Part shown: piece after piece, positions 1 through 64,000 of the stretch
Position numbering within the stretch: position 1 is the stretch's first letter
How the letters are laid out: every line of letters starts with the position of its first letter
NCBI GenBank assembly: GCA_003151615.1
Contig: PLXZ01000001.1
Coordinates: forward strand, 134,544 to 198,543
Direction of reading: 5' to 3'
DNA length: 64,000 bases
Source: Candidatus Tayloriibacteriota bacterium
GTDB lineage: Bacteria > Patescibacteriota > Minisyncoccia > Phycocordibacterales > PALSA-1337
Made by a program: the position numbers and the translations under genes
Notes under the pieces: generated by a model
What the model was told of the DNA's origin: nothing
What the model saw: only the letters and a program-made list of their open reading frames with translations
Databases searched by the model: none

Positions 1-105
1 CAGTTTCTCTTGTTCTTTTTTGTATGTGTCCAATGCCATATAAATGTGGCTTTATTCTAGGACGTTTAACCCCACTTTGCAAGTTGTGCGATCTTTTTTG
101 ATGCT

Positions 106-777
106 CTAATTTATCGGCTCGCGATAGGGGTCTATTTTTGACGTGGAAGCTATTGCTGGAGCCGAAGAAGGTGTGGCAGCCACGTTTGTCGGGGCAGATT
201 TTATGACCGTTTCGTTTACACTTGTCGAAGTTCCCGTCAAAAGTCTGTCCACAAATGCCGGCGGATTTTCAATGGCGTCGAGGGTTGCAGCTTTAGATAT
301 CTGAGGACTTGTAGACTGATTCGCGGAAACGACGTCTTCCGAAGCTCCGCTTTTTTCAACGCTGATGTTGCCGGCTTTGGCGAGATCAGTATTTTCATCC
401 GATTCTTTGGAATCTTCTTCGTCTTCGTGTGAGGTTAACTCTTCAAGAGTTTTTCTGATACTGCCGAGAATTTCGGTATTTACGTCTGCACCAAGTTTTG
501 TGGCCGTTTCCCTGCTTAATTCCGCGTTTTTGACGAGATTGTCGATATAGTCAGCTGGCTTCTCCAGACCAAGCATTACCAAAAGCGTCTCGGTTTGCAG
601 ATTTCCCGATTGGTCTATGCGTAAGGAATATTTTTTCGACAGCTGATCGAATTTATCAGTCAAGTCCGTTGCTGTTATAGCTTTTTGAACCTCAAGCGGA
701 AGTTCCTTGAATCGGGCTTTTATGATGTCTTGTGTGTTGTCTGGGTTCATTTTTTTATTTTTTATCTGCATCCGCAT
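106..777 (-). CDS. Hypothetical acidic protein; last gene of a four-gene minus-strand operon
   Basis: 223-aa ORF with a D/E/S-rich centre. Its start overlaps the stop of the upstream TrbL-like gene (755..777), which suggests translational coupling. No motif I recognise. Confidence 0.4.
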   Translation of the reverse strand: MRMQIKNKKMNPDNTQDIIKARFKELPLEVQKAITATDLTDKFDQLSKKYSLRIDQSGNLQTETLLVMLGLEKPADYIDNLVKNAELSRETATKLGADVNTEILGSIRKTLEELTSHEDEEDSKESDENTDLAKAGNISVEKSGASEDVVSANQSTSPQISKAATLDAIENPPAFVDRLLTGTSTSVNETVIKSAPTNVAATPSSAPAIASTSKIDPYREPIN

Positions 778-2575
778 CCTTCTTTTCTGGTTCTAATTCT
801 TTCTTCAGATCATCGAAGAGTTTATCTTTCTTGTTTTTGTTAAGGCCTTTCAATATGTTTCGTGTTGCATCTTTTCGGGCTTTTCTCGTTACGAGATTTG
901 GACCTTTCTGAAGATTTTTTGCGTATTGCTCCTGGTATATCTTTTTTACATCGTCTTCCTTCTCGTTATCTGTCCTATTGAGTTTCGCTTTCAAATCATC
1001 AGCTTTCTTCTGGGCGTCCAGAGCTCTTTTTTCAAGCCTGTCTTGTTCAGCGGGCGTAAGTTTTGCCAAATCGCCAGCTTTATCGTATACATCAGTAGCT
1101 TCCTGTTGGGCTTCCGCAATTCTTTTGCGAAGATCATTATTGTATATATCATAGTGTTTGCGGGTAAGCTGATCGCCAGTAAGTTCAAGTGATTTCGCAA
1201 CATCTTGATGGGCTTTTGAATATTTTTTAGTTCTTTCATCAAAACCGCCTTTTGTACTTCCGAAAGATGAACCAGCAATACCTTTAAATCCTTGAGAGGC
1301 ATATGTTCCAAGGAAAGTATGTTCTTTGGCGAATCTTTTGAATCTTTCCGATTCGCCAACGGCCGAAGCGGCTCGTCCAAGTGTATGTTGTGCATATACT
1401 CCCGGTCCGATGACACCCTGTCCCCACTTCGAAACTTTCTTCATCATGTCTCCGACAAAGTCAGCGCCTTCACTCGCGATTGATATTGCGGCGGCGAGCG
1501 GGGCATTGATGAGGAAAATGGCAATAATATATTGCAAAACTATACCGATGGTATGCGGTCCGATAAGAGCTCCGCCCACGCCGCCGGTAATGTTTGCGCC
1601 ACTCGGTGCAACTTTGGCAAAATCAAAGAAATGCGGATCATTAAGCACACTCATGGCGACATACATGAGAAGCAGATAGACCGGCATAAATATGCACATC
1701 GCATACAACATCCCCGTCCATTTTTTTCTGTATTTCTCCAAATCCGGAAATATCATACCGATAAAAAGAATTGGTGAAAAAGCCATGAGTAGGATGAGCA
1801 CGCCGATCCGAACAGCGAATGCGATAGCCGCCGCCAAAAAAGAGGTAGTTGCACCAGCCATTAGAATCACCGCTCCTACGTTAGATAGAGTTATATCCTT
1901 ATCCGTGAATGTTTCTGTAGCATCTCCTACTCCATTTGAAGATGCTGAATTTGCAAACGATTGAATATCAAGACTTTGCATGAAAACATTCGAGAGTCCG
2001 CCGTCGTCAAATGCGTCTGATACAAGTCCTACCAATGATCCCGCTCCGCTGTTCGAGGCGTTAACGGTAGTATTCGTCTGTCCTAATCCTGTTGGCGCTA
2101 TTGCGCTGTAAAACGAGAGTGAAATGATGTTTGAACCGTCGACCGCCAGTTTCGTGAAAAAGAGACTGAAGTTGATGAGGAGTCCAGCAATAACGATATT
2201 TTTTATAAGCTTTCCGATACCTGAACCAATGCCCAGAATCATTCGTATGGATGCGTCAAGGAGCAGGAATATAATGAATACGCTTCCGAAATCGCGGATA
2301 GTCGTCCATGCAATTCCGATCGCCGGAGTGTTGTTGACGATTTGCGACATGTTGAGTGTCGCCGTCATTGTGGCGTTGAGTAGACTGCCGACGATAGTCA
2401 GTCCGGAACCGGCTAATGTTACAAGAAATTCAGTAAAGTAAGCCAGGAATTTCCAAAAAACATCGCTTGCGAAATTAGTAATAAAATCTGCAAACGCCGG
2501 ATGCGGAACAACTGCCGCCAAAATCGGAATGACGGCGACCAGTGAAGCTATGATTTTTTTCGACCTTTGTTTCAT
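755..2575 (-). CDS. Polytopic membrane protein, TrbL/VirB6-like (T4SS/conjugation inner-membrane component), with a charged coiled-coil C-terminal tail
   Basis: 606 aa. N-terminal signal/TM segment, then at least six hydrophobic helices rich in G/A/I/L. The C-terminal ~200 aa is K/E/D-rich (KKADDLKAKLNRTDNEKEDDVKK). The architecture resembles TrbL/VirB6. The family call is inference from composition and topology only. Confidence 0.4.
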   Translation of the reverse strand: MKQRSKKIIASLVAVIPILAAVVPHPAFADFITNFASDVFWKFLAYFTEFLVTLAGSGLTIVGSLLNATMTATLNMSQIVNNTPAIGIAWTTIRDFGSVFIIFLLLDASIRMILGIGSGIGKLIKNIVIAGLLINFSLFFTKLAVDGSNIISLSFYSAIAPTGLGQTNTTVNASNSGAGSLVGLVSDAFDDGGLSNVFMQSLDIQSFANSASSNGVGDATETFTDKDITLSNVGAVILMAGATTSFLAAAIAFAVRIGVLILLMAFSPILFIGMIFPDLEKYRKKWTGMLYAMCIFMPVYLLLMYVAMSVLNDPHFFDFAKVAPSGANITGGVGGALIGPHTIGIVLQYIIAIFLINAPLAAAISIASEGADFVGDMMKKVSKWGQGVIGPGVYAQHTLGRAASAVGESERFKRFAKEHTFLGTYASQGFKGIAGSSFGSTKGGFDERTKKYSKAHQDVAKSLELTGDQLTRKHYDIYNNDLRKRIAEAQQEATDVYDKAGDLAKLTPAEQDRLEKRALDAQKKADDLKAKLNRTDNEKEDDVKKIYQEQYAKNLQKGPNLVTRKARKDATRNILKGLNKNKKDKLFDDLKKELEPEKKDADADKK

Positions 2576-2590
2576 TCGCGTTTATATTTA

Positions 2591-4687
2591 TTATTGAATG
2601 TATGAGCCGCCGCTTGCGTTTGTTCCGTACGACGAGTAATTGAAGTTCTGGCATTCCCTGAGCGTCGTATCCGCCTGTTGCTGCATTGGCTGTATCTCCG
2701 ACTGGTAAGTCGACAAATCATTTGCCGATGTCTGGACGGAGGCCGCCGTCGGGAGTGAGCCGGTGCTTGAAAGGTCGCTCAGATCTTGGTTTGGCCCTTC
2801 CAAATCGGACAGACTTTGCGCGTTCGAGGCATCATCGGATATCTGCTGGTATTGCTGAACGGTGCTATCTGCGCCATTAGTTTCATCGGTTATTGCGTTG
2901 ATGAGGGGAGACAGGCTCGTCGAGTCCAGATTTTGAAGAGTGGTTATCTGTCCCTGCATATATGGTATTGCATAAGGGTGCAGCCGTGTCGTTGTAGATG
3001 CGGTTTCCAGAACCTGATAGCAGGAAATTGCATTGTTCAAAGTCGATTCGGCCGTTGTCGCCAGATTCAGGGCGGAATTGTAATTGTTATAAACGGTCTG
3101 CGCAGTGCCGAGATACGGGCTTATGCCGTTGATAATGGTGTCTTGGCTGCTGCTGAAAGACGCCGAATCGGCGCTGTTGATTGATGATTGGAGATAGGAT
3201 TGGCCGCCGCTGGAACTGTGACTCACCGAGGTGAGGCCTTTTTGAAGCGCCATTGTGATAAGCTCCGAGAAAGCCGCGTTGATTATGTCATTGATGCTGT
3301 TGGCAAGTTCCAGATTTTCCGTCGGTACCGCGAGATGTTTGTTCAGTGTCGCCGAAATGACGCTTCCGGGAGTCTGAATGCTGCAGTCCTGGTTCGGGCT
3401 GTCTTCCGCGGCGGTTCCATAAGGGTCATCTGCTCCGCCTGCCGCGACATCGCCGCTGTTTGAATCAGAATTGTCGGAAGCGGAATTATCGCTTGCCGGT
3501 GCCGCCGATATCGAAGACTGTAGTGCACTTATGGAATTCTGCAGATCGGTCTGTTGGCTCTGCTGGCTAGAGAGTTGGTCCTGAAGCGTGTATGACTTGT
3601 TTTTGTTCGTTGAAATTTGATTGCTCAAATCCATGCACATGGAGGAATTCGACAAAATACCCGAGCTGCTAATGCAATTTGAATTGTAATCGTTGGTCTC
3701 GTCGGTGATCTCATACTGATTCGCAGATGTCTGCGACTGGGTGCCCTGTATTTCCTGTTGAAGATTTGCCAATTGTGTTTGCAAATCCTCAACCTGCTGC
3801 TGTTGGGCGGAAGTATCGGTATTGTCTGCGGCAGCGCTCGTATCGTTTGAGGATCCTTCTGTTTCATCAGATCCGTCATTTGCTGAATCCGACGTACTAT
3901 CATCTGAAGGACTCGGCGTACACGATTCCCAGGACAAAAATCCTCCGCCTTGAGAGAGCTCACTTTGTTTTTGTGCTACTTGATTGTTGATTTGCTGTTG
4001 CAACTGGTCTTCGGCATCCAGGTATGCCCCGTTAGGGGTATTATCGGGATTTGTTACAAGGGCCGAAAAAGCCCCCCAGCCGCCCTGGCTGAAATCTCCG
4101 CCGGTAAAGCCCTGAACCGATGGCGTTATGGATACGCCCGCGCTGTTTATGGCGTTTTTGCCGTTTTGTATGATTGTTGAAAGCGTACAGGAATACTGAT
4201 TTTCGCCCCCGCCACCACCACTGCCGTATCCGTCATTTCGTTGTTGTTGTTGGGCAATTGCCAGACGGACCTGAAGGCTGAATGGACTGCAGAGCGATGA
4301 CAATGCCCCGCTCTGCGAAATGAATTGACCCGTTGCCTGGTCGCCGATGTTTTCAAAAAAGGCCGTCGGATTTTGGATAAATGAAGGGTTGCCGTTAAAG
4401 CCTGAATTGATCCAACTTATCACGCTATTGGTTATTTGCATCAAAAGCTGTTTTGCGATTGCCGTTGCAATTTTGTTCAGTACGCTGTTTTCCAGGAATT
4501 GGTCAGTCGTTGCTACGGATGTTATTGCGTTTTCAATGCTGCTCAATGTATTTACTATGCCATTATGAATGTCTTCGACAAGTTCCTGAGCGTGCGCTTT
4601 TTGAGGGACGATGAATCCCGCGGTTGAAAAAACAAGGACAGTGCACGCAATACCCAAGACGATTTTTTTCAAATTATTTTTTTTCAT
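2591..4687 (-). CDS. Secreted S/Q/N/T-rich low-complexity protein, possibly a fibre or surface component
   Basis: 698 aa. Clear signal peptide (MKKNNLKKIVLGIACTVLVFSTAGFIVPQKAHAQ), a Gly run, Q-rich coiled-coil segments and S/D/N-rich tracts. Its stop overlaps the downstream start. Confidence 0.45.
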   Translation of the reverse strand: MKKNNLKKIVLGIACTVLVFSTAGFIVPQKAHAQELVEDIHNGIVNTLSSIENAITSVATTDQFLENSVLNKIATAIAKQLLMQITNSVISWINSGFNGNPSFIQNPTAFFENIGDQATGQFISQSGALSSLCSPFSLQVRLAIAQQQQRNDGYGSGGGGGENQYSCTLSTIIQNGKNAINSAGVSITPSVQGFTGGDFSQGGWGAFSALVTNPDNTPNGAYLDAEDQLQQQINNQVAQKQSELSQGGGFLSWESCTPSPSDDSTSDSANDGSDETEGSSNDTSAAADNTDTSAQQQQVEDLQTQLANLQQEIQGTQSQTSANQYEITDETNDYNSNCISSSGILSNSSMCMDLSNQISTNKNKSYTLQDQLSSQQSQQTDLQNSISALQSSISAAPASDNSASDNSDSNSGDVAAGGADDPYGTAAEDSPNQDCSIQTPGSVISATLNKHLAVPTENLELANSINDIINAAFSELITMALQKGLTSVSHSSSGGQSYLQSSINSADSASFSSSQDTIINGISPYLGTAQTVYNNYNSALNLATTAESTLNNAISCYQVLETASTTTRLHPYAIPYMQGQITTLQNLDSTSLSPLINAITDETNGADSTVQQYQQISDDASNAQSLSDLEGPNQDLSDLSSTGSLPTAASVQTSANDLSTYQSEIQPMQQQADTTLRECQNFNYSSYGTNASGGSYIQ

Positions 4688-5580
4688 TGTGATTTGTAGG
4701 TGAATATGATGCCGGGTTCGTCCGTTGTATACGTAATATGATCAATGGAGAGGGCCGTTTCTATTCCGGTGAAGGCCGTATTCAGATCAGCCGCTCCCTG
4801 CTTGTAAATATTCAAGCCGCCGAGGCTTGTCAGGCCGTCGGAATATGTTTTTTCAAAAGACTGATCGGCGAAAATAAGTTCAGTCAGGGCGTTTACGAAA
4901 GCAAGATGGGTATTCGCAAGCGACGATGGCACGGTGACCGCGAGTTCGCCTTTGAGCATGGCTTGATATTCGGCAATGATCGGATCCAGCTGTTTGAGTT
5001 CGGCGGGGTTGTTGTCGTCCAGACTGCCCTGGACTATGTCCAGCTCGCCCTCATGTTTTATGAAATTCTTCACAAAAGGCAGTCCCGCCGCGTTTCCGTA
5101 TGCCTTTGTCGATGTTGTTCCATTGTCGGCGCTAATTTTTAAATTGCTTGCCGTATAAAGTTTCGGCGAAGGCAAGATTGTGCCGTCGGACAGGACTTCG
5201 CTGCTGACCGCCTGCTGAACCGCCGGGTCGGTCAAATCCTGTCCGGAATTTTGTGCTTGGGCGTATCGCGCGAAAAGATCTTGTCCGAATTTATCGGTCG
5301 GCGTCAGCGGAGTGCGCGATGCCGTTGTTGAAGAGCCGGGATTTTCCCATGACCCCGATACTGCGGTTGAAAGCGTCTTTTCCCAGTTTCCTGCGTAGGA
5401 GATGCCGCCGTTACTTGAGGTCGCAGTTGCCGTTATCGTAGAAAATTGCATGCTGTTTTGTTTATTATCTGCCGAAGCGAAATAGGCCGGGTTTTCATAT
5501 CTCGACACGATGAAAGCCGCCACAATAATGGCAACCGCAATAGCGATCAAAATGATATTTTTTACGCTTAATTTTTGCAC
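4684..5580 (-). CDS. N-terminally membrane-anchored protein, first gene of the T4SS-like operon; probable GTG start
   Basis: The listed ORF (4684..5742) has no ATG before its TM helix (KNIILIAIAVAIIVAAFIV) and would overlap ksgA by about 100 nt. An in-frame GTG at 5580 directly precedes the TM helix. ATGA start/stop overlap with the next gene at 4684-4687. Confidence 0.4.
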   Translation of the reverse strand: MQKLSVKNIILIAIAVAIIVAAFIVSRYENPAYFASADNKQNSMQFSTITATATSSNGGISYAGNWEKTLSTAVSGSWENPGSSTTASRTPLTPTDKFGQDLFARYAQAQNSGQDLTDPAVQQAVSSEVLSDGTILPSPKLYTASNLKISADNGTTSTKAYGNAAGLPFVKNFIKHEGELDIVQGSLDDNNPAELKQLDPIIAEYQAMLKGELAVTVPSSLANTHLAFVNALTELIFADQSFEKTYSDGLTSLGGLNIYKQGAADLNTAFTGIETALSIDHITYTTDEPGIIFTYKSQ

Positions 5581-5639
5581 TGTAATAATTTCAAAGCTTC
5601 CGGTCGGCGATTGGCAAAAGGCTTGAAAAGCTTTGCAAA

Positions 5640-6443
5640 TTATAGCAAATTGGGGGTGGCAATGAAAGACGCTATTTGTCCCCAGTTGTCGAGTGTGATG
5701 TCTTCGGCGCGCGCATTTGACGATATTCCGATTTTGTTCCATATTTTTTCCAAAATCTCTTTTTCAGCCGTTTTTTGAAGGTTTTTTATGAGAACTTTTC
5801 TCTTGTGGGCGAAACCGGCCTTCACAATTGCGAAAAAATGGCTCTCATTAAGGTTATTTTCAATAAAAAAGTCCTTTGAAATCTCGTCAATCAACACCAC
5901 TGCCGAGTCGACTTTCGGTATAGGTCGAAAATGACGCGCCTCCACGGTTTCAACGTAATGCGGCTTTCCGTAAGCTTTGACGCTTATGGACAAGATACTT
6001 TCTTTTTTGTCGGCCGCGATTCTTTTCGCGACTTCTTTCTGAAGCATTAGGACCATTTTTTTTGGCTGGTGTTCCGATTCCAAAAATTTTCTCAGGAATT
6101 CACCAGTAATGTAGTACGGAATGTTTGCCGCGATGACATAGTCGTCGGGCATGTCCTTGATGGGATCAAAATCAAGAATATCTCCGGGGATCAGTTTTAT
6201 TTTTCCGTCCTTTAGTTCCGCCGAATATTTTTCGCGCAAAAAATCGACGGACCGAATGTCCTTTTCAACCGCAATGACCTGCGCTCCTGCTTCCAGAAGC
6301 GCTGAAGTCAAAGCTCCTTTTCCGGGTCCCGTTTCCAATACCATGTCGCCGGCTTTTATCTGCGCTGCATGAATCATCATTCCAGCTACATGCGGCGCGT
6401 GAAGAAAATTTTGTCCGAGAGATTTTTTTGCAATAAAAGACAT
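5640..6443 (-). CDS. rsmA: 16S rRNA (adenine1518/1519-N6)-dimethyltransferase RsmA/KsgA
   Basis: N-terminal KKSLGQNFL motif and a SAM-binding ETGPGKGALT stretch, as in KsgA. 267 aa. Confidence 0.9.
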   Translation of the reverse strand: MSFIAKKSLGQNFLHAPHVAGMMIHAAQIKAGDMVLETGPGKGALTSALLEAGAQVIAVEKDIRSVDFLREKYSAELKDGKIKLIPGDILDFDPIKDMPDDYVIAANIPYYITGEFLRKFLESEHQPKKMVLMLQKEVAKRIAADKKESILSISVKAYGKPHYVETVEARHFRPIPKVDSAVVLIDEISKDFFIENNLNESHFFAIVKAGFAHKRKVLIKNLQKTAEKEILEKIWNKIGISSNARAEDITLDNWGQIASFIATPNLL

Positions 6444-6458
6444 TTTGTATTTTAGATT

Positions 6459-8465
6459 TTAAAAATTTATGAAGAAAGATCTGCGAACGGGTTTGTCCTC
6501 AAAGCTTTCATCAATCAATCCCGGTCCGATGTCCGTTATGAATTGCGACGGAGTATTTACTTTTTGCGAACCGAAAATGGTCCGAATCTGCGCCCACGAC
6601 AGAAAAACTTTTTTTCGAGCGCGCGTTATCGCAACGTAAAAAAGCCGGCGTTCCTCCTCTTCTTCAGCCTGAGTCACCGCGCCTTCGTTCAGGCGCTTGT
6701 GAGGGAATAAATCCTCCTCAAGTCCCGAAATAAAAACATAATCGAATTCCAGGCCTTTTGAGGCATGAACGGTCATGAGCTTCACTGCGTTGTTGTCTTT
6801 TTCAAGCTCGTCCTGATCCGTTGCAAGCGACGCATTCTCCAAAAGTTTTTCCACTGCAGTTATTTTGACGGATTCCGTTTCTGTTCCATTTTTTGTGCCG
6901 GAGTCCGCACCAATTTCGTCGGCAACTGTAACATCTAAAGCATCATATTGAGCGGCTACCGACACCAATTCCCTAAGATTTTCAAGCTTTTCCTGGTCTT
7001 CGGCGGTTCCGTCCTTTAGTGCTTTTTCGAGGCCTGTTTCACGCATTACATACTTAACCAACATCGAAGGAACTTCCGTTTCTGCAACTTTTTTTATACG
7101 GTCGAGCAATGCCAGAAACGCATTCACTTTTGTTTTGAGCGCCGGGCCGAGAGTAGCAGTTTGATTCGCCAAAACCTTCATCATGGTCGCTTTGCCGATG
7201 CCGCGCGGAGGGACATTTATGATTCGCACCATGTCGCCCGCACTTTCCCTGTTCAACGATGCGCGAATAAACGATAAAACATCCTTGACTTCTTTTCTGT
7301 CGAAGAATCGTGTGCCGAGTATCTGATACGGAACTTCATTTTTCAAAAAAGCTTCCTCAAGCGCGCGTGATTGAAAGTTTGCGCGATACAAAATGGCAAT
7401 TTCGCGGGGTTCGGTTTTCCGCGTGCCGTTTTCCAGGGCAATAATGTCCATTATCTGTTCGACGATGGCCTGCGCCTCGTCTGCTTCGGTGTATGTCACG
7501 GTCAAATCAATTTTTTCTCCCTCGCCATTTTTGGTGAACAGCGTTTTGTCGCGGCGAAGTTTGTTTTTTTCAATGACATTGTTCGCCGCTGACAAAATTG
7601 TCTGTGTGGACCGATAATTTTCCTCGAGCAGAATGATTTTTGCCATCGGATAGTCCTTTTCAAAATTCAAAATATTGTGAATCGTCGCTCCGCGCCAGCT
7701 GTAGATGTTCTGGTCGATGTCCCCAACGACGCATATGTTTTTATTTTTTTCCGCAAGTAATTTCACAATGTCATATTGGACCTTGTTGGTGTCCTGATAC
7801 TCGTCGACGTGTATGTATTGCCAGAGCGAGGAATAATATTCGCGGATATCCGCGTGATTTTTCAAAAGAAGCATGGCTTTCAAAAGCAAATCGTCAAAAT
7901 CAAGGGATTTTTCTTTTTTGAGCGTCGCTTCGTATCGGTCCCACACATCAGCCACGACTGTCGAAAAATAATCATGCGCTTTTTCGCGAAAAGCGACGTT
8001 GGTAATCCCGTCTCCTTTTTGCCGCGAAATCGCATTCAAAATAATTCCGGGTTCAAACTGTTTCGGGTCCAAACCGAGACCTTCAACGGCATCTTTGATT
8101 GCCCTTTTCGAATCCGAACGGTCGTAAATGGTGAAATGTCGGGTCAAACCGATTTTGTGGCTCTGTTGCTTGATAATATGGACGCCGAGGGCATGAAAAG
8201 TGCTGACAAAAGGCCGGTCACCCATATAAATCGGTCTGTTAATCGGCATATCCTCAGAAAGGAGTTTATCCACACGTTCCCGCATCTCTTTTGCCGCCTT
8301 ATTTGTAAAAGTTATGGCTAAAATATTTCTCGGGACGACACCCTTTCTTATCAAATTCAGGATTCTATGAGTAACTGTCTTGGTTTTTCCGGCACCTGCA
8401 CCGGCGAGGATGAGAAGAGGGCCTTCGGTGGTTTCCACCGCTTCTTTTTGGCGATCGTTTAACAT
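6459..8465 (-). CDS. UvrD/PcrA/Rep-family ATP-dependent DNA helicase
   Basis: Walker A GAGAGKT near the N-terminus, LAITFTNKAAKEM (motif Ia) and VDEYQDTN (DEYQD box). 668 aa. Confidence 0.9.
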   Translation of the reverse strand: MLNDRQKEAVETTEGPLLILAGAGAGKTKTVTHRILNLIRKGVVPRNILAITFTNKAAKEMRERVDKLLSEDMPINRPIYMGDRPFVSTFHALGVHIIKQQSHKIGLTRHFTIYDRSDSKRAIKDAVEGLGLDPKQFEPGIILNAISRQKGDGITNVAFREKAHDYFSTVVADVWDRYEATLKKEKSLDFDDLLLKAMLLLKNHADIREYYSSLWQYIHVDEYQDTNKVQYDIVKLLAEKNKNICVVGDIDQNIYSWRGATIHNILNFEKDYPMAKIILLEENYRSTQTILSAANNVIEKNKLRRDKTLFTKNGEGEKIDLTVTYTEADEAQAIVEQIMDIIALENGTRKTEPREIAILYRANFQSRALEEAFLKNEVPYQILGTRFFDRKEVKDVLSFIRASLNRESAGDMVRIINVPPRGIGKATMMKVLANQTATLGPALKTKVNAFLALLDRIKKVAETEVPSMLVKYVMRETGLEKALKDGTAEDQEKLENLRELVSVAAQYDALDVTVADEIGADSGTKNGTETESVKITAVEKLLENASLATDQDELEKDNNAVKLMTVHASKGLEFDYVFISGLEEDLFPHKRLNEGAVTQAEEEEERRLFYVAITRARKKVFLSWAQIRTIFGSQKVNTPSQFITDIGPGLIDESFEDKPVRRSFFINF

Positions 8466-8650
8466 GCAAACACTATACCATAATGGTCGATTGACATTTA
8501 AAACCCTACTGATACCCTGTATTAGTAGCTTCCCGATACCTATCGTGTATGACTATAAAATGGCTATACGGAGCCATAATACCACAAAACTGTACCTCTG
8601 AATTACCACCCTGACTGAACTGCCGCCCTTCCGCCCGACCCGTTTCTGTT

Positions 8651-9862
8651 ATGAAATTTTTTTCTCACAATAAAACCAAGCTCCTTTTGCGACCAAAAAC
8701 CTCCTCAAAAGGTCTCTTTGTGCGTATGTTCTCGGCGTATTTCTTTATTTTTAGCCTTATTTTGAATATTTTCGTCAGTCCGGCAGTTGCGCATGCCGGC
8801 TTTTTTTCTTCAATAATTGCCGGAATATCAGGGGGAGTTTCCGATCTTGCGGCTAATCATGCGATGGCTGAAAGCGTTTCAGACGGGTCGTCTTCGCAAA
8901 ATATGAAGTCCGGAAATGACGACAGCAACAGTGTTCTGGTTGCGGCTGTGAATTCGAATCTTGCACCGACAGCCGATTGCTCCGTTCCGGTGACCGATGA
9001 CGATACGATTTCTTCGCAACTTGATCCTTGTTCAGTGGCAACCACGACGAATACGGAAATCAGCACCTATGTTGTCCGTTCCGGCGACACGCTTTCTGAA
9101 ATCGCCAATCTTTTCGGTGTTTCAGTCAACACAATCGTATGGATGAACGATCTTGACCGCGCAGTTCCACTTCAGGCCGGAGAAACTCTCGTTATTCTTC
9201 CTGTCTCGGGAATTCAGTACACGATTAAAAAGGGCGATACCGTTCAAAGCATCGCCACTCATTACGGAGTTGATCAGCAGGATATTCTTCAATATAACGA
9301 TATTGCTTCGAGCACTAGTGTCTTGAACGTCGGCGAAACTGTTATTATTCCCGATGCAACACTCGACGGTTCTCAAATCAATTCTTCCGTGACGGGATCG
9401 GGAGCTAAAACTTCCGGTAGTAAAGGCGGTTCGGTAAAATCGAAATGGGGCGCTCCCGGAACGGAACCGGCGCATAATACCAACGGGCCTTATTATCCCG
9501 GCTATTACATTCTTCCCCTTGCTCACGGCACCGAGACGCAGGGCCTCCATGGTTATAATGCAGTTGACTTAGCTGATCCAAAAGGCACGCCGATATATGC
9601 GGCGGCACAAGGAATTGTAATTATTAGCATAAAAAACGGCGGATGGAACGGAGGTTACGGAAACTATGTAGTCATCAACCATCCTAATGGAACACAGACG
9701 TTGTATGCCCACATGAGCAGGGTCTTTGCCACTAACGGTGAGAGTGTTGCGCAGGGCGAAGAAATTGGCCTCGTCGGAGCAACAGGTGAAGCAACCGGAC
9801 CCCACGTCCATTTCGAAGTTCACGGCGCACGCGATCCTTTTGCGAATCTTACGACCTGGTAG
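8651..9862 (+). CDS. LysM-domain M23 family metallopeptidase (cell-wall hydrolase)
   Basis: Two LysM-like repeats (YVVRSGDTLSEIANLFGVSVNTI and YTIKKGDTVQSIATHYGV). C-terminal M23 signature HMSRV...GEEIGLVGATGEATGPHVHFEV. Confidence 0.85.
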   Translation: MKFFSHNKTKLLLRPKTSSKGLFVRMFSAYFFIFSLILNIFVSPAVAHAGFFSSIIAGISGGVSDLAANHAMAESVSDGSSSQNMKSGNDDSNSVLVAAVNSNLAPTADCSVPVTDDDTISSQLDPCSVATTTNTEISTYVVRSGDTLSEIANLFGVSVNTIVWMNDLDRAVPLQAGETLVILPVSGIQYTIKKGDTVQSIATHYGVDQQDILQYNDIASSTSVLNVGETVIIPDATLDGSQINSSVTGSGAKTSGSKGGSVKSKWGAPGTEPAHNTNGPYYPGYYILPLAHGTETQGLHGYNAVDLADPKGTPIYAAAQGIVIISIKNGGWNGGYGNYVVINHPNGTQTLYAHMSRVFATNGESVAQGEEIGLVGATGEATGPHVHFEVHGARDPFANLTTW

Positions 9863-9869
9863 TTATATT

Positions 9870-11333
9870 TTAATAATCCCTCTGCCGATACTGGAGCGCT
9901 TCCATGATGTGCTCTTTTTTAATTTCTCTTGACTGCGCCAAATCGGCTATGGTTCGGGCGACGTGAACCGTGCGTACGTAAGCGCGTCCCGATAGATTCA
10001 GTTTTTTCGCCGATTCCGTAAAAAAAGACAAAGCCCGCGGGTTTATTTCTGCGTTACTGTTGCAATTTCTATTAAATAATCGCGCTTGTCTGATCCTACC
10101 CGCCATTAATTTGGATTCGTCAGCAACGGTTTTGTTGGCACCGGTGCCGTTCGAAAATTTTTCATGTTCTATTTTTGAAACCGAAATCCAGATGTCGATT
10201 CTGTCCGCTATCGGTCCGCTTATTTTTTTCCGGTAGCGCACGATTTCCTTTTCCGTGCAGATGCATTTTTTTCCGCCGCATGCACATGGATTCATCGCAA
10301 AAATATATATGCAGTCGGCGGGATAAGTCACTGATTCCTTTGTACGCGTTATGGTGATTTTTTTCTCTTCCATTGGCTGGCGCAGCGAATCAATTGTCCG
10401 CCGGTCGAATTCCGTGAACTCGTCCAGAAAAAGTACTCCCCGATGGGCCAGGGTTATTTCCCCCGGTTTCGGCGATCCTCCGCCGCCGATAATGGCCGAG
10501 TAAGGCGAAGTATGGTGCGGCGCGCGAAACGGCGGACGGGTAATAACTGAAGAGACGCCGGTTATTGAATATATTTCCGTGACTTCCAATACTTCAGCGT
10601 GCGAAAGATTCGGTAAAATTTCAGCAAACGCCTTTGCAAGCATTGTTTTTCCGGTTCCCGGCGGTCCGTACATTGCGACATTATGTCTTCCCGCCGCCCC
10701 AATTTCCAAGGCTCTTTTGGCATGTTCCTGTCCATGAATATCTCCGAAATCAACAGTTTCATCGCTTCGCGGCGCGGTCATTATTCTTGTCCGAGGCCGC
10801 GGTTTAATTTTGTTTTTTCCCGAAATATGCTCTGTTAATTGCAGCAAAGAATTTGTCGGATATATTAAAATGTCCGGTACGAGCGCGGCTTCTTGGGCGT
10901 TTTCAGTCGGTATAAAAGCCGATGCAAAACCTTTTTCCTTTGCCGTCCGTATCATTGCCAGTATTCCGCGCACCGGGTGAACATTCCCTTCGAGCGACAG
11001 TTCCCCTATGAAAATATGTTTGTCAGACTCAAAATTAATACTTCCCGCCGCCGATAAATACCCCACTGCCATGCCAAGATCGAACGCCGTTCCTTCTTTT
11101 CTGATATCTGCGGGGGCAAGGCTTATGACGACCTTCTGATTTCTCTGTTTGGGAGAAACGAATCCTGAATTTTTTATCGCGGCTGATACGCGGTCTTTTG
11201 CCTCTTCAACTGCCCTATCGCCAAGGCCCACAACGGAAAAAGCATGCAATCCGTTTGAAAGATCCACTTCTATCGTCACGATGTCGGCGCGCAGGCCTGA
11301 AACTTGTGCCGCGTATGTTTTTGAAAAACTCAT
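9870..11333 (-). CDS. comM: YifB/ComM family Mg-chelatase-like AAA+ ATPase
   Basis: Lon-protease-like N-terminal domain followed by AAA+ motifs (MYGPPGTGKTMLA, VLFLDEF) and a C-terminal ChlI-like domain. Confidence 0.85.
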   Translation of the reverse strand: MSFSKTYAAQVSGLRADIVTIEVDLSNGLHAFSVVGLGDRAVEEAKDRVSAAIKNSGFVSPKQRNQKVVISLAPADIRKEGTAFDLGMAVGYLSAAGSINFESDKHIFIGELSLEGNVHPVRGILAMIRTAKEKGFASAFIPTENAQEAALVPDILIYPTNSLLQLTEHISGKNKIKPRPRTRIMTAPRSDETVDFGDIHGQEHAKRALEIGAAGRHNVAMYGPPGTGKTMLAKAFAEILPNLSHAEVLEVTEIYSITGVSSVITRPPFRAPHHTSPYSAIIGGGGSPKPGEITLAHRGVLFLDEFTEFDRRTIDSLRQPMEEKKITITRTKESVTYPADCIYIFAMNPCACGGKKCICTEKEIVRYRKKISGPIADRIDIWISVSKIEHEKFSNGTGANKTVADESKLMAGRIRQARLFNRNCNSNAEINPRALSFFTESAKKLNLSGRAYVRTVHVARTIADLAQSREIKKEHIMEALQYRQRDY

Positions 11334-11405
11334 CAGCCAAGTCTAGCAAAACGAAATGAATTTCCTCTAAAAAAAGAATAAAATCTTTATAAAAATGTGG
11401 ATAAC

Positions 11406-11783
11406 TTAGCCGCGCATGTGCTTCAGGCATGTTTTTGCCGAAGGATTTGCTTCGAGTCTCTCATTTTCGATCGGTTCGGCACATATTGCACAGATTCCAT
11501 ATGAACCTTTTTCCATTCTGTCCAAAGCGGCGATAACCTCAAGCAATTGTTTGTCGAGTTTTTCCAAAATTCCGTTGTTTTCTTCAAGCCCTTCGATTTT
11601 GTCGGCGACTTCGTTGTCGTCGGCGCTATCCGTATCAATCTTTCCCGGAGAAGCTTCCCAGCCGCCCGCAACGTCCGGATTTTTATGTCCGACAGTCTTG
11701 AGTTCTTCCTCAAGGAGAGTTTTCTCTTTTTGAAGTTTATTTTTGAAATAATCGAGGTCTTTTTTGGTCATTGGTTTCTTCAT
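11406..11783 (-). CDS. DksA/TraR-family zinc-finger protein
   Basis: 125 aa. Coiled-coil N-terminus and a C-terminal CAIC...(17 aa)...CLKH finger, typical of DksA/TraR. Confidence 0.55.
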   Translation of the reverse strand: MKKPMTKKDLDYFKNKLQKEKTLLEEELKTVGHKNPDVAGGWEASPGKIDTDSADDNEVADKIEGLEENNGILEKLDKQLLEVIAALDRMEKGSYGICAICAEPIENERLEANPSAKTCLKHMRG

Positions 11784-11792
11784 GAGGCTATT

Positions 11793-12743
11793 CTAGCGCA
11801 CATACGCTTGGCTTTCAAATCGGGTGATTATTTCGCCGAGAGCGGCTTCATTTTGGGCTATGACCAGCGTGTTGTTGTCTATAAACGAGTAAAGGAAGAG
11901 AACATTACCATCGCTGTTCGTAAATTCGCGTACATTTTTATTTTTTATGAGTTTGTCATGGAAGCTCCCGCCGGACCATTCCGCCGGTTGAATTCCAAAA
12001 AGCGCCGAAAAATCCGACGGCATCGTTGACTCCCAGCTCAGCATGCCCGCAAAGGCATTTTGGAAAAAGTTATCGGTGAAAACGACGAAAGGAGCTGATG
12101 TCGTTCCCGCGCTATTGTCGTTTGGGGACGAATAGAATCCAAACATCCATTGACTCGTAAGCGAACTTGTCAGGGCATTTGGAGGCACAAGACCAATCAT
12201 TGAAATGAATTGAGGTCCCGTCACTCTTGTGAGGGTTGAAGTCTTGCCGTTTTGAGTGCTGCTCGCTTGTTTTCCCATGACAATTTCCAGAATGCCCCCG
12301 TTCGGCAAGGGATTCGCCTGGGATTCTTTCATCACACCGCTTATGATTCCGGCAGGCGTTTGACCTGTTATGTCGAGGACTTTTTGCAGGTCGGGAGTAA
12401 TGATGCTTGTCACTATCACGGAAGTTGAAGTTGCCGTAGGAGTCGAAGGTTGTCGGACTGACAACGGACTAATCGTATAGAAATAATATGCCACGGCTAC
12501 TCCCGCTCCGAGCAATATCAGGCTCGCGATGATCATCAATATATTTTTAAGCCACTTGTTCCGGTTTTTCGGTGCTTCAGAATCATTACCCCTTACGATA
12601 ACGATATTTTTTTCCTGTTCACGTTTTTTTTCTTCGGAAGCTATGACCATAGAGGCCTGCGAAGTTTGTCGATGCTGTATGGCATTGGCTATGTCGCTTT
12701 CATAGGTTCGTATCGTTTTTGGATCGATATCTTTTTCCTCCAT
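11793..12743 (-). CDS. Hypothetical single-pass membrane protein
   Basis: 316 aa with one TM helix (ILMIIASLILLGAGVAVAYYFY) after a charged N-terminus. No motif I recognise. Confidence 0.4.
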   Translation of the reverse strand: MEEKDIDPKTIRTYESDIANAIQHRQTSQASMVIASEEKKREQEKNIVIVRGNDSEAPKNRNKWLKNILMIIASLILLGAGVAVAYYFYTISPLSVRQPSTPTATSTSVIVTSIITPDLQKVLDITGQTPAGIISGVMKESQANPLPNGGILEIVMGKQASSTQNGKTSTLTRVTGPQFISMIGLVPPNALTSSLTSQWMFGFYSSPNDNSAGTTSAPFVVFTDNFFQNAFAGMLSWESTMPSDFSALFGIQPAEWSGGSFHDKLIKNKNVREFTNSDGNVLFLYSFIDNNTLVIAQNEAALGEIITRFESQAYVR

Positions 12744-12763
12744 ATCCTATAGTATATCCTTTT

Positions 12764-13345
12764 TTAGCCCTGCTGTGGCGGTCTTCGGCGCATGTTTCCC
12801 CGGCGAGCTCCCGCTCCTCCGTCAGAGTTTGATCCCCCGGTTCCGATGAGATATTTTCTCGGATTCTGGTCGAGGTCGATGAAATCGTCCACTGCTTCAC
12901 GCAGTTTCGATGAAGTAGATTTGCCGAATGAGACGGCCTCAACCTGGCATCCGGAATGCATCTGCAAGTATTCGACGAGAGGCACGAAGTCGCCATCGCC
13001 CGTTACGAGTACGACCGCATCGAGTTTTGGTGCGAGCTTTACGGCGTCTATCGCCATGCCAACGTCCCAATCGGCTTTCTTGCTTCCGCCGGCAAAAATC
13101 TGTAGGTCTTTTGTTTTTGCCTCGATTCCCATTTTAGTGAGAGCTTCGAAAAAGGGCTTTTCATCCCCCGCTTCCGTTGTTATGACGTATGCGACCGCGC
13201 GAATGAGCGACCGATCGCCGAGAGCGTCCTTGATGATTTGGCCGAAATTAACCCTTGCGTGGTAAAGGTTTTTTGCCGTGTGATAGAGATTCTGCGTGTC
13301 GATGAAAATGCCTACGCGCTGTTCTTTGTGTTTAATGACTGACAT
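12764..13345 (-). CDS. NYN-domain (LabA/DUF88-like) protein, predicted RNA-binding/nuclease
   Basis: VGIFIDTQNLYH start and a later VLVTGDGDF acidic cluster, as in NYN/LabA domains. 193 aa. Confidence 0.6.
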   Translation of the reverse strand: MSVIKHKEQRVGIFIDTQNLYHTAKNLYHARVNFGQIIKDALGDRSLIRAVAYVITTEAGDEKPFFEALTKMGIEAKTKDLQIFAGGSKKADWDVGMAIDAVKLAPKLDAVVLVTGDGDFVPLVEYLQMHSGCQVEAVSFGKSTSSKLREAVDDFIDLDQNPRKYLIGTGGSNSDGGAGARRGNMRRRPPQQG

Positions 13346-13443
13346 GTAATATAAAAATTAAGACTGAATAATAAAATTAGAAAACGATGATAAAAATGGA
13401 AACGAAACAAAAAATAATTGAAAAGAACTTAAGCCGAAACCGT

Positions 13444-13710
13444 TTATTTCTTCAAATCCAGTTTCTTCGCGATCGACGAATGTCGGCGAGGAAATTTCTT
13501 CTTAAGATAGTTCAAATGCGACTGACGATTCGCGACCATCGCAAGCAAACCGCGTCGGGAGTGATTGTCCTTCTTGTGTTTCTTGAGATGGTCGGCAAGC
13601 TCCTCAATTTTTTTGGTCAAAATCGAAATCTGAACTTCGGGAGAACCCGTGTCTTTATCGTGGATGGCCACTTCCTTGATTATCTTGCTTTTTTGTTTTG
13701 TCGTTAACAT
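13444..13710 (-). CDS. rpsO: 30S ribosomal protein S15
   Basis: 88 aa with the S15 hallmark DTGSPEVQISILT...HLKKHKKDNHSRRGLL. Confidence 0.9.
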   Translation of the reverse strand: MLTTKQKSKIIKEVAIHDKDTGSPEVQISILTKKIEELADHLKKHKKDNHSRRGLLAMVANRQSHLNYLKKKFPRRHSSIAKKLDLKK

Positions 13711-13776
13711 TGTCGGACCATAATAGCATGAATAGCTTTATTATGCAAGCCCGACCGGGTTTTCATCAAAAACCCT

Positions 13777-14808
13777 TTGCGGGGTATACTTATTATTATG
13801 TCGCACAATATCGCTCAATCCGTAAAAAAGAGTTCCGAAATTGAACGATTGAAAACTGAATTTCTCCAATATGTTGAGATAGAAAAAGGCCGGAGCCTGA
13901 GCACGGTTTCAAACTATGATCATTACCTTTCGCGTTTTTTAGACAATACGGGCATAAAAAAGCCGGAGGAGGTTACCGACGATCTTGTCCGAAATTTTCG
14001 TCTGTGGCTCAACCGGCAGACTTCAATAGCCGAAAAAGGCCAAGCCCCGACGGCGATGAAGAAAAAAACCCAGAATTATTATCTGATTGCCCTACGTTCT
14101 TTTTTGAAATATCTTGCTCGTCGCGGCGTGACTTCCCTGCCGCCTGACAGGATTGAACTGGCAAAAGTTCCGGAACGGTCCCTCGATCTCATTTCCGCTG
14201 AGGATTTAAGGCGTCTTTTTACCGCTCCCGACCTTTCAACACTTCGCGGATTGCGCGATAAAGCCATATTGGAACTGCTTTTTTCGACGGGACTGCGCGT
14301 TTCCGAATTGTGCGGTTTGTCCCGCGATCTGAACATTCATCACGATGAATTTTCAGTCCGCGGCAAGGGCGATAAAATCCGGGTCGTTTTTCTTTCCAAT
14401 GACGCGCGCCAGGCGGTTAAAACATATTTGGCAAAACGCGAGGATATGGATGACGCTCTTTTCGTCCAAATTTTAAAGGAAAAAAAAGAAGGCAATACCG
14501 GCAAAGGAGGAGGAAGTACTCAAAAATTGGCGCAAAATAAAGATTCTCTTCGTCTCACTTCCCGATCAGTTGAAAGAATTTTGAAATTTTATGCGGTAAA
14601 GGCCGGTATTTCCAAAAAAGTCACTCCTCACGTCATCAGACACTCGTTTGCCACGGATCTGTTGAGAAATGGGGCTGATTTACGATCCGTGCAGATGCTT
14701 TTGGGTCATGCCAACATAGCTACAACGCAGATTTATACCCATGTTACCGATACCGAGCTCCGAAATGTCCATAAAAAGTTCCACAACAAGAATCACGACA
14801 ATAAATAG
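13777..14808 (+). CDS. Tyrosine site-specific recombinase, XerC/XerD family
   Basis: C-terminal catalytic region HVIRHSFATDLL...LLGHANIATTQIYTHV (R..H..R..Y) and an N-terminal SAM-like domain. An alternative start is at 13798 (MSHNI). Confidence 0.85.
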   Translation: MRGILIIMSHNIAQSVKKSSEIERLKTEFLQYVEIEKGRSLSTVSNYDHYLSRFLDNTGIKKPEEVTDDLVRNFRLWLNRQTSIAEKGQAPTAMKKKTQNYYLIALRSFLKYLARRGVTSLPPDRIELAKVPERSLDLISAEDLRRLFTAPDLSTLRGLRDKAILELLFSTGLRVSELCGLSRDLNIHHDEFSVRGKGDKIRVVFLSNDARQAVKTYLAKREDMDDALFVQILKEKKEGNTGKGGGSTQKLAQNKDSLRLTSRSVERILKFYAVKAGISKKVTPHVIRHSFATDLLRNGADLRSVQMLLGHANIATTQIYTHVTDTELRNVHKKFHNKNHDNK

Positions 14809-14848
14809 GAAATAGGGCGGAAAATAAATAATCTGCTACAATCATTCC

Positions 14849-15658
14849 ATGAGAATCATTTCCTGGAATGTGAACGGTCTGCGGGCAAATGTGAAAAAGG
14901 GCGCTTTCGATTGGTTTTTAAATGAAGCGCCTGACATGTATTGTCTGCAGGAAACAAAGGTCCATCCTGACCAGCTCGACGAAGAAGTCCGCACTCCCGC
15001 AGGTTATCAATCTTTTTTTGACCATTCAAAAATGCGAAAAGGCTACAGCGGCGTGGCAATTTACGTAAAAAAAGAATTTAAGGTTGAAAAAGTCGAATAC
15101 AGCATCGGCATCCCCCAATTAGACCAAGAAGGCAGATTTCTGGCCGTATTTTTCGAAAATATTACCCTCGAAAACGGCGCTCCCAAGGTAAAAAAACTTC
15201 TTCTCATCAACACCTACTTTCCGAACGGGGGTGGCGGCCCGGAACGTCTTGATTATAAGCTTCGTTTTTATGACGCATTTCTTCTGTATATAAACGCATG
15301 CAGAAAACGCGGTTACGAAGTTATTTTTTGCGGCGATATAAACACGGCGCATACTGAAATTGATTTGGCGCGTCCGAAAGAAAACGAAGACAACACAGGC
15401 TTCCTTCCCATTGAACGTGCGTGGATAGATCAGGTAGTTGCGGCGAACTATACGGACGTTTTCAGAAAATTTTTTCCGGGTGTTACGGGGAAATACAGCT
15501 ACTGGGATATGAAAACATTTGCCCGGGATCGAAATGTGGGCTGGAGAATCGACTATTTTTTTGCGAGCGAGGAAATTCTTAAACGTATTAAAAGCGCCAA
15601 GATACTCGATAATGTCATGGGTTCCGATCATTGTCCCATTGATATTGTTCTCAAATAA
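14849..15658 (+). CDS. xth: Exodeoxyribonuclease III (AP endonuclease)
   Basis: MRIISWNVNGLRA start, QETK, and a C-terminal SDHCPI motif of the Xth/APE1 family. Confidence 0.9.
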   Translation: MRIISWNVNGLRANVKKGAFDWFLNEAPDMYCLQETKVHPDQLDEEVRTPAGYQSFFDHSKMRKGYSGVAIYVKKEFKVEKVEYSIGIPQLDQEGRFLAVFFENITLENGAPKVKKLLLINTYFPNGGGGPERLDYKLRFYDAFLLYINACRKRGYEVIFCGDINTAHTEIDLARPKENEDNTGFLPIERAWIDQVVAANYTDVFRKFFPGVTGKYSYWDMKTFARDRNVGWRIDYFFASEEILKRIKSAKILDNVMGSDHCPIDIVLK

Positions 15659-16064
15659 AAGTGTCGGATAAGTTATCCACAGTGATGATTCTTTTTGTCC
15701 TTTACGATGTCCTTTATATGATACAATGTCTATTAGACAGGGGAAAAGAATTTTAACCGAGGAATAATTTTTGGAACCACTGTTCTTTAAACATATAGGG
15801 CAAGGGCAAACAGCTCTCTTTTTGAAGAAGTAAATTCGAACCCCTTGTTGGCTCGGCAGGCATTACATTCTGACCTCACGTATAATTTTGATCCATCTTG
15901 GATCGTGGCACTAAAGTGTCTGAAATGTATTCTGTCTCCCCTGGCAACTTTGTTGGTTTAACACAATTTTTCTTCTTCGCAAGCCGCGTTTCGTGGTTCT
16001 TTATCTAATCTCTAAGAATCTCGTTCATACGCGGTTTTGTTTTGGCCAAAAATGTTCAAAAGAC

Positions 16065-17558
16065 CTATGAAACGTGATGTTTTTTACGTATTTCGTCTAT
16101 ATTTTGAGCCTCTTTTTCGTCTTTTACTTCTTTTGCCGATTCACCCATTTTTTTCAATTCTTTTTCGTCTAAAATGACAAGTTCCATGGCTCTTTTTTCC
16201 AAATATTCTTTTGTATTTAATTTAGGATCATCGAGGACCTCTTCCAGCAATGCGTTTAGAACCCAGCCTATTTTTGGACCGGGATTAACTTTAGCAATTT
16301 TCATTATTTCTCCCCCGTCGATTTTAAGCATTCCGACGGATATTGGATCATGCATAGCTTCCTCAATCATTGCATGGTATTTGCGGAGGCGGTAAGGGTT
16401 TTCTTTAGGTCTGCCGGTCCCTATACGGTCACAGACGCGCACATCCATCAGATCCCATATGTTTTCCTTTCCGACATTCGTGACCATGCGTCGGACAGCT
16501 GAAAGCGTGATTGTTTCGGTATCTGAAAAAAACATATGCCAACGGACCAATTTGACTATCTTTTCGGTCATTTTTCTTGGAAACTTGAGTCTTTCGAGAA
16601 TTTTCTGTGTTTCACGTGAACCAACTACATCATGGCCGTAAAAGGTGAATTGGGCTGTTTCACGTGAAAACCGACGTGTTTGAGGCTTTGCTATGTCATG
16701 AAATAGAGCCGTTAAACGGATATCTAAAGGGTAATTCTTATCCGCGGCGTGCTGAAGAGATCTTAACAAATGTTCCCAGACATCAAAAGCATGAGCTTTG
16801 TTTTGTTCCACGCCTATACCTTTTTCAAGTTCCGGAACAATAAACGCCAAAAGGCCAAGCTTTTGAAGCATTTCAATTCCCTTTTTTGGTTCGGAAGACA
16901 TAATGATTTTTGTAAACTCATCACGAATTCGTTCCCAAGATATCTCTTTCAAGAGGTTTTTGTTGGAAATAATGGCTTTTTCGGTATCAACGTTAATCGT
17001 GAAACCTAATTCTACTGAGAGACGCACTGCCCGAAGCATACGCAAAGCATCTTCCGCGAAGCGGTCATTAGGGTTTCCCACTGTCCTTAATATTTTGTCC
17101 TTTATATCTTTGAATCCGCCGTATAAATCAATAATGTCCTTTATGGCTCCCTTGGAAAGGCTTACGGCCACTGCGTTAATGGTGAAATCGCGGCGTTTAA
17201 GATCATCCTCAATTTTTTCGCTGAAATGAACTTCGTCGGGATGACGGTGATTGCTATAAGGACCTTCTATACGATATGGGGTCGCTTCAACTATTTTGAG
17301 CGAATCTTCAGCCTCTTCGTTTACTATCGCTACCGTACCAAATTTATTTTCATAAAAGGTTTTTGGGAAAAGCGGAATGATTTGTTCGGGATGCGCATTG
17401 GTTGTAACGTCCCAGTCTTTTGGTTTTCGTCCGAGAAAAAGATCCCGAGCACAGCCGCCGACCAGGTATGCCTGAAAACCTCCTTTCTCAAGGGTTTCAA
17501 CAACGTTCGTGATCTCTTTTGGAATTGAATTTTGCTTCATTTCGTTTGTAGGTTTCAT
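16065..17558 (-). CDS. cca: CCA-adding enzyme / tRNA nucleotidyltransferase with HD domain
   Basis: Pol-beta head motif GGCARDLFLG...DWDV and HD-domain residues (HDIAKP). Confidence 0.85.
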   Translation of the reverse strand: MKPTNEMKQNSIPKEITNVVETLEKGGFQAYLVGGCARDLFLGRKPKDWDVTTNAHPEQIIPLFPKTFYENKFGTVAIVNEEAEDSLKIVEATPYRIEGPYSNHRHPDEVHFSEKIEDDLKRRDFTINAVAVSLSKGAIKDIIDLYGGFKDIKDKILRTVGNPNDRFAEDALRMLRAVRLSVELGFTINVDTEKAIISNKNLLKEISWERIRDEFTKIIMSSEPKKGIEMLQKLGLLAFIVPELEKGIGVEQNKAHAFDVWEHLLRSLQHAADKNYPLDIRLTALFHDIAKPQTRRFSRETAQFTFYGHDVVGSRETQKILERLKFPRKMTEKIVKLVRWHMFFSDTETITLSAVRRMVTNVGKENIWDLMDVRVCDRIGTGRPKENPYRLRKYHAMIEEAMHDPISVGMLKIDGGEIMKIAKVNPGPKIGWVLNALLEEVLDDPKLNTKEYLEKRAMELVILDEKELKKMGESAKEVKDEKEAQNIDEIRKKHHVS

Positions 17559-17605
17559 GGTAGCATCAATTTTAAAAAAATGATATTATACTGCTACATA
17601 ACAAT

Positions 17606-18319
17606 ATGGATAAGGTACAATTAAGATTTAGGGCTCTACAATTGAGGGAATTGGGATTCTCATATGGCGAGATTTTGAAGGAAGTAAAAGTTTCCAAAAG
17701 CACTTTGGCATACTGGCTGAAAGGAATACCACTCGACGAACAGCAGGCGGCGCTTCTTAAATCACGATCGATCGAAAAGCAAAAACGTGGAAGATTTTCC
17801 ACTTCCATTGCTTTGCGGGCGCGAAAAGTCTATCGCGAAAAAGCCGCCTACGACGATGCAGAGAAGGGATTCAAATTGCATTGCGGTGAATCCTTCTTTA
17901 TGTCGGGAATATCCCTCTACTGGGCGCATGGAGGCAAGAAGAGCGGTTACTTTCAGTTCGTGAGCGCCGATCCTGAAATGATTGCATTCATGGTCAGTTG
18001 GGCGGAAAAATATCTTCTTGTTCCGCATGCTATGTCGAAAAAAGAAATCAAATTCCGTCTTTTTGTCCATGAGCCAAATAAAGGCTCTAATATTGAGGAT
18101 TTTTGGGCTAAAAGTCTTTCCGTCAAGAAGGACATGTTTAAAATGACTAAAATAAAGGGCAGGGGAATGCAGAATAATCCCAATTATAAAGGTTCTTGCA
18201 TGATTGCCATAACAAATATGGCTTTGTTGAGAAGGGTTTTAGCTTGGCAAAACCAGTTAATCAAGTATTATAAGGACATAGACAAAAAAGCAGTGTCTCA
18301 AACCGAAACGCACCCGTAG
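17606..18319 (+). CDS. Hypothetical protein with an N-terminal helix-turn-helix
   Basis: 237 aa. The N-terminus LRELGFSYGEILKEVKVSKSTLAYWLKG looks like a resolvase/sigma-4-type HTH. The rest is unrecognised; a YWAHGGK stretch weakly resembles LAGLIDADG, and I do not assert that. Its 3' end overlaps the tRNA-Arg start by about 10 nt. Confidence 0.35.
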   Translation: MDKVQLRFRALQLRELGFSYGEILKEVKVSKSTLAYWLKGIPLDEQQAALLKSRSIEKQKRGRFSTSIALRARKVYREKAAYDDAEKGFKLHCGESFFMSGISLYWAHGGKKSGYFQFVSADPEMIAFMVSWAEKYLLVPHAMSKKEIKFRLFVHEPNKGSNIEDFWAKSLSVKKDMFKMTKIKGRGMQNNPNYKGSCMIAITNMALLRRVLAWQNQLIKYYKDIDKKAVSQTETHP

Positions 18320-18381
18320 TGAAATGGATATCACATCGGTCTTCGGAACCGCTATTGGGGGTTCGAATCCCTCCGGGTGCA
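18310..18381 (+). tRNA. tRNA-Arg (anticodon TCG)
   Basis: Manual cloverleaf fold. Acceptor GCACCCG/CGGGTGC, T-arm GGGGG-TTCGAAT-CCCTC, anticodon loop CTTCGGA. One mismatch in the anticodon stem. No encoded CCA. Confidence 0.7.
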
Positions 18382-18459
18382 CACGTGATTTTGCAATAAA
18401 ACGAGGGGAATTTCTGGCGGAAAAAAGGAAGTTCTGTTAGAATAGTTTTCACTGACATT

Positions 18460-18530
18460 GCGGGCATGGTTTAGTGGTAGAACACGTCCTTGCCAAGGAC
18501 GAGACGGGAGTTCGATTCTCCCTGCCCGCA
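18460..18530 (+). tRNA. tRNA-Gly (anticodon GCC); CCA encoded at 18531-18533
   Basis: Acceptor GCGGGCA/TGCCCGC, anticodon stem CGTCC/GGACG with loop TTGCCAA, T-loop TTCGATT. Confidence 0.85.
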
Positions 18531-18750
18531 CCATCGAAGGTCTCGAAAAGCCATATTTATGGCTCAAAAATTGTCAGAAATAGATGTGAATAACTGTGCA
18601 TAACTCTGGGGATTACGTTGATAAAAGACAAAAAATATGGCCTATATTCATAAGGTCAAAATTTGATTTTTTCTTGATTTCCATCACTTTTAGGCTTATA
18701 TAGAGCCATATTTATTCAAAAAGACATAATTTTATCAAAACTTTATCCCC

Positions 18751-19131
18751 ATGGTTCAAAATTCACGTCAAAAAGGGAATATCGGGGAAGAAATTGCATG
18801 TCGGTTTCTCGTGAAACGCGGCTATAAAATTGTAGCCAGAAATTACCTGAAGAAATGGGGTGAGATAGATATTGTCGCTACAAAAAATAGCGGGATTCAT
18901 TTTATTGAAGTGAAAAGTGTGACGAAGAAAAGATCAGAGACAGGAGGTTATAATCCGGAAGAAAATGTCCATGTCCTTAAACAGAGGAGATTGCGGCGCG
19001 TCATTCAGACATACTTTTTGGAAAAGAGGATCGGTCTTGGCGTCGAATTTAAATTTCATGTCATTGTCGTGTACATGGACATGAAAACTCGCCGCGCGAG
19101 TGTCTCATTCATTGAAAATGTCATTCTGTAG
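18751..19131 (+). CDS. yraN: YraN-family (UPF0102) predicted endonuclease
   Basis: 126 aa with GEEIACRFLVKRGYKIVARNY...GEIDIVA...IHFIEVK, the YraN signature. Confidence 0.75.
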   Translation: MVQNSRQKGNIGEEIACRFLVKRGYKIVARNYLKKWGEIDIVATKNSGIHFIEVKSVTKKRSETGGYNPEENVHVLKQRRLRRVIQTYFLEKRIGLGVEFKFHVIVVYMDMKTRRASVSFIENVIL

Positions 19132-19231
19132 CTTATTTTATGGAATTTTTAGCGGTCGTATGCTAGGATAGGGAGGTTCTCAATTTTTGTTTCGCAGGCT
19201 TTTTCCGGGCGATTTTTGAAAATAATAATAT

Positions 19232-19304
19232 CGGAGCGTGGTGTAACGGCTAACATCCCTGTTTTGGGAACAGGTGACTCCGGGTTCGAATCCCGGCGCT
19301 CCGA
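19232..19304 (+). tRNA. tRNA-Pro (anticodon TGG); CCA encoded at 19305-19307
   Basis: Acceptor CGGAGCG/CGCTCCG, anticodon stem CCTGT/ACAGG with loop TTTGGGA, T-arm CCGGG-TTCGAAT-CCCGG. Confidence 0.85.
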
Positions 19305-19337
19305 CCAGTGTCCAAGTAGTTTTAAAGTTAAATAATT

Positions 19338-19408
19338 GCGGGACTAGTTTAATGGTAGAATAGGAGTTTTCCAAACTCTTGGTGGGAGTTCGATTCTCCC
19401 GTCCCGCA
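19338..19408 (+). tRNA. tRNA-Gly (anticodon TCC)
   Basis: Acceptor GCGGGAC/GTCCCGC, anticodon stem GGAGT/ACTCT with loop TTTCCAA, T-loop TTCGATT. Ends 2 nt before the next ATG. Confidence 0.85.
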
Positions 19409-19410
19409 CT

Positions 19411-27697: not shown

Positions 27698-28786
27698 ATG
27701 AACAAAAAAACGATTTGGTCTATGACTGCTTTTATCCTTGTAATAACTGTAGTTATTTTGTTTTATTTTTCCAGAAATTCTTCGTCTAATCTAACAGTCA
27801 AACTTGGTGTAATTGCAGGAACGACTGGCCAGTACGCTCCAGCGGGTGAGGGATATATGAAAGGTTTTAATCTTGCTCTTGATCAATGGAATAATTCTCA
27901 CATTCAAAAATTCTCGACGATCGTCGAAGACGACGGTTTCGATGCGGTCAAAGGTCTTGCCGCCTATCAGAAATTAAGTTCGATTGATAATGTAGATGCT
28001 TATGCTATCGTGTCGTCATTTACCATCGACGCTGTGTATGATCTTGTTCACAAAGAAGATAAGCCTGTGGCTTTAGGATTTGAACAAAGTAAGCCAGCTG
28101 AAGATGATAATATTTTCCAAGTTTTACCCGCGGCCGAACCCGTCGAGTCAGCTCTAGGACAAAAAGTAAAACAGTTGGGATATAGCAAACCAATCGCTGC
28201 GGTAAGTAACAACACTTCGGTGTATCAAAATTTCTATACTGGGTTCAGTGCCGGTTTTGGTGTGAGTGTTCAGAAATTCGAAATCAACAGTGACATAGGC
28301 AGTATTAGATCACAGGCTCTTGCTATTGTTGCCGCTAAGCCTGATGTCGTAGTATTTTTTACAGCACCGCAAGATGGAGCGCAACTCGTGAAGGAGATTC
28401 TCCGTATTACGACGTCGACAAATCGGCCATACTTTGTCTTTGATCAAGATGTTCAATCTGGTTCTACTGATTATCAGACGATCCTCGGTTCTGATATCAA
28501 CAAGATTGATGGTAGTCTTGTGGCTATGTCGAAGAATGATTTTACTTCTGATTTTACTCAGGCATATACGGCAAAATACAACGAGACCCCTCCATTTGGC
28601 TCTGATATGGGATATAACTCTTTCCTATTGCTGGCAACTACTTATGATAAAAATTCGCAGACATGGATCGATAATATGAAGAAAGTAAGTTTCACAGGAG
28701 CAGATGGTAATGTGTCATTTGATTCGGTAGGGTTGAGGGTCCCAAACGTCTATTTTGGAAAATTACAAGGTGGAAAAGTAATTTAA
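27698..28786 (+). CDS. Second Liv-type substrate-binding-protein paralogue
   Basis: N-terminal TM anchor, then VKLGVIAGTTGQYAPAGEGYMKGFNLAL. Periplasmic-binding fold by analogy with 24760..25875. Confidence 0.55.
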   Translation: MNKKTIWSMTAFILVITVVILFYFSRNSSSNLTVKLGVIAGTTGQYAPAGEGYMKGFNLALDQWNNSHIQKFSTIVEDDGFDAVKGLAAYQKLSSIDNVDAYAIVSSFTIDAVYDLVHKEDKPVALGFEQSKPAEDDNIFQVLPAAEPVESALGQKVKQLGYSKPIAAVSNNTSVYQNFYTGFSAGFGVSVQKFEINSDIGSIRSQALAIVAAKPDVVVFFTAPQDGAQLVKEILRITTSTNRPYFVFDQDVQSGSTDYQTILGSDINKIDGSLVAMSKNDFTSDFTQAYTAKYNETPPFGSDMGYNSFLLLATTYDKNSQTWIDNMKKVSFTGADGNVSFDSVGLRVPNVYFGKLQGGKVI

Positions 28787-28794
28787 TTCTTACC

Positions 28795-29583
28795 TTAGCT
28801 TTTAGATTTCTCCCACAAACTTTCCCAAAGCAATTTCATCATTGCGGCGAATTCTTTGCTGTGAACGGTGAAGGCAATTTTTTCCGATCCGCCGGACGCG
28901 AAGAGACATTTGTTCCCATAGAGCCAGAAACTCATTTTTGAATCAGTACCTTTCGGTAGGTATCTGACCGAGACTAGATTTTTCTTGTTATTTTTAAGCC
29001 ATTCATGTTTCGTACCATGCTGAATGGATCGGTCTGTGTGATTTTCGATAACGTAAATGAAAACACCATATTGAAAGCGTTGCCCCCCATGCCATTTAAA
29101 GAATTCCTCGTCCATGTCGATCATATTTTTTGTCGGCCAAACCATATAAGCTTCTTTCAAATCTTTTTGCCATGGCATGTCGCGAAAAGCTTGCTTGATG
29201 CCAAGTATGCCGGAATAGAATTTAATCTTCGGCCTAGACACTATATCTTTTGGATGATTTTTGCCTATGAAATCCAGCAGGGATATTTGGGCATTTTTCA
29301 TATTCTGTAGTTTTTCCTCATTTGCTCGGGTTAATTGTTCCGGATCAGATATACCAAACGATTTGCCATGATCGTCGCTGTATTCGTTAATGAGACTTTG
29401 GTCAAGAAGGGGGGTTATGGCGTCGTAGACGGAGGATTTTGGCATATTGAGCCGAGCAGCTATATCGGCCACCGTAGAAATGCCATGGCCTATGATGTCC
29501 ATCAATACTCGTTTTGACTTGGCTGGCATGCCAAAAATATCAAGGAAATCATTGGTATTCGCTTTTCGCCGAATCATGGACAA
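28795..29583 (-). CDS. TrmB-family HTH transcriptional regulator (paralogue)
   Basis: HTH VADIAARLNMPKSSVYDAITPL plus a C-terminal domain alignable with 22676..23476 (KIKFYSGILGIKQAFRDM vs KVLYFENQDGILAIYRDM). Confidence 0.55.
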   Translation of the reverse strand: MSMIRRKANTNDFLDIFGMPAKSKRVLMDIIGHGISTVADIAARLNMPKSSVYDAITPLLDQSLINEYSDDHGKSFGISDPEQLTRANEEKLQNMKNAQISLLDFIGKNHPKDIVSRPKIKFYSGILGIKQAFRDMPWQKDLKEAYMVWPTKNMIDMDEEFFKWHGGQRFQYGVFIYVIENHTDRSIQHGTKHEWLKNNKKNLVSVRYLPKGTDSKMSFWLYGNKCLFASGGSEKIAFTVHSKEFAAMMKLLWESLWEKSKS

Positions 29584-29612
29584 ATAATATCATGGGTGTA
29601 ATATATGTCAAT

Positions 29613-30731
29613 ATGAATAAAAAAATCACATGGTCAGTAATTGGAATTATTGCGGTTATCATTGCAATTGTCTCTGGAGTCCGACATTCCAAGGCTCCAC
29701 AAGCAAATGCCAACCCTATAAAGATAGGTGCTGTTTTGTCGCTCACAGGCTCTGCCGCACCGTGGGGTGAGTATGCGAAAAATGGTATTGATTTAGCAGT
29801 AAAAGAGATCAATGCTAATGGTGGCATTAATGGCCGCCCGGTTCAGGTAGTAATCGAAGATGATAATACAGACGGAAAACAATCCGTGTCGGCATGGAAT
29901 AAACTTGCTACAGTTGACGGTGTTCAAGGGATTATTGGCGGTGTATTTGATTTTACGGCGCAACCTCTCATCCCCTTGGCCTTAAGCAATAATATTCCAT
30001 TCATATCTCCATCAAATTTTCGCATTGCGGGAGGCTTTGATTTGAATGATCAGAGCTTTGTCATGCTGACTGATATGAATAAAACCGTGCAAAAACTTCA
30101 ACCCTATCTTGCGTCTAGTTCCATTAAAAAATTGGCAGTTGTCCATTATCAGTCGACTTTCGGCAATGAGATAGCTCAGACACTTGATGGCGTCATGAAG
30201 AATCTCGGCAGAGGAGGCATTGTGGACAATCCATATCCGCAAATCGGCGATAATGATTGGAAAACGACAATTATAAAATTAAAAAGCGAAGACGTAGATG
30301 CAGTTTTCTTGGATATGGTCGGAAATGATCCTCTTGTTTTCTTGCAACAGGCCAAGGAGCTCGATTTTTCTCCGACTGTTATTACTTACAATGGAATACA
30401 GGATGCCTTTGCGGATCAGAGTGACAAAAGCTTGCTCAACGGTGTTGTCGTATTAAACTGGGAAGTGACGTCGCCACAATTTTCGGATATGTACCAGCAG
30501 GCATATGGCGTGGCCCCGACAAAATCAGCAGATAAATATTTCGAGGCTGTGTATGTCATGGCTAATGCATTGGCTAACGTATCCGATCCTTCTCAAGCCC
30601 CCGCTTACATAGCCAGAAATTCATTCAATACGCCGAATGGAACAGTAACTTTTGCCTCAGATCATTCTGTGAGTGATGTTCCTGTACAAATTCAAATTAT
30701 TGAAGATGAGGTGGCGACACCTTGGCGGTAG
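29613..30731 (+). CDS. Third Liv-type ABC substrate-binding protein
   Basis: Start taken at MNKKITWSV (29613). TM anchor, then IKIGAVLSLTGSAAPWGEYAKNGIDLAVKEINANGGING, a LivJ/K-like signature. Confidence 0.7.
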   Translation: MNKKITWSVIGIIAVIIAIVSGVRHSKAPQANANPIKIGAVLSLTGSAAPWGEYAKNGIDLAVKEINANGGINGRPVQVVIEDDNTDGKQSVSAWNKLATVDGVQGIIGGVFDFTAQPLIPLALSNNIPFISPSNFRIAGGFDLNDQSFVMLTDMNKTVQKLQPYLASSSIKKLAVVHYQSTFGNEIAQTLDGVMKNLGRGGIVDNPYPQIGDNDWKTTIIKLKSEDVDAVFLDMVGNDPLVFLQQAKELDFSPTVITYNGIQDAFADQSDKSLLNGVVVLNWEVTSPQFSDMYQQAYGVAPTKSADKYFEAVYVMANALANVSDPSQAPAYIARNSFNTPNGTVTFASDHSVSDVPVQIQIIEDEVATPWR

Positions 30732-30751
30732 ACTGATAATAGGGCATAATT

Positions 30752-31509
30752 TGAGCGTGTCTAATCTAGCAATCAAAAATTTAGAGAAACATTTTGATGG
30801 CGTTAAGGCTGTCAATAAATTGTCGATTGCTTTTGAGGCCGGAAAAATAACCGGAATTATCGGTCCTAACGGTTCGGGTAAATCGACTTTAATAAATACG
30901 CTTACAGGACTTATCCCGGCTGATTCGGGTGAAATTATAATTGCGGGGTCACAAATACTTAAGAAAATTCGTGCATATGATATACCGACGTATGGAATGA
31001 CGAGGACTTTTCAGGACGTAAGATTATTCGAACAGATGCCTGTAATTGATAATATACTCGTCGTCCTAACGGAACGAAGCATTTGGAAGTCCTTGTTTGA
31101 AAGACACAGTAAAATTCACATGGAAAAAGCCGAGGATGTTTTAAAAAAAGTTGGTCTCTTGGACAAGAGAAATGATTTGGCTAAAAATCTTTCATACGGT
31201 CAGCGCAAGCTTCTCGAAATCGCCCGAATACTAGCCATGATTCATTGTGGTGCTGGCGATATCAACGTCATTTTTTTCGACGAACCGTTTGCGGGATTAT
31301 TTCCACAAATGATAAAAATAGTCACGAGCGTGATGAAAGAACTTCGAGATGAGGGCAAATCCGTGATTCTTGTCGAGCATAATATGGATCTTATCCGGGA
31401 ATTATCTGACCACGTCTATGTTCTTGATTCGGGTGAGCTTCTGGCGCAAGGAAGTCCGTCGGAAGTATTGACGCGTAAGGATGTTATCGAAGCGTATCTC
31501 GGCGAATAA
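30752..31509 (+). CDS. livG: Branched-chain amino acid ABC transporter ATP-binding protein (LivG-like)
   Basis: Walker A GPNGSGKST, signature LSYGQRKLLEIAR, Walker B IFFDEP. The start is uncertain: TTG 30752 or GTG 30758 avoids overlap with the upstream gene; the listed ATG at 30673 overlaps by 59 nt. Confidence 0.8.
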
Positions 31510-31513
31510 TTAC

Positions 31514-32236
31514 ATGAACGACGAAATCTTATTACAACTGAAAAATGTCCACGTTCATTTTGGCGGAGTAAAAGCGCTTGATGGCGCTTCCGTTTCAATA
31601 CATGAAGGAGAAATAGTGGCTCTCATGGGACCAAACGGAGCCGGGAAATCCACTATACTTAAAGCTATTTTTGGATTGGCTCCGATTGATTCCGGCGAGG
31701 TACTCTGGCAAGGGCATCCATTTATGCCGGTTTCTTATGAAGTAGTAGAACGTGGTGTTTCGTTTGTGCCCCAAGGTCGCAGGGTATTCCACCATCTGAC
31801 GGTTCTTGAGAATCTGGAGATCGGGGGATTCAATGTTAAAAATAAGGTTAATCGTAAAGAGCGCATTATCGATATGCTCGAACTGTTTCCGGCTCTTAAA
31901 GGAAAGCTTCATGCCAAATCAGGTACACTCTCCGGTGGTCAACAACAAATGTTGGCTATTGCCCGCGGGCTCATGACTGATCCAAAGGTTCTCTTGCTGG
32001 ATGAACCGTCTTTAGGTCTGGCTCCAAAAATTGTCAAAGAAGTATTTGAGAAGATCAAGGAAATAAATGATCGCAAGAAAACCGCGATTCTTGTCGTTGA
32101 GCATAATTTAAAATCACTTCTGGAAATTACCAAACGCGCATACGTGCTTGATAAAGGCAAAATTTATGCAGAAGGAATTCCTAAAGAATTAATCGATAAA
32201 AAAATCTTGGAGAAGGTTTTTTTGGGAAATTCTTAA
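31514..32236 (+). CDS. livF: Branched-chain amino acid ABC transporter ATP-binding protein (LivF-like)
   Basis: Walker A GPNGAGKST, signature LSGGQQQMLAIAR, Walker B LLLDEP. Confidence 0.85.
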   Translation: MNDEILLQLKNVHVHFGGVKALDGASVSIHEGEIVALMGPNGAGKSTILKAIFGLAPIDSGEVLWQGHPFMPVSYEVVERGVSFVPQGRRVFHHLTVLENLEIGGFNVKNKVNRKERIIDMLELFPALKGKLHAKSGTLSGGQQQMLAIARGLMTDPKVLLLDEPSLGLAPKIVKEVFEKIKEINDRKKTAILVVEHNLKSLLEITKRAYVLDKGKIYAEGIPKELIDKKILEKVFLGNS

Positions 32237-32260
32237 GATAATCAACTCAATAGCAATATT

Positions 32261-33790
32261 TTACCGCGCAAACTCGATCGCACGTGTCTCACGGATGATG
32301 GTTACCTTGATTTCGCCCGGATATTTGAGGTCTTTTTCGATTTTGAGGGCTATGTCGCGGGCCATGTTGCGAGCTTCGAGGTCAGTGACGTTTTCAGGGG
32401 TGACGAATATGCGGATTTCGCGGCCAGCCTGAAGGGCGTAAGATTTTTCAACACCTTTGAAGCCGTTAGCGATGGCTTCGAGGTCGCCGAGGCGTTTGAG
32501 GTAGTTTTCAATGCTGTCGCTGCGGGCTCCGGGACGCGCGCCCGAAATGGCGTCGGCAGTCTGAACAATGCGTGATTCAACCGTTTCATACGGGTATTCC
32601 TCGTGATGGGCCTGCATGGCCTTCACGATATCCTCGCTTGCGCCGAATTTCTGGAGGATTCTGCGGCCGATTTCGACGTGGGTTCCGGCGACTTCATGGT
32701 CGAGAGCCTTGCCGAGATCATGGAGAAGGGCACCTGCCTTTGCCACTGCAACGTTGGCACCGAGCTCTTCAGCTATCATTCCGGCAATGTGCGCCATTTC
32801 TATTGAGTGCTGGAGGACGTTCTGGCCGTAGCTGGTACGGAAATGGAGTCGGCCGAGAATGAGGAGAATTCGCGGATCAAGGCCAATGACGCCGCATTCA
32901 TACGCGGCCTGTTCGCCCTTTTCCTTGATGGTTTTATTGATGTCGGCCTGTGCCTGTTCGACGATTTTCTCGATTTTTGCAGGCTGGATACGGCCGTCGC
33001 GGATCAGTTCCTCGAGGGCGGCTTTTGCGACATGGCGACGCACCGGATCGAATGAAGAAATGGTAATTGCACCTGGTGTGTCGTCGACAATAACTTCAAC
33101 GCCGGTCATTCGCTCGAAAGCTTTGATATTGCGGCCTTCCTTGCCGATAATTTTTCCTTTAATTTCGTCGTTTGGAATGGTGACGTTTGTCGACATGACG
33201 TCAGCGGCCACGGAACTGGCGAGGCGCTGGATCGACATTGCAAGAATGTCCTTCGCCTTGTTTTCCAAAATTTCCTGACCCTGCGAATCCATTTTCTGCA
33301 TGCGGACGATGAGGTCGGCTTCGGCATTCCGTTCGATTGTCTTCATCAATTCGGTTTTTGCTTCCCCGTCGGTCATTTGGGCGACCCTTTGAAGGGACTC
33401 TTTCTTTTCCTGTTCCAGTTTTTCCGCGCGTTCGCGGATGACGCGGATTTCGGCAACGCGGCTCTTGATGATTTCAACCTCCTTGTCGATGTCGGTTTGG
33501 CGTTTATCGAGAAGATCTTCCTTTTTAATGAGGCGGGTTTCGGTTTGCTGAGCTTTTTCTTCCTTTTCGCGAATTTCCTGGCGCGACTGGTCGAGAAGGG
33601 TATCGGCCTTCGTCTGCGCTTCGTCCGTGATTTTTTTTGCCCCTTCTTTTGCCGTGATGAGCATTTCCTTTATCTCCAATTCCATCGAGCCTTTTTTGCC
33701 GAGCGAAATGATCAGGCGCAGGAAATAGCCAACGAGTATTCCGAGAACGCCCGCGGCTCCCAATAAAACAATGATTAATTTTAGTGACAT
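32261..33790 (-). CDS. rny: Ribonuclease Y
   Basis: N-terminal TM helix, a long coiled coil, a KH domain (IGKEGRNIKAFERMTGVEVIVDD) and an HD domain (HSIEMAHIAGMIA...LLHDLGKA). Confidence 0.9.
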   Translation of the reverse strand: MSLKLIIVLLGAAGVLGILVGYFLRLIISLGKKGSMELEIKEMLITAKEGAKKITDEAQTKADTLLDQSRQEIREKEEKAQQTETRLIKKEDLLDKRQTDIDKEVEIIKSRVAEIRVIRERAEKLEQEKKESLQRVAQMTDGEAKTELMKTIERNAEADLIVRMQKMDSQGQEILENKAKDILAMSIQRLASSVAADVMSTNVTIPNDEIKGKIIGKEGRNIKAFERMTGVEVIVDDTPGAITISSFDPVRRHVAKAALEELIRDGRIQPAKIEKIVEQAQADINKTIKEKGEQAAYECGVIGLDPRILLILGRLHFRTSYGQNVLQHSIEMAHIAGMIAEELGANVAVAKAGALLHDLGKALDHEVAGTHVEIGRRILQKFGASEDIVKAMQAHHEEYPYETVESRIVQTADAISGARPGARSDSIENYLKRLGDLEAIANGFKGVEKSYALQAGREIRIFVTPENVTDLEARNMARDIALKIEKDLKYPGEIKVTIIRETRAIEFAR

Positions 33791-34041
33791 ATGCGAATAG
33801 CTTCGCCTTTCGAGAAGTGGACCGGAGTTAATGCATAGGTAAGTGTTTGGGCGTGTTCGTGCGCGGAGTTCGGAATGGTAGGGGATAGTGCGGAATTGTA
33901 TGCAGGATGGAACACGGAATCTGCGGAAGTGTCGGTATTTGGAAGTACGTATTCATTAAGGGAGTCGTTCTGAAAAAACTAAGCCGAAATTAAATCTAAT
34001 AACAGATTTAATATATATCACATTTTTAAAATTGTCCAGTT

Positions 34042-34611
34042 TTAAAGCACCTTGTCGATAATTCCGTATTTTTTGGCGTCTTCGGCGGACATGAAGAAGT
34101 CGCGGTCGACGTCCTTTTCGATTTTTGCGACTGGTTGGCCGGTATTTTTTGCCAAAATTTTATTGAGGTTTTCGCGGGTTTTGAGGATGTGGCGTGCGCT
34201 GATTTCAATGTCGGAGGCCTGGCCTTCCGCGCCGCCGAGCGGCTGGTGAATCATGACTTCTGAATTTGAGAGGGCGTAACGCTTGCCTTTTGTTCCGGCT
34301 GACAAAACGAGAGCCGCACCGGACGCGGCGATGCCGACGCATGTCGTCGCGACATTATTTTTAATGTGATTCATCGTATCGACGATGGCGAGGGTCGCCG
34401 TGACCGAACCTCCCGGAGAATTTATATAAAGATTGATGTCCTTTTTCGGATCTTCAGATTGCAGGAAAAGAAGCTGGGCGATGATTATGTTCGCCGTGTG
34501 GTCGTCTATCGGGCCGCCGAGGAAAATAATATTGTCCTTGAGCAGGCGCGAGTAAATGTCGTAGGCCCGTTCGCCGTAATTTGTCTTTTCGATGACTGTT
34601 GGAATTAACAT
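34042..34611 (-). CDS. clpP: ATP-dependent Clp protease proteolytic subunit
   Basis: Start at [27 protein letters not shown]...[10 protein letters not shown] with catalytic Ser in [10 protein letters not shown]. Confidence 0.9.
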
Positions 34612-34724
34612 AGTTTTATTTGTTATTTTGCTGATAGTTTCCGTTGTTTCTGATTTTCGCATTATTACACATTTTTTTTGAAAAAGAAAGTTGTGCGATT
34701 TTTATGCGGGTATATACTTGTTTC

Positions 34725-35471
34725 ATGAGGTTGCATCGGTTTTTCTCCAACGATCCAATTGTACCAACGATAGAGAGCGGAAATCAAAACGACACGAGCG
34801 ATCTTATCACCCAAAAATCTTCCACTGCCCAATGGAAGAAGGTTTTTCGGTTTGGACCCGGTGACCGCGTAATTCTTTTCGACGGCTCCGGAAGGGATTT
34901 TACCTGTGAAATCCTCGAATATAAGGGTGGGAACGGAAATGATGATGGCGAAACAGTGCTCAAAATGGTCGAAACCCGTCCAAATAACGTGAAACCCGTG
35001 CGAAATGTTTCACTGTACGCGGCAGTTGTTAAAAAGGACACATTCGAATGGATTGTCGAAAAAGCCACCGAGCTTGGCGTGTCCGATATTGTCCCTGTAA
35101 TTGCAGAGAGAAGCGAAAAGAAAAATCTGAATGTTGAGCGTCTTGAAAAAATTGCGATAGAGGCGTCGGAGCAATCGGGAAGGGGAACAGTTCCAAAAAT
35201 TCATCCTGTCATTAGTTTTAGCGATGCCATTGCGGAAATCATCAAAAGAAAACAGCCAGCGATCGTTTTTGATCCGTCCGGCATGAAGTTTTCCGAAAAA
35301 GATTTTGCCGCCTTAAACAGTACCGTCGTTTTCATTGGCCCCGAAGGAGGATGGTCGCCGGATGAGTTGAATGCTTTTAAAAAAGCGGACATTCCGATAC
35401 TTTCCTTCGGTCCGCAAATACTGCGCGCAGAAACAGCGGTTATTGCGGCATTAAGCCGACTGGTTTTCTAG
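34725..35471 (+). CDS. rsmE: 16S rRNA (uracil1498-N3)-methyltransferase RsmE
   Basis: Start at MRLHRFF (34725). PUA-like N-terminus and a C-terminal SPOUT-like region (FIGPEGGWSPDEL), typical of RsmE. Confidence 0.75.
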   Translation: MRLHRFFSNDPIVPTIESGNQNDTSDLITQKSSTAQWKKVFRFGPGDRVILFDGSGRDFTCEILEYKGGNGNDDGETVLKMVETRPNNVKPVRNVSLYAAVVKKDTFEWIVEKATELGVSDIVPVIAERSEKKNLNVERLEKIAIEASEQSGRGTVPKIHPVISFSDAIAEIIKRKQPAIVFDPSGMKFSEKDFAALNSTVVFIGPEGGWSPDELNAFKKADIPILSFGPQILRAETAVIAALSRLVF

Positions 35472-36488
35472 AAACTGAAATACTTTTTCATTTGTGAGCA
35501 CTCCCGTGGCGTATGCATATGCCCGTTCATGGTCGGCGTCCTTGTAATGTTCCATGATGTGCTTTACTTCCTTTTCGATTTCCTTTGTCTCAGCGCTGAT
35601 TTTTTCAGACTCGGCGATTTTGTTGAGGACGAGCTGCAATTTTACTTTTTTCTCGGCGTACGGACCCCATTCTTTGCGTAGGTCGTCGATGTTTTTCTTC
35701 GACTGCTTCAGATATTCGTCGAGAGAATATCCCATACGTGCGATGTCATCGTTGAACTGCATTTCGGTGCGGCGAATTTCGCTTTCAATGAGAGCCGCAG
35801 GTAGTTCGATTTTTGATTCGGTTGAAATTGCGTCAGCCATGGCGATGCGGCGCTTTTCGCGGGCTTCGCGTTTTTTATCATCGGCGAGAGCCTCGGAAAT
35901 ATGTTTTTTGAACTCGGGCGTTTCGAGTTTTTTAATTTCCTCGCTATGATCATGTTTGGGGTCATGTATCTCGCCTTCAGCATGATTGTGACCCTCGTGA
36001 TTTTCGTAGGACTTTCGAATGCGGTCCAATGCGTCTGTGATTTCCTTTTCGGTGACGCCGAGATTTTTATCGTCGACTGCAGGCGTTCCTTTTGCAATCT
36101 TTTTGTAATCCGCGAGGGTTATTTCCGGCATGACTGAAACCTTTATCTTGAATTCCAGCGCATTGCCCGCCGCCATTTTCGTAATGGAAATTTCAGGCCG
36201 GCCGATCGGATCGATTTTATTGTCCATGACGATGGAGGGATAGGCTTCGGAGAGGGCGAGCTCGGCCATCTCTTCGAGAATTGTTTTTTCGCCGACTTTC
36301 GCCACGATGATTTTTTCGGGAACGCTGCCTTTGCGGAAACCGTCGACGACTATGGTTTCGTTTATATTTTTGAGTGCTGCCGGTCGAAACGAATCAAACG
36401 CTTCGGCTGAAATGGAGCCAGTTATTTCAATTTGAGATCCGGGTATTTTCTTTATTTCGGCGGTTGCCGTTATTTTTTGTTTTTTCAT
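35451..36488 (-). CDS. tig: Trigger factor (short form)
   Basis: The N-terminal ribosome-binding domain motif GFRKGSVP and an acidic C-terminal chaperone arm are present. At 345 aa it is about 85 aa shorter than typical trigger factor, so the PPIase domain may be missing. Confidence 0.6.
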   Translation of the reverse strand: MKKQKITATAEIKKIPGSQIEITGSISAEAFDSFRPAALKNINETIVVDGFRKGSVPEKIIVAKVGEKTILEEMAELALSEAYPSIVMDNKIDPIGRPEISITKMAAGNALEFKIKVSVMPEITLADYKKIAKGTPAVDDKNLGVTEKEITDALDRIRKSYENHEGHNHAEGEIHDPKHDHSEEIKKLETPEFKKHISEALADDKKREAREKRRIAMADAISTESKIELPAALIESEIRRTEMQFNDDIARMGYSLDEYLKQSKKNIDDLRKEWGPYAEKKVKLQLVLNKIAESEKISAETKEIEKEVKHIMEHYKDADHERAYAYATGVLTNEKVFQFLENQSA

Positions 36489-36526
36489 ATTATTTTAAGT
36501 AATGGTATCTATTTCTCTTGATATGT

Positions 36527-36772
36527 CTAGAATCCGGGATTTTGCGGTGCCGGATTCGCCTGAAGGTCCTTTTGAATGTCAGTGGGCTCAGTGCTCGTAC
36601 TATATATGATGATTGTGGTAGTTGCCAGGTTGGTATTTTCCTGCTGAATCTGGGCCGCGGTATTGAGATGTTCCCCCCATATGTAAAGCGCAGTGACGAT
36701 GAGAAGCACGACAATTATGAGGGTTCCAACGATGGGTCCGATACCTTGATTTTGAGGAGTAGTTTCGTTCAT
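36527..36772 (-). CDS. Hypothetical small membrane protein
   Basis: 81 aa with one TM helix (IGPIVGTLIIVVLLIVTALYIW). Confidence 0.3.
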   Translation of the reverse strand: MNETTPQNQGIGPIVGTLIIVVLLIVTALYIWGEHLNTAAQIQQENTNLATTTIIIYSTSTEPTDIQKDLQANPAPQNPGF

Positions 36773-36840
36773 TGCCCCTAGTATACAACTTTCAAAGCTA
36801 TTTTATAGCAATTTTACCGCTCAATCATCGCCGCAACGAT

Positions 36841-37371
36841 TTAGAGAATATTTGTCAATACATCCAAGGCCGACTGAAGGTCATTGTGAGCCAAATTTAC
36901 CGCGCCAATCGCATCGTCCGCCAATTTTCGCGCTTTAGCAAGGACGGTCTGGCTTTGATAAGCCGAAGATGCCGCGATCGTCGATGACGCAAATAATGCG
37001 ATATTATTTTGGGCGATTATGATGTCGGCGCTCGAAGAAGCAAGCCAGAGATTAACGCTTGAAGTGTCCGTTCCCGAAGCTGCCGTTTCCGCCGTTTTTG
37101 TTGCTATGCGAGTCTGTATATTTTCGAGATTCAAGAGAGCCAAGTTGAGCTGGTCGACGAGGGTTTTTTCCTTGTTTTGAATATCGGAAGAGTGGTCAGT
37201 TACGAGTTGATTGCGCAGAGCGCTGTTTTGGGCGCCATTTTCCTTGCCCGCGTCAACGGCGTTTTTAAATGTCGAACCGATGGAGCCCGAAAGCGTCTGG
37301 GCATGAGCCATGCCAACATTCAATACAAGTGCCGTCGTCAAAATAATTCCTGTTTTCTTGATGAAGTTCAT
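36841..37371 (-). CDS. Hypothetical secreted protein
   Basis: 176 aa with a signal peptide ending AHAQ. Otherwise A/S/T/L-rich and helical. Confidence 0.35.
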   Translation of the reverse strand: MNFIKKTGIILTTALVLNVGMAHAQTLSGSIGSTFKNAVDAGKENGAQNSALRNQLVTDHSSDIQNKEKTLVDQLNLALLNLENIQTRIATKTAETAASGTDTSSVNLWLASSSADIIIAQNNIALFASSTIAASSAYQSQTVLAKARKLADDAIGAVNLAHNDLQSALDVLTNIL

Positions 37372-37391
37372 GTGATTTATTCTAGCACAGC

Positions 37392-37952
37392 TTATTTTTT
37401 GACTTTTGCGTCTTTTTTCCCGTCGGCATACATTTTTACGCCAATATCGAAAGCTTTTTGCGCGTCGGACATGCCTTTGAAACCCGTTACTTTGACTATT
37501 TTATTCTGAAGATTTTTGTAGGTTGAATAGAAATGCTCGATTTCGCGGAGCGTGTGCGAATTGATGTCTTTGATGTCTTTTACGTTCGTCCAGCGAGGAT
37601 CGTCAACCGGGACGGCGATTATTTTGTCGTCAATGTCGCCGCTGTCATTCATGCCCATGATTGCAACTGGGCGGACGCGTACTAGAATTCCGGCCAAAAG
37701 AGGGTACGTAGTCAAAACGATGACGTCGAGAGGGTCGCCGTCATGCCACAATGTCTGCGGGACAAATCCATAGTCAAAAGGCACATCCTGACTGGTGTGA
37801 TTGACGCGATCCAGGGCTATAAGGCCCGTTTCTTTGTCGATTTCGTATTTATTTTTTGAACCTTTTGGAATTTCGATGATTACATTTATGGAATCAGCTG
37901 TTCCGGGTTCAATGTCATGAAGCATGTTCATATTTTTGGGGCCAACGGCCAT
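37392..37952 (-). CDS. ppa: Inorganic pyrophosphatase (family I)
   Basis: VIIEIPKGSKNKYEID...DPLDVIVL and DDKIIAV motifs of soluble PPase. Confidence 0.9.
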   Translation of the reverse strand: MAVGPKNMNMLHDIEPGTADSINVIIEIPKGSKNKYEIDKETGLIALDRVNHTSQDVPFDYGFVPQTLWHDGDPLDVIVLTTYPLLAGILVRVRPVAIMGMNDSGDIDDKIIAVPVDDPRWTNVKDIKDINSHTLREIEHFYSTYKNLQNKIVKVTGFKGMSDAQKAFDIGVKMYADGKKDAKVKK

Positions 37953-37968
37953 TTTATTTTACTAATTT

Positions 37969-39117
37969 TTATTTTCCAGGTTTCTCGTCGGATTCAGGAA
38001 CGCTCATGGTTCCGGAAGACTGGATATCGATTTTCCAGCCGGTCAATTTTGCGGCGAGACGGACGTTCTGTCCGCCCTTGCCGATGGCGAGCGACTGCTG
38101 GTCATCCGCGACGGTGACGATTGCGCGCGCGTCTTCTTTTTTCAATTCGATTGAAATGACCTTTGCCGGAGAGAGGGCTTCTTCGATGAATTTCGCCGGA
38201 TCCTCAACCCACTCTATGATATCAATTTTTTCGCCGCCAAGCTCGCTGGTAACCGTGTTGACGCGGACGCCGCGCTGGCCGACGAGAGATCCAATCGGAT
38301 CAATGTGAGAATCGACAGAGGCAACAGCGATTTTCGAGCGTGAACCGGCTTCCCGGGCGATTGCTTTTATTTCGACGCTGCCCTGGGCGATTTCCGGAGC
38401 CTCGATTTCAAAGAGTTTTTTCAAAAACTGAGGGTGTGATCGCGAAAGTTTGAGCATGATGCCTTTGGGCGTTTCCTCAACGGCATACAGATATGAACGG
38501 ATACGTTCGCCCTGTTTGTAGCGTTCGCCGGGAATTTGTTCCTCATATGGAATGACGCCGATTGCGCGGCCCATGTCGATGAAAAGGGCTCCGCGTTCAA
38601 CGCGCTGGACCGTTCCGGAGACGATTTCGCCTTCCTTCTGTCCGTATTCGTTCATGACGGATGTTTTTTCGGCCTCGCGAATTTTCTGGATGATGACCTG
38701 TTTTGCGGTCTGTGCGGCAATGCGGCCATAATTATCCTTCAATTCAAGAGGGAAGACGATTTCGTCGTCAATTTTGGCGTCGCGCTTTATTTTTTTCGCG
38801 TCGGCAAGCAACATGTGATGTTCAGGGTTGAAGCGGACTCGGATTTCATCCTGTTCGGTATTTTCGATGTCCTGGTCGGGTTCCGCTTCATCCATGATGA
38901 CTTTCGATTCGTCAACGACGATTTTCACCTGGAAAAATTCAACTTTTCCGGTGTTCATGTCGAAACGCGCGCGGACGATTTGGCCTTTTTTTCCGTATTC
39001 TTTTTTGTACGCGGTCGCGAGGGCGAGTTCGATCGCTTCGAACATCTTATCTTTTGGAATTCCGCGTTCCTGTTCAAGCTGTTCCAAAACCGAGTGTATT
39101 ACTTTTAAGTCAAACAT
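37969..39117 (-). CDS. nusA: Transcription termination/antitermination factor NusA
   Basis: N-terminal NusA domain, S1 domain (EGEIVSGTVQRVERGALFIDMG) and two KH domains (AKLTGWKIDI). Confidence 0.9.
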   Translation of the reverse strand: MFDLKVIHSVLEQLEQERGIPKDKMFEAIELALATAYKKEYGKKGQIVRARFDMNTGKVEFFQVKIVVDESKVIMDEAEPDQDIENTEQDEIRVRFNPEHHMLLADAKKIKRDAKIDDEIVFPLELKDNYGRIAAQTAKQVIIQKIREAEKTSVMNEYGQKEGEIVSGTVQRVERGALFIDMGRAIGVIPYEEQIPGERYKQGERIRSYLYAVEETPKGIMLKLSRSHPQFLKKLFEIEAPEIAQGSVEIKAIAREAGSRSKIAVASVDSHIDPIGSLVGQRGVRVNTVTSELGGEKIDIIEWVEDPAKFIEEALSPAKVISIELKKEDARAIVTVADDQQSLAIGKGGQNVRLAAKLTGWKIDIQSSGTMSVPESDEKPGK

Positions 39118-39296
39118 ATATTTTTGGCCTTATTTAGAGCCATATTTTAAGGGCACTTTGATAATTTTTTGTAAAAAAAGCCCGCCGTGAAGCGAACTGT
39201 CATGTTGACATCTTAGCGCCTTTTGGCGTTTTGTCAAATAGAGCTTGCGTGATAGAATATCTGCATAGAGTTGCTCAACTTCAAATTTTTATAATT

Positions 39297-42005
39297 ATGA
39301 AAAAAATGTTTGGCCGATGTTTTTATATTCTGCCGGCGTTCGCCACAACGGTTTTGGTTTTGATGAGCGTCGCGTTCCAAACTCCTTCTATGGCATTGGC
39401 GAGCACGGCCACTTCTTCGCTTTCCGGCTGGGCATGGTCCGACAATACCGGCTGGCTTTCCTTCAATTCGACTGACAGTGGAGCGGGCGGCAGTCTGTAC
39501 GGTGTGATATTAGCCACAAGCACCGGATCATCTATCGGAACTCTTTCAGGTGACGGCTGGTCTCCCAACATTGGATGGGTCAGCTTCAATTCAAGCGACG
39601 TCACCAACTGTCCTTCAGATCTCGGTGCAACCCTCATCAATGGATGCGTTCCTTCGGTAAATGTGACGACGGGAGCGGTGTCGGGATGGGCGAGGGCGCT
39701 GGCGGGTACGAATAGCACCGGCCTTGTTGTTGCTTCATCAACAGTGCCGGCATGGGATCCCGAGACCCAATTATATGAACAGTTCATAGCGGTTACTAAT
39801 AACACCGGACAAAATCTATCTGGAGCGCGATTGACCATGACGTCTGCGTTGCCGAGCGGCGTTTCAGTCTTTGGCTCATCAGGCGGTACTGATGCCAACG
39901 GCAATATTTATTTCCAGGACAACTATCCTTTATCCGCGGGTCAGACAGTTTATTTTGGCATTGATTTTTACGATCCGACAAATACAAGTTTCAATCCTAA
40001 CTATACGCTTCAGGCAATGGCGACAACTTTGTCCGAGCCAACCATTCCAAGCGGAAGCACCCAGGTTTCGGTAAGCGCCACCTATTATGCAAGTGATCCT
40101 GTTTCTACCTATGTAAATTATAGTGGCCCTATAACTGTTTTGCAGTGGACAAGTATAAGTGGCGATCAATATGGTCTTCAATATAGCGATGACGGAGGCG
40201 TAACTTGGCATACAGCGTACGGTCTAAATAGCACGGCGGTATTAGATACAGCTGGCAGTAGCGCCACAATCCTTCTTGATTTTGGTTTACCAGCAACCGA
40301 TGCAGCCCCTATTTCTACCCGCCAATACAAGATGTGGCAGCTTCCTTCCGGTTCGTATCCCGCAAGAAACTTGAACTGGACGACGCAGGCCGCCGGAAAT
40401 CATTCTTGGTTTGGAATAACATCATCTGCCGATGGCAGCAAACTTGCTGCGGTCGACAACAATACTGGCTACGTATACACCTCCCCTGACAGCGGCGTCA
40501 CATGGACGGCTCAGACGGCTGCAGGTGCTCGTCTTTGGTCAGGAATCACTTCATCCTCAGACGGCACAAAAATCGCTGCAGTTGCTCAAACTGGCATCGT
40601 GTACACATCTGCCGACAGCGGCGTCACATGGACGGCTCACACCGTGAGTGGTGCGACATCATTATATAAAATAACATCATCATCCGATGGTACTAAAATT
40701 GTTGCGGTTGATACCCTAAGTACTGGCGGCTACATTTATACATCTGCCGACAGCGGCGTCACATGGACAGCCCGCACAGCGGCAGGTTCTCGTTCGTGGA
40801 TAGCGGTGACATCTTCTTCCGACGGGACAAAGCTTCTCGCAAGCGATCGTGCTGGAGGTTCACTGTACACATCTTCGGATAGCGGTGCCACATGGACGAC
40901 TCACACATTGGCGGGTGCGTGGTGGTCATTATCCTCATCTGCCGATGGTACAAAGCTGGTCGCCGCAGCGACTCCGAGCGGAAGCTATCTCTACACATCT
41001 GCCGACAGTGGCGTCACATGGACGGCTCGTATTGCAGCCACTGGGGCGTATGGGTGGGGGAGCGTAACTTCTTCTTCGGATGGAACAAAAATAGTCGCAG
41101 GTAATGCTGGCCCGAATGCTTATATTTACACATCTGCCGACAGCGGCGTCACATGGGCGGCGCAAATTCAATCCACAAGTACTTCCCGTATGTGGATGGT
41201 CACGTCATCCGCCGATGGCAGCAAAATAGCGGCGGGAGATTTTTATGGAACTATTCACACGGCGACATCTGTATCAACCACAACAACTGCCAACAGCAAT
41301 TCCGGCTGGGACGGCTGGATAGAACTCTCCGGCACCAACCATGCATCCCCTGATTTAACCGGTAACAGCGGCGTGACCTACAATTCAACCACAGGCTCTT
41401 TCACTGGATACGCATGGGGAAGCGATATCATAGGTTGGCTCAACTTCAACTCATCAGGGGCTTCAGCCTCAAGCTCGTGCAACCCGACATTGGAAGTCTG
41501 CAACGGTCCGGGATCATCCCCGACCCTCTCATGCTCGGGCTCACTCAACGGCAGTACCAACAAAATTACCTGGACCGCGACGATAACCGGCGGAGCCTCC
41601 CCGTATACTTTTGCGTGGACGCCCGGCTCAGGCACTTCAGGAACGCCGTCAACTGTCGGAGCAGTTTCCACCTACACCACCGGTACCCTGGCATCAACCA
41701 GTCCTGCCACCTCGTACTCCGTCACCGTTGCCGCAACCTCAAGCAACCAGACCGTGGCCATATCAAACGCCTGTCCGTCAGTACAGGGACCCCTGCAGTC
41801 GAGCCCTCCAAGCGGCGGACTCTGTACGTCAGTCCCTCCAAACGCCACGCTCTGTCCCGGTTCTTCTGCGGCCACCGGCTCAAGCTCCCTTGTTTCAACC
41901 TGTACCGCAGCAGCAGGAACTCCGATCTGCCAGTACTCGTGCTCTTCAAACTACCACCAGGTTGGCAGCCAATGCGTGGGGAACGGGAGCCTTCAGGAGC
42001 AGTAA
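39297..42005 (+). CDS. Large secreted Asp-box (BNR) beta-propeller protein with a Cys-rich C-terminal region; candidate pilus-associated adhesin
   Basis: Start at MKKMFGRCFYILP (signal peptide). At least 7 tandem blades carry S-x-D-x-G-x-T-W (YTSADSGVTWTA) alternating with TSSSDGTKI(V/A)A. The C-terminus has spaced Cys and PKD-like segments. It ends 19 nt before pilB. Confidence 0.55.
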   Translation: MKKMFGRCFYILPAFATTVLVLMSVAFQTPSMALASTATSSLSGWAWSDNTGWLSFNSTDSGAGGSLYGVILATSTGSSIGTLSGDGWSPNIGWVSFNSSDVTNCPSDLGATLINGCVPSVNVTTGAVSGWARALAGTNSTGLVVASSTVPAWDPETQLYEQFIAVTNNTGQNLSGARLTMTSALPSGVSVFGSSGGTDANGNIYFQDNYPLSAGQTVYFGIDFYDPTNTSFNPNYTLQAMATTLSEPTIPSGSTQVSVSATYYASDPVSTYVNYSGPITVLQWTSISGDQYGLQYSDDGGVTWHTAYGLNSTAVLDTAGSSATILLDFGLPATDAAPISTRQYKMWQLPSGSYPARNLNWTTQAAGNHSWFGITSSADGSKLAAVDNNTGYVYTSPDSGVTWTAQTAAGARLWSGITSSSDGTKIAAVAQTGIVYTSADSGVTWTAHTVSGATSLYKITSSSDGTKIVAVDTLSTGGYIYTSADSGVTWTARTAAGSRSWIAVTSSSDGTKLLASDRAGGSLYTSSDSGATWTTHTLAGAWWSLSSSADGTKLVAAATPSGSYLYTSADSGVTWTARIAATGAYGWGSVTSSSDGTKIVAGNAGPNAYIYTSADSGVTWAAQIQSTSTSRMWMVTSSADGSKIAAGDFYGTIHTATSVSTTTTANSNSGWDGWIELSGTNHASPDLTGNSGVTYNSTTGSFTGYAWGSDIIGWLNFNSSGASASSSCNPTLEVCNGPGSSPTLSCSGSLNGSTNKITWTATITGGASPYTFAWTPGSGTSGTPSTVGAVSTYTTGTLASTSPATSYSVTVAATSSNQTVAISNACPSVQGPLQSSPPSGGLCTSVPPNATLCPGSSAATGSSSLVSTCTAAAGTPICQYSCSSNYHQVGSQCVGNGSLQEQ
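40380..41260 (+). repeat. Tandem ~126-135-nt coding repeats with a near-identical ~30-nt core (ACATCTGCCGACAGCGGCGTCACATGGAC)
   Basis: Core copies start near 40488, 40614, 40749, 40878, 41004 and 41139. Four of them are identical or differ by one base over about 30 nt. Confidence 0.8.
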
Positions 42006-42024
42006 TTTTCGCACCATATAAATA

Positions 42025-43779
42025 ATGTACATTGAACAGGGACAATTAAAAAAGTTCATACTTGATTCGGGTCTTGTCTCGAAGGGTGATGTTGACGCGG
42101 CCGAAGATGAGGCCAAGAAAAAGAAAAGCAGTCTCGGCGAAGTGCTTGTTTCGCAGGGAAAAATCCGCGACGACAATCTGCGCCGCATGCAGGCATACGT
42201 TTTAGGTATCCCTTTTGTCGAATTGAAGTCGAAGAAAATTCCGTTTGAAACGCTCTCACTCATTCCTGAACCGGTTGCGCGTACCAATAATATTGTTGCG
42301 TATAAAAAAACCGACGACACTCTCGAGGTTGCCATGCTCGACGTGGACAATCTTTCTGCGATCGATTTCGTAAAAAAGAAAGTGCATTTGAAGATTTTGC
42401 CGCGTTTGACCGACGAAGAATCGATAAAAAGCGTCATTGTCCAGTATCAGAAAAGTCTCAAAGCCGAATTCGGCGACATTATCCAGAAAGAATCTGAAAC
42501 GTTGAAGGCTATTGCCGAGCAGGACGGCGGCGAACCGGCTAGCGCTGAAGACATGAAGAAAATGGCCGATGATTTGCCGGTGGTCCGCATCGTGGATACT
42601 CTTTTGAAGCATGCCATTTTGCAAAATGCCTCGGACATTCACATTGAGCCTCTTGAAGACCAGGTTTTGGTACGTTACCGTATCGACGGTATTTTGCATG
42701 ACGCCATGGTTCTGCCGAAAAACGCATCGTCATCGGTGACGGCGCGTTTGAAAGTCTTGGCGAATCTCAAACTGGATGAAAAGCGTCTGCCGCAGGACGG
42801 CCGCTTCAAAATCGACATGAATGGAGAAAAAGTTTCGTTCCGCGTTTCGGTTTTGCCGGTCTATTACGGCGAAAAAACAGTCATGCGTCTGTTGCGCGAG
42901 AATGTTTCGGGCTTTACCCTCGAACATTCCGGTTTTCACGGGGAAGGCCTCGAGCGAATTCATCACGCGGTGACGCAAACGACCGGTATGATTTTGACGA
43001 CGGGTCCGACAGGTTCGGGAAAAACGACGACTCTTTACACGGTTTTGGACATTTTGAATACGCCTGACGTCAATATTTCAACAATCGAAGATCCCGTCGA
43101 ATACCAAATGAAACGCGTCAACCAGACGCAGGTGAAGCCGGAAATCGGGTTCACGTTTTCATCCGGTCTGCGCACGCTCGTCCGTCAGGACCCTGACATC
43201 ATCATGGTCGGTGAAATTCGCGACAATGAAACGGCCTCCCTTGCCGTGAATGCCGCATTGACCGGGCACCTCGTGCTCTCGACTCTCCACACCAACAGCG
43301 CCGCCGGAGCGATTCCGCGACTTATCGACATGAAAATCGAGCCGTTTCTCCTCGTTTCGACAATCGACATCATCATTGCGCAGCGTCTCGTCCGCCGTCT
43401 CTCGGAAACAAAGGAAAAACACATTTTGACGAAGGACGAGCGGGCGGTTTTGGCGAAAACCGTCGACCTCGACCGGGTTTTGAAGGCACTGAAGGAGGAG
43501 AAAATCATCGAGGGCAAAAAAGATTGGGATGAGATTCCTTTTTGGAGGCCTGTTTCTGCGGGCGAAGGGGACAATGGATATAAAGGCCGCATTGTCATCG
43601 CCGAAGTTCTCAAAATGAGCCAGCCGATCAAAGAATTGGTCATTAAGGGATCTTCAACCAACGACATCGAGATTCAGGCGAAAAAAGAGGGGATGCTTTC
43701 TATGATTGAAGACGGTATATTTAAGGCAGTGCAGGGCTTGACTACGATCGAGGAAGTCCTGCGCGTCATTTCGGAATAG
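42025..43779 (+). CDS. pilB: Type IV pilus assembly ATPase PilB (GspE family)
   Basis: N-terminal GSPII domain, Walker A TGPTGSGKTTT, and Asp/His boxes (IMVGEIRD, TGHLVLSTLHTN). Confidence 0.9.
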   Translation: MYIEQGQLKKFILDSGLVSKGDVDAAEDEAKKKKSSLGEVLVSQGKIRDDNLRRMQAYVLGIPFVELKSKKIPFETLSLIPEPVARTNNIVAYKKTDDTLEVAMLDVDNLSAIDFVKKKVHLKILPRLTDEESIKSVIVQYQKSLKAEFGDIIQKESETLKAIAEQDGGEPASAEDMKKMADDLPVVRIVDTLLKHAILQNASDIHIEPLEDQVLVRYRIDGILHDAMVLPKNASSSVTARLKVLANLKLDEKRLPQDGRFKIDMNGEKVSFRVSVLPVYYGEKTVMRLLRENVSGFTLEHSGFHGEGLERIHHAVTQTTGMILTTGPTGSGKTTTLYTVLDILNTPDVNISTIEDPVEYQMKRVNQTQVKPEIGFTFSSGLRTLVRQDPDIIMVGEIRDNETASLAVNAALTGHLVLSTLHTNSAAGAIPRLIDMKIEPFLLVSTIDIIIAQRLVRRLSETKEKHILTKDERAVLAKTVDLDRVLKALKEEKIIEGKKDWDEIPFWRPVSAGEGDNGYKGRIVIAEVLKMSQPIKELVIKGSSTNDIEIQAKKEGMLSMIEDGIFKAVQGLTTIEEVLRVISE

Positions 43780-43803
43780 CATTTTAATCTCATTATTTAA
43801 TTC

Positions 43804-45021
43804 ATGGCCCATTTTACTTACACAGCAAAACATCCGGAAGGCGAAACATACATCGGCGAGGCGGAAGCGGCCGATCATTATGAATTATATAAAATGATCC
43901 GCGAGAGCGGCGGGGAGATTGTGTCTTACAAGGAATCAAAAAGGAGCGGGATGCGCAAGATGAACATTTCCCTTTCTTTGGGAAGAATCAAGATGCAGGA
44001 GAAAATAATATTCGCCCGGAATCTCGGCGCCATGATACAGGCCGGACTGGCGGCGTCGCGCGCATTGTCGGTCATGGAGCGCCAGACGAAAAATGCGGCG
44101 ATGAGGAAAATTATAATCGCCCTGAATGAAAATATCAGCAAGGGGAAAACGCTTTCCGACGCAATGGCAGACTATCCGAAGATTTTTTCCGCCCTTTTTG
44201 TCTCCATGACGCGCGCCGGCGAGGAATCCGGAAATTTGGCTGACTCGCTCAAAATTGTCGCGCTTCAAATGGACCGATCGTATGCATTGTCCCGACGAAT
44301 TCGCGGAGCGCTCATATATCCGGCTGTGGTTATCGTGCTCATGATCATCATTTCGATAGTGCTCTTGACCTATATTGTACCTACGCTTACCAGCACATTC
44401 TCCGGATTGAATGTCACTTTGCCGGCTTCGACCCAGTTCATAGTCAACGTCAGCAACATAATAAGGTTTCACGGCATTATTTTGTCCATTGTCGTTATTT
44501 TAATCATCACTCTGTTCGTATGGTGGAAACGCCGGCCGCAAGGGAAGTCAGTCATTGACTATATCGTTCTCAAAATTCCCGTCATGGGCAATATTATCAA
44601 AGAAGTGAATGCGGCGCGCACGGCCCGAACCCTTTCCTCGCTCCTGACTTCGGGCGTTGACATGGTTGAAGCCGTCCGCATTACCACGGATGTCGTACAG
44701 AACGTCCATTACAAAAAAGTTTTACAGACGGCTCAGACGACGATTACAAAAGGAGAGCCGCTCTCGAAAGTTTTCAGCGAAAACGAAAAATTGTATCCGA
44801 CCTTTTTGACCGAGATGATGAGCGTGGGCGAAGAAACCGGAAAAATGGGCGAAATGCTTCTCGGTGTCGCGGTTTTTTACGAGGATGACGTGGAACAGGC
44901 GACGAAGGACATGTCCACGGTCATCGAGCCGCTCATTATGATCGTCATCGGCGCCGGCGTGGGATTCTTCGCGGTTGCCATGATTACGCCGATGTATTCG
45001 CTCGTCAATGTCATTTCATAA
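43804..45021 (+). CDS. pilC: Type IV pilus inner-membrane platform protein PilC (GspF family)
   Basis: 405 aa with two GspF repeats and three TM segments. Its end overlaps the next gene by 14 nt. Confidence 0.85.
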   Translation: MAHFTYTAKHPEGETYIGEAEAADHYELYKMIRESGGEIVSYKESKRSGMRKMNISLSLGRIKMQEKIIFARNLGAMIQAGLAASRALSVMERQTKNAAMRKIIIALNENISKGKTLSDAMADYPKIFSALFVSMTRAGEESGNLADSLKIVALQMDRSYALSRRIRGALIYPAVVIVLMIIISIVLLTYIVPTLTSTFSGLNVTLPASTQFIVNVSNIIRFHGIILSIVVILIITLFVWWKRRPQGKSVIDYIVLKIPVMGNIIKEVNAARTARTLSSLLTSGVDMVEAVRITTDVVQNVHYKKVLQTAQTTITKGEPLSKVFSENEKLYPTFLTEMMSVGEETGKMGEMLLGVAVFYEDDVEQATKDMSTVIEPLIMIVIGAGVGFFAVAMITPMYSLVNVIS

Positions 45022-46816
45022 TTTTAAAAATTCGGGCCGGAAAAATGCAGGTTTTACCCTCGTTGAAGCTGTCGTGGGCAGTTCGGTTTTTCTCATCATT
45101 GCCATTGCCGCCTACCAGGCCTATGCCAGCATTTTTCAGCTTGCCGCTGTGGATCAGAACAAAGTTTTGGCTCTCGAATTGGCAAATGAGCAGTTTGAAA
45201 TCGTCCGCAACTTGCCCTATGCCAACATCGGCGTTCCCAACGGCATTCCCAGCGGCGTGATTCCGCAGAATCAGACTCTCACGCGCGGAAATAGTGCGTT
45301 TACCGTCTCGACGATTGTCCGAAACATAACTATTTCGCTCGGAGCACAGAGCGCGAGTTCGACGGCGAGCACGACTCCCGCGGAAAAGCTCGTCGAAGTT
45401 ACAATTTCATGCGCAACCTGCAAAAATTTTACTCCTTTGGCGCTGACCACCCAGGTTGCCCCGAAAAACATAATTACCGACACGACGCAGGGTGCACTGA
45501 CCATCAATGCCTTTGACGCGAACGGCAATCCGGTTTCCGGCGCCGCGGTGACGGTGATCAACAATAAGGTTACGCCTTCGATTGTCGTGAATGATACGAC
45601 TAATGACAGCGGCGTGCTGAATATTGTCGGCGTCGCGACGGGAACTGCCGCATATCAGATAACCGTTACGAAATCAGGGTATTCGACGGACCAGACCTAC
45701 CCCATATCCGCGACCAACACGACGCCTACGCATCCGAATGCAACCGTGCTCGCCGAACAGGTGACGTCGTCTTCATTTTCAATAGACAAATTAAGCACCA
45801 TTGGAATTTCGAGCGAGACAAATGCCTGCGCGCTCGTGCCGAACGTCGGTTTTACGCTGGTCGGATCAAAAACCATCGGCGCAGGCCTGTCAAAATATGC
45901 CGCAACCAGCACGACGGGGAGCGGCGGACAGCTTACTTTAAATAACATGGAATGGGATACATATACGTTTGGGCTTAACGGCAGTTCGTATGATCTCGCC
46001 GGAATGAATGTCATCAATCCCGTTACCGTCAGCCCAAACAGCACCCAAAACGTGACGCTTGTCCTCACCGCAAAACATCCGGACAGTCTACTCGTCGCGG
46101 TCCAGGACAATTCGACCCTCCTTCCATTGTCCGGAGCCACGGTGACTCTCTCGAATTCATCCGGATATTCCTCGACCCAGACAACGGGTGAAGGTTTTTT
46201 CGACCAAAGCGACTGGTCGGGGGGGCCGGGACAGTCTGATTATGCGACTACGAACCAGTTTTTTTCCACTGACGGAAACGTAAATGTTTCAAATCCGGCA
46301 GGCGATATCAATCTTATAAAATCGGGGAACAATTACATTGCGTCGGGATGGATACAATCCTCGACATTTGATACCGGAACGGCGAGCAATTTCGACAATA
46401 TTATCTGGCAGCCCTCGAATCAGCCGGTTGGAGCCGGGGCCAGTAGCGTGCAGTTGCAAATTGCCACGAGCCCGACTGATACTTCGACGACGACATGGAA
46501 CTTTACCGGTCCTGACGGTACGAGCGGGACATACTATAACGTCTCGAATTCAACGATCAATTCGGCGAATAACGGCAACAGATATTTGCGATACCAGGTA
46601 TTTTTAAATACCCAGTCGGCAACGAATACGCCGGATTTGTCCGATATTGCCTTTACCTACGGGACGTTGTGCACGCCGCCGGGGCAGGTCCTGTTCCAAG
46701 GACTTTCAGCCGGCAGTTATACATTAACCACGAGCGCTCCCGGCTATGCCGGAAATTCCACAGGCGTAACCGTTTCTTCGTCATGGACTCAACAGACGGT
46801 TCCGCTGGGTCCGTAA
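45008..46816 (+). CDS. Giant prepilin-type protein (N-terminal methylation motif)
   Basis: Leader, then G|FTLVEAVVGSSVFLIIAIAAYQAY (class III signal). The 600-aa body is T/S/N-rich. Confidence 0.6.
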   Translation: MSFHNFKNSGRKNAGFTLVEAVVGSSVFLIIAIAAYQAYASIFQLAAVDQNKVLALELANEQFEIVRNLPYANIGVPNGIPSGVIPQNQTLTRGNSAFTVSTIVRNITISLGAQSASSTASTTPAEKLVEVTISCATCKNFTPLALTTQVAPKNIITDTTQGALTINAFDANGNPVSGAAVTVINNKVTPSIVVNDTTNDSGVLNIVGVATGTAAYQITVTKSGYSTDQTYPISATNTTPTHPNATVLAEQVTSSSFSIDKLSTIGISSETNACALVPNVGFTLVGSKTIGAGLSKYAATSTTGSGGQLTLNNMEWDTYTFGLNGSSYDLAGMNVINPVTVSPNSTQNVTLVLTAKHPDSLLVAVQDNSTLLPLSGATVTLSNSSGYSSTQTTGEGFFDQSDWSGGPGQSDYATTNQFFSTDGNVNVSNPAGDINLIKSGNNYIASGWIQSSTFDTGTASNFDNIIWQPSNQPVGAGASSVQLQIATSPTDTSTTTWNFTGPDGTSGTYYNVSNSTINSANNGNRYLRYQVFLNTQSATNTPDLSDIAFTYGTLCTPPGQVLFQGLSAGSYTLTTSAPGYAGNSTGVTVSSSWTQQTVPLGP

Positions 46817-47448
46817 TGTATACTAATATGATGAATCGCCGCACATTTACAAAAGGATTCACGCTCGTCGAGACGCTCGTCGTGGCCCTTATTTTCCTGC
46901 TCATCATGATGGGGGTGACGTCTTTCGAGCGCGACACTTTTTACGATAATTCCATTCAGAACGGATCCTTTTCCACGGTTCAAAGCGCCGAAGAAATTTT
47001 GCGCACAATGGTCACCCAGCTCCGGTCGGCTTCGGAGGGAAGCGACGGATCATATCCGATTCTCACCGCGGCATCAACGACGCTTACGTTTTTCACCGAC
47101 ATAAACGGCGACGGAATAAAGGAACGCGTGCGGTATTTTTTGTCGAGCACTACTTTGGAAGAGGGAATAATGGAGCCGAAGGGCACGCCGCTTTCCTACA
47201 ATAATGCCACGGAAACGATTTCATATATCGCGTATAATGTCCGAAATCTCGCTTCTTCCACGAATGTCTTTGATTATTACGACGATACATATAATGGGAC
47301 AAGCTCGCCCCTGACTCAGCCGGTTTCCGTTTCTGCGGTGCGTCTCGTAAAAATAACTCTCATTCTGGATCTGAACCCGAACGTGTCGCCGGGTCCGAGA
47401 ACGTATACGACGCAGGTCAGCCTGAGGAATCTTAAAGACAATCTATGA
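46816..47448 (+). CDS. Prepilin-type (pseudopilin/minor pilin) protein
   Basis: KG|FTLVETLVVALIFLLIMMGV after a short leader. The ATG at 46816 overlaps the upstream stop (TAATG); alternative ATGs are at 46828 and 46831. Confidence 0.6.
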   Translation: MYTNMMNRRTFTKGFTLVETLVVALIFLLIMMGVTSFERDTFYDNSIQNGSFSTVQSAEEILRTMVTQLRSASEGSDGSYPILTAASTTLTFFTDINGDGIKERVRYFLSSTTLEEGIMEPKGTPLSYNNATETISYIAYNVRNLASSTNVFDYYDDTYNGTSSPLTQPVSVSAVRLVKITLILDLNPNVSPGPRTYTTQVSLRNLKDNL

Positions 47449-48911
47449 AAAATCGCACAAAAAATGCCGGAATTATTTTGGTCAATGTCCTCGTGTTCGC
47501 AACGATTGCGATCATTCTCACGACTGCCCTGGTTCAATGGGGCGCGACGATTTTGAAGAATGAAACCCAGCTGACGAACAGCCAGCAGGCTTTTGAAATA
47601 GCGGAATCGGGCATTGATTATTACAAATGGCATCTGAACAATCTGCCGAGCGATTATTATGACGGCAATGCGTCACGCACTTCGCCGGGACCCTACGTGC
47701 ATTCATTTCAGGACAAGGACGGAAATACGCTCGGGCAGTTTTCGCTGAAAATTACGCCGCCCGCAACAGGTACGACAATCGTAACCGTCAAGTCAACGGG
47801 TACCTCAAGCACTACGCCAGTGGTTTCCCGAAGCATCCAGGCCCAGTTCGCCATTCCTTCATTTGCCCAATATGCGGTTGTTGCGAATGACAATATGAAT
47901 TTTGGGGCGGGAACCATCACCTATGGTCCGATACAGTCGAATTACGGAGTTCATTTTGACGGGACCGCGCATAACATTGTTAGCAGTGCCCTATCCACGT
48001 ATGTGGATCCGGACACGGGGTTAACGGAATATGCTGTTTATACAACAGGTGATCCACATCCTCCGACGACCCAGCCCGCAGATTCCGGTATATTTTTGGC
48101 GGGAAGACAGTTTCCCGTGCCGACAGTTGATTTTGTCGGAATCACCACAAATCTCAATAATCTGGAAACTATAGCGAATTCTGAAAAAAATGGCAGTACC
48201 ATTTACAACTACACGTCTTCCGGCGTACAGGGATATTACATCCAGCTTAATACCAACGATACGTTTAATTTGTACAAAGTGAATTCACTCGTGTCCCTCG
48301 CAGGCAACCCTAATTCATGCACGAACAATTCGACCGAACAGAGGGAGTCCGGCTGGGGTTCTTGGAGCATCAACACAAAGACGCTCTATAAAAGCAGCGT
48401 GCCGTTTCCGTCGAGCGGCGTCATTTTCTTCCAAGACAATGTCTGGGTTGACGGCGCAATTAATACGGCGCGTCTGACAATTGCCGCCGGTATTCCCGGA
48501 GCGACGAGTAACTACGCAAACATTACCGTAAATAACAATTTGACGTATACGAATTTTAACGGTCAGGATGTCATAGGCCTCATTGCCCAGGGAAATATTA
48601 ATGTCGGTTTTGTCAGCGCAGACAATCTGACAGTTGACGCGGCTCTTGTCGCCCAAAACGGAAGGGTCGGACGATACTACTATTATTCAAGCTGTACCTC
48701 TCCGTCGGGGTACTATTATGACCGTACAACGCTTAATCTTGTCGGTATGATTGCCACGAACCAGCGCTACGGTTTCGCCTACAGCGACGGGACTGGCTAT
48801 ATGAACCGAAACATTACCTATGACAGCAATCTTTTGTACGGTCCGCCGCCGTCGTTTCCCCTTGCGTCCAGCCAGTATTCGACCATTTCATGGGGAGAAG
48901 TGCCGAATTGA
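47445..48911 (+). CDS. Hypothetical N-terminally anchored protein, possibly a pilus-associated minor component
   Basis: ATGA overlap with the upstream pilin. The N-terminal hydrophobic helix NAGIILVNVLVFATIAIILTTALV is pilin-like but lacks the G-F motif. The 488-aa body is T/N/S/G-rich. Confidence 0.4.
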   Translation: MKNRTKNAGIILVNVLVFATIAIILTTALVQWGATILKNETQLTNSQQAFEIAESGIDYYKWHLNNLPSDYYDGNASRTSPGPYVHSFQDKDGNTLGQFSLKITPPATGTTIVTVKSTGTSSTTPVVSRSIQAQFAIPSFAQYAVVANDNMNFGAGTITYGPIQSNYGVHFDGTAHNIVSSALSTYVDPDTGLTEYAVYTTGDPHPPTTQPADSGIFLAGRQFPVPTVDFVGITTNLNNLETIANSEKNGSTIYNYTSSGVQGYYIQLNTNDTFNLYKVNSLVSLAGNPNSCTNNSTEQRESGWGSWSINTKTLYKSSVPFPSSGVIFFQDNVWVDGAINTARLTIAAGIPGATSNYANITVNNNLTYTNFNGQDVIGLIAQGNINVGFVSADNLTVDAALVAQNGRVGRYYYYSSCTSPSGYYYDRTTLNLVGMIATNQRYGFAYSDGTGYMNRNITYDSNLLYGPPPSFPLASSQYSTISWGEVPN

Positions 48912-48952
48912 CCTTAGCGAAGCGCCGCATTTCGCTGTGATATAATTGACGC

Positions 48953-49777
48953 ATGACAAAAAAATTTTCACGGAAAATCGGACAGAAAATCGTCATCGGA
49001 AACTGGAAAATGAATCCTCTTACGGTTGCGGAAGCAAAAAGAATTATCGTTTCGGTGAAGAAAGCGGCGAAAAAATTAAACCGGACAAAAGTCGTGATAT
49101 GTCCACCATCTCCGTTCATCGGATATGCGTTGCCTCGCGTGCCTGAAAAATCGACTGCAAAAGGTGTCGTCAGCGTTGGTGCGCAGGATGTTTTTTATGA
49201 AGAGCAGGGAGCTTTTACGGGCGAAGTAAGCGCCCGGCAATTGGCGGATATGGATCTTGGTTATGTCATTGTCGGACATTCGGAGCGTCGCCGCGCGGGT
49301 GAAGGCGCTTTTGCGGCTGAAACTGACGTGGTCGTCGCGAAAAAAGCAATCGCGGTGGCGCAGGCGGGAATGGTTGCCGTTTTGTGCGTCGGGGAGACGG
49401 TCCGCGATGCCCACGGCGAATATTTGGATTTTCTGAGGAATCAGATACGCGCTTCCCTCCAGGGATTTTCCAAAAAATATATCGAGGAACGCCGTCTCGT
49501 CGTCGCCTACGAACCCGTTTGGGCAATCGGAGCGAAGGAGGCGATGACCCCGACTCTCATCCATGAAATGACTATTTTCGTAAAAAAAGTTTTGGCGGAT
49601 CTGTACGGCCAGGAAGAGGCTTTTGACGTTCCGGTTTTGTACGGAGGGTCAGTCAACTTCAGAAATGCCGCTGATATTATTCGCGGCGGCGAGGTGAACG
49701 GCCTGCTCGTCGGACGTGAGAGCGTGAATGCGCCCGGTTTTGCCGAACTTATTCGCGCCGTTGATGAGGTGAAATGA
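48953..49777 (+). CDS. tpiA: Triosephosphate isomerase
   Basis: IVIGNWKMN, VIVGHSERR and YEPVWAIG motifs. Confidence 0.9.
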   Translation: MTKKFSRKIGQKIVIGNWKMNPLTVAEAKRIIVSVKKAAKKLNRTKVVICPPSPFIGYALPRVPEKSTAKGVVSVGAQDVFYEEQGAFTGEVSARQLADMDLGYVIVGHSERRRAGEGAFAAETDVVVAKKAIAVAQAGMVAVLCVGETVRDAHGEYLDFLRNQIRASLQGFSKKYIEERRLVVAYEPVWAIGAKEAMTPTLIHEMTIFVKKVLADLYGQEEAFDVPVLYGGSVNFRNAADIIRGGEVNGLLVGRESVNAPGFAELIRAVDEVK

Positions 49778-49778
49778 T

Positions 49779-50978
49779 ATGAAGACCATAAAGGATATTG
49801 AAGTTTTGAAAGGCGTGCGCGTATTATTGCGCGCCGATTTCAATGTGCCGGTCAAAAACGGCGCGGTTGTCGATGATTTTCGCATACGGAAAATTCTGCC
49901 TACATTGGCGTATTTGAAGGAAAAGGGCGCGCGGGTGATTTTGATCAGCCATATTGAGAGCAATGAGACGAGTGGCTCCGTAAATCCAGCCGTCAAAACC
50001 GAGCCGACGCTGGTCCCGATTATTCCCGCGTTGAAAAAACTCGGCGTCGAGTGCGGATTTATCGAAAATTATGGTAATGCTTTCGCGGCTTCGCAGGCTC
50101 TGACCGACGGAGGCTTCATTCTTCTCGAAAATCTGCGCGTCAATCCGGGTGAAAAGAAAAACGATCGGAAATTTGCGAAGGAATTGTCATCGCTTGCGGA
50201 TATTTACATAAATGACGCGTTTTCAGTTTCCCATCGGGCGCATGCTTCAATCGTCGCTATCACCGAATTTTTGCCGAGCTATGCCGGATTTTTGCTGGAA
50301 AGTGAAGTCACAAATTTGAGCGCGGCTTTTAATCCCGAGAGGCCGTTTCTTTTTGTTCTCGGCGGCGCAAAATTTGAGACAAAGGTTCCATTGATAGAAA
50401 AATTCATCCAGACTGCCGACACCGTTTTTGTCGGCGGCGCACTTGCCCATAATTTTTTCAAAGAGAAAGGTTACAATCTGGGTAAATCGCTTGTTTCGGC
50501 GCAAGACTTTGATTTGAAGCGTTTTTTTGGAAATCCCAAACTTCTTTTGCCGATTGACGTAGTGGTGCAAAATGACGCCGGTGAAAAAATCCTAAAGATG
50601 CCGGATAAACTTGCCGCGGATGACATTATTATGGATGCGGGTCCGGAAACCGTCGCTCTTTTGCAGAAAACTATTTCGGCCGCAAAGCAGATTTTATGGA
50701 ACGGACCTCTTGGCGCGTACGAAAAAGGCTTCAAACAGCCCACGATTGATTTGGCGAAAGCTGTCGGTGCCGCGACAAAAAATTCCGGCGCGAAAACAAT
50801 AGTCGGCGGTGCGGACACGCTCGCAACCATTGCCGAGATCGGCGATCAAGGCAGTTCGACCGGCGAATCTATTGAACGGGAATTTAGTTTTGTCTCCACG
50901 GGCGGAGGCGCGATGCTCGATTTTCTTGCGAATGAAACTTTGCCGGGGATTGACGCGCTTAATTCGTCGAAGCAGTAG
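49779..50978 (+). CDS. pgk: Phosphoglycerate kinase
   Basis: VLLRADFNVP N-terminal motif and a C-terminal GGGA...Rossmann half. Starts 1 nt after the tpiA stop. Confidence 0.9.
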   Translation: MKTIKDIEVLKGVRVLLRADFNVPVKNGAVVDDFRIRKILPTLAYLKEKGARVILISHIESNETSGSVNPAVKTEPTLVPIIPALKKLGVECGFIENYGNAFAASQALTDGGFILLENLRVNPGEKKNDRKFAKELSSLADIYINDAFSVSHRAHASIVAITEFLPSYAGFLLESEVTNLSAAFNPERPFLFVLGGAKFETKVPLIEKFIQTADTVFVGGALAHNFFKEKGYNLGKSLVSAQDFDLKRFFGNPKLLLPIDVVVQNDAGEKILKMPDKLAADDIIMDAGPETVALLQKTISAAKQILWNGPLGAYEKGFKQPTIDLAKAVGAATKNSGAKTIVGGADTLATIAEIGDQGSSTGESIEREFSFVSTGGGAMLDFLANETLPGIDALNSSKQ

Positions 50979-50990
50979 CCTGGCTATATT

Positions 50991-51374
50991 TTAAAGGTCG
51001 TTAATTATCTTTTTCGCATTTGCGGCGAAATCCATTTTATCTCCCGCTACGTCGCGGTTTGGGTAGACCCAAATATGAGCGTGCGTGACTTCGTCGCCGA
51101 CAATTTTACTTAAAATCCATTCAGTATTAAAAGCTTTTTGCTGGGCCTTGGCGATTTTTTGGGCAATTTCGAAATATGCACCGGCATTCGGCACGTCCCA
51201 AACCCAACGATAATGTTCTTTAGGGATGATCTGCGTGTGACCGGGAGATTGGGGATTAATGTCGAGAAACGCGAGGAAATCGCTGTCCTCGTAGACAATG
51301 TGCGCCGGAATTTCCTTCGCCACGATTTTGCAGAAGATGCAATCTCTGTCTTTTTCATCAATAAGTTTTTTCAT
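50991..51374 (-). CDS. HIT-family hydrolase
   Basis: CIFCKI start and the histidine triad in the context HTQIIPKEHY. 127 aa. Confidence 0.85.
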   Translation of the reverse strand: MKKLIDEKDRDCIFCKIVAKEIPAHIVYEDSDFLAFLDINPQSPGHTQIIPKEHYRWVWDVPNAGAYFEIAQKIAKAQQKAFNTEWILSKIVGDEVTHAHIWVYPNRDVAGDKMDFAANAKKIINDL

Positions 51375-51534
51375 ACTTCACATTATATATAATTTATGAA
51401 TAAGTTGCACAATCATCCGATTGTTTTTCTTTCATAATTGACTTGGTATATAAGATATGTTATTGTATAAAGAACAACAAAAGTTCTTTATATGCTTGTC
51501 TTTTGCAAAGCAAAGAACGTACAGGAAGGAAAAT

Positions 51535-52119
51535 ATGAAACCGGAAAATCTTGTCGTAACTCCCGACGTTTTCTTCGACTTATTCATTCTCAGTATGATG
51601 TTCCGCGCCAAGCAGGCAGGGCGTGAATACGAAGGATTCGATCTGTCGACGTGGTCCACAGTCGATTCCGTCCTTCGCATCTTCGATAATTTAAAAATCG
51701 TGACTGCGACCCAGCGCCGCAAAATTTCCGACGATGTTCGCGTCCAAGCGTTGTTTGTGCGAAATGCGCGCATCACATACGGAACTGTCAGTTCGCAGGC
51801 TCCCGAAGACGAGACAGTTCGCAGGATCATTGTAAAAGTTCCCGACGGCTTGACGGGTCAATTTTTGAGAAAACAGATTCTCAAGAATACGCGGATATTC
51901 CTCAGTCGTCGCGGATTGAATGGGGCAGAAGTCATTACAAAGTATTACCCATGGTTCACCGAGTTAATGTTCCTGGACGCATACAATACTTCCCGGGAAA
52001 AATTTGATAAATACCCGAAGAAAGCCAAAGGAGCGATAATCATGGCTTATCAAGCAAACGTCGCCGCCGAGCTTGAAATCGAAAGATTTATGCTTGGTGC
52101 GAAAAACACAAAGAAATAA
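51535..52119 (+). CDS. Hypothetical protein
   Basis: Start at ATG 51535 with RBS AGGAAGGAAAAT. A promoter-like TTGACT/TATAAG lies about 100 nt upstream. No motif I recognise. Confidence 0.35.
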   Translation: MKPENLVVTPDVFFDLFILSMMFRAKQAGREYEGFDLSTWSTVDSVLRIFDNLKIVTATQRRKISDDVRVQALFVRNARITYGTVSSQAPEDETVRRIIVKVPDGLTGQFLRKQILKNTRIFLSRRGLNGAEVITKYYPWFTELMFLDAYNTSREKFDKYPKKAKGAIIMAYQANVAAELEIERFMLGAKNTKK

Positions 52120-52193
52120 GTTTGAAAATCAGAAGAAGGCCCTCCCGGCTTTCTTTTTTATATCGATACAGCCTCCATGATATACTTCGCTTT

Positions 52194-53936
52194 ATGAAGA
52201 AATACTCGGTGAGGGAAACGCTGCCAGATTCAAATCTGCTTAATCATCTGTTATTTCATCGCGGAGTAAAAACGGCCGAAGAAATCGAACTTTTTCTCAA
52301 TCCCGATTATGAAAAGCAAGTTCATGACCCGTTTTTGCTGAAGGACATGGACAAGGCAGTGGAGAGAATTTTGAAGGCGATCAAGTCCGGCGAAAAAACC
52401 GTCATATATAGCGACTATGACACCGACGGAATTCCGGGCGGAGTGATTTTGCATGATTTTTTCAAAAAGGCCGGCTTCACTAATTTTACGAATTATATTC
52501 CGCATCGGCATGACGAGGGTTTTGGTCTGAATAGTGACGCCATAAAGCAATTTATCGCCGATGGAGTGAAATTGCTCATCACAATTGATTGTGGCATTGC
52601 AGATACGGCCCATGTGAAGGAGGCGATGGACGCCGGCGTTGACGTCATTATCACCGACCATCATCTTCCGTCGTCTGACCCCGCTGAAATTCCTCTGGCA
52701 TTCGCGATTGTGAATCCCAAGCAAGCGGACTGCCTGTATCCCGAGAAAATGTTGTGCGGAAGCGGCGTCGTTTTCAAATTGATTCAGGGAATTTTGAAAA
52801 AAGACCGGCTGGGAATAAAGGAAGGGCAGGAAAAATGGCTTCTCGACATGGTCGGCATTGCGACGCTGTCGGATATGGTTCCTTTGACCGGCGAAAATCG
52901 CGTTTTGGCATATTATGGATTGACTGTTTTGCGGAAATCGCCGCGGCTCGGCATTATGCGACTGTTGCGCGAGCTTGGAGTTGACCAACGATACCTGACT
53001 GAAGACGACATAGGGTTTACCATCGGTCCGCGCATCAATGCCGCGTCGAGAATGGGCGTACCGATGGACGCTTTTAACTTGCTTGCCACGACCGATCCCG
53101 CCGAAGCCGACCATTTTGCCAAACATTTGAATAAAATAAACGACGAGCGAAAGGGAACTGTCGCGGCGATTGTCAAAGAAGTGAATAAGACGATAAAAGA
53201 ACGCTGGGACGCGGACGCCGAAAAAATGCCGCGGGTCATTGTTCTCGGCAATCCGGAGTGGAAGCCCTCTTTAGCCGGTCTGGTGGCGAATACACTTGCC
53301 GAAAAATACAACCGGCCTGTTTTTATCTGGGGGCGTGACGGCGACGGAGTCATAAAAGGTTCATGTCGTTCCGAAGGCGAAACGAATTTGGTTGAATTGA
53401 TGCGTCTCTCCGACGCCGGTTTCATCCAATACGGCGGCCACGCTTTTTCCGGAGGCTTTTCAATTTCAAACGAGGGAATTCACGCGTTGCCCGAAAAATT
53501 AAATGCCGGATATCAAAAATTGCAACGGGAAAAACGTGCCGGAACGATTGTCGGTGATGCGGTTTTCATCGACCGCGACATGTTGCTCGACAGTGTCAGT
53601 TGGGACACGTACCGCGTCATCGAAAAGCTCGCGCCGTTCGGCATCGCCAATCCAAAGCCGCTTTTTATGTTTAAAAATGTCGTGCCCTCGTCGGTTCGGC
53701 AATTCGGCAAGGAGAAAAATCATCTCGAAATCGTATTTGAAGATTTGTACGGCATGAATTCGTTGCAAAGACCGGTCAAAGCCATCGGATTTTTCATGAC
53801 GGCGGCGGACTGGGAAGAAAGCCTCGGTGGGCCGATTGTTGCGGGCAAGACGGTCACACTCATTGCCCATTTTGAGAAATCAATTTTTCGCGGAAAAACC
53901 GAATTGCGTCTGCGTATCGTTGATGTGATATTATAG
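52194..53936 (+). CDS. recJ: Single-stranded-DNA-specific exonuclease RecJ
   Basis: Start at MKKYSVRE. DHH motifs (YSDYDTDGI, ITDHH) and a DHHA1 domain with a C-terminal OB-like region. Confidence 0.85.
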   Translation: MKKYSVRETLPDSNLLNHLLFHRGVKTAEEIELFLNPDYEKQVHDPFLLKDMDKAVERILKAIKSGEKTVIYSDYDTDGIPGGVILHDFFKKAGFTNFTNYIPHRHDEGFGLNSDAIKQFIADGVKLLITIDCGIADTAHVKEAMDAGVDVIITDHHLPSSDPAEIPLAFAIVNPKQADCLYPEKMLCGSGVVFKLIQGILKKDRLGIKEGQEKWLLDMVGIATLSDMVPLTGENRVLAYYGLTVLRKSPRLGIMRLLRELGVDQRYLTEDDIGFTIGPRINAASRMGVPMDAFNLLATTDPAEADHFAKHLNKINDERKGTVAAIVKEVNKTIKERWDADAEKMPRVIVLGNPEWKPSLAGLVANTLAEKYNRPVFIWGRDGDGVIKGSCRSEGETNLVELMRLSDAGFIQYGGHAFSGGFSISNEGIHALPEKLNAGYQKLQREKRAGTIVGDAVFIDRDMLLDSVSWDTYRVIEKLAPFGIANPKPLFMFKNVVPSSVRQFGKEKNHLEIVFEDLYGMNSLQRPVKAIGFFMTAADWEESLGGPIVAGKTVTLIAHFEKSIFRGKTELRLRIVDVIL

Positions 53937-53941
53937 TCGCT

Positions 53942-54739
53942 ATGATAACGATTTTTACCGACGGTTCGTCGCGCGGCAATCCCGGTCCGGGAGGGTGGGG
54001 TGCTATTGTTGTCGCGGATGGAAAAACGGACACGGAAAAAACCGAAAAAGCAGGTGTCGCTAAATCAGTGACCGAACTGGGCGGTCGCGAGGCGCACACG
54101 ACCAATAACCGCATGGAACTGACCGCGGCAATCGAAGGCTTGAAATATGTTGCAAAATCAGGTTTTTCCGGAGATATTGTGGTCAACAGCGATTCTTCGT
54201 ACGTCATAAACGGCATTACGAAGTGGGTGCATGGCTGGAAGAAAAAAGGCTGGAAGACGCTCGACAAAAAAGAGGTCGTAAACCGCGATTTATGGGAAAT
54301 GCTCGACGGTTTTGCAGCCGAAGCCGGCGTCGGAGCGAATTCACCACGTGTAATTTCATGGAACTATGTTGGCGGACATGTCGGAGTCGCCGGCAACGAG
54401 CGTTGCGACGAAATTGCGACGTCGTTCGCGGATAATGAACCGGTGAAATTGTTTTCCGGTGCACTCGCCGATTATTCCGTGGCGAATATTTTGGATATTT
54501 CGGTTTCGGTCGGCGCTTCCGCAGCAAAATCAGAAAAAAAATCCTCGAAAGCGCGTTCAAATGCCGTCGCGTATTCGTACGTCAGCATGGTTGACGGCAT
54601 TATTGCCACCGACAAAACATGGCGCGACTGCGAAGCCCGGGTGAAGGGCAAACGCGGCGCAAAATACAAAAAAGCTTTGAATAAATTTGACGAATCCGAA
54701 ATTATGGCTCAATTTCGTGAAAATTCTTCGAAAAATTGA
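53942..54739 (+). CDS. rnhA: Ribonuclease HI with about 110 aa of C-terminal extension
   Basis: IFTDGSSRGNPGPGGWGAIV, TNNRMEL and VKGH motifs of RNase H. Typical RnhA is about 150 aa; the extension is K-rich. Confidence 0.75.
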   Translation: MITIFTDGSSRGNPGPGGWGAIVVADGKTDTEKTEKAGVAKSVTELGGREAHTTNNRMELTAAIEGLKYVAKSGFSGDIVVNSDSSYVINGITKWVHGWKKKGWKTLDKKEVVNRDLWEMLDGFAAEAGVGANSPRVISWNYVGGHVGVAGNERCDEIATSFADNEPVKLFSGALADYSVANILDISVSVGASAAKSEKKSSKARSNAVAYSYVSMVDGIIATDKTWRDCEARVKGKRGAKYKKALNKFDESEIMAQFRENSSKN

Positions 54740-54757
54740 TAAAGATTTTAATAAATC

Positions 54758-56239
54758 TTGAGCGTTTCTTTATCGCCGGTATGCCATGATTGGTTGATGG
54801 CGATTCAGGAACATATTTTCAAAAAATGTGCGGTTTGGTCGGCGGTTGCGATAATGGCGGCTGTTCCCGTTTGTCTGCGTCTATGGCAATTACAGAATCA
54901 TGAGGCACAGGTCAAGCGCACTTTAAACGATTTTGCATACGAAAAAACGCCGGTGACAATTGTCGGCATTATTGATACCGAACCCGACATCAGGCCGTCT
55001 ACGCAAGAATTTACAATTCATGTTGAAAAAGTTGATTCAATGACGGTGGACACGCGTGTTTTGGTCACTGAAAAAGTGTATCCGCATTATTTATACGGAG
55101 ACGAAATCAGCCTCGCGGGCAAACTCCTTGTGCCGCGAAATTTTAGCGACGGCAGCGAGAGGGAATTCGATTACGTCCACTATTTGTCAAAAGACGGCAT
55201 ATTTTTTACGATGAAAAATCCGCAGGCTTCGGTTGTTGCGACAGGCAAGGGCAATCCATTGTACGCAAAATTATTCGCGTTTAAAGAAAGCTTTCTCGAC
55301 AATATCCGGCGGGTTTTAGGCGAGCCCGAGGCGTCGCTCGCGGCGGGTGAAATCGTCGGCGACAAAGCTTCGCTTGGGAAGGATTTAACAGACGATTTCC
55401 GGCGATCGGGGCTGATCCATATTGTCATTTTGTCCGGCTACAGCATTGCCATCATTGCCGATTCGATCCAGCGGATGTTGTCGGTTGTGCCATATTTGCC
55501 GAGGTCGGTCAGTTTGTTTTCCGGTGCTGCCGGCATTTTGCTTTTCGGAATCATGATTGGAGGCAAAGCTACCGCCGTGCGTGCCTGTATTATGGCCATC
55601 ATGTCGATTACCGCGAAAATAATGTATCGCGATTATCACGCTTTGCGGGCGCTCATTTTAACCGCATATGTAATGATTGTGCAAAATCCGTACATCGTTT
55701 TGTACGATGCCTCGTTTCAGGTTTCATTTACGGCGACGCTCGGCTTGATTCTGCTCGGAAAACATATCGAGGGTTTTTTGAAGAAATTTCCGCGTCTGTT
55801 TCCGGAACGATTTGAAATCCGGGCATTGGTGACTTCGACGCTCGCCACGCAAATTGCCGTCGCACCGCTCCTCTTATATATGATGGGGGATGCGTCGGTT
55901 GTCGGTTTGATTGCGAACCTGATTGTCGTGCCGTTTATCCCGCTGACATTACTGGTTATTTTTTGCACGGGAATGTCCGGATTTATCGCAATCGCGGGTG
56001 GTTTTGTCGGAACGGTCGGTTCCTACGTTTCAATCGGATTTGCGGCGGTATCGCATGTTTTGCTTTCGTATGAACTCGTCATCGTACAATTTTTCGGTAC
56101 GTTTCCGTATGCGATTGTCACAATCAACAATTTTTCATTGTGGATGATGTGGTGTGTCTACGCGCTGTATGCCGCAGGGTATTTTATTTTGAAGAGGAAA
56201 CTGCATCTGCAAAATTCCCCTCGATCACCTCCCAGTTGA
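54758..56239 (+). CDS. comEC: ComEC/Rec2-family DNA-internalisation channel protein (N-terminal plus competence domains only)
   Basis: DUF4131-like OB region, then the ComEC competence domain (GLIHIVILSGYSIAII) with multiple TM helices. No lactamase domain within this ORF. Confidence 0.7.
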   Translation: MSVSLSPVCHDWLMAIQEHIFKKCAVWSAVAIMAAVPVCLRLWQLQNHEAQVKRTLNDFAYEKTPVTIVGIIDTEPDIRPSTQEFTIHVEKVDSMTVDTRVLVTEKVYPHYLYGDEISLAGKLLVPRNFSDGSEREFDYVHYLSKDGIFFTMKNPQASVVATGKGNPLYAKLFAFKESFLDNIRRVLGEPEASLAAGEIVGDKASLGKDLTDDFRRSGLIHIVILSGYSIAIIADSIQRMLSVVPYLPRSVSLFSGAAGILLFGIMIGGKATAVRACIMAIMSITAKIMYRDYHALRALILTAYVMIVQNPYIVLYDASFQVSFTATLGLILLGKHIEGFLKKFPRLFPERFEIRALVTSTLATQIAVAPLLLYMMGDASVVGLIANLIVVPFIPLTLLVIFCTGMSGFIAIAGGFVGTVGSYVSIGFAAVSHVLLSYELVIVQFFGTFPYAIVTINNFSLWMMWCVYALYAAGYFILKRKLHLQNSPRSPPS

Positions 56240-56804
56240 GATTTGCAAAAAAATCTTCAATGTACTGTTTTTTGCCCGACGGCTGGTAATCGGCGACGTA
56301 CGAGTGTTCCCACATGTCGATTCCGAGAATCATGGCGCAGTCGTTCAACAGGCCGAAATGTTGTTCATCGACCCACGAAGCGAGAAGGCGGCTGTTTTTG
56401 CGATCGTACCAGAGGACGTTCCATCCGATGCCGCGTGTCGTTGCGGCTGTCGCCTTGAATCCCGCGATAAAATTCTCCACGGAACCGTAGGTGTCGATTA
56501 ATATTTTCTTGAGGGGACTTGTCTTGGAGAGGGTTTTTGCGCCGCCTTCGAGCGAGGCAAAATATATCTCATGGTTTCTCATGCCGTTGTATTCAAAGCT
56601 CAACCGTCGCCGCAATTCGCCGATGACGTAAGCGTTTCCCTCGGCGTCTTCCTGCATGTATGTTCCGATCTTTTCCAAAAGAAGATTGGCGTTTTTGACG
56701 TAGCCGGCGTAAAGTTTCAAATGCTCATCGATAGTTTTCTTCGAAATGCCCTTTAATTCCGGAATAACGAACTTCCTTTCTTCAAATTTTTGTGTTGCAT
56801 TCAT
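56184..56804 (-). CDS. sod: Fe/Mn superoxide dismutase
   Basis: N-terminal EERKFVIPELKGISKKTIDEHLKLY and C-terminal DMWEHSYVADYQ (D-x-W-E-H metal ligands). Convergently overlaps the comEC 3' end by 56 nt. Confidence 0.85.
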   Translation of the reverse strand: MNATQKFEERKFVIPELKGISKKTIDEHLKLYAGYVKNANLLLEKIGTYMQEDAEGNAYVIGELRRRLSFEYNGMRNHEIYFASLEGGAKTLSKTSPLKKILIDTYGSVENFIAGFKATAATTRGIGWNVLWYDRKNSRLLASWVDEQHFGLLNDCAMILGIDMWEHSYVADYQPSGKKQYIEDFFANLNWEVIEGNFADAVSSSK

Positions 56805-56852
56805 AATTTTATTTTTTCTTTAACATTTCTTTATTAAAACTTCATCTCGACT

Positions 56853-57815
56853 GTGTATGATTGGATGATGAAATCCATTATATCACTATCGGCGACTGTT
56901 ATGATTTTGTCGGGTATAGGCCTCGGGACATATGTTTGGCATTGGGAGCATCGGCCGCACGTTCTGGAAATCTATTGCTTCGCCCTCGACAAAAGCGGCA
57001 ACAGTCCCGGAAATTTGGCGGTTTTCATACGCACCCCCGACGGCCACACCATTTTGATTGACGGTGGCAAGTCGTCTTCGGTTGTTTCCGCGCTCGGTTC
57101 CGTCATGCCGTTTTATAGACGTTCAATCGATACGGTTATTTCAACGAATCCCGATGATTCGCACGTTACGGGTCTTGTGGCGGTAGTTGCGCGATATCAT
57201 GTCGGGAAAATTGTGCGATTAAATGCCGCGGACGCATCATCGTCTGCGGCAGATTTTGTCGCAACAGGTTCCGCCTCTACGACATTAACGGATGAAATTT
57301 CAAAGCAAAAAATTCCGATAGTCGAAGTGTCGGCAGGGGATTCAATCGATATCGGAGATCCTGCAATTTTGATTCAAGCCCTTTTTCCATCACCGGATTT
57401 TCAGTTTTCGAAAACAAATCCGCAGGTTATATCGTTTTTGCTTCGCTACGGTTCGACGACTGTTTTGTTCGGCGGCGACCTCACGAAAAAAGAGCAGGAA
57501 TATGCGGCTGGAGAAATCGCGTCTTCGACTGATTTTTCTTCGATAACTCCGGCTTCAATATCATCGCGTCTGCTCATCTTGCCACACGCCGAAAATGTCG
57601 GCGTCGCGGGTGAACATCTGTTTGAAGCCTACGCACCGAATTATATTGTTGTGCTTAAAAAACCAACATCTTCAACCCGAATTAAAAATACGCCGAAAAA
57701 ACCGCCTTTTGATATTTCCTCGCTCTCGAATCTTTCAGTCATTAATTTGACAACCGACGGCAATGTTGAATTTATTTCCGACGGCTCGGTTTTTTCAGTA
57801 AAGAAGTTGAAGTAG
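56853..57815 (+). CDS. Stand-alone metallo-beta-lactamase-fold protein resembling the ComEC C-terminal domain, with a degenerate metal motif
   Basis: The PDGHTILIDGG and VISTNPDDSHVTGLVAV region aligns by eye with the ComEC SHPHADHIGG block, but the His residues are largely replaced. An alternative start is at 56865. Confidence 0.5.
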   Translation: MYDWMMKSIISLSATVMILSGIGLGTYVWHWEHRPHVLEIYCFALDKSGNSPGNLAVFIRTPDGHTILIDGGKSSSVVSALGSVMPFYRRSIDTVISTNPDDSHVTGLVAVVARYHVGKIVRLNAADASSSAADFVATGSASTTLTDEISKQKIPIVEVSAGDSIDIGDPAILIQALFPSPDFQFSKTNPQVISFLLRYGSTTVLFGGDLTKKEQEYAAGEIASSTDFSSITPASISSRLLILPHAENVGVAGEHLFEAYAPNYIVVLKKPTSSTRIKNTPKKPPFDISSLSNLSVINLTTDGNVEFISDGSVFSVKKLK

Positions 57816-57986
57816 GGAGGGCACGTTTTATGACGTTTTATGCCATCTATTTAATCATGATTTAAATTTGGCAATATTAACCCGAAGGTGTTGCGAAGGC
57901 CATGATACATTACGGCGTACTTGACATTTTGGCATTATAGTGATAATAATATATCAGTTAGACAACTTTCAAGGAGGCAATTAATT

Positions 57987-58292
57987 ATGTCAAATAAAAT
58001 TAAACATACCGAAAAATGTGAACAAGAGTTGGGGTGTTCATTTCCGGAAGTAGATGCTTACTTAGATCAGTTTTTTATTGAGGGAGGCGATGATAGCCAT
58101 CGTCAGCAACTCCATCATACCGAAGGTGTTGAGGAGATTCGCAGGGTATTCAGTGAACAACATGGTTCTGAATATGGTAACCGAGCGGCTCGGGCCGCAG
58201 AGATACATATCATGGAGGATTTCGGCATTGACCATGTTCCAACGAGGAATGAAGTTCTTAACAGACTTCTAGCTTTCAAACAAGCGAACTAA
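57987..58292 (+). CDS. Hypothetical small protein on its own transcription unit
   Basis: 101 aa. Strong RBS AAGGAGG, a promoter-like TTGACA-17-TAATAA at about 57931-57959, and a clean terminator downstream. No motif I recognise. Confidence 0.4.
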   Translation: MSNKIKHTEKCEQELGCSFPEVDAYLDQFFIEGGDDSHRQQLHHTEGVEEIRRVFSEQHGSEYGNRAARAAEIHIMEDFGIDHVPTRNEVLNRLLAFKQAN

Positions 58293-58304
58293 TAAAACCT
58301 AATC

Positions 58305-58342
58305 AACCGCACAAGTTCCATAAACTTCGTGCGGTTCTTTTT
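58305..58342 (+). terminator. Rho-independent terminator
   Basis: Long hairpin AACCGCACAAGTT...AACTTCGTGCGGTT followed by CTTTTTG. Confidence 0.7.
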
Positions 58343-58388
58343 GTATAGAAAGAAAGAGGTCACATTTATAATTACGTTTAAATTGAGA

Positions 58389-58631
58389 TTAAATCAACCC
58401 CGCTTTTTTCAAAGTCTTGAAAGCTCCGTGTTTCTGAATCGTTTTCAGTCCGCGCGTCGAGATGACGAGATTGATTGTTTTCTTCAGTTCGGGAATATAG
58501 ATTTTTTTCTTCTGGAGATTGGCATATTTGCGAACCATTCCCGTGGGATTGAATTGGGTTGCACGAGTGCGGTTTGAGTACCCGCCTCCCATTTTCGAAC
58601 TTTTTTGTGTGATTGCGCAGACTTTTGCCAT
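58389..58631 (-). CDS. rpmB: 50S ribosomal protein L28
   Basis: 80 aa. MAKVCAITQK...NRTRATQFNPTG is consistent with the L28 N-terminal region. Confidence 0.65.
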   Translation of the reverse strand: MAKVCAITQKSSKMGGGYSNRTRATQFNPTGMVRKYANLQKKKIYIPELKKTINLVISTRGLKTIQKHGAFKTLKKAGLI

Positions 58632-58671
58632 AAAATTAAGTGAGCTGTCATGGTATCATAATCATTAAATT

Positions 58672-59295
58672 ATGCAAACACTTCAAGCCACGCCAGTCAT
58701 TTTCGAGATAATCGTCCTTATATTTTCCATCATCATTCACGAAATATCGCACGGATATGTCGCGGAACTTTTGGGCGACCCGACGGCGCGTCTGCAGGGA
58801 AGACTGACCCTCAACCCGCTTAAACATATTGATCCCATCGGCTCAATTTTGGTTCCGATAATCACGGCCTTCAGCGGTTTCGCTTTCGGCTGGGCGAAAC
58901 CCGTTCCGTACAATCCTTATAATCTGAAGAATCGCCGGACAGGGGAATTGCTCATTGCCGCCGCCGGACCGGCTTCAAATTTTCTCATCGCTTTCGTGTT
59001 CGGTCTGTTCATACGTTTCGGCATCGGCGGTTCAATCATATTTTTACAATTGTGCGGATATATTGTTCTTATAAATATAAGTCTGGCAGTTTTCAACCTC
59101 ATTCCGTTTCCGCCGCTCGACGGCTCGAAAATTCTTTTTGCCGCGTTTCCGCAGAGCCCGCACTGGATGCAAATTCGTCGCAATATCGAGCAGTATTCGA
59201 TTTTTCTCGTTTTGATTCTGGTTATTTTTCTCTGGCAATTCATTACGCCGATAATTCCGGCATTTTTCTACGTCTTCACCGGCGTACAGATTTGA
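58672..59295 (+). CDS. Site-2-protease (M50) family zinc metallopeptidase
   Basis: HEISH (HExxH) in the first TM helix. LNPLKHIDPIGS and a downstream TM with LIPFPPLDG. Confidence 0.7.
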   Translation: MQTLQATPVIFEIIVLIFSIIIHEISHGYVAELLGDPTARLQGRLTLNPLKHIDPIGSILVPIITAFSGFAFGWAKPVPYNPYNLKNRRTGELLIAAAGPASNFLIAFVFGLFIRFGIGGSIIFLQLCGYIVLINISLAVFNLIPFPPLDGSKILFAAFPQSPHWMQIRRNIEQYSIFLVLILVIFLWQFITPIIPAFFYVFTGVQI

Positions 59296-59381
59296 CTTTT
59301 TGTTATTGATGTACTATAGTTTTTTCAGAAGCGGACAGAGTCCGCGTTTTCATTTGAACTTCAACAATCAACTGTTTTCTT

Positions 59382-59762
59382 ATGTCTAAAAAAATTGAAA
59401 TATTGCTCGGTCTGACCCCTCTTCACGACGGCAAACCTAACCCGGGTCATCCCACTCATGTCCTGCACTACTCTTTCTTCGTCAACAGTTTGCCTTTTGA
59501 CGTCAATACGATGTATGTCTCTCCTCACGAGGGTAATATCTTTGTCGGCAGGAATGAATTTGGCCGGCGCATCAGCAAAATGGCGGAATACGCATGCTGT
59601 TCGGAAGTTGTCATTATTAATGGCGTCGCCCGGGGGGAATTCAAGGACAAAAAATACAAAATAAACGTCGTCGAGAAAATTGACCACGCTTGTCTCGTCG
59701 AATTCATCAAAAAATTCTTGCCGGATTTGAGCATAGAATTTGTCGATGAAGGCGTGTCCTGA
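59382..59762 (+). CDS. Hypothetical protein
   Basis: 126 aa. No motif I recognise. Confidence 0.3.
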   Translation: MSKKIEILLGLTPLHDGKPNPGHPTHVLHYSFFVNSLPFDVNTMYVSPHEGNIFVGRNEFGRRISKMAEYACCSEVVIINGVARGEFKDKKYKINVVEKIDHACLVEFIKKFLPDLSIEFVDEGVS

Positions 59763-59840
59763 CGCATTTGTTTTAAAGTCACTTTCATGAATGGGGGCCT
59801 CGCGGTTCCCATTTTTTTTATTTAATGTTACCATTTCAGT

Positions 59841-60236
59841 ATGTTAATCACCGCGGCAATCGCGAAAATTCACAGGGCAGTCGTCACTCAGGCCGAACTT
59901 GATTATGTCGGCTCCATTACCATCGATTCCGATTTGCTTGCCGCATGCGGAATGAAGGAGTTTCAGATGGTTCACATTAATAATGTGGCAAACGGCAAGC
60001 ATTGGGAGACATATATATTGGCTGGTCCCGCAGGCAAAGGAGATATTTGCCTCAACGGCCCTCCGGCTCGGCTTTTTTCACCCGGAAATATCGTCATCAT
60101 CATCGCTTACGCCCAAATGGAACCTTCGGAATTGAAGGGAGGTCCGACCGTAGTTTTTGTCGATGAAAAGAACAAAATCACGAAAATAAAAAAGCACGAC
60201 GACATTGCAATCGGCGCAACGACAGAGACGGCATAA
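59841..60236 (+). CDS. panD: Aspartate 1-decarboxylase
   Basis: KIHRAVVTQAELDYVGSITIDSDLL with the processing-site Ser in YVGSIT. ING and VIIIAYAQM blocks. Confidence 0.85.
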   Translation: MLITAAIAKIHRAVVTQAELDYVGSITIDSDLLAACGMKEFQMVHINNVANGKHWETYILAGPAGKGDICLNGPPARLFSPGNIVIIIAYAQMEPSELKGGPTVVFVDEKNKITKIKKHDDIAIGATTETA

Positions 60237-60416
60237 AATCTTGCCTTTTTTCGCGCTTTGTAGTACATTACTTCCACGTTGCAAAACGTAATTATCAGAA
60301 AATAAGGGTGAGTAATTCAGGGCGGTAGGCTAAATCCTCAAGGATTTGCCACTCAAACCTCCTTCGAGTGAAAAAAATCAGCCTTATTGCAAGTTTTAAA
60401 TTAATTCAGCATATAA

Positions 60417-60839
60417 ATGCCAACAATCAATCAATTGGTCAAGAAAAATCGCGCGCGCTTCACCCGAAAATCAAAGTCGGTTGCCTTGACGCGCAGTTTC
60501 AACTCGATCAAAAACCGTCCGAACTTTTTTCCGGCTCCTTTTAAACGAGGCGTCTGCATAAAGGTGACGACAAAGACTCCGAAGAAGCCTAACTCTGCCA
60601 TCCGAAAAATCGCCCGCGTGCGACTTTCAAACGGCATGGAAGTTACGGCGTACATTCCGGGAGAAGGACACACATTGCAGGAACACTCGGTCGTTTTGCT
60701 CCGAGGCGGTCGCGTCAAGGACGTAGGTCTTCGCTATTCAGTAGTCCGAGGAGTTTTGGACTGCGTCGGCGTTGAAAAGAGACGAAAAGGTCGCAGCCAG
60801 TACGGAAACAAAAAGCCAAAGGCGGCGAAGGCGGCTTAA
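60417..60839 (+). CDS. rpsL: 30S ribosomal protein S12
   Basis: [10 protein letters not shown]...[10 protein letters not shown]...LLRGGRVKD, the canonical S12 sequence. Confidence 0.95.
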
Positions 60840-60878
60840 TCCCGATCAATCCGTAAATTTCTAATCTAAAATAAAAAC

Positions 60879-61349
60879 ATGCGAAGAAAAGTAAATAACA
60901 GAAATATCGTCGGTCCCGAAATGGTATACAGCTCTGTGAAAGTAGGGAAGCTCATTAACTATGTCATGTACGACGGCAAGAAAAATGCGGCGCGCACGAT
61001 CGTGTATGACTGCCTCAATGCAATAAAAGACCAGGCAAAAGTCACCGATCCGATTGAAGTATTTGAAACCGCACTTAAAAACACGGCTCCGCAGATGGAA
61101 GTTCGCTCACGCCGCGTCGGGGGCGCCAACTATCAGGTTCCGCGCGAAGTCCGTCCTGAACGCCGCCAGGCTTTGTCGATGAAATGGATTGTCGAGGCTG
61201 CCCGTTCAAAGAAAGGCAAGTCGCTTTCCCTCAAACTCGCCGACGAAATCATCCTCGCTTCAAAAAACGAAGGAGAAGCAGTCAAGAAGCGCGAGAATAC
61301 CCACAAGATGGCAGAAGCAAACAAAGCGTTCGCTCATTTCGCTTGGTAA
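60879..61349 (+). CDS. rpsG: 30S ribosomal protein S7
   Basis: MRRKVNNRNIV...GKKNAARTIVY...QVPREVRPERR, the canonical S7 sequence. Confidence 0.95.
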   Translation: MRRKVNNRNIVGPEMVYSSVKVGKLINYVMYDGKKNAARTIVYDCLNAIKDQAKVTDPIEVFETALKNTAPQMEVRSRRVGGANYQVPREVRPERRQALSMKWIVEAARSKKGKSLSLKLADEIILASKNEGEAVKKRENTHKMAEANKAFAHFAW

Positions 61350-61394
61350 CTTCGAAAAGTCTCTTTTTAAGAAAACAGAAATTAAAGAACGCCC

Positions 61395-61427
61395 CGTCTC
61401 GGGGCGTTCTTTAATTATGTGCCAGTC
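61395..61427. terminator. Hairpin terminator after rpsG; bidirectional candidate
   Basis: Perfect 10-bp stem GAACGCCCCG / CGGGGCGTTC with a short loop, flanked by AAA and TTT. Confidence 0.5.
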
Positions 61428-61471
61428 ATTTTAGTTTTTTAATCTGCTAACGATGATGTTGTTCATCAAGG

Positions 61472-63037
61472 TTATGTTGTTGAAGCCGTACTCGTGCTTG
61501 TGCTTGTCGCGTTCGGCAACGTCATGAAGCTTGAAGCCGATGACGTCGACGTACCGGCTGAATCAGCTGAGCTGACCGCGAAATAATACGTGGTCGAGGC
61601 GTTGAGACCGAAGATATTCACTGTATGGGCCATGATAGGCACCGCACTATGAACCGCCTGCGTTGTCGTTGCTCCGATTACCGGCGTGCTGGTCGAATAA
61701 TAGATTGTCGAATCGGAGTTCTGATCAGTCGTCCAGGCTACCGTCGCCGTTGACGTTCCAATTACCGAGGCATTGACCCCACTAATGACCGGAATTGTCG
61801 TCGATGAAGTGGTTGAAGCCTGCGTCACTGTCACTGTCGTCGTTGTCGACATCGTCAGACCGGACGTATTTTCAGCTGTAAACGTAATAGTATACGTTCC
61901 CGGATTTGCGTAGGTGTGGCTGAAAGTCGACGACTGGAGATAGACCGGCTGACTCAATGCAGCGAACAGGGCCATTATTCCATTGCCCGTATCGCCCCAT
62001 TTGACGGAATAGGCGAGCGCTTCATTTCTCGGATCATAGGCGTTGACCGTCCAACTTCCCTGGGTTCCGACCGCTATCGAGCTCGAGCCCGTAACCGAAG
62101 TTACGACCGGAGCCGTATCAGCGGGACCCGGAGTGGTAAAGGATACCTGAGCCGACGTGCTCAAGTTTCCCCTCGAATCAGCCGAGCCGACGATTGCGTA
62201 ATAGGTCGTTCCCGCGGAAAGACCCGTCAAGGTGACGCTATGGTCGAAGACTTTAGCCGGATGCGATACCTGAGGAGTTCCGGATGCGCTGACCGGTGAA
62301 GTCGTCGAATACCAGACCTGGCTGTCCGAATTTTCATTCGTGTTCCAGGTCAGGACTGCCTGATGAGGCTTTGTCGAAGTCGCGTTGACGTTCGATATGA
62401 CAGGACCCGATGTTGACGTGACGACATTGACCGTCACCGACGAAGTTGTCGTCAAGCCGGCGCTATCCTTGACCGTGAACGTGACGGTGTAGACGCCCGC
62501 AGTGCTATATGAGTGCGTGAACGTCGCCGTCTGCGTGAACACTTGGGCTAGTGCCGCGAACAATGCGTGTATTCCGCTCGTGTCACCCCAGTTGACGGAA
62601 TAACTCAGGTTGCCGTTCTGCGGATCCGAAGCGCTGACGTTCCAGGTACCCGTTTGTCCGACATTGAGAACCGTCGGCGAAGATACGCCGCTTATGGTCG
62701 GAGGTTGATTGGCTGTTGTTGTCGTGGAAGAGGTAGTCGAAGAAGTTGAGCCGCCGTTACGTTTACCGGTCAGCCCATCACCCCAGCCATTGTTATGGCC
62801 GAAGAAGTTCCACCAGTCATTGCCGTTGTTTTGCGGAATGGGAGCCGGAGGTGTCGAATGCGTTGGATTCGGAGGATCGTGCCTCTGGCTCTGGTTGTTA
62901 TTATTCTGATAATGATTTCCGCTGTCGTTGCCGTGGACTATCGACGGTCCGGCGGCAAAAGCGGAGAATGGCAAGAGCACCGCGAGAGCGATCCCCGCTG
63001 TACTGATTGCCAAACGATTGTTGAATGATTTTTTCAT
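61472..63037 (-). CDS. Secreted surface protein with tandem PKD/Fn3-like Ig-fold repeats
   Basis: Start at MKKSFNNRLAISTAGIALAVLLPFSAFAAG (signal peptide). Two PKD-like blocks (AGVYTVTFTVKDSAGLTTTSSVTVNV and PGTYTITFTAENTSGLTMSTTTTVTV) alternate with Fn3-like blocks. S/T-rich C-terminus. Confidence 0.5.
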   Translation of the reverse strand: MKKSFNNRLAISTAGIALAVLLPFSAFAAGPSIVHGNDSGNHYQNNNNQSQRHDPPNPTHSTPPAPIPQNNGNDWWNFFGHNNGWGDGLTGKRNGGSTSSTTSSTTTTANQPPTISGVSSPTVLNVGQTGTWNVSASDPQNGNLSYSVNWGDTSGIHALFAALAQVFTQTATFTHSYSTAGVYTVTFTVKDSAGLTTTSSVTVNVVTSTSGPVISNVNATSTKPHQAVLTWNTNENSDSQVWYSTTSPVSASGTPQVSHPAKVFDHSVTLTGLSAGTTYYAIVGSADSRGNLSTSAQVSFTTPGPADTAPVVTSVTGSSSIAVGTQGSWTVNAYDPRNEALAYSVKWGDTGNGIMALFAALSQPVYLQSSTFSHTYANPGTYTITFTAENTSGLTMSTTTTVTVTQASTTSSTTIPVISGVNASVIGTSTATVAWTTDQNSDSTIYYSTSTPVIGATTTQAVHSAVPIMAHTVNIFGLNASTTYYFAVSSADSAGTSTSSASSFMTLPNATSTSTSTASTT

Positions 63038-63237
63038 TTGTTTTTTGCAATTAGCTGATAATGTTGTGCGCGCATAGCGCAAGACTGGCACAGCATTTGG
63101 CCTTCGACGTGGCCATGCTCTTAGGCTGACGGAGTCTTCGAAAATACATTTCACTCTTTACTGTTTTTTGCCGCTGTGCTCTTGTGAAAATAAAAAAACC
63201 GACCCACTTTCGCGGGCCGGCTTGGTTTTTTCACTGA

Positions 63238-64000
63238 TCACAGAATTTTCCGGAGAACCAATTCGCCCATTTCACTGCAGCCGAGCACTTTTGTGCACCC
63301 GGGTTCGGCGATGTCGGTTGTGCGGTAGCCTTCTTTCAGGACATCGCGAACAGCTTGCTCAATGGCAATTGCTCCGTTATCGGCGGCAATATGACGCAAA
63401 AGCATGGCTCCGGTAAGAATGCGGCCCAGTGGATTGGCCTTATCTTGCCCTGCCAATGTAGGGGCTGTCCCGGCGCCGCTTTCAAACATTGCCTGCATTG
63501 TATCGGGATTTACCGCGGAGCTGTGCATCAGTCCCATACCGCCGACCATTTCGGCTGCACCGTCGGAGAGGATGTCCCCGTGCTCGTTGCCGCAGGCGAT
63601 GACGCCGCGAAGTTCCTTCGGCTTGAACAAAAGCATGTTCGCCGAGTCAACCAGCTGATGCCGGTAGGAAACCTCGGGGAATTCTTTTGCAATCCGGTCA
63701 ACGATCTTGCGCCAGTAGGCGTAGCGAGCCATCACGTTTGCCTTGTCCACCGATGTGAGCGGCAACCCCATGTTCCGAGCGTAGCTGAATGCCATACGGA
63801 AGTATTTTTCGATGGTCTCACCACGGTAATAGGCGAGTTCGCTGACCAGCGTCTCATTTCCAGTGACGTCTTTTTTGAGTTTCAATCCGAGATCCCACGC
63901 TGTCGCTGGCGGCACAAGCTCCAACATGTCTTGCGTTCCGAAGTAGCTATCCTCCAGAAGAAACCGGATGAAGGTCATGTTGACGCCTTCCTCCGGAATG
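63238..64000 (-). CDS. Isocitrate/isopropylmalate dehydrogenase family protein (C-terminal part; 5' end beyond the window)
   Basis: The GNEHGDILSDGAAEMVGGMGL block matches the NLFGDILSD signature region of beta-decarboxylating dehydrogenases. The ORF runs off the window edge. Confidence 0.7.
   Translation of the reverse strand, partial: IPEEGVNMTFIRFLLEDSYFGTQDMLELVPPATAWDLGLKLKKDVTGNETLVSELAYYRGETIEKYFRMAFSYARNMGLPLTSVDKANVMARYAYWRKIVDRIAKEFPEVSYRHQLVDSANMLLFKPKELRGVIACGNEHGDILSDGAAEMVGGMGLMHSSAVNPDTMQAMFESGAGTAPTLAGQDKANPLGRILTGAMLLRHIAADNGAIAIEQAVRDVLKEGYRTTDIAEPGCTKVLGCSEMGELVLRKIL

Follow-up and report, generated by a model that had tools for sequence, protein, structure and literature searches.

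The four minus-strand genes at positions 106-5580 of the window, by which is meant the whole 64,000-nucleotide stretch of DNA analysed, open a conserved chromosomal T4SS operon of the type found in the ultra-small CPR/Patescibacteria. It is probable that the locus is the start of the Patescibacteria chromosomal T4SS, that the four products (g1-g4) act as parts of it, and that the resultant apparatus is a pilus-like contact machine rather than one devoted to conjugation. Systems of this kind were described in 2023-2025, and the window locus is not of a new kind; as judged by sequence, three of the four products (g1, g2 and g4) are without recognisable relatives of known function. The relevant features are as follows.

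4684-5580, minus strand: g1, GTG start, 298 aa, single-pass membrane protein, first gene of the T4SS operon
4684-4687, minus strand: ATGA stop/start overlap of g1 and g2, from sequence inspection
2591-4687, minus strand: g2, open reading frame of 698 aa, secreted protein
755-2575, minus strand: g3, 606 aa, 'extended' VirB6/TrbL-like polytopic membrane protein
106-750, minus strand: g4, acidic protein, 214 aa from a start at 750 (221 aa from 771, 223 aa from 777)
1-39, minus strand: first 13 codons of g5, as called and translated on the source contig (L001 12537-13652)

All four open reading frames listed in an earlier note on this DNA were present on the minus strand, and the ATGA overlap it described could be read directly from the sequence. 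The g2-g3 junction consists of a 15-nt spacer with no overlap; the 23-nt overlap at 755-777 that the note had reported was probably a start-codon artefact of choosing the longest open reading frame. The methionine at residue 8 of the g4 reading frame that starts at 771 (ATG, 750-748) is invariant in 35 orthologues, and the closest g4 homologues start at this same residue; for both of these reasons the true g4 start is most likely 750, 4 nt past the g3 stop codon (757-755).

The accompanying proposal of a four-gene operon was correct in part: the junctions are indeed tight, co-oriented and conserved, but the 3′ boundary was wrongly placed, since a fifth gene (g5) starts at window position 39, and gene calls on the source contig extend the operon by some 9 kb past the window, a continuation that had been anticipated. 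A VirB4 gene had similarly been suggested upstream, and one does lie just beyond window position 1, but because the genes are on the minus strand it is located downstream in the operon. The genes encountered beyond position 1 encode PrgI/VirB3, a TrsD/TraC-like protein, the VirB4 ATPase, a protein whose orthologues have a VirB2-like pilin domain (g12) and three more envelope proteins. In operon order, the four after VirB4 are a membrane protein of small size, one that is secreted, g12 and another anchored protein, and the whole block is flanked by rsmA/ksgA and yidC. The genes g1-g4 are the first four of an operon of 11-13 genes, and are neither self-contained nor a remnant. All 13 open reading frames are intact, and the GC content of the cluster in the window (0.43-0.49) is unremarkable for the window. 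Scans of positions 1-8700 returned a promoter count not above shuffled expectation, and no convincing intergenic terminator on the minus strand. The genes g5 (371 aa in full) and g6 (101 aa), inserted as a pair between g4 and prgI, gave zero phmmer matches across 80 other loci and are a lineage-specific insertion.

The earlier note had looked to T4SS or ATPase genes in the neighbourhood for a decision on the T4SS reading, which stands, VirB4, PrgI/VirB3 and TrsD/TraC-like genes all having been found there. The VirB4 protein (615 aa, 4.4 kb past the window edge) matched P-loop_TraG (1.8e-25), AAA_10 (1.8e-10) and DUF87, has both Walker motifs intact in its translation (A, GSGKS; B, DEAW), and has as its closest plasmid relatives the monoderm 'VirB4-like, CD1110 family' ATPases of Clostridium, Bacillus and Streptomyces (33-36% identity). 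A further downstream gene matched PrgI (PF12666, 1.5e-8). The 217-aa protein encoded directly before virB4 was assigned as TrsD-like from a precomputed PF26593 TraC-like match together with its gene position; our own Pfam scan of it gave no match, and one orthologue a weak TraC_F_IV match at 0.07. The T4SS_pilin domain (PF18895) was matched by four of the four g12 orthologues tested (1.8e-6 to 5.7e-3, with one of them exceeding the gathering score); the g12 of the window genome gave no match to this domain at E<=0.1, and is homologous to the matching orthologues (phmmer 1e-17 to 1e-36). No relaxase or T4CP (VirD4/TcpA) was detected among the open reading frames scanned, namely every gene called in the 9-kb extension and, within the 64-kb window, most reading frames of at least 250 aa.

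The block g1-g4 is kept in around 70 related genomes, homologue names including Ca. Taylorbacteria, Paceibacteria and Patescibacteria, which confirms a CPR origin, and nearly all sufficiently long loci from 80 species-representative Paceibacteria exhibited the order g1-g2-g3-g4-PrgI-TrsD-VirB4-g10-g11-g12-g13. Homologues of g3 were flanked on the same strand by g1 in 73, by g2 in 75 and by g4 in 76 of 81 loci, the absences falling mostly at contig ends; the g1 orthologue was immediately upstream of g2 in 73/81, and the g4 orthologue followed g3 in 76/81. Median spacers for the g1-g2, g2-g3 and g3-g4 junctions were 1, 6 and 5 nt respectively, the first of these taken over 70 other loci, and the arrangement is far beyond chance. 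Gene order, strand and few-nucleotide spacers persist in some 70 species-level genomes at protein identities of 30-60%, always between rsmA and yidC, which argues for vertical inheritance under purifying selection. In four out of four loci picked via g2, rsmA and genes of the sizes of g1 and VirB6 were present in unchanged order, and the two contigs that reached downstream (both with the same g2 protein) also carried PrgI, TrsD-like and VirB4 genes. An all-versus-all hhalign comparison among the cluster families gave no internal paralogy.

By its predicted fold, weak matches at the level of the family and its context, g3 is identified as a VirB6-family polytopic subunit, and the TrbL/VirB6-like assignment made in the earlier note, together with the T4SS reading, is supported by these and by the neighbouring T4SS genes. 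At least six hydrophobic segments were apparent from hydropathy; the membrane domain occupies approximately residues 30-385, and the C-terminal tail beyond it, around 220 aa long, is helical, hydrophilic and highly charged (19% K, 13% D, 7% E and 6% R over residues 440-606), so the multi-TM protein with a charged tail described previously was recovered. The tail is inferred to be cytoplasmic solely from the K-rich stretch that follows the last hydrophobic helix. Hydropathy and AF2 helices gave g3 at least five hydrophobic helices alongside co-encoded virB4 and virB3, the combination taken to mark TrbL/VirB6, and the predicted model of its membrane domain has a VirB6 fold at moderate confidence (pLDDT 68). 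The window g3 gave no Pfam TrbL match (PF04610) at E<=1; TrbL was matched by seven of 40 g3 homologues (best E 9.7e-5), some homologues carry a precomputed PF19590, and the family profile returned no match beyond coiled-coil noise when searched against PDB sequences.

The second gene encodes a protein that was previously described as secreted, S/Q/N-rich and coiled-coil-containing, a description borne out by its signal-peptide-like N-terminus, its composition (15.5% S, 10.3% Q, 8.9% N) and a coiled-coil, S/Q/N/D-rich insertion at approximately residues 270-425, which is lineage-specific and missing from orthologues. A conserved N-terminal domain with conserved cysteines (residues ~60-260 plus 430-500) and a C-terminal long-helix bundle (~500-690) make up the remainder, the family invariants in the alignment being W92, N94, G96, D116, C256, C435 and a T439-P-G motif; the family has a median length of 549 aa, and the window copy is its longest member. 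In the AF2 model the C-terminal bundle was predicted with a pLDDT above 90 and the N-domain at around 50, and Foldseek, a weak test given the low confidence of the N-domain, recovered generic helical bundles only (E>=0.3), with no VirB5/TrwJ chain in the best 50 PDB matches. The g2 profile likewise gave no match beyond coiled-coil noise against PDB sequences. Weak matches were recorded to the helical translocators XaxA, AhlC, SipB and HBL-type, and DUF4141 (PF13605) was matched weakly by five of 45 family members (best E 3.2e-6) with a best score of 26.8 bits, under the Pfam gathering score of 30, over residues 18-60 only, that is, some 45 N-terminal residues comprising the signal peptide and first helix; the window g2 itself gave no DUF4141 match. 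In Bacteroides conjugative transposons the DUF4141 protein, which we take to be the TraI of CTnDOT-type elements, is secreted and its gene adjoins the VirB6-like traJ, much as g2 lies beside g3. The slot of the g2 gene, directly upstream of virB6, is that of virB5 in Agrobacterium and of the DUF4141 gene in Bacteroides.

The product of g1 was, as claimed, membrane-anchored, with a single N-terminal hydrophobic segment at residues 1-30 (hydropathy), then an S/T-rich linker and, at the C-terminus, a conserved domain of some 200 aa. At the level of sequence comparison it is an orphan family: profile searches of Pfam, NCBIfam and PDB gave no informative match, and a homologue search returned only 11 close matches, all hypothetical proteins. 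Bacterial TSP3 calcium-binding repeats were detected by Pfam in the linker of seven of 36 orthologues, which is consistent with an extracytoplasmic location. Sequence tests for a VirB8-like identity (single-pass, with an NTF2-like extracytoplasmic domain) were negative (Pfam on 36 members; PDB profile search), as were hhalign comparisons with PrgL and PrgD, although this set-up also missed the known PrgI relationship.

The g4 protein, acidic as previously noted (net charge -11), has no signal peptide and no transmembrane segment. Its conserved N-terminal domain, helical and some 100 aa long, gives way to a middle region of low complexity and then, at the C-terminus, to a DPYRE motif that hardly varies, D214, Y216, R217 and E218 being near-invariant in the alignment. 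The N-terminal domain was recovered from 3155 clusters at 50% identity, 652 of them at E<=1e-10, and is in some cases repeated as two or three tandem copies; g4 gave no Pfam or PDB match, and a Pfam scan of ten multi-copy relatives of the domain returned nothing. For all four window proteins, Pfam and NCBIfam scans were without a significant match.

In the contact machine that we consider the probable identity of this locus, VirB4, anchored by VirB3, would energise assembly on a VirB6 platform in a single membrane. The Sec-exported g2, with its conserved cysteines, and the single-pass g1 could contribute extracytoplasmic parts of a stalk, a section spanning the cell wall or a tip, and g4 may be a cytoplasmic partner of either the charged VirB6 tail or VirB4, these proposed roles being based on position, localisation signals and conservation. 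By analogy with one Saccharibacterium, the machine might build a pilus-like structure for contact-dependent exchange with a host, either exporting protein or taking up host molecules. A more specific version, which is speculative and rather doubtful at present, has g1, g2 and g4 as unrecognised core subunits of the Paceibacteria T4SS, with g2 the counterpart of VirB5/IcmX and g4 a cytoplasmic adaptor. Were this so, a disulfide-stabilised g2 would dock on the VirB6 platform and nucleate or cap the pilus, its long-helix C-terminal bundle perhaps entering the host membrane, an idea prompted by the weak translocator matches, while g4, with a domain found in more than 3000 protein clusters, would stand in for the missing coupling protein.

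An unlikely alternative is a DNA-uptake T4SS resembling H. pylori ComB, which would bring in DNA from the environment or a host, as a source of nucleotides or for transformation, and feed it to ComEC. Near the locus neither T4CP nor relaxase was found, and ComB likewise has none (PMC12857230), the window also carries ComEC (54758-56239), RecJ and ComM-like genes, and according to one survey the ABY1-class T4SS co-localises with comF, recG and radA (PMC12102498). Against this, deletion of comEC in Southlakia epibionticum ends competence and spares viability, whereas its T4SS is essential (PMC12857230; PMC10633639), which indicates that the two are not obligatorily coupled; the window moreover carries all of a type IV pilus set (PilB, PilC and pilins), the usual monoderm route of uptake, and ComB is without the monoderm-type TrsD and PrgI features. 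It is very improbable that g1, g2 and g4 belong to a cell-envelope or adhesin module with no relation to the T4SS genes beside it, with g3 alone concerned with secretion: the three have no significant similarity to any known T4SS component and g2 resembles a generic coiled-coil-rich surface protein, but the VirB6 gene sits between g2 and g4, spacers are of 1-6 nt or replaced by overlaps in about 70 genomes, loci picked via g2 keep their T4SS context, and an embedded virB6 would not be expected to persist across such divergence. Least credible, and dropped on account of the synteny, is the earlier suggestion of a remnant, which would make the locus an integrated conjugative element in decay, its genes drifting as functionless leftovers. 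In its favour, the conjugative ATPases of monoderm plasmids are what VirB4 most resembles, the scanned regions yielded neither relaxase nor coupling protein, and a tyrosine recombinase gene lies 8 kb off at 13777-14808. Against it, the 13 intact reading frames are syntenic across some 70 species, the GC content is unremarkable for the window, housekeeping genes separate them from the recombinase and flank them, tblastn of g2 and g3 gave no match in 72,556 plasmids, and a homologous system is essential in Saccharibacteria (PMC10633639).

Comparison of the T4SS operon with known systems indicated affinities with MPF_FATA (pCF10 Prg/Pcf; pGO1 Trs), namely a CD1110-like VirB4, a PrgI-family VirB3, a TrsD-like protein before VirB4, and a shared lack of outer-membrane core genes. 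By comparison with MPF_FATA, however, the window cluster is without relaxase, T4CP, PrgK-type hydrolase or LPXTG adhesin, clusters of its type carry a pilin domain (in the g12 orthologues) where MPF_FATA has none, and its VirB6, at 606 aa, is more than twice as long as PrgH (266 aa). Alignment by hhalign of all cluster families with single pCF10 Prg/Pcf and Tn916 proteins gave noise-level results that are uninformative, since the known PrgI relationship was also missed (g7 against PrgI, 3.4% probability) and the set-up is insensitive. Sequence identity of g3 to VirB6/TrwI of R388 and to DotA of the Legionella Dot/Icm system was 5-8%; these are diderm systems in which VirB5/IcmX caps a VirB6/DotA pentamer, whereas the window locus has no recognisable VirB5 homologue.

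The closest correspondence was with the Patescibacteria T4SS surveyed phylum-wide by Quinonero-Coronel et al. 2025 (PMC12102498), which comprises VirB4, TrsD, PrgI, VirB6 and VirB2-like pilins, usually without a relaxase, is located in Paceibacteria close to ksgA, dnaA and rnpA, and is related to monoderm conjugation machinery. The window locus shares with it VirB4, a TrsD-like protein, PrgI/VirB3, VirB6 and a monoderm host, may to judge by the g12 orthologues also have a VirB2-like pilin, and is likewise chromosomal, located by ksgA/rsmA and an origin-proximal yidC, with no relaxase or T4CP nearby. Points of difference are that g1, g2 and g4 match no T4SS component named in the available part of the 2025 survey (PMC12102498), that the window genome has the additional g5-g6 insertion between g4 and prgI, and that in the Paceibacteria version one pilin-domain protein, extended at its C-terminus by some 300 aa, takes the place of an array of small pilins. 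Epibiotic growth of the cultivated Saccharibacterium Southlakia epibionticum requires the equivalent system (SEML1_0006-0019; Wang et al. 2023, PMC10633639) and does not require comEC (PMC10633639; PMC12857230). No T4SS had been reported before as essential to the organism carrying it, and the epibiotic lifestyle may have its conduit in the Patescibacteria T4SS. In Paceibacteria the VirB6 gene of this system is invariably embedded among those of three conserved unannotated proteins, one anchored, one secreted and one cytoplasmic, and these (g1, g2 and g4) suggest themselves as candidates to supply the VirB8, VirB5 and coupling functions that are missing.

The block at the start of the window comprises four minus-strand genes, g1 to g4, the open reading frames (ORFs) of which are as follows.

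g1: 4684-5580, minus; ORF of 298 aa with a GTG start, which gene calling on the source assembly also selected
g2: 2591-4687, minus; ORF of 698 aa
g3: 755-2575, minus; ORF of 606 aa
g4: longest ORF 106-777, minus

Composition and hydrophobicity confirmed the earlier note's description of the products as, respectively, a membrane-anchored protein, a secreted S/Q/N-rich protein, a polytopic protein with a highly charged tail, and an acidic protein: g1 has one hydrophobic segment, N-terminal; g2 has a signal-peptide-like N-terminus and contains 15.5% S, 10.3% Q and 8.9% N; g3 has at least six hydrophobic helices and, from residue 440, a tail with 19% K, 13% D, 7% E and 6% R; and the net charge of g4 is -11. 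The reported ATGA overlap of g1 and g2 (4684-4687) is present in the sequence and a 15-nt gap separates g2 from g3, while the reported 23-nt overlap of g3 and g4 (755-777) arises from choosing the longest ORF. In the ORF starting at 771, codon 8 (ATG 750-748) encodes a Met that all 35 orthologues share, and the closest g4 homologues begin there; the true g4 start therefore most likely lies 4 nt past the g3 stop. A fifth gene begins at window position 39 and continues off the window.

The exact g3 protein was located on an ENA/NCBI contig of 562,931 bp, and the locus with its 10-kb flanks (L001; window coordinate = 12576 minus L001 coordinate) has the order uvrD/pcrA, rsmA (ksgA), g1 to g4 and then the genes listed here, followed by yidC on the opposite strand.

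g5: 371 aa, highly charged; between g4 and g6
g6: 101 aa; between g5 and prgI
PrgI/VirB3: after g6; PF12666, 1.5e-8
TraC-like/TrsD-like protein: 217 aa; between PrgI/VirB3 and VirB4
VirB4 ATPase: 615 aa; P-loop_TraG (1.8e-25), AAA_10 and DUF87, with GSGKS and DEAW motifs
g10: 161 aa, membrane protein
g11: 345 aa, secreted
g12: 432 aa
g13: 433 aa, anchored

The VirB4 ATPase suggested to lie beyond the window start is thus present, but downstream in the operon rather than upstream. At L001 14513-17025 the VirB4 function is split between the 217-aa protein, the gene for which ends 11 nt upstream of the next, and the 615-aa ATPase, the first 200 residues of which retain a weak match (6e-4) to the end of the TraC_F_IV model; all related loci keep this split. 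The genes g5 and g6 (window 1-39 plus L001 12537-13979) sit between g4 and prgI in this genome only, phmmer finding no homologues in the 80 related loci described below; the 66 nt separating g4 from g5 contain a pair of sigma-70-like hexamers on the minus strand (window 82..54), and four related loci (L009, L018, L020, L022) carry unrelated insertions at the same spot.

Scanning the g3 family profile against one genome per GTDB species confirmed 213 relatives. The 80 best loci were fetched and, with the own locus, compared as a set of 81 by searching every ORF for the 13 cluster proteins with phmmer. All 80 come from Patescibacteria and carry the labels Ca. Taylorbacteria, Paceibacteria or Parcubacteria, with many 'binchicken' records labelled Saccharibacteria. 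Almost everywhere that contigs suffice, order and strand are the same (rsmA-g1-g2-g3-g4-PrgI-TrsD-like-VirB4-(g10)-g11-g12-g13), with homologues of g1 in 73, g2 in 75, g4 in 76, PrgI in 64, the TrsD-like protein in 61 and VirB4 in 59 of the 81 loci. Median spacers are 1 nt (g1-g2), 6 nt (g2-g3), 5 nt (g3-g4), 1 nt (PrgI-TrsD) and 7 nt (TrsD-VirB4), and loci picked independently via g2 homologues, the most divergent included, displayed the same neighbourhood. With order, strand and spacing kept across loci, the suggestion of a remnant did not hold: the operon has been inherited vertically and is under selection.

The window g3 protein alone gave no match to Pfam TrbL; TrbL (PF04610) was matched by 7 of 40 family members (best E 9.7e-5), and several homologues carry a precomputed PF19590 match. 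In Foldseek, an AF2 model computed on an alignment of 40 sequences (pLDDT 68, with 70-87 in the transmembrane helices) had TrwI/VirB6 chains of the R388 type IV secretion system (T4SS) as its top three PDB matches, the solved VirB6-family structures being DotA and TrwI. Taken with the family-level matches and genomic context, this predicted fold settles g3 as VirB6 at the fold level. Given its charged helical tail of ~220 aa, g3 is an 'extended VirB6' as the 2025 nomenclature review (PMC12857230) uses the term.

The g2 family averages rather less in length (~550 aa) than the window copy, its longest member. The family alignment revealed a conserved N-terminal domain (invariant W92, N94, G96 and D116 plus conserved cysteines) and a conserved C435 ... 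T439-P-G segment; the C-terminal long-helix bundle was modelled at an AF2 pLDDT >90, and the coiled-coil hairpin, with the bulk of the S/Q/N/D-rich sequence, falls in residues ~270-425, a lineage-specific insertion. Pfam, NCBIfam, PDB sequences and PDB folds gave nothing informative, the sole lead being that 5 of 45 members match DUF4141, below threshold, within their first 45 residues; in Bacteroides conjugative transposons the gene for a DUF4141 protein adjoins traJ (VirB6-like). By its sequence, g1 is a single-pass orphan, and the bacterial TSP3 calcium-binding repeats in the linker of 7/36 orthologues are consistent with an outside location. No export signal was found in g4, the C-terminal DPYRE motif of which is nearly invariant among orthologues. 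Its helical N-terminal domain (~100 aa; window 427-750, minus) has 3155 relatives among 50%-identity clusters (652 of them with E<=1e-10), single or in two to three tandem copies in proteins of 200-740 aa. It is covered by no Pfam family and seems to belong to a large domain family not yet described. All three of g1, g2 and g4 are conserved orphan proteins.

The component set, operon structure, VirB6 fold and intact ATPase motifs demonstrated here point to a probable mechanism in which VirB4, held by PrgI and perhaps the TrsD-like protein, drives assembly on the VirB6 platform, with g1 and g2 as putative extracytoplasmic structural parts, g12, the orthologues of which match a pilin domain, polymerised or displayed, and g4 working on the cytoplasmic side; the machine would serve contact-dependent exchange with a host cell, not conjugation. 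A ComB-like DNA-uptake T4SS in this lineage is a less probable reading, disfavoured both by the comEC result from Southlakia, a Saccharibacterium with a studied T4SS (PMC12857230), and by the presence, at other places in the window (42025-46816 and 52122-56239), of a complete set of type IV pilus and ComEC genes.

42025-43779: PilB-like T2SSE ATPase
43804-45021: PilC-like T2SSF
45008-46816: 602-aa protein with N-terminal methylation motif and prealbumin-like domains
52122-53936: RecJ
54758-56239: ComEC

Other features recorded in the window are as follows.

9870-11333: ComM-like Mg-chelatase ATPase
13777-14808: XerC/D-like tyrosine recombinase
24760-25875, 27698-28786, 29514-30731: Peripla_BP_6 binding proteins
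39231-42005, plus: 924-aa protein with BNR/Asp-box repeats, probable surface protein
61472-63154, minus: 560-aa PKD/fn3/purple-acid-phosphatase-N protein, probable surface protein

The three paralogous binding proteins and two BPD_transp_2 permeases make up a Liv-type ABC uptake system (24760-32236), a considerable investment in transport given the genome size, and both surface-protein genes sit in higher-GC stretches (0.54). GC dips to ~0.41 across 16-24 kb; the stretch 17600-24600 is a possible small island of mobile or defence genes and includes a RhuM-family 'virulence protein' (21170-22177; E 1.5e-105), of a kind usually found on islands or prophages.

The T4SS reading of the four-gene block was essentially upheld by VirB4, PrgI, the VirB6 fold and the conserved context. 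In a Saccharibacterium, the T4SS-like cluster SEML1_0006-0019 is essential for epibiotic growth, resembles Gram-positive conjugative systems and has pilins without a recognisable relaxase or coupling protein (Wang et al. 2023, PMC10633639). A phylum survey (Quinonero-Coronel et al. 2025, PMC12102498) describes a Patescibacteria VirB4 clade sister to MPF_FATA, with TrsD, PrgI/VirB3, VirB6 and VirB2-like pilins near virB4, VirB8 mostly undetectable, relaxases rare, and the Paceibacteria locus often near ksgA, dnaA, rnpA and rpmH. A LysM-LysM-Peptidase_M23 cell-wall hydrolase is encoded at window 8651-9862 (plus), and distant relatives (L083, L084 and a JGI contig) keep it in the same neighbourhood, before rsmA on its upstream side; since the same survey associates VirB1-like proteins with M23 and LysM domains with virB4 in Paceibacteria, it may be the peptidoglycan-opening enzyme of the T4SS. 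Scanning most window ORFs of 250 aa or more, and every called gene of the 9-kb extension, revealed no relaxase or type IV coupling protein domain, and g2 and g3 gave no tblastn match in 72,556 plasmids. Because, in addition, the best plasmid relatives of VirB4 are monoderm 'CD1110-family' ATPases (33-36% identity), all four g12 orthologues tested match the T4SS_pilin domain (one above the gathering score), and the locus is flanked by rsmA and yidC, it matches the Patescibacteria T4SS of the literature and is an ordinary further member of an already described kind.

Follow-up and report, generated by a model that had tools for sequence, protein, structure and literature searches.

A secreted protein with an Asp-box propeller inserted in a GW core, encoded ahead of pilB in a Patescibacteria bacterium, is a candidate variable host-attachment protein

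Introduction

Patescibacteria account for a large share of bacterial diversity. To our knowledge, all cultivated Patescibacteria live attached to other microbes, and we know of no attachment organelle other than type IV pili that has so far been shown experimentally, in Saccharibacteria. In Pseudomonas, Neisseria and Myxococcus, the non-pilin protein PilY1/PilC is the adhesin at the tip of type IV pili. PilY1 has a C-terminal modified PQQ-like propeller with an EF-hand-like calcium site in it and, in many cases, an N-terminal vWA domain; its structure is PDB entry 3HX6.

Propellers also occur in proteins of other functions. Ycf48/HCF136 is a stand-alone, non-enzymatic assembly factor of photosystem II in cyanobacteria and plastids. 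Sialidases (GH33), in which Asp boxes are common, are six-bladed, with a Glu/Tyr nucleophile pair, an arginine triad and an F/YRIP motif. In GH74 enzymes two propellers together make up a cleft, and sortilin/VPS10 proteins have a ten-blade propeller followed by 10CC modules. Choline- and cell-wall-binding proteins (Pfam CW_binding_1) are built from short aromatic beta-hairpin repeats.

The minor pilin PilX2 of Nanosynbacter lyticus TM7x (Saccharibacteria) carries a C-terminal seven-blade RCC1-type propeller and is needed for host binding (PMC11623550 / PMC12206443). The published description treats it as a candidate adhesin for glycans and emphasises lectin-like accessory domains of pilus proteins (PMC12206443 / PMC11623550). 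Here we analyzed a protein encoded in a window of 64,000 nucleotides from a Candidatus Tayloriibacteriota bacterium. Like PilX2, it comes from Patescibacteria, is encoded at a type IV pilus locus and has a predicted seven-blade propeller. Compared by description, PilX2 is pilin-like, with an N-terminal helix and RCC1 repeats, whereas the protein of the window combines a cleavable Sec signal with a GW core and blades of the BNR/Asp-box type.

Results

Gene, signal peptide and pilB junction

The open reading frame on the + strand runs from an ATG at 39297 to a stop codon at 42003-42005 and encodes 902 amino acids (Table 1), a length for which the word "giant" in the first-pass annotation was an overstatement. 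The translated N-terminus, MKKMFGRCFYILPAFATTVLVLMSVAFQTPSMALA/ST, reads as a Sec-type signal peptide, and the protein had rightly been called secreted. This peptide is the sole hydrophobic segment of the protein and contains the only 19-mer above threshold; the hydrophobicity scan found no C-terminal hydrophobic segment or membrane anchor. When held against the criteria for type IV pilins, the N-terminus has an A-x-A site of the Sec type, with no class III signal and no N_methyl match. With a Sec signal of the ordinary kind in place of a pilin N-terminus, the protein would be unable to polymerise into a fibre itself.

Table 1. Features of the pilus locus, in window positions (a slash marks the predicted processing site).
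Feature	Position	Strand	Basis or remark
Promoter-like element, TTGTCA-16 nt-(TG)TAGAAT	39231..39258	+	About 40 nt upstream of the ATG
Sec-type signal peptide, aa 1-36, ending SMALA/ST	39297..39404	+	Translation; without G-F-T-L-x-E prepilin motif
GW core, N-terminal part, aa 37-156: repeats 1, 2 and first half of repeat 3 (..VSGWARALAG)	39405..39764	+	
Inserted module 1, aa ~157-358: linker and beta-rich mid domain with one Asp box (aa 297)	39765..40370	+	
Inserted module 2, aa 359-661: predicted seven-blade Asp-box (BNR/Ycf48-like) beta-propeller	40371..41279	+	AlphaFold2, Foldseek, phmmer
GW core, C-terminal part, aa 662-720: second half of repeat 3 (GWDGWIELSGTNH..) and repeat 4 (FTGYAWGSDIIGWLNFNS)	41280..41456	+	
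Variable Ig/PKD-like region, aa ~721-830, ..TATITGGASPYTFAWTPG..	41457..41786	+	Weak alignment to the post-core region of the L138 orthologue
Cys-rich tail (seven Cys), ending ..GNGSLQEQ-COOH, and stop codon	41787..42005	+	Family C-terminal motif x-E-x-COOH
pilB, type IV pilus extension ATPase	42025..43779	+	Pfam T2SSE 2.8e-120 and MshEN; sources name PilB
pilC, platform protein	43804..45021	+	Pfam T2SSF 8e-53
602-aa pilin-like protein, ..NAG/FTLVEAVV..	45008..46816	+	Pfam N_methyl, SpaA, CarboxypepD_reg; prealbumin/CarboxypepD_reg-like domains
~210-aa pilin, ..TKG/FTLVETLV..	46816..47448	+	Pfam N_methyl, NCBIfam IV_pilin_GFxxxE
488-aa protein, PilX-like hydrophobic N-terminus, ending ..SWGEVPN	47445..48911	+	Translation; PilX_N match very weak (E 0.33)

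Between the stop codon and the pilB ATG (42025) lie 19 nt, as originally stated, and this spacer contains no terminator-like site on the + strand. The promoter-like element upstream of the gene was the top-scoring + strand site in the scan (10/12 matches, extended -10 TG), and the intergenic DNA around it is 88% identical to that of a close relative, L138, both hexamers included. Given the 19-nt spacer without a terminator, and an upstream promoter-like element that is kept in the relative while the gene body is not, the gene is very probably co-transcribed with pilB, as the operon first proposed would have it, and very probably stands first in a transcription unit that runs into pilB, pilC and three pilin-like genes. 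If pilB had a promoter of its own, it would be expected in the gene body, which is unconserved relative to L138. The locus had also been credited with the whole type IV pilus set, which went too far; in the window, queries with pilM, pilN, pilO, pilT and a major pilin, all taken from related loci, brought up no additional match.

The 602-aa pilin shares its C-terminal domain with a GW-repeat protein that is encoded among pilins at another locus, L082 (34% identity over 111 aa, E 7e-11). The start codon of the ~210-aa pilin was picked by eye and overlaps the stop codon of the preceding gene. The position of the 488-aa PilX-like protein suggests a role in the pilus, and at its C-terminus it is similar to one GW subgroup, whose members end in ..KWEEVPI. 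A likeness seen by eye between this protein and the C-terminal domain of large GW-motif proteins encoded upstream of pilM was rejected, as BLASTP found nothing; hhalign aligned only a 19-column motif, I-x-Y-D..PPP-x-F (E 0.11), which we did not count as support.

The GW core

The scaffold of the 902-aa protein, as read from its sequence, is a Patescibacteria-only GW core of four Trp-rich hairpin repeats of the type G-[WY]-A-W-S-x-N-I-G-W-I-S-F. This family is defined in the present analysis by a signal peptide followed by the repeats in the order G-[WY]-A-W-S-x-N-I-G-W-I-S-F (twice), G-W-A-R-A..G-W-D-G-W-I-x-L and G-Y-A-W-G-S-D-V-V-G-W-L-S-F, and an HMM was built from 54 members. In the 902-aa protein, the signal peptide is followed by repeat motifs at aa 44, 85, 130/670 and 704. 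The HMM matched it at E ~1e-38 as two separate segments (aa 41-141 and aa 585-719); the N-terminal part of the core corresponds to model positions 2-91 (E ~1e-26), and the second domain extends to model position 138. Uninterrupted cores, those of P0151, P0141, L009 and L138, read ..GWARAxAG(vgr)xDGWDGWIELSG.. through the third repeat, and the C-terminal part of the core aligns to those of P0151, L009 and L138.

A phmmer search of 1.84 billion cluster representatives with the N-terminal part of the core returned 2,639 matches at E<=1e-3 and 432 at E<=1e-10. Pfam and NCBIfam scans found no model that matches the core, and a full-text literature search for GW motif strings found no paper; the GW family is an undescribed protein family. 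By eye, the core is like CW_binding_1 proteins in having short Trp/Tyr-rich hairpin repeats in secreted surface proteins, whereas its motif and spacing differ, only four repeats form one compact core and there is no Pfam match.

An insertion site in the third hairpin

The third GW hairpin of the 902-aa protein is interrupted by ~515 aa that comprise a beta-rich module and a propeller. Among 121 family members with a recognisable third repeat, the gap at this point was at most 50 aa in 111 and 50-60 aa in one, while nine carried inserts of 88-535 aa: five Asp-box propellers, two sets of extra GW repeats, one mid domain alone and one other repeat module. In L024, the GW gene directly upstream of pilB has a Laminin_G_3/ConA-like lectin in the third-hairpin loop. 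On these data, the third hairpin has an insertion hot spot at its turn.

The mid domain is homologous to the loop insert of a propeller-less family member, P0320 (32% identity over 166 aa, E 1e-21). The Pfam scan matched no family to it, and its AlphaFold2 model was poor, mostly with pLDDT <50. AlphaFold2 was run separately on the insert (aa 165-690) and on the uninterrupted P0151, because MAFFT, given either whole proteins or trimmed segments, put GW-family sequences onto the propeller.

The propeller

Seven S-x-D-x-G-x-[ST]-W boxes are present, at aa 297, 396, 438, 483, 526, 568 and 613, in agreement with the count of at least seven given earlier; six of them lie in the propeller at intervals of 42-45 aa, and the remaining one belongs to the separate upstream module. 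There are also seven SS-x-DG-[ST]-K half-boxes, from aa 376 to aa 637. AlphaFold2 gave a propeller for aa ~359-661 with pLDDT >90, so that the Asp-box propeller of the first-pass annotation is confidently predicted. Sequence repeats and the best structural matches both point to seven blades, six of them complete, while the seventh may be read as one that the N-terminal strand ..NLNWTTQ.. closes. The blade cores are 64-82% identical at the DNA level. Tandem Repeats Finder reported no DNA-level array over the blades, which are therefore not a recent DNA amplification.

Foldseek against the PDB returned 1,868 matches at E<=1e-3, with Ycf48 on top (5oj3, 2xbg, 5ojr; TM 0.69-0.75 normalised on the target); the best 50 were Ycf48, generic WD40 and G-beta propellers, and GH74. 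In phmmer against the PDB, Ycf48 was found at 9e-5. Pfam PSII_BNR, BNR and BNR_6 scored 21.4, 24.8 and 24.3 bits on the propeller, all below the cut-off of 27. The propeller shares fold and motif with the Ycf48 family, yet it is not a curated member, as it stays below the PSII_BNR cut-off. Seven blades and Asp-box turns are common to it, Ycf48/HCF136 and other BNR propellers (PDB 2XBG, 5OJ3, 5OJR), and it may also share their lack of enzymatic activity. Unlike stand-alone Ycf48, it is one mobile module among ~1,560 diverse homologues, which match the propeller part only and have very diverse architectures.

A relationship of the propeller to PilY1, sialidases or sortilin, which had been considered at the outset, was not borne out. 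PilY1 was not among the best 50 of the 1,868 Foldseek matches, and the Pfam model of the PilY1/Neisseria PilC propeller did not match the whole protein or its parts up to E = 5. The Pfam scan found no vWA domain in the 902-aa protein, and a crude search for the calcium-site patterns D-x-D-x-[DN]-G and D-x-[DN]-x-D found none. As to sialidases, Glu is entirely absent from the seven-bladed propeller, and no RIP motif is present. As to sortilin, the seven blades come with no Sortilin-Vps10 match for the 902-aa protein, a match carried only by some homologues.

The C-terminal region

Ten Cys residues lie at aa 728-893, that is, within the last 175 aa, and a Cys-rich C-terminal region had been correctly noted. 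PKD, FN3 or CARDB Pfam matches occur after the GW core in family members, and aa ~721-830 of the 902-aa protein may have an Ig-like fold. As the C-terminal mark of the GW family we took either x-E-[FILQK]-COOH or an ending of the E-[IV]-x-P type, and ..GNGSLQEQ is of the first form. Counted across both groups, a Glu at position -2 or an E[IVL]xP-type tail occurs in 84/120 GW-family proteins vs 3/119 propeller-family matches.

Variability between close relatives

At the L138 locus, the flanking proteins are 80-96% identical to those of the window (nusA 95%, pilB 96%, pilC 89%). The orthologue at the same place is a 375-aa GW protein without an insert, and it is only ~38% identical apart from the Cys-rich tail. 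This tail is the sole well-conserved part (..CQYSCS.GYH.VGSQC.GNGSLQEQ) and also aligns as DNA. Between the two loci, DNA similarity ends at 39313 and restarts at 42014. The comparison reveals a hypervariable gene with an apparent turnover far faster than that of its neighbours. As the promoter region and the 3' tail are kept around the variable body, allelic replacement at a fixed functional slot is indicated. L138 keeps pilB, pilC and pilin genes with no propeller at the locus, and the propeller is therefore not required for pilus assembly.

Linkage of the GW family to pilus genes

The GW family is statistically linked to pilB. A pilB start lay within 3 kb downstream on the same strand at 9/30 GW-family metagenome loci, each with at least 3.3 kb of downstream sequence (binomial P <5e-9 against a generous chance rate of 2%, a test that takes the loci as independent, though some of them have common ancestry). 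At these nine loci, the pilB proteins are 39-96% identical to that of the window. Conversely, a GW-core ORF was present in 9/80 pilB-centred genome loci, always on the pilB strand. The family holds the same position upstream of pilB in L138, L009, L024, L047, L099, L108 and L122, and in distant lineages, which are part of the 9/80, a GW-motif protein, cut by the edge of the locus with 660-800 aa visible, precedes pilM-N-O-pilB-pilT-pilC. Prepilin-type N-termini were found in 6/120 GW-family matches, and the L082 GW protein mentioned above, whose gene has pilin neighbours, has a domain in common with the 602-aa pilin.

In ~70% of family loci with enough sequence, there is no pilB within 3 kb downstream. 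All five GW-gene contexts viewed via the gene-position index were without pilB or other pil genes, and three of the five follow a class I tRNA synthetase gene. At many related pilB loci, the nearest large upstream ORF is a minus-strand ORF the size of nusA (377-455 aa), with no GW-core match in the locus.

The first-pass annotation had based the pilus link on the propeller. A motif count found an Asp-box ORF directly upstream of pilB at 0/49 related pilB loci, and tblastn with propeller segments found no match in the 80 fetched pilB loci. The GW core also occurs in only one of the 119 propeller homologues listed, out of ~1,560 that are diverse, and L138 has no propeller at this locus. The pilus link comes from the rest of the protein, the GW core, and not from the propeller. 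A functional link of the 902-aa protein to type IV pili is backed by this family-level evidence.

Discussion

The 902-aa protein is best explained as a secreted, modular, fast-evolving surface protein of an ultrasmall Patescibacteria bacterium (Parcubacteria/Paceibacteria, Taylorbacteria-like). Its probable role is that of a variable protein for attachment to the host in concert with the pilus, and it is not a PilY1 relative. With moderate confidence, we favour a hypervariable adhesin, co-transcribed with the pilus genes, whose conserved parts would dock on the pilus or envelope and present an exchangeable ligand-binding head. The conserved GW core and the C-terminal tail would hold the protein on the pilus, probably on the minor-pilin complex, or on the cell envelope. 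The exchangeable insert would be the head for a surface molecule of the host or partner, most likely a glycan or glycoprotein, and this head would be swapped, as targets change, from one close relative to another.

Alternatively, the protein might be an adhesin or coat protein of the cell envelope that its GW repeats, in the manner of choline- or cell-wall-binding repeats, fix on the wall or S-layer; it would act at close range and be co-regulated with the pilus because both serve attachment. The strong enrichment beside pilB, the family members fused to a pilin N-terminus or a minor-pilin domain, the place of the gene at the head of the pil unit with a 19-nt spacer, and the lack of a Pfam match to CW_binding, LysM, SLH or PG_binding make this rather unlikely, even though the Sec rather than prepilin signal, the ~70% of loci with no pilB within 3 kb and the five indexed contexts without pil genes would fit it. 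Aromatic-rich hairpin repeats are typical of wall-binding modules, and the best Foldseek matches of a GW-family member, all weak, were to multi-Ig surface adhesins (SraP and SiiE among them) and an S-layer assembly domain, both of which we counted for an envelope adhesin. If the adjacency to pilB were accidental, a variable surface-protein gene would have landed in the nusA-pilB intergenic gap. The many relatives with a nusA-sized minus-strand ORF upstream of pilB and no GW-core match, and a gene body without DNA similarity to L138, could be taken that way; yet the same family occupies the same position in the seven loci named above and recurs upstream of pilM in distant lineages, and the promoter region and 3' tail are kept around the variable body, which makes such an accident improbable.

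That the protein is a hydrolase secreted to degrade the surface polysaccharide of the host (a sialidase, GH74 or F510_1955-like glycoside hydrolase), with a meaningless adjacency to pilB, is very improbable. The best matches of the propeller are non-enzymatic Ycf48 proteins, its blades are highly regular, like those of binding scaffolds, and the propeller is single where GH74 has two and lacks a RIP motif and any Glu, with sialidases being six-bladed; set against this are a weak match to the NCBIfam "F510_1955 family glycosylhydrolase" (56 bits vs a cut-off of 175), a GH74 xyloglucanase among the Foldseek matches and the Asp boxes, which are common in sialidases. We give hardly any credence to a true PilY1 homologue, a tip adhesin that primes pilus assembly with minor pilins. 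As with PilY1/PilC, the 902-aa protein is Sec-secreted, is not a pilin, has a predicted seven-blade propeller and is encoded with minor-pilin genes, here three pilin-like genes after pilB and pilC on the same strand, with co-transcription probable; its proposed role, adhesion working with the pilus, is also alike. In contrast to PilY1, it has no PilY1/PilC Pfam match, no vWA domain and no calcium-site pattern, and its propeller has Asp-box/Ycf48-type blades, has no PilY1 among its best 50 of 1,868 structural matches, is an internal loop insert rather than C-terminal, and is dispensable in L138, which keeps pilB, pilC and pilin genes without it. Homology to PilY1 is thus largely refuted. What survives of the PilY1-like tip adhesin first suggested is at most a functional analogue, for a reason other than the one proposed, namely membership of the GW family.

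An adhesin that works with the pilus thus stays our preferred reading, and it can be taken one step further, tentatively. GW-core proteins may be the Patescibacteria equivalent of PilY1: secreted non-pilins whose GW core, x-E-x-COOH tail or both would anchor them to the minor-pilin complex at the tip, and whose exchangeable head (a propeller, a lectin or nothing) would be presented from one hairpin loop, so that head swaps would set the host cell of the episymbiont.

The analysis provides a testable candidate family of at least ~2,600 sequence clusters without a curated model, enriched at the head of pilus operons, in which one loop takes both lectin and propeller modules and turnover is faster than in flanking genes. 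If the family is indeed pilus-associated, it would offer a marker for predicting host range from genomes and a new example of a domain-insertion "display scaffold".

A diversity-generating retroelement was considered as the source of the variability and rejected, as the window contains no template/variable repeat pair and the difference from L138 is a whole-gene replacement. As a separate observation, the related P0101 has a bAvd gene 8 kb away.

The GW core family

A search with the N-terminal third of the window protein yielded a family of proteins mostly 370-480 aa long, the GW core family, whose organisms, where the source names one, are Patescibacteria (Paceibacterota, Minisyncoccales, Niyogibacteria, Kaiserbacteria, and Nealsonbacteria). 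With the N-terminal core as query, phmmer returned 2,639 matches at E ≤1e-3 and 432 at E ≤1e-10 from 1.84 billion cluster representatives. In the window protein, G-[WY]-A-W-S-x-N-I-G-W-I-S-F motifs occur in the ~120 aa that follow the signal peptide and in approximately 60 aa behind the propeller. Uninterrupted members have a continuous core of four hairpin repeats, the third reading ..SGWARAxAG(vgr)xDGWDGWIELSG.., and the model of one of them, P0151, was all-beta with a core pLDDT of 85-95. No convincing solved-structure relative, no Pfam family for the GW region of family members, and no NCBIfam model for the core were found; no description of a Sec-secreted, non-pilin GW core family turned up in the profile libraries and literature searched. 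What sets the family apart is a head-swapping loop, a conserved C-terminal motif, and a link to pil operons that is strong yet facultative.

An insert of approximately 515 aa splits the third repeat of the window protein exactly at the point between GWARALAG (aa ~130-137) and GWDGWIELSG (aa 670). The insert is composite. Its first part, the mid-domain (aa ~197-354), has a homologue in the loop insert of the member P0320, which lacks a propeller (32% identity over 166 aa, E 1e-21), and its second part is the propeller. The gap between the third-repeat halves, measured in the 121 members with a recognizable split third repeat, was ≤50 aa in 111, 50-60 aa in one, and 88-535 aa in nine. Five of these nine carry an Asp-box propeller (window protein, P0101, P0248, P0261, and P0369), one the mid-domain alone (P0320), two members extra GW repeats, and P0271 a different repeat of ~45-60 aa, propeller-like by eye and without Pfam match. 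In locus L024, this loop of a Taylorbacteria protein encoded directly 5' of pilB is occupied by a lectin domain (Laminin_G_3/ConA-like). The closest relative in architecture is P0101; a bAvd gene (diversity-generating retroelement accessory protein) lies 8 kb downstream of it, and the window showed no template/variable repeat pair.

The propeller is of the Ycf48/BNR type

AlphaFold2 predicted a propeller at aa ~359-661 with pLDDT >90. Its sequence comprises six complete blades plus a seventh that is shorter and, by our reading, would be closed by the strand before blade 1. Seven S-x-D-x-G-x-[ST]-W boxes (aa 297, 396, 438, 483, 526, 568, and 613) alternate in the window protein with seven SS-x-DG-[ST]-K half-boxes. 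Ycf48 ranked top among solved structures (5oj3, 2xbg, and 5ojr; TM 0.69-0.75 on target), followed by generic WD40 propellers and one GH74 enzyme, and PilY1 was absent from the best 50 of 1,868 matches. Ycf48 was also the sole solved relative by sequence (E 9e-5), and scores for Pfam BNR, BNR_6, and PSII_BNR fell slightly under the cut-offs. The window protein had no PilY1 or vWA Pfam match, and the propeller has neither a sialidase RIP motif nor any Glu. The first-pass annotation had likened the protein to the tip adhesin PilY1 through its propeller and named PilY1 and sialidases for comparison; the propeller instead belongs with the Ycf48/BNR-type binding propellers and is no homologue of PilY1.

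Among 5.8 billion proteins, only the window protein itself matched over its full length; the ~1,560 other matches cover just 24-46% of the query, corresponding to the propeller. The architectures around these homologues, many of them from Patescibacteria, are very diverse (PKD, FN3, peptidoglycan-binding, dockerin, and other domains). In P0010, from another Patescibacteria genome, the same module is joined directly to a pilin: this 1,165-aa protein has a prepilin N-terminus (..SRAFTLIELLVV..), DUF5122-type repeats, and ~12 Asp-box blades, and in L004 its gene comes after that of a 200-aa N_methyl pilin.

The GW core is linked to type IV pilus genes

The link to the pilus comes from the GW core, not from the propeller. 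By motif count, no Asp-box ORF lay directly upstream of pilB in 49 related pilB loci; propeller segments gave no tblastn match in 80 fetched pilB loci, and the GW core was present in only 1 of the 119 propeller homologues listed. A GW core ORF occurred in 9 of 80 pilB-centred genome loci, on the pilB strand every time, and was upstream of pilB in L009, L024, and L047. Other lineages, in which pilB identity falls to 41-44%, have a GW-motif protein ahead of pilM-pilN-pilO-pilB-pilT-pilC; the locus edge truncates these proteins, leaving 660-800 aa visible. In these proteins, which come from distant Patescibacteria lineages (Table), GW-type hairpins are accompanied by numerous inserts rich in Cys and, at the C-terminus, by a conserved domain of ~300 aa (..LQTK.GDIY..NKYG..GNLTI..FDGR...NPPPGF..). 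The gene for the GW protein of L082 stands among minor pilins, and its product shares a C-terminal domain with the window 602-aa pilin (34% identity over 111 aa, E 7e-11).

A GW-centred metagenome scan found pilB in 13 of 80 loci. Where at least 3.3 kb lay downstream, pilB started within 3 kb on the same strand in 9 of 30 loci (30%), directly adjacent in four of the nine; the binomial P against a 2% chance rate is <5e-9, for loci from several lineages that are not fully independent. The pilB proteins at these linked loci are 39-96% identical to that of the window. Prepilin-type N-termini on 6 of 120 GW matches indicate that GW repeats are also fused to pilin.

The link is strong but not universal. 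Pil neighbours were absent at all five GW genes examined via the gene-position index; three of these, on unrelated contigs (P0141, P0151 in L005, and P0127 in L007), lie directly 3' of the gene for a class I aminoacyl-tRNA synthetase of ~716-760 aa, a second recurrent context. In many relatives the nearest large ORF upstream of pilB is nusA-sized and on the minus strand, and the locus has no GW core match.

Runs of small proteins sit between GW genes and pilB, or just 5' of other GW genes (Table). Those of L019, L006, L002, and L009 matched no Pfam family, and neither they nor the 359-aa ORF immediately 5' of pilB in both L047 and L019 have counterparts in the window.

A variable gene in a fixed position

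The description of a secreted protein of ~900 aa, with seven Asp boxes and a Cys-rich C-terminal region, was confirmed. An ordinary Sec signal peptide (..SMALA/ST) contains the sole hydrophobic segment of the whole protein, ten Cys lie between aa 728 and 893, and 19 nt separate the stop codon from the pilB start, with no terminator-like site on the + strand between the two genes. A mechanical ORF list puts the start at a TTG at 39231, but the sequence there is the promoter-like region.

Table. Features of the window and of compared loci, with protein identities to the close relative's locus L138
Feature	Location	Strand	Description	Identity, L138 vs window
Direct repeats	18457-18534; 19335-19412		78 nt each
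Trigger factor				81%
ppa	upstream of window protein gene	opposite		89%
nusA	upstream of window protein gene	opposite		95%
Hairpin + T run	39179-39198	-	terminator-like; nusA/GW-gene intergenic region, upstream of nusA
Promoter-like element	39231-39258		conserved in L138
Window protein gene	ATG 39297, stop 42003-42005	+	902 aa
L138 DNA similarity	ends 39313, restarts 42014		~78%
C-terminal motif	41982-42002		window copy
pilB	3' of window protein gene		T2SSE + MshEN	96%
ENA contig end in pilB	42025-43000
pilC	after pilB		T2SSF	89%
602-aa pilin	after pilC		N_methyl	80%
~210-aa pilin	after 602-aa pilin		N_methyl
488-aa protein	after ~210-aa pilin		PilX-like N-terminus
End of 488-aa protein	48888-48908		..SWGEVPN
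tpiA, pgk	3' of 488-aa protein gene
P0010 gene	L003/L004:10001-13498		propeller joined to pilin
GW-motif genes	L056:3-2411; L058:3-2408; L061:1-2418; L065:2-1996		upstream of pilM
Small proteins	L019:1367-5831		four paralogues, 216-264 aa; N-terminal membrane segment, then W..P..PP..N
Small proteins	L006:6982-7982		198 aa, resembling L019 paralogues, after ~106-aa protein
Small proteins	L002:9104-9992		104 and 190 aa, matching position; known from gene calls alone
Small proteins	L009:2671-5339		ORFs of 96, 262, 471 aa
bAvd gene	L002:20322-20531		downstream of P0101

In L138, the gap between nusA and pilB holds a 375-aa GW protein without insert, ~38% identical to the window protein in the core and Ig-like part; only the Cys-rich tail is well conserved (..CQYSCS.GYH.VGSQC.GNGSLQEQ). 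DNA similarity ends just past the start codon, and the promoter-like element and the last ~25 codons are retained. The slot has a fixed position, conserved expression signals and tail, and an exchangeable body, a pattern that fits diversifying selection on a surface-exposed recognition protein. With its body exchangeable, the gene also offers no conserved site where pilB could have a promoter of its own, an argument for co-transcription. The first-pass annotation had called the gene apparently co-operonic with the whole type IV pilus set; co-transcription is very probable, but the set is incomplete, since pilM, pilN, pilO, pilT, and a small major pilin were not found in the window. The minus-strand hairpin, fully conserved in L138, could be a nusA leader/attenuator or a bidirectional element.

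A conserved C-terminal motif

A C-terminus with Glu at -2 or an ..E-[IVL]-x-P-type end was found in 84 of 120 GW members (P0126-P0245), compared to 3 of 119 propeller-only homologues. The Glu -2 forms are ..P-x-F-x-E-F, ..S-S-x-[ILV]-x-E-[ILK], and ..K-S-S-[IL]-Q-E-[ILQ], and the family consensus is x-E-[FILQK]-COOH or ..W-x-E-[IV]-P-x. Because no membrane segment or anchor follows, the motif is unlike sortase- or exosortase-type signals. The end of the window 488-aa protein is close to the ..KWEEVPI of one GW subgroup, and the large GW-motif protein encoded upstream of pilM in L058 ends ..REEIPF. This tail may be an undescribed signal by which surface and pilus proteins of Patescibacteria are docked or sorted.

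Proposed role of the window protein

The explanation that we lean towards is that the protein is an adhesin, secreted and produced along with the pilus motor and the minor pilins. The conserved regions would anchor it to the tip complex of the pilus or to the envelope, and binding of a host-surface ligand would fall to the loop insert, in this case the propeller. Patescibacteria pili with propeller adhesins have been described before: in the Saccharibacterium TM7x, host binding requires PilX2, a minor pilin that bears a propeller, and TM7x pilins have lectin-like domains (PMC11623550 / PMC12206443), a precedent for the adhesin proposed here. Within this explanation, physical association with the pilus is somewhat less likely than not. 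An envelope adhesin that is just co-regulated with the pilus is the foremost rival and seems less likely.

The remaining readings carry little weight. Chance adjacency to pilB is improbable. A glycosidase, which the GH74 match might bring to mind, is about as improbable for a propeller without RIP motif or Glu, and a true PilY1 homologue is the least credible, with Ycf48 as the best structural match and no PilY1 or vWA match.

Assembly and a further observation

ENA contig k141_1990104 (562,931 bp) ends within pilB, and pilB in full length lies with the 602-aa pilin on a separate 432,314-bp ENA contig, which means that the window crosses an assembly junction. The overlap, ~975 nt long, is consistent, with pilB intact. 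Together the two contigs (~995 kb, ~1 Mb) are probably the whole genome. Going by the names given to the loci with the nearest pilB, the bacterium is of Parcubacteria/Paceibacteria type, close to Taylorbacteria. Elsewhere in the window, two direct repeats (..GGTTCGATTCTCCC..), 74% identical and 878 nt apart, look like tRNA genes.

What the first reader, a model, noticed from the sequence alone, without database searches (positions are those of the whole stretch)
40380..41260. Near-identical ~30-nt cores recurring every ~126-135 nt inside the propeller gene
Six or more blade-encoding units share an almost invariant DNA core, ACATCTGCCGACAGCGGCGTCACATGGAC, identical at synonymous positions. Divergent repeats would not preserve this. 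It implies ongoing concerted evolution, such as gene conversion or slippage. The locus is therefore likely length-variable between strains, a possible phase or antigenic variation mechanism. It is also a likely site of assembly collapse.
Basis: seen in the sequence. Interest (0 to 1): 0.5.

Follow-up and report, generated by a model that had tools for sequence, protein, structure and literature searches.

The report
Homogenised Asp-box cores in propeller gene
Four to six blades of a seven-bladed propeller domain in a secreted, pilus-operon protein of a Patescibacteria genome share a ~30-nt stretch that is identical even at silent positions; this is most likely ordinary short-patch gene conversion between repeats, and nothing shows that it switches or varies the protein.

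Summary
The repeat is real but overstated. The motif YTSxDSGxTW occurs six times, 126-135 nt apart. Four copies match the quoted 29-mer with 0-1 mismatch; two have 4 and 5. The longest exact repeats are 26-30 nt. Silent-site identity in the core is far above expectation (0.75 versus a null mean of 0.41, p<=2e-4). The equally conserved SSxDGxK motif of the same blades is scrambled at silent sites.

The core codons are not the genome's preferred ones. The core has no exact match in GTDB representative genomes or JGI metagenomes, forms no notable RNA structure, and lies under no overlapping ORF. Of 75 homologous propeller genes, 42 show within-gene codon homogenisation, each with its own version, sometimes at one motif only.

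Short-tract intragenic gene conversion therefore fits best. Unit-number variation, phase or antigenic variation and assembly collapse are not supported.

The region is a seven-bladed Asp-box propeller. It is nested inside a fast-evolving secreted protein encoded directly upstream of pilB. At least ten syntenic relatives (PilB 84-96% identical) lack the propeller. The locus does vary between lineages, but by insertion of whole domains.

The parts
39297..42005 (+). Gene for a 902-aa secreted protein (P0001). Layout: signal peptide, scaffold with repeated GWxWSxxxGW motifs, inserted beta-rich domain, inserted propeller, and a Cys-rich C-terminal part with an Ig-like segment.
   Evidence: The ORF list gives the frame. 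The exact protein is on record as 902 aa. A promoter-like site at 39231-39258 favours the ATG at 39297 over the TTG at 39231.
39231..39258 (+). Sigma-70-like promoter match (TTGTCA, 16-nt spacer, TAGAAT, with TG extension) upstream of the gene.
   Evidence: Consensus scan, 10 of 12 positions. This is a pattern match only, not evidence of function.
39297..39401 (+). Predicted Sec signal peptide (MKKMFGRCFYILPAFATTVLVLMSVAFQTPSMALA|S).
   Evidence: Read from the translation. This is an inference; no predictor was run. No prepilin N_methyl motif is present.
39735..40385 (+). First inserted domain (~aa 147-363), beta-rich and unnamed. It contains one lone Asp-box.
   Evidence: It is absent from the syntenic orthologues. 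It sits at the same scaffold position in P0333, P0336, P0337, P0338 and P0342. It has 181 homologues at E<=1e-3 among 1.84 billion representatives.
40179..40214 (+). Lone Asp-box (YSDDGGVTWHTA) outside the propeller. It is not homogenised with the cores (GGC GTA ACT TGG).
   Evidence: Pfam BNR hit at aa 317-328 of the 924-aa ORF, 24 bits, below the cut-off of 27. Sequence read.
40383..41282 (+). Seven-bladed Asp-box beta-propeller (aa 385-684 of the 924-aa ORF). This is the module the finding lies in. Relative to domain-only homologues, the insertion limits are about 40386-41294.
   Evidence: AlphaFold2 model with pLDDT 88.6, pTM 0.89 and 27 strands. The top Foldseek PDB hit is Ycf48, 5oj3, E 1.7e-12, TM 0.72. 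The alignment shows it is absent from all scaffold homologues.
40479..40507 (+). Core copy 1 (blade 1): 4 mismatches to the 29-mer. It shares 26 exact nt (40488-40513) with copy 2.
40605..40633 (+). Core copy 2 (blade 2): exact.
40740..40768 (+). Core copy 3 (blade 3): exact.
40869..40897 (+). Core copy 4 (blade 4): 5 mismatches. This is the least homogenised copy.
40995..41023 (+). Core copy 5 (blade 5): 1 mismatch (AGC to AGT, silent).
41130..41158 (+). Core copy 6 (blade 6): 1 mismatch (ACG to GCG, Thr to Ala).
40425..41225 (+). Seven SSxDGxK motifs, one per blade (starts 40425, 40554, 40680, 40815, 40938, 41073, 41208). The amino acids are invariant but silent sites are scrambled. They serve as the internal control.
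   Evidence: codon identity 0.19-0.52 per column
41295..42005 (+). C-terminal scaffold part (DGWDGWIELSG ... CQYSC ... GNGSLQEQ). It aligns to the C-terminal half of the 372-377-aa syntenic orthologues.
37969..39117 (-). nusA, the conserved left flank (87-95% aa identity to relatives).
42025..45021 (+). pilB (42025-43779) and pilC (43804-45021). pilB starts 19 nt after the gene, and no + strand terminator-like site lies between them.
45008..47448 (+). Two pilin-like genes with a prepilin N_methyl motif (45008-46816 and 46783-47448).
   Evidence: Pfam PF07963 hits of 22.2 and 21.5 bits against a cut-off of 21.2.

Best explanation
The ~30-nt cores encode the Asp-box hairpin (YTSADSGVTW) between strands 3 and 4 of blades 1-6 of a seven-bladed beta-propeller. 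They are kept near-identical by occasional short-tract, non-reciprocal recombination (gene conversion) between blades of the same gene. Conversion starts where protein constraint already keeps the DNA most alike. It is stopped within a few tens of nucleotides by the mismatched flanks. This makes a self-reinforcing island of identity while the rest of each blade drifts to saturation at silent sites. The pattern is a passive by-product of repeat architecture that recurs in this propeller family. It is not a dedicated variation device. What is shown: the statistical excess of silent-site identity, its restriction to the core, its gene-specific nature across homologues, and the absence of alternative constraints. 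What is inferred: the recombination mechanism itself. The protein is probably a surface or pilus-associated binding protein. The propeller is a lineage-specific cargo domain nested in a variable loop of a conserved scaffold encoded as the first gene before pilB.
For: Core codon identity is 0.67-1.0 against 0.2-0.5 in the equally invariant SSxDGxK motif of the same blades. Monte Carlo gives p<=2e-4; z is 10.7 for the Asp-box and 1.5 for the control motif. The core codons are not the preferred ones. The free positions of the motif are also homogenised: Ala in 4 of 6 copies and Val in 5 of 6, where the family mostly has Thr and Ala. Identity tracts have different end-points for different unit pairs. 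Units 1 and 2 share only the 3' part plus downstream bases, units 2 and 5 share 37 nt, and units 3 and 6 share 33 nt with upstream bases. This mosaic is expected of conversion. Of 75 homologous genes, 42 show significant within-gene codon homogenisation: both motifs in 22, SSxDGxK only in 8, Asp-box only in 12. L007 has 100% codon identity at the Asp-box and 0.34 at the control motif. Each gene has its own version. Within-gene identity is 0.53 and between-gene 0.33, and no other gene shares more than 6 of the window's 10 house codons. The 27-mer has no exact match in 185,579 species-representative genomes or in JGI metagenomes.
Against: No orthologue of this propeller exists in the collections. 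The classical test (paralogous blades closer to each other than to orthologous blades) could not be done. Recombination was not observed directly. Across the family the Asp-box is not significantly more homogenised than the other motif (Wilcoxon p=0.09), so why this gene is affected only at the Asp-box is unexplained. Gene-specific selection on codons cannot be formally excluded.
Confidence: 0.6

Rival explanations
1. Selection acts on silent sites. Specific codons at the Asp-box hairpin would be favoured, for example for decoding accuracy or for translation speed during folding of each blade. All blades would then converge on the same codons without recombination.
For: The homogenised stretch coincides with the structurally critical hairpin. 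In L007 every core codon ends in C, which resembles a decoding preference.
Against: The equally invariant SSxDGxK turn of the same blades shows no codon preference. The window's core uses rare codons: TCT is 10% of Ser and ACA 23% of Thr. House codons differ between genes, and in 8 genes only the other motif is homogenised. The non-constrained residues x1 and x2 are homogenised too. The lone Asp-box at 40179 uses other codons.
Confidence: 0.12
2. The cores are maintained as recombination joints for programmed or contingency variation. Slippage or unequal exchange between them would add or remove whole blades in frame and change a surface protein.
For: All spacings are multiples of 3, so exchange between cores would keep the frame and produce hybrid blades. 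The exact repeats of 26-30 nt are about the minimal length for homologous pairing (my own knowledge of RecA-dependent recombination). The gene sits in a locus that differs strongly between related genomes and is linked to type IV pilus genes.
Against: No strain variant of this gene exists to show any length difference. In seven homologue clusters with 98-99.9% identical variants, no blade-sized indel was seen. One of these genes (P0047) has 26 exact repeats of 20-38 nt. In-frame changes cannot switch the gene on or off. There is no perfect tandem array, no inverted copies, and no silent cassettes in the window. The differences seen between relatives are presence or absence of whole domains, not blade counts.
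Confidence: 0.08
3. The blades were recently amplified from a single blade, and the cores are simply the part that has not yet diverged.
For: New beta-propellers, including Asp-box ones, are repeatedly amplified from single blades (PMC9218822). L008 shows whole-blade near-identity.
Against: Outside the core, silent sites of identical residues are at the random expectation (0.40 observed, 0.34 expected). The blades are therefore old. Neutral divergence would not spare one 30-nt patch.
Confidence: 0.03
4. The pattern is due to chance, codon bias or an assembly artefact.
For: The gene comes from metagenome assemblies.
Against: Monte Carlo gives p<=2e-4, and shuffled sequence gave no match. The ENA contig and the window are identical over 13,342 nt including the whole gene. 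Patches of 30 nt are too short to be created by assembly.
Confidence: 0.02

Closest known systems
Repetitive beta-propellers amplified from single blades (Pereira & Lupas 2022, PMC9218822; for example the WRAP domain of Npun_R6612)
   Same: It is a bacterial propeller whose blades share nucleotides specific to one gene. Asp-box propellers are one of the three main hubs described in that paper.
   Different: In those cases whole blades are near-identical, and this is read as recent amplification. Here only ~30 nt per blade is identical and the rest is saturated at silent sites. That requires later homogenisation, not recent amplification.
Intragenic concerted evolution of repeats by gene conversion or unequal exchange, for example spider silk spidroin repeats (PMC3933166, title and abstract only) and repeat-bearing bacterial surface proteins (my own knowledge)
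   Same: Within-gene similarity exceeds between-gene similarity at silent sites, and repeats are homogenised within one ORF.
   Different: The tract is very short and confined to one structural motif. The units are otherwise diverged. No copy-number polymorphism is documented.
Ycf48 and other seven-bladed Asp-box (BNR) propellers
   Same: It has the SxDxGxTW hairpin between strands 3 and 4 and is seven-bladed. Ycf48 is the top structural match (E 1.7e-12, TM 0.72) and a weak sequence match (E 4e-4).
   Different: Identity is 14-17%. The domain is embedded in a secreted multidomain protein of a non-photosynthetic Patescibacteria genome. There is no functional link to photosystem II.
Type IV pilus-associated propeller adhesins: PilY1 of Pseudomonas and PilX2 of the saccharibacterium TM7x (PMC11623550)
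   Same: It has a seven-bladed propeller and is encoded with type IV pilus genes. In TM7x the propeller-bearing PilX2 is needed for efficient host binding. One homologue, P0038, fuses this propeller family to a pilin N-terminus.
   Different: The window protein has a Sec-type signal peptide, not a pilin N-terminus. PilX2 has an RCC1-type propeller, not an Asp-box one. No binding function has been tested.
Shufflon of plasmid R64 (Rci recombinase acting on sfx repeats inside the pilV adhesin gene; my own knowledge)
   Same: Short conserved DNA repeats lie inside the coding region of a pilus-linked protein gene.
   Different: Shufflon repeats are inverted and flank invertible segments next to a dedicated recombinase. 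Here all six cores are direct, and no inverted copy exists.

Membership tests
Asp-box (BNR) beta-propeller | Repeated SxDxGxTW motif, one per blade | tested here: met
   There are six YTSxDSGxTW motifs at 42-45-residue spacing.
Asp-box (BNR) beta-propeller | Four-stranded blades closed into a ring, with the motif in the hairpin between strands 3 and 4 | tested here: met
   The AlphaFold2 model has pLDDT 88.6, pTM 0.89 and 27 strands forming 7 blades. The motif lies between the third and fourth strands of each blade. Ycf48 is the best PDB match.
Asp-box (BNR) beta-propeller | Pfam family score above the curated cut-off | tested here: inconclusive
   The window protein scores below cut-off: BNR 24 bits, BNR_6 16.7 and PSII_BNR 11.5, all against 27. 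The homologue P0089 passes Sortilin-Vps10 (69 against 33) and PSII_BNR (33 against 27).
Intragenic concerted evolution (gene conversion between repeats) | Silent-site similarity is higher within the gene than between homologous genes | tested here: met
   Codon identity is 0.53 within genes and 0.33 between genes across 80 genes. The window scores 0.74 against an expected 0.31.
Intragenic concerted evolution (gene conversion between repeats) | Patchy tracts with variable end-points on a diverged background | tested here: met
   Tracts of 20-37 nt have different limits for different unit pairs, and the flanks are saturated.
Intragenic concerted evolution (gene conversion between repeats) | Paralogous repeats are closer to each other than to orthologous repeats in a sister genome | not testable with these tools
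   No orthologue of the propeller was found. The best hits are 48-58% identical over the propeller only, and the syntenic relatives lack the domain.
Repeat-number contingency or phase-variable locus | Perfect or near-perfect tandem units that mispair easily | tested here: not met
   TRF finds no array. Units are 63-73% identical, and exact tracts are 30 nt or less.
Repeat-number contingency or phase-variable locus | Unit-number differences between strains or reads | not testable with these tools
   No second strain of this gene is available and reads cannot be accessed. Indirectly, seven homologue clusters show no blade-sized indels.
Repeat-number contingency or phase-variable locus | Length change shifts the frame or the promoter spacing to give an on/off switch | tested here: not met
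   All spacings are multiples of 3 and lie inside the ORF.
Shufflon-type site-specific inversion system | Inverted repeat pairs flanking invertible segments, with an adjacent recombinase | tested here: not met
   All matches to the core are on the + strand. The genes adjacent to it are nusA, pilB and pilC. Recombinase genes elsewhere in the window were not searched for.
Diversity-generating retroelement target | A template repeat elsewhere that matches the variable region, plus a reverse transcriptase | tested here: not met
   There is no second copy of any part of the repeat region in the 64-kb window. The rest of the genome was not available.
Type IV pilus-associated propeller adhesin (PilY1 / PilX2 type) | Encoded within a pilus gene cluster and carrying a seven-bladed propeller | tested here: met
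   The gene ends 19 nt before pilB on the same strand. pilC and two N_methyl pilin-like genes follow.
Type IV pilus-associated propeller adhesin (PilY1 / PilX2 type) | Pilin-like N-terminus or homology to the PilY1 or PilX2 propeller | tested here: not met
   The Pfam scan of the protein gave no N_methyl hit. The N-terminus reads as a Sec signal peptide. The propeller is of Asp-box type, closest to Ycf48.
Type IV pilus-associated propeller adhesin (PilY1 / PilX2 type) | Demonstrated role in adhesion or pilus function | not testable with these tools
   This needs experiments.

The most novel reading that the evidence does not exclude
The Asp-box cores are not just a by-product. In this propeller family, micro-conversion islands at the structural hairpins would be kept because they allow in-frame exchange, replacement or gain and loss of blades. 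The propeller here is itself a swappable cargo domain in an insertion-prone loop of a pilus-operon scaffold protein. Together these would form a two-level system (domain swapping plus blade shuffling) for rapid retargeting of host recognition in epibiotic Patescibacteria.
Probability: 0.07. Interest if true: 0.6.

Novelty: new member of a known kind. Interest (0 to 1): 0.27.

Why it matters
The repeat itself is of modest importance. It is a clean example of concerted evolution confined to ~30 nt per repeat on a background saturated at silent sites, and the survey shows that such gene-specific patches are common in Asp-box propeller genes. This bears on how repeat-level nucleotide signatures are read. 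Positions shared by all blades of one propeller have been taken as evidence of independent amplification (PMC9218822). Here they must come from later homogenisation. The context may matter more. A fast-evolving secreted protein encoded as the first gene before pilB exists in at least three architectures: scaffold only, scaffold plus one domain, and scaffold plus that domain plus a propeller. The insertions lie in one loop. That makes it a candidate variable host-recognition factor in Patescibacteria, whose host-attachment mechanisms are largely unknown.

Tried and rejected
1. Codon bias: rejected, because the core codons are not the preferred ones.
2. A conserved nucleotide element: rejected. 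The 27-mer has no exact match in genome contigs or metagenome contigs, no 12-mer of the core occurs elsewhere in the window, and house codons differ between genes.
3. RNA structure: six cores from five genes fold no better than shuffles, with z from -0.67 to +0.40. Rfam reports only four tRNAs, far from the region.
4. Overlapping-gene constraint: only short alternative-frame ORFs of 41-79 aa cross the region, and none spans all the cores.
5. Silent cassettes or a DGR template: no other copy exists in the window.
6. Shufflon-like inversion: there are no inverted copies.
7. Direct strain comparison failed. The protein is a singleton cluster on two contigs.
8. The word-indexed protein search with the first inserted domain found nothing. 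The exhaustive HMMER search was needed.
9. Indirect test of blade-number stability in homologue clusters. Three of the four genes whose DNA I fetched have almost no exact repeats, so only P0047 is a fair comparison.
10. Base composition does not mark the insertion as foreign.
Full report
**Observation**

Window 40380-41260 lies inside one ORF, 39297..42005 on the + strand. The ORF encodes 902 aa from the ATG; a TTG at 39231 would give 924 aa. The protein has six YTSxDSGxTW (Asp-box/BNR) motifs and seven SSxDGxK motifs in 42-45-residue units.

The quoted 29-mer is exact at 40605 and 40740 and has one mismatch at 40995 and 41130. Shuffled sequence gave no match. In-register copies at 40479 and 40869 carry 4 and 5 mismatches. 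Start-to-start spacing is 126, 135, 129, 126 and 135 nt.

Whole units are only 63-73% identical, and Tandem Repeats Finder reports no array. The longest exact repeats between units are 26-30 nt.

**Is it more than chance or codon bias?**

I aligned the units codon by codon and considered only unit pairs with the same amino acid.
- In the core, identical codons make up 0.67-1.0 of pairs.
- In the equally invariant SSxDGxK motif of the same blades, they make up only 0.19-0.52.

I then redrew codons from the gene's own usage. The best 10-codon window scored 0.75, against a null mean of 0.41 and a maximum of 0.62 in 5000 draws, so p<=2e-4.

The core codons are not the preferred ones. TCT is 10% of Ser codons and ACA 23% of Thr codons in the window. 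Outside the core, silent sites are at the random expectation (0.40 observed, 0.34 expected). The blades are therefore old, and only a ~30-nt patch is young or constrained.

**What the region is**

An AlphaFold2 model of aa 385-684 is confident (pLDDT 88.6, pTM 0.89). It shows 27 strands forming seven four-stranded blades, with the Asp-box between the third and fourth strands of each blade. The best PDB match is Ycf48, a seven-bladed Asp-box propeller (E 1.7e-12, TM 0.72). There is also a weak sequence match to Ycf48 (E 4e-4).

Pfam hits on the window protein are below the curated cut-offs. Homologues are abundant: 949 proteins at E<=1e-5, with 48-58% identity over the propeller only. They occur in Patescibacteria, Verrucomicrobiota, Planctomycetota, Nitrospirota and other phyla.

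**Context**

The gene lies between nusA (37969-39117, - strand) and pilB (42025-43779). pilC follows, then two genes with prepilin N_methyl motifs. pilB starts 19 nt after the gene, and no + strand terminator-like site lies between them. A promoter-like site sits at 39231-39258.

Proteins 84-96% identical to this PilB exist in many metagenomes. Their contigs keep the same gene order (trigger factor, pyrophosphatase, nusA, gene X, pilB, pilC, pilin-like genes). Gene X there encodes only 372-377 aa, and 449 aa in one case.

These short proteins align to residues 1-154 and 670-902 of the window protein at 30-50% identity. NusA is 87-95% identical and PilB 84-96%. The window protein is therefore a conserved scaffold with about 515 extra residues in one loop, between "GWARA.AGT" and "DGWDGWI.L.G".

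An exhaustive HMMER search with the first 214 inserted residues found 181 homologues. Several 660-780-aa proteins (P0333, P0336, P0337, P0338, P0342) have the same scaffold plus this first domain but no propeller. The propeller, about 40386-41294, is thus a second, nested insertion. It was seen only in this genome, and it coincides almost exactly with the finding's coordinates.

**Why the cores are alike**

Several alternatives were tested and rejected.
- A universal nucleotide element: the 27-mer has no exact match in 185,579 species-representative genomes or in JGI metagenomes. No 12-mer of it recurs in the window.
- RNA structure: the cores fold no better than shuffles.
- An overlapping gene: no alternative-frame ORF spans the cores.
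- Other copies: there are no inverted copies and no other blade copies in the window.

I then analysed 80 homologous loci. Each gene has its own "house" Asp-box DNA.
- L007, from a Saccharimonadales genome, has 100% codon identity in the Asp-box and 0.34 in the control motif.
- L005, L010 and L034 behave similarly.
- L008 has whole blades homogenised.

Of 75 genes that could be scored, within-gene codon identity exceeds expectation (z>4) at both motifs in 22, at SSxDGxK only in 8, at the Asp-box only in 12, and at neither in 33. Asp-box codon identity is 0.53 within genes and 0.33 between genes. The window's house codons are rare in the family (GCC in 1 of 79 genes, GTC in 5 of 79). The free residues of the motif are also more alike within genes than between them.

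In the window, identity tracts end at different points for different unit pairs. Together these results point to concerted evolution by short-tract conversion. Conversion would start where protein constraint keeps the DNA most similar, and the mismatched flanks would stop it.

Recent amplification from one blade, the process documented for many propellers in PMC9218822, cannot explain a patch this small on a saturated background. Codon selection remains possible but fits poorly. The equally conserved second motif is unaffected, the chosen codons are rare, and in other genes the other motif is the one affected.

Unit-number variation could not be tested directly. The protein is a singleton cluster on two contigs, and no orthologue of the propeller exists in the collections.

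An indirect test was possible. Seven homologue clusters contain variants 98-99.9% identical from different samples. All their length differences are terminal, and none is blade-sized. Three of the four genes whose DNA I fetched lack long exact repeats, so they say little. P0047 has 26 exact repeats of 20-38 nt and is still collinear in five variants.

In-frame spacing rules out an on/off switch. Assembly collapse is unlikely for identity tracts of 37 nt or less. The ENA contig and the window are identical across the gene and over 13,342 nt in all. They diverge only in the last ~360 nt of the contig, inside pilB.

The locus does vary between lineages, but by insertion of whole domains and by rapid divergence of the scaffold. 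A short poly-Ala tract also varies in length among near-identical strains of the short orthologue.

**Function (inference)**

The protein has a Sec-type signal peptide and is encoded as the first gene before pilB. A propeller is displayed from a variable loop. These features suggest a surface or pilus-associated binding protein.

The closest functional analogues are PilY1 and the propeller-bearing PilX2 of TM7x, which is needed for efficient host binding (PMC11623550). One homologue, P0038, fuses this propeller family to a pilin N-terminus. The window protein is not a member of those families: it has no pilin N-terminus, and its propeller is of a different type.

**Verdict**

This is a real and statistically solid but ordinary case of intragenic concerted evolution. 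It is a new member of a known kind. The variation and assembly inferences are unsupported. The nested domain insertions in a hypervariable gene linked to pilus genes are the more interesting by-product.

Noticed in passing
window 39735-41294, compared with L082, L083, L085, L088, L090, L092, L096, L097, L098: The gene between nusA and pilB encodes 372-377 aa (449 aa in L098) in all syntenic relatives found. The window version has about 515 extra residues in one loop. The scaffold is only 30-50% identical, while NusA and PilB are 84-96% identical. This is a hypervariable gene between conserved flanks.
   Followed up: yes
P0333, P0336, P0337, P0338, P0342 compared with window 39735-40385: A third architecture exists: the same scaffold plus the first inserted domain (with its lone, conserved QYSDDGG.TW Asp-box) but no propeller. 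The propeller is therefore a nested second insertion. The first domain has no Pfam name apart from a sub-threshold BNR hit at that lone Asp-box, and it has 181 homologues, often at protein C-termini.
   Followed up: partly
L082:4820-5947, L083:4829-5947, L085:4823-5947: Near-identical strains of the short orthologue differ in a poly-Ala run near the C-terminus (SGSAAANN, SGSAAAAANN and SGSAAAAAANN, giving 372, 374 and 375 aa). This is true strain-level length variation by a trinucleotide-type repeat, in the orthologue rather than in the window gene.
   Followed up: no
window 42639-43000 (L001:13343-13704): The ENA contig k141_1990104 is identical to the window for 13,342 nt. It then accumulates 93 mismatches in its last ~360 nt, inside pilB, and ends. 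A second PilB, 89% identical, occurs in the same sample (L091). Co-occurring relatives appear to break or chimerise the assembly in the conserved pilB, not in the propeller repeats.
   Followed up: partly
P0038 (1165 aa): This homologue carries a type IV pilin N-terminal motif (FTLIELLVV, Pfam N_methyl) fused to propellers of the same family. The propeller family can therefore be displayed on pili.
   Followed up: no
window 41562-41792 (aa 756-832 of the 902-aa protein): The C-terminal scaffold region gives weak sequence matches to phage 'decoration protein' chains (5lxk_A E 1.7e-4, 8zvi_a E 4.6e-3). It probably shares an Ig-like fold.
   Followed up: no
cluster of P0002 (P0243 with P0247, P0249 with P0242): In some assemblies a 1599-aa homologue is called as two adjacent genes on one contig (1101+472 aa and 1255+289 aa). 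This suggests frameshifts, stop codons or assembly errors inside a multi-propeller gene.
   Followed up: no
window 39231-39258: A promoter-like site (TTGTCA, 16-nt spacer, TAGAAT, with TG) overlaps the upstream TTG that the mechanical ORF list uses as the start. The ATG at 39297, which gives the 902-aa product on record, is the more likely start.
   Followed up: partly

Follow-up and report, generated by a model that had tools for sequence, protein, structure and literature searches.

Full-length ComEC proteins, as described from Bacillus subtilis, Moorella/Neomoorella and Legionella (PDB 30bt/32ks, 9ic4), combine an OB fold, a channel, and transmembrane (TM) helix TM11 followed by a beta-lactamase-like domain, and their published order of segments runs TM9, NS6, NS7, TM10, CH1, TM11 and lactamase domain (PMC13539106). 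In the lactamase domain of Moorella glycerini, motif II consists of H598, D600, D602 and H603, of which D602 is the proposed general base, and both H725 and S728 are functionally important; in Legionella, metal-ligand mutants abolish transformation (PMC12455585). In the ComEC of Streptococcus pneumoniae, motif II has an Asn where the first His would stand and is without its second Asp (PMC8579336). Its possibly inactive lactamase domain still contacts the OB fold, and transformation is about 9-fold lower when this contact is broken (PMC12663950).

Other ComEC proteins comprise just an OB fold plus the channel, i.e., those of Helicobacter pylori and Southlakia epibionticum and the ‘DC’ profile of Pimentel and Zhang, and these systems have been described as being without a lactamase domain. 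S. epibionticum, a cultivated and transformable patescibacterium distantly related to the bacterium analyzed here, requires its ComEC for natural transformation (PMC10633639). The gene concerned, SEML1_0777, codes for 482 aa with PF13567 and PF03772 and has neither sod nor a ComEC-type metallo-beta-lactamase (MBL) gene beside it; a lactamase-fold partner is thus not universally required in the radiation. According to surveys, the nuclease domain is missing from about half of all ComEC proteins and from essentially all of those of the candidate phyla radiation, and the removal of the non-transported strand in such organisms is regarded as an open question (PMC8579336, PMC6744442). The ComEC-type MBL fold is also found in stand-alone, surface-located proteins, namely the teichoic-acid phosphorylcholine esterase Pce/CbpE and the COG2333-type MBL hydrolases.

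Organization of the locus

The window analyzed here is a stretch of 64,000 nucleotides from a Candidatus Tayloriibacteriota bacterium (contig PLXZ01000001.1). Its open reading frame (ORF) list confirms three ORFs at 54758-56239 (+), 56184-56804 (−) and 56853-57815 (+), so that the ComEC modules are spread over two + strand genes with sod antisense in between:

54758..56239, + strand: ComEC N-terminal gene (channel gene), 493 aa; a single TM helix at the N-terminus, followed by the OB fold (DUF4131) and a competence/channel domain whose last helix is the TM10 equivalent
56184..56804, − strand: Fe/Mn superoxide dismutase gene (sod), 206 aa; Sod_Fe_C, Sod_Fe_N
56853..57815, + strand: ComEC C-terminal gene (lactamase-fold gene), 320 aa; N-terminal TM anchor (TM11 equivalent) and degenerate beta-lactamase-like domain

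The initial annotation had read this region as a ComEC whose channel part and lactamase-fold part are separate genes, and Pfam, phmmer, profile and Foldseek matches all bear this out. The family profiles of the channel protein (A3) and of the lactamase-fold protein (A1) tile full-length ComEC 30bt_A over chain residues 73-482 and 515-793, respectively; the two products jointly cover the full-length protein with neither a large gap nor an overlap. The modules and their order are the same as in full-length ComEC, but they lie on two polypeptides, the chain being broken past TM10 and the antisense sod gene standing between the two genes. The channel protein also has one TM helix before the OB fold instead of three, and nuclease motifs I, II and V are degenerate. 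Judged from the alignments, the break falls after TM10 and the 56853-57815 product opens with the equivalent of TM11. Taken alone, the channel gene has exactly the architecture and length of the OB fold and channel-only ComEC genes; unlike in those systems, the lactamase domain is present, encoded in trans.

The channel gene

Gene callers place the start of the channel gene at ATG 54797, which gives a product of 480 aa. Two regions are recognized in the 54758-56239 product:

54935..55240, + strand: OB-fold (DNA-binding) region, about residues 60-161; beta strands 66-161 of the AlphaFold (AF2) model, Pfam DUF4131
55352..56197, + strand: competence (channel) domain, residues 199-480; Pfam PF03772

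The Pfam matches are to DUF4131/OB (PF13567; 1.3e-15, 57.9 bits, residues 26-158) and Competence (PF03772; 1.1e-40, 140 bits), and the A3 profile matches full-length ComEC 30bt_A at 7e-31. The product scores below the cut-off of the ComEC_Rec2 equivalog TIGR00361 (84.9 vs. 190 bits). A lactamase domain is absent from it in the Pfam search, the ORF stopping at 56239, past the TM10 equivalent. In the AF2 model (pLDDT 79.8), the OB region finds the ComEC OB domain 9iew as its best, weak Foldseek match. The last TM helix (residues 461-481) and a disordered tail come after a pair of long non-spanning helices with a short strand on either side. This order of helices and strands agrees with the published ComEC topology, which supports a break after TM10 (PMC13539106).

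The sod gene and its flanks

The initial annotation had also placed an antisense sod gene between the two halves, overlapping the channel gene tail to tail, and this holds: Sod_Fe_C (1.5e-21, 76.8 bits, cut-off 20.9) and Sod_Fe_N (4.9e-07, 30.6 bits, cut-off 27) both exceed their Pfam gathering scores in the 206-aa product, which falls below the cut-offs of all NCBIfam superoxide dismutase (SOD) equivalogs. Its best PDB matches are the Fe-SODs of Aquifex and Sulfolobus, led by Aquifex 1coj (1.5e-21). In the alignment to 1coj and 1wb8, all four metal ligand positions are filled, by the H of DEH, the H of RNHE and the D and H of DMWEH; His, His, Asp and His are the established ligands of the family. 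Of the three genes sod is the most conserved, with a mean identity to relatives of 63.8%. Its flanks are as follows:

56184..56239, unstranded: convergent (tail-to-tail) overlap of the channel and sod ORFs, 56 nt, from the ORF coordinates
56805..56852, unstranded: AT-rich spacer of 48 nt separating the starts of the divergent sod and lactamase-fold genes, from the sequence

The last nine residues of the channel protein, QNSPRSPPS, simply result from reading the conserved SOD C-terminus (...NWEVIEGNF...) in antisense, and its tail residues 485-493 are disordered in the model, with pLDDT below 50. The overlap therefore looks passive. Among related loci, the two genes overlap in 45, by exactly 73 nt in 24 of these. 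On the other flank, the distance between the start of the lactamase-fold gene and that of the antisense sod is 0-17 nt in many genomes; at the locus analyzed here a single weak sigma-70-like match occurs at 56834-56861, promoter-like sites being at background frequency hereabouts.

The lactamase-fold gene

Gene callers place the start of the lactamase-fold gene at ATG 56865, yielding 316 aa. The nearest match of the 56853-57815 product, in sequence and in structure, is the ComEC beta-lactamase-like nuclease domain, of the MBL alpha-beta/beta-alpha fold. Although Pfam Lactamase_B (PF00753) remains below threshold (17.6 vs. 22.7 bits), a cut-off that is passed by canonical relatives with identical gene order (P0022), the solved structures best matched by phmmer are the ComEC beta-lactamase-like domain 9ic4_A (2.8e-07) and full-length ComEC 30bt_A (7.7e-07). 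The family profile A1 raises these matches to 1.5e-41 for 9ic4_A and 1.3e-43 for 30bt_A, the latter with the N-terminal helix included. The AF2 model (pLDDT 87.4) has 9ic4 as its top Foldseek match (E 6e-18, TM 0.74 on target), with Pce/CbpE second (2bib/1wra, E 2.5e-11 to 5e-10). Pce differs in possessing a full binuclear metal site and choline-binding repeats, whereas the protein of the window lacks the site, has a TM11-like anchor and adjoins a ComEC channel gene. The canonical stand-alone relatives rank lower in the family search.

The anchor is located at the N-terminus:

56862..56936, + strand: N-terminal transmembrane helix, TM11 equivalent, about residues 4-28; hydropathy, AF2 helix residues 2-32

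Positions of the A1 profile from 13 on align to chain residues 515-529 of 30bt_A, and the anchor is kept in every family member. The N-flanks of the helix are positively charged in the homologs (+3 to +5), and a predicted N-in/C-out orientation would place the domain outside. Conserved motifs specific to the family include PFYRR, SKT[NS] and KKPKKPPF; the most conserved block, DGG...PFYRR.ID, aligns to the segment of the solved structure containing F572, a residue of the periplasmic channel entrance.

State of the nuclease motifs

Alignment to ComEC C-terminal domains (9ic4, 30bt) allowed the residues at canonical positions to be mapped, and two remnants were delimited:

57147..57164, + strand: motif II remnant N99-P-D101-D102-S103-H104, replacing H-x-D-x-D-H; translation and alignment to ComEC
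57585..57596, + strand: motif V remnant H245-A-E-N, replacing H-H-G-S, the first His alone being left; translation and alignments

The motif II remnant aligns to STHPDADHIGGL of ComEC. The string NPDDSHVTG, which the initial annotation had singled out here, is the translation of 57147-57173 and corresponds to HPDADHIGG of ComEC; the equivalents of H598 and D602 are lost, and those of D600 and H603 are kept. Motif I reads GNLA where the canonical form is GQGD, its Asp being gone. The claim that the protein “has lost its His motif” was thus partly right: the first His has become Asn, the proposed general-base Asp has become Ser, and neither the Asp of motif I nor the second HHGS His is left, but D101, H104, N189, D209 and H245 stay at canonical positions. 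Among them, N189 (SKTN), the Asn of motif III, and D209 (GGD), the bridging Asp of motif IV, are presumably metal ligands, as in the Pce site. The ligand assignment of motif IV also comes from PMC8579336.

The subclade of the window conserves D-D-x-H (TNPDDSH, TKNDDAH, TNLDDAH, TEPDDSH, TNDDDSH) together with N189 and, mostly, D209 and H245. In sister subclades no site is left, the corresponding stretches reading PSATPAQ or NSPAKN, with GNL for GD and YNS for HHGS. On these residue changes the domain is likely to be catalytically dead, and likely is as far as the statement goes, since the five residues are kept and D-D-x-H is conserved in the subclade; a one-metal site with some hydrolytic activity is possible.

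Conservation and history of the arrangement

Whether relatives share the split was assessed on 87 non-redundant loci, of which a subset, found through the channel gene alone, comprises 61 informative ones. The order channel gene, antisense sod, lactamase-fold gene occurs in 67 of the 87 loci; in two the halves lie together without sod, and in three there is no downstream partner. In the subset the three-gene order is found in 56/61 (about 92%) and the channel gene has its partner in 58/61, with a 59th locus carrying the partner just upstream. Because intact ORFs of similar length recur in dozens of independent assemblies, the arrangement is no assembly or frameshift artefact; the split with its intervening sod is ancient and lineage-wide, and not a quirk of one genome. 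The whole block of RecJ, RNase H, ComEC, sod, MBL, L28, S2P, S12 and S7 is syntenic in relatives, so adjacency alone is no proof of functional coupling. In one locus (L104), the channel gene stop and the partner start overlap as ATGA with no sod in between, which indicates co-expression of the two halves.

Partners are present in 69 loci, of which 59 have degenerate motifs, nine canonical ones and one near-canonical ones. Basal relatives share the three-gene order yet retain intact QGD, HxDxDH and HHGS motifs, and the split is accordingly older than the motif loss. In a neighbor-joining tree of the channel gene, built from distances and lacking support values, the canonical loci form a basal grade, and L064, with NPDTDH, is sister to a single clade in which all partners are degenerate. 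The family matches 380 cluster representatives at E<=1e-30, the best of which (about 105) are all stand-alone and degenerate. The lactamase-fold gene is the fastest-evolving of the three (mean identity 38%). Its dN/dS against L032 is 0.157, compared with 0.149 for sod and 0.075 for the channel gene, and 35 columns are invariant among 16 degenerate homologs; the low dN/dS (0.16) shows that the degenerate gene is maintained by purifying selection.

Proposed mechanism and alternative explanations

The channel gene product would supply the OB fold together with the membrane channel as far as the TM10 equivalent, its C-terminus lying in the cytoplasm. The TM11-like helix of the second product would position the lactamase-like domain at the membrane's outer face, where it would most likely dock on the OB fold and the channel entrance, like the fused domain of full-length ComEC. 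There the protein would have a structural part, with catalysis lost or at best strongly weakened, and would place or guide DNA at the mouth of the channel, and the non-transported strand would fall to another nuclease or mechanism. The best functional analogy for such a role is S. pneumoniae, with its ComEC and separate nuclease EndA, the domain being retained in both cases. The pneumococcal domain is, however, part of a fused protein and has changed less (Glu for Asp), whereas the protein of the window has Ser at the general base and has lost HHGS and GQGD too. The break and the antisense sod would already have been present in a deep ancestor of a large Patescibacteria clade (candidate phyla radiation). 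One large subclade of it, including this genome, would later have lost the residues for metal binding and catalysis, with purifying selection still preserving the protein. The sod gene is probably a functional yet mechanistically unrelated passenger, held in place by extreme genome compaction. Taken as a whole, this proposal of a two-piece ComEC with a non-catalytic or strongly weakened lactamase-fold subunit, a deeply inherited break and a passenger sod is put forward with moderate confidence.

Were the protein instead still an active hydrolase or nuclease that degrades the non-transported strand through a rearranged site (N99, D101, D102, H104, N189, D209, H245), perhaps with one metal, this would fit the five residues at canonical ligand positions, the conserved D-D-x-H of the subclade and a purifying selection equal to that on sod. 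Such activity is nevertheless unlikely, given Ser at the proposed general base (D602 equivalent), Asn for the substrate-contacting Ser (S728 equivalent) and the changed first His, motif I Asp and second HHGS His. Moreover, sister subclades keep the protein without any trace of the site, and the function selected across the clade therefore cannot be such catalysis. Nor is it likely that a ComEC-derived protein was co-opted for another surface role, such as binding to host cells or the envelope, with adjacency a frozen gene order. The synteny of the RecJ-to-S7 block makes adjacency weak evidence, a surface esterase, Pce/CbpE, is the nearest structural relative outside ComEC, PFYRR, SKT[NS] and KKPKKPPF are new to the family, and the ComEC of S. 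epibionticum functions without such a neighbor. Yet every member retains the TM11-equivalent anchor, 58 of the 61 loci preserve the pair (a 59th has the partner just upstream), the ATGA coupling of L104 indicates co-expression, and the DGG...PFYRR.ID block aligns with the F572 region at the periplasmic channel entrance.

A different history, in which the channel and lactamase-fold proteins were ancestrally separate and became fused in other bacteria, is conceivable though rather improbable; it bears on the history of the system and not on its present function. The radiation has essentially no fused form (six genomes; PMC6744442) and stand-alone canonical ComEC-type MBL proteins are numerous. 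Against this, the second gene has an exact TM11 equivalent and begins where the first ends relative to the fused protein, and the ATGA junction of L104 is the trace that would be left if a simple mutation had created a stop and a start within a fused gene, neither point being decisive. A decaying pseudogene, or a split created by assembly or annotation, might be suspected from the sub-threshold Pfam and NCBIfam matches of the lactamase-fold protein and from its rank as the fastest-evolving of the three (38% mean identity). This suspicion, extremely improbable, is already contradicted by the recurrence of intact, similarly long ORFs in dozens of independent assemblies, a dN/dS of 0.157, 35 invariant columns and a confidently predicted fold.

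Significance

In a large part of the radiation, the nuclease domain is present as a separate membrane-anchored protein, and since it is encoded in trans, domain counts made on the ComEC polypeptide alone (PMC6299819, PMC6744442) underestimate it. As a tentative and rather doubtful extension, the nuclease domain of a large clade of the radiation may be an obligatory in-trans subunit, in most of the clade a pseudoenzyme serving only as a wedge that splits the duplex or guides the DNA, with strand removal by another nuclease or none. Under the same extension, since the first gene (54758-56239) overlaps the sod 3′ end and the second (56853-57815) begins close to the sod start in many genomes, expression of the two-piece channel would entail antisense transcription over sod and so tie competence to oxidative-stress defence.

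Partners in the clade form a natural series, running from canonical motifs by way of the Asn-for-His change to full degeneration, and selection acts on all of them, which argues for a non-catalytic role of the lactamase fold in DNA uptake. Such a role was raised earlier for S. pneumoniae, in which it is hard to test. The organisms considered here rely on scavenged nucleotides, and some of them are genetically tractable through natural competence.

ComEC as Two Genes Separated by an Antisense Superoxide Dismutase Gene

The ORF coordinates agree with the initial annotation, in which ComEC was described as split into a channel gene and a lactamase-fold gene with an antisense superoxide dismutase gene between them. 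The locus comprises the following features:

54758–56239, + strand: gene 1, ComEC channel gene (493 aa; 480 aa from the gene-caller ATG; DUF4131/OB, 1.3e-15; Competence, 1.1e-40)
56184–56804, − strand: sod, Fe/Mn superoxide dismutase (both Pfam domains above threshold)
56184–56239: tail-to-tail overlap of gene 1 and sod (56 nt)
56853–57815, + strand: gene 2, lactamase-fold gene (320 aa; Lactamase_B match sub-threshold only)

The domain search found no further domain in the gene 1 product besides DUF4131/OB and Competence, and its score against the NCBIfam model of full-length ComEC lies far under the cut-off (84.9 versus 190 bits). Among solved structures, Fe-SODs from Aquifex and Sulfolobus come closest to the SOD, which carries His, His, Asp, and His at the four ligand positions.

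The third gene encodes the ComEC nuclease domain. Searched by sequence alone against all solved structures, its product matched best the ComEC β-lactamase-like domain of Moorella glycerini (9ic4_A, 2.8e-07) and residues 547–700 of the full-length ComEC 30bt_A (7.7e-07), and a profile built from 25 homologs extended the latter match to chain residues 515–793 (1.3e-43). The AlphaFold model built on the homolog alignment is confident (pLDDT 87.4, pTM 0.87) and retrieved 9ic4 first with Foldseek (E 6e-18), followed by Pce/CbpE (2.5e-11), which is the nearest structural relative of the ComEC domain according to the literature (PMC12455585). These sequence, profile and structural matches therefore dispose of the possibility that gene 2 lacks homology to the ComEC lactamase domain. 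When the published “pin loops” (Legionella 517–527 and 682–694) were mapped onto the gene 2 product, the loop 2 region aligned ambiguously; there, a Lys/Pro-rich KKPKKPPF replaces NNFGHP and pLDDT is low.

Position of the Break

Together the two products tile full-length ComEC. The gene 1 profile (21 homologs) aligns to chain residues 73–482 of 30bt_A (7e-31), and the gene 2 profile begins at residue 515, its N-terminal hydrophobic helix falling on the segment AILTLATLLIFLYPP. By cryo-EM, ComEC has 11 transmembrane (TM) helices. TM9 is separated from TM10 by the non-spanning helices NS6 and NS7, which have a short strand on either side; TM10 is joined to TM11 by a short helix in the cytoplasm, and TM11 leads to the lactamase domain, which is outside (PMC13539106). 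The AlphaFold model of gene 1 (pLDDT 79.8) presents its elements in this published order, i.e., a strand (378–380), two helices (381–411 and 415–447), a second strand (453–455) and a final TM helix (461–481), which is followed by a disordered tail. From the tiling and the order of elements in the model, it follows that ComEC is broken after TM10, that gene 1 ends in the cytoplasm and that gene 2 opens with the equivalent of TM11. A Foldseek search of the gene 1 model against the PDB weakly matched the OB domain of ComEC (9iew, E 0.02) and, over the membrane part, gave noise; the library, which runs to April 2026, gave no full-length ComEC entry, and the sequence-profile match to 30bt_A was used. 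Because the residues ahead of the TM helix in gene 2 homologs are charged +3 to +5, the positive-inside rule would put the lactamase fold on the outer side, where the fused protein has it.

Conservation of the Arrangement in Relatives

The homologs of gene 2 (30–42% identity) share a common gene order, RecJ, RNase H, ComEC channel gene, antisense sod and lactamase-fold gene, followed downstream by L28, site-2 protease, S12, and S7. To count the arrangement without bias regarding the presence of gene 2, metagenome contigs were scanned with the gene 1 profile, which yielded 80 loci that were annotated by profile searches, 61 of them informative and non-redundant. The three-gene order occurs in 56 of these 61 loci, which answers affirmatively whether other genomes of the lineage share the split, and in 67 of the 87 non-redundant loci overall. 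Both halves occur without sod in two of the 61 (L080 and L104), and three have no downstream partner (L095, L096, and L103), the partner in L103 lying upstream on the other strand. In L104, the gene 1 stop and gene 2 start codons overlap as ATGA, the usual sign of translational coupling. The organism is a patescibacterium; database labels of its relatives conflict on class, “Candidatus Saccharibacteria” for GTDB representatives versus “Patescibacteria group,” “Paceibacterota,” “Taylorbacteria,” or “Parcubacteria.”

The best 120 homologs of gene 1 are all 386–667 aa long and contain OB and Competence only. A 667-aa homolog, P0035, was considered as a fused form and rejected, its extra C-terminus being unrelated to the metallo-β-lactamase (MBL) fold. 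P0024/L013 was set aside from the comparison for its unrelated context; in L013, a 500-aa ORF (5596–7098) joins the C-terminal part of the Competence domain to a degenerate lactamase fold (TSPRQDH) among integrase-like, transposase-like and pentapeptide-repeat genes, making it a fused yet degenerate relative outside the conserved synteny. In L022 (1–4762), from an unrelated uncultured bacterium, an ORF of 1136 aa, truncated where the contig begins, has matches to the channel profile and to the lactamase-fold profile. After it comes a stand-alone ComEC-type MBL gene of its own, whose motifs are canonical (STHPDFDH, HHGS), so that a copy encoded in trans can exist alongside an apparently fused one. 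Distant relatives of the lactamase-fold gene in Bacillus and its relatives (L023–L029; ~560–585 aa) carry the canonical ComEC-type HPDADH ~260–315 residues from the N-terminus and are too short for the standard ~776-aa Bacillus ComEC.

The Intervening sod Gene and Its Overlap

Among the three genes, sod has the highest mean identity to relatives (63.8%, versus 47.7% for gene 1 and 38.0% for gene 2). Read in antisense, the codons of the conserved SOD C-terminus give the overlapping tail of gene 1 (QNSPRSPPS opposite NWEVIEGNF), which is disordered in the AlphaFold model. In 24 other non-redundant loci (L018, L019, L020, L040–L049, L051, L053–L055, L067, L072–L075, L107, and L109), the overlap is exactly 73 nt. 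In these, the gene 1 tail ends in KKSST and faces a conserved stretch at the SOD C-terminus containing EDFF, and the channel gene has its stop codon within the antisense sequence of conserved codons for that C-terminus. The overlap is probably incidental and would have arisen passively through compaction. The sod start lies 48 nt from the gene 2 start in the window and 0–17 nt from it in L044, L046, L042, L048, L041, and L072, and in these six loci transcription of gene 2 must either begin inside sod or run across it in antisense. Promoter and terminator scans of 54400–58700 gave background frequencies (10 versus 6.9 ± 2.9 and 9 versus 6.4 ± 2.6, respectively). Beyond their position, no support was found for a functional link between sod and ComEC, such as Mn supply.

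Partial Loss of the Catalytic Site

In M. glycerini ComEC, motif II reads H598-x-D600-x-D602-H603, with D602 proposed as the general base and further contributions from H725 and S728 (PMC12455585). Mutation of metal ligands abolishes activity in vitro and transformation in Legionella (PMC12455585), and the D573A/D575A substitutions lower transformation of B. subtilis 10- to 100-fold (PMC8579336).

Table. ComEC nuclease motifs in the gene 2 product
Motif; canonical; window protein
I; G-Q-G-D; G-N-L-A
II; H-x-D-x-D-H; N99-P-D101-D102-S103-H104
III; Asn; N189 kept
IV; Asp; D209 kept
V; H-H-G-S; H245-A-E-N

The gene 2 product has thus changed the Asp of motif I, both the first His and the general-base Asp of motif II, and both the second His and the substrate-contacting Ser of motif V, and it retains five canonical positions (D101, H104, N189, D209, and H245), D-D-x-H being conserved in its own subclade. 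Given these changes and retentions, the nuclease is probably inactive or much weakened, and residual metal binding is possible. The suggestion that the His motif is lost and the nuclease possibly dead stands with the correction that the loss is partial in this genome.

Order of Events and Maintenance of Gene 2

Partners were classified by motif in 69 loci. Nine are canonical, i.e., they keep QGD, HxDxDH, and HHGS, and eight of these nine have sod between the halves (the exception is L104); one is near-canonical (L064, NPDTDH), and the remaining 59 show degenerate motifs of several kinds (NPDDSH/KNDDAH; NSPAKN; PSATPAQ with GNL and YNS). Gene 1 was placed in a neighbour-joining tree that was rooted on the apparently fused ComEC of L022 and carries no support values. 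Loci with canonical partners branch off first in this tree, as a grade, and L064 is the sister lineage of a single large, all-degenerate clade that includes the window. This topology fits a scenario in which the split and the placement of sod would be older than a single onset of motif decay, starting with His to Asn.

The degenerate gene 2 is maintained. That it is a pseudogene is rejected by its dN/dS, its invariant columns and the size of its family. Against L032, the closest relative with DNA available, the dN/dS values are 0.157 (gene 2), 0.149 (sod) and 0.075 (gene 1), which are rough at a dS of 0.97–1.44. Across 16 degenerate homologs, 35 columns are invariant, including DGG, PFYRR-x-ID, SKT, and a C-terminal K-x-x-F-x-I. 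When all 1.84 billion cluster representatives were scanned, 380 matched at E ≤ 1e-30. The best 150 of these are all stand-alone (155–396 aa), and the alignments of nearly all of them begin within the first ~20 positions of the profile; degenerate forms make up the top ~105 matches, and stand-alone canonical forms come after. Gene 2 represents a large protein family that Pfam and NCBIfam models do not recognize.

Other Features of the Window

Rfam and tRNA scans of the window identified only four tRNAs and no rRNA. The following genes were also observed:

755–5742, − strand: three large ORFs in succession (606, 698, and 352 aa), no Pfam match at 1e-05
6459–8465, − strand: UvrD-type helicase
9870–11333, − strand: Mg-chelatase/ChlI-type AAA protein with a Lon_C-like N-terminal domain
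24760–30731, + strand: three paralogous Peripla_BP_6 (periplasmic-binding-protein) genes inside 6 kb
39231–46816, + strand: type IV pilus-like cluster
53942–54739, + strand: RNase H gene with a ~100-residue C-terminal extension
57921–58292, + strand: DUF6915 gene

The helicase and the AAA protein, whose architecture we take to be that of ComM/YifB, are candidates for further DNA-processing or competence genes. The pilus-like cluster, ~10 kb upstream of the ComEC locus, comprises, all on the + strand, a 924-aa ORF without Pfam match, a PilB-type ATPase (42025–43779), a PilC-type platform protein (43804–45021) and lastly a 602-aa protein with prealbumin/CarboxypepD_reg-like domains. The Peripla_BP_6 trio suggests an expanded solute-uptake cluster. 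The extension of the RNase H encoded upstream of ComEC weakly matches the RNase H1 N-terminal hybrid-binding domain (0.0022, sub-threshold), at the end opposite the usual one; the RNase H genes of relatives encode 162–280 aa. Only in this genome does a DUF6915 gene separate the lactamase-fold gene from L28; it looks like a recent insertion, because relatives have L28 or the site-2 protease directly after the lactamase-fold gene at the syntenic loci.

Relation to Known ComEC Systems

ComEC proteins without a lactamase domain are well known (PMC6299819), and fused ComEC is reported to be essentially absent from the candidate phyla radiation (six genomes; PMC6744442). The fate of the non-transported strand where the domain is missing is a stated open question (PMC8579336). 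Saccharibacteria are naturally transformable and need an OB-and-channel ComEC (PMC10633639). Neither sod nor a ComEC-type MBL gene adjoins comEC in the cultivated relative Southlakia epibionticum. In strain ML1, an “MBL fold metallo-hydrolase” (211 aa, PF13483) directly precedes L28 and the site-2 protease (SEML1_0132–0134; PMC10633639 supplement), the same order as lactamase-fold gene, L28 and M50 in the window, and comEC (SEML1_0777) lies elsewhere. The open-access literature searched held no description of a trans-encoded, TM11-anchored lactamase-fold partner of ComEC, of the degeneration of such a partner or of sod between ComEC halves, an absence that is not proof. The nearest functional parallel for a non-catalytic role is S. 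pneumoniae, whose ComEC retains a degenerate lactamase domain and which uses EndA (PMC8579336); there, contact between the lactamase domain and the OB fold matters for transformation (PMC12663950).

Overall, both the observation and the interpretation of the initial annotation stand with three corrections, namely that the trait is old and lineage-wide, that motif loss is partial in this genome and that the overlap is probably incidental. We hold the two-gene architecture and its conservation to be very nearly certain. The best-supported mechanism would be a two-piece ComEC whose outer lactamase-fold subunit is now non-catalytic or much weakened, a statement that, taken whole, we consider reasonably probable, and the balance tips slightly toward a non-catalytic role of that subunit as a guide.
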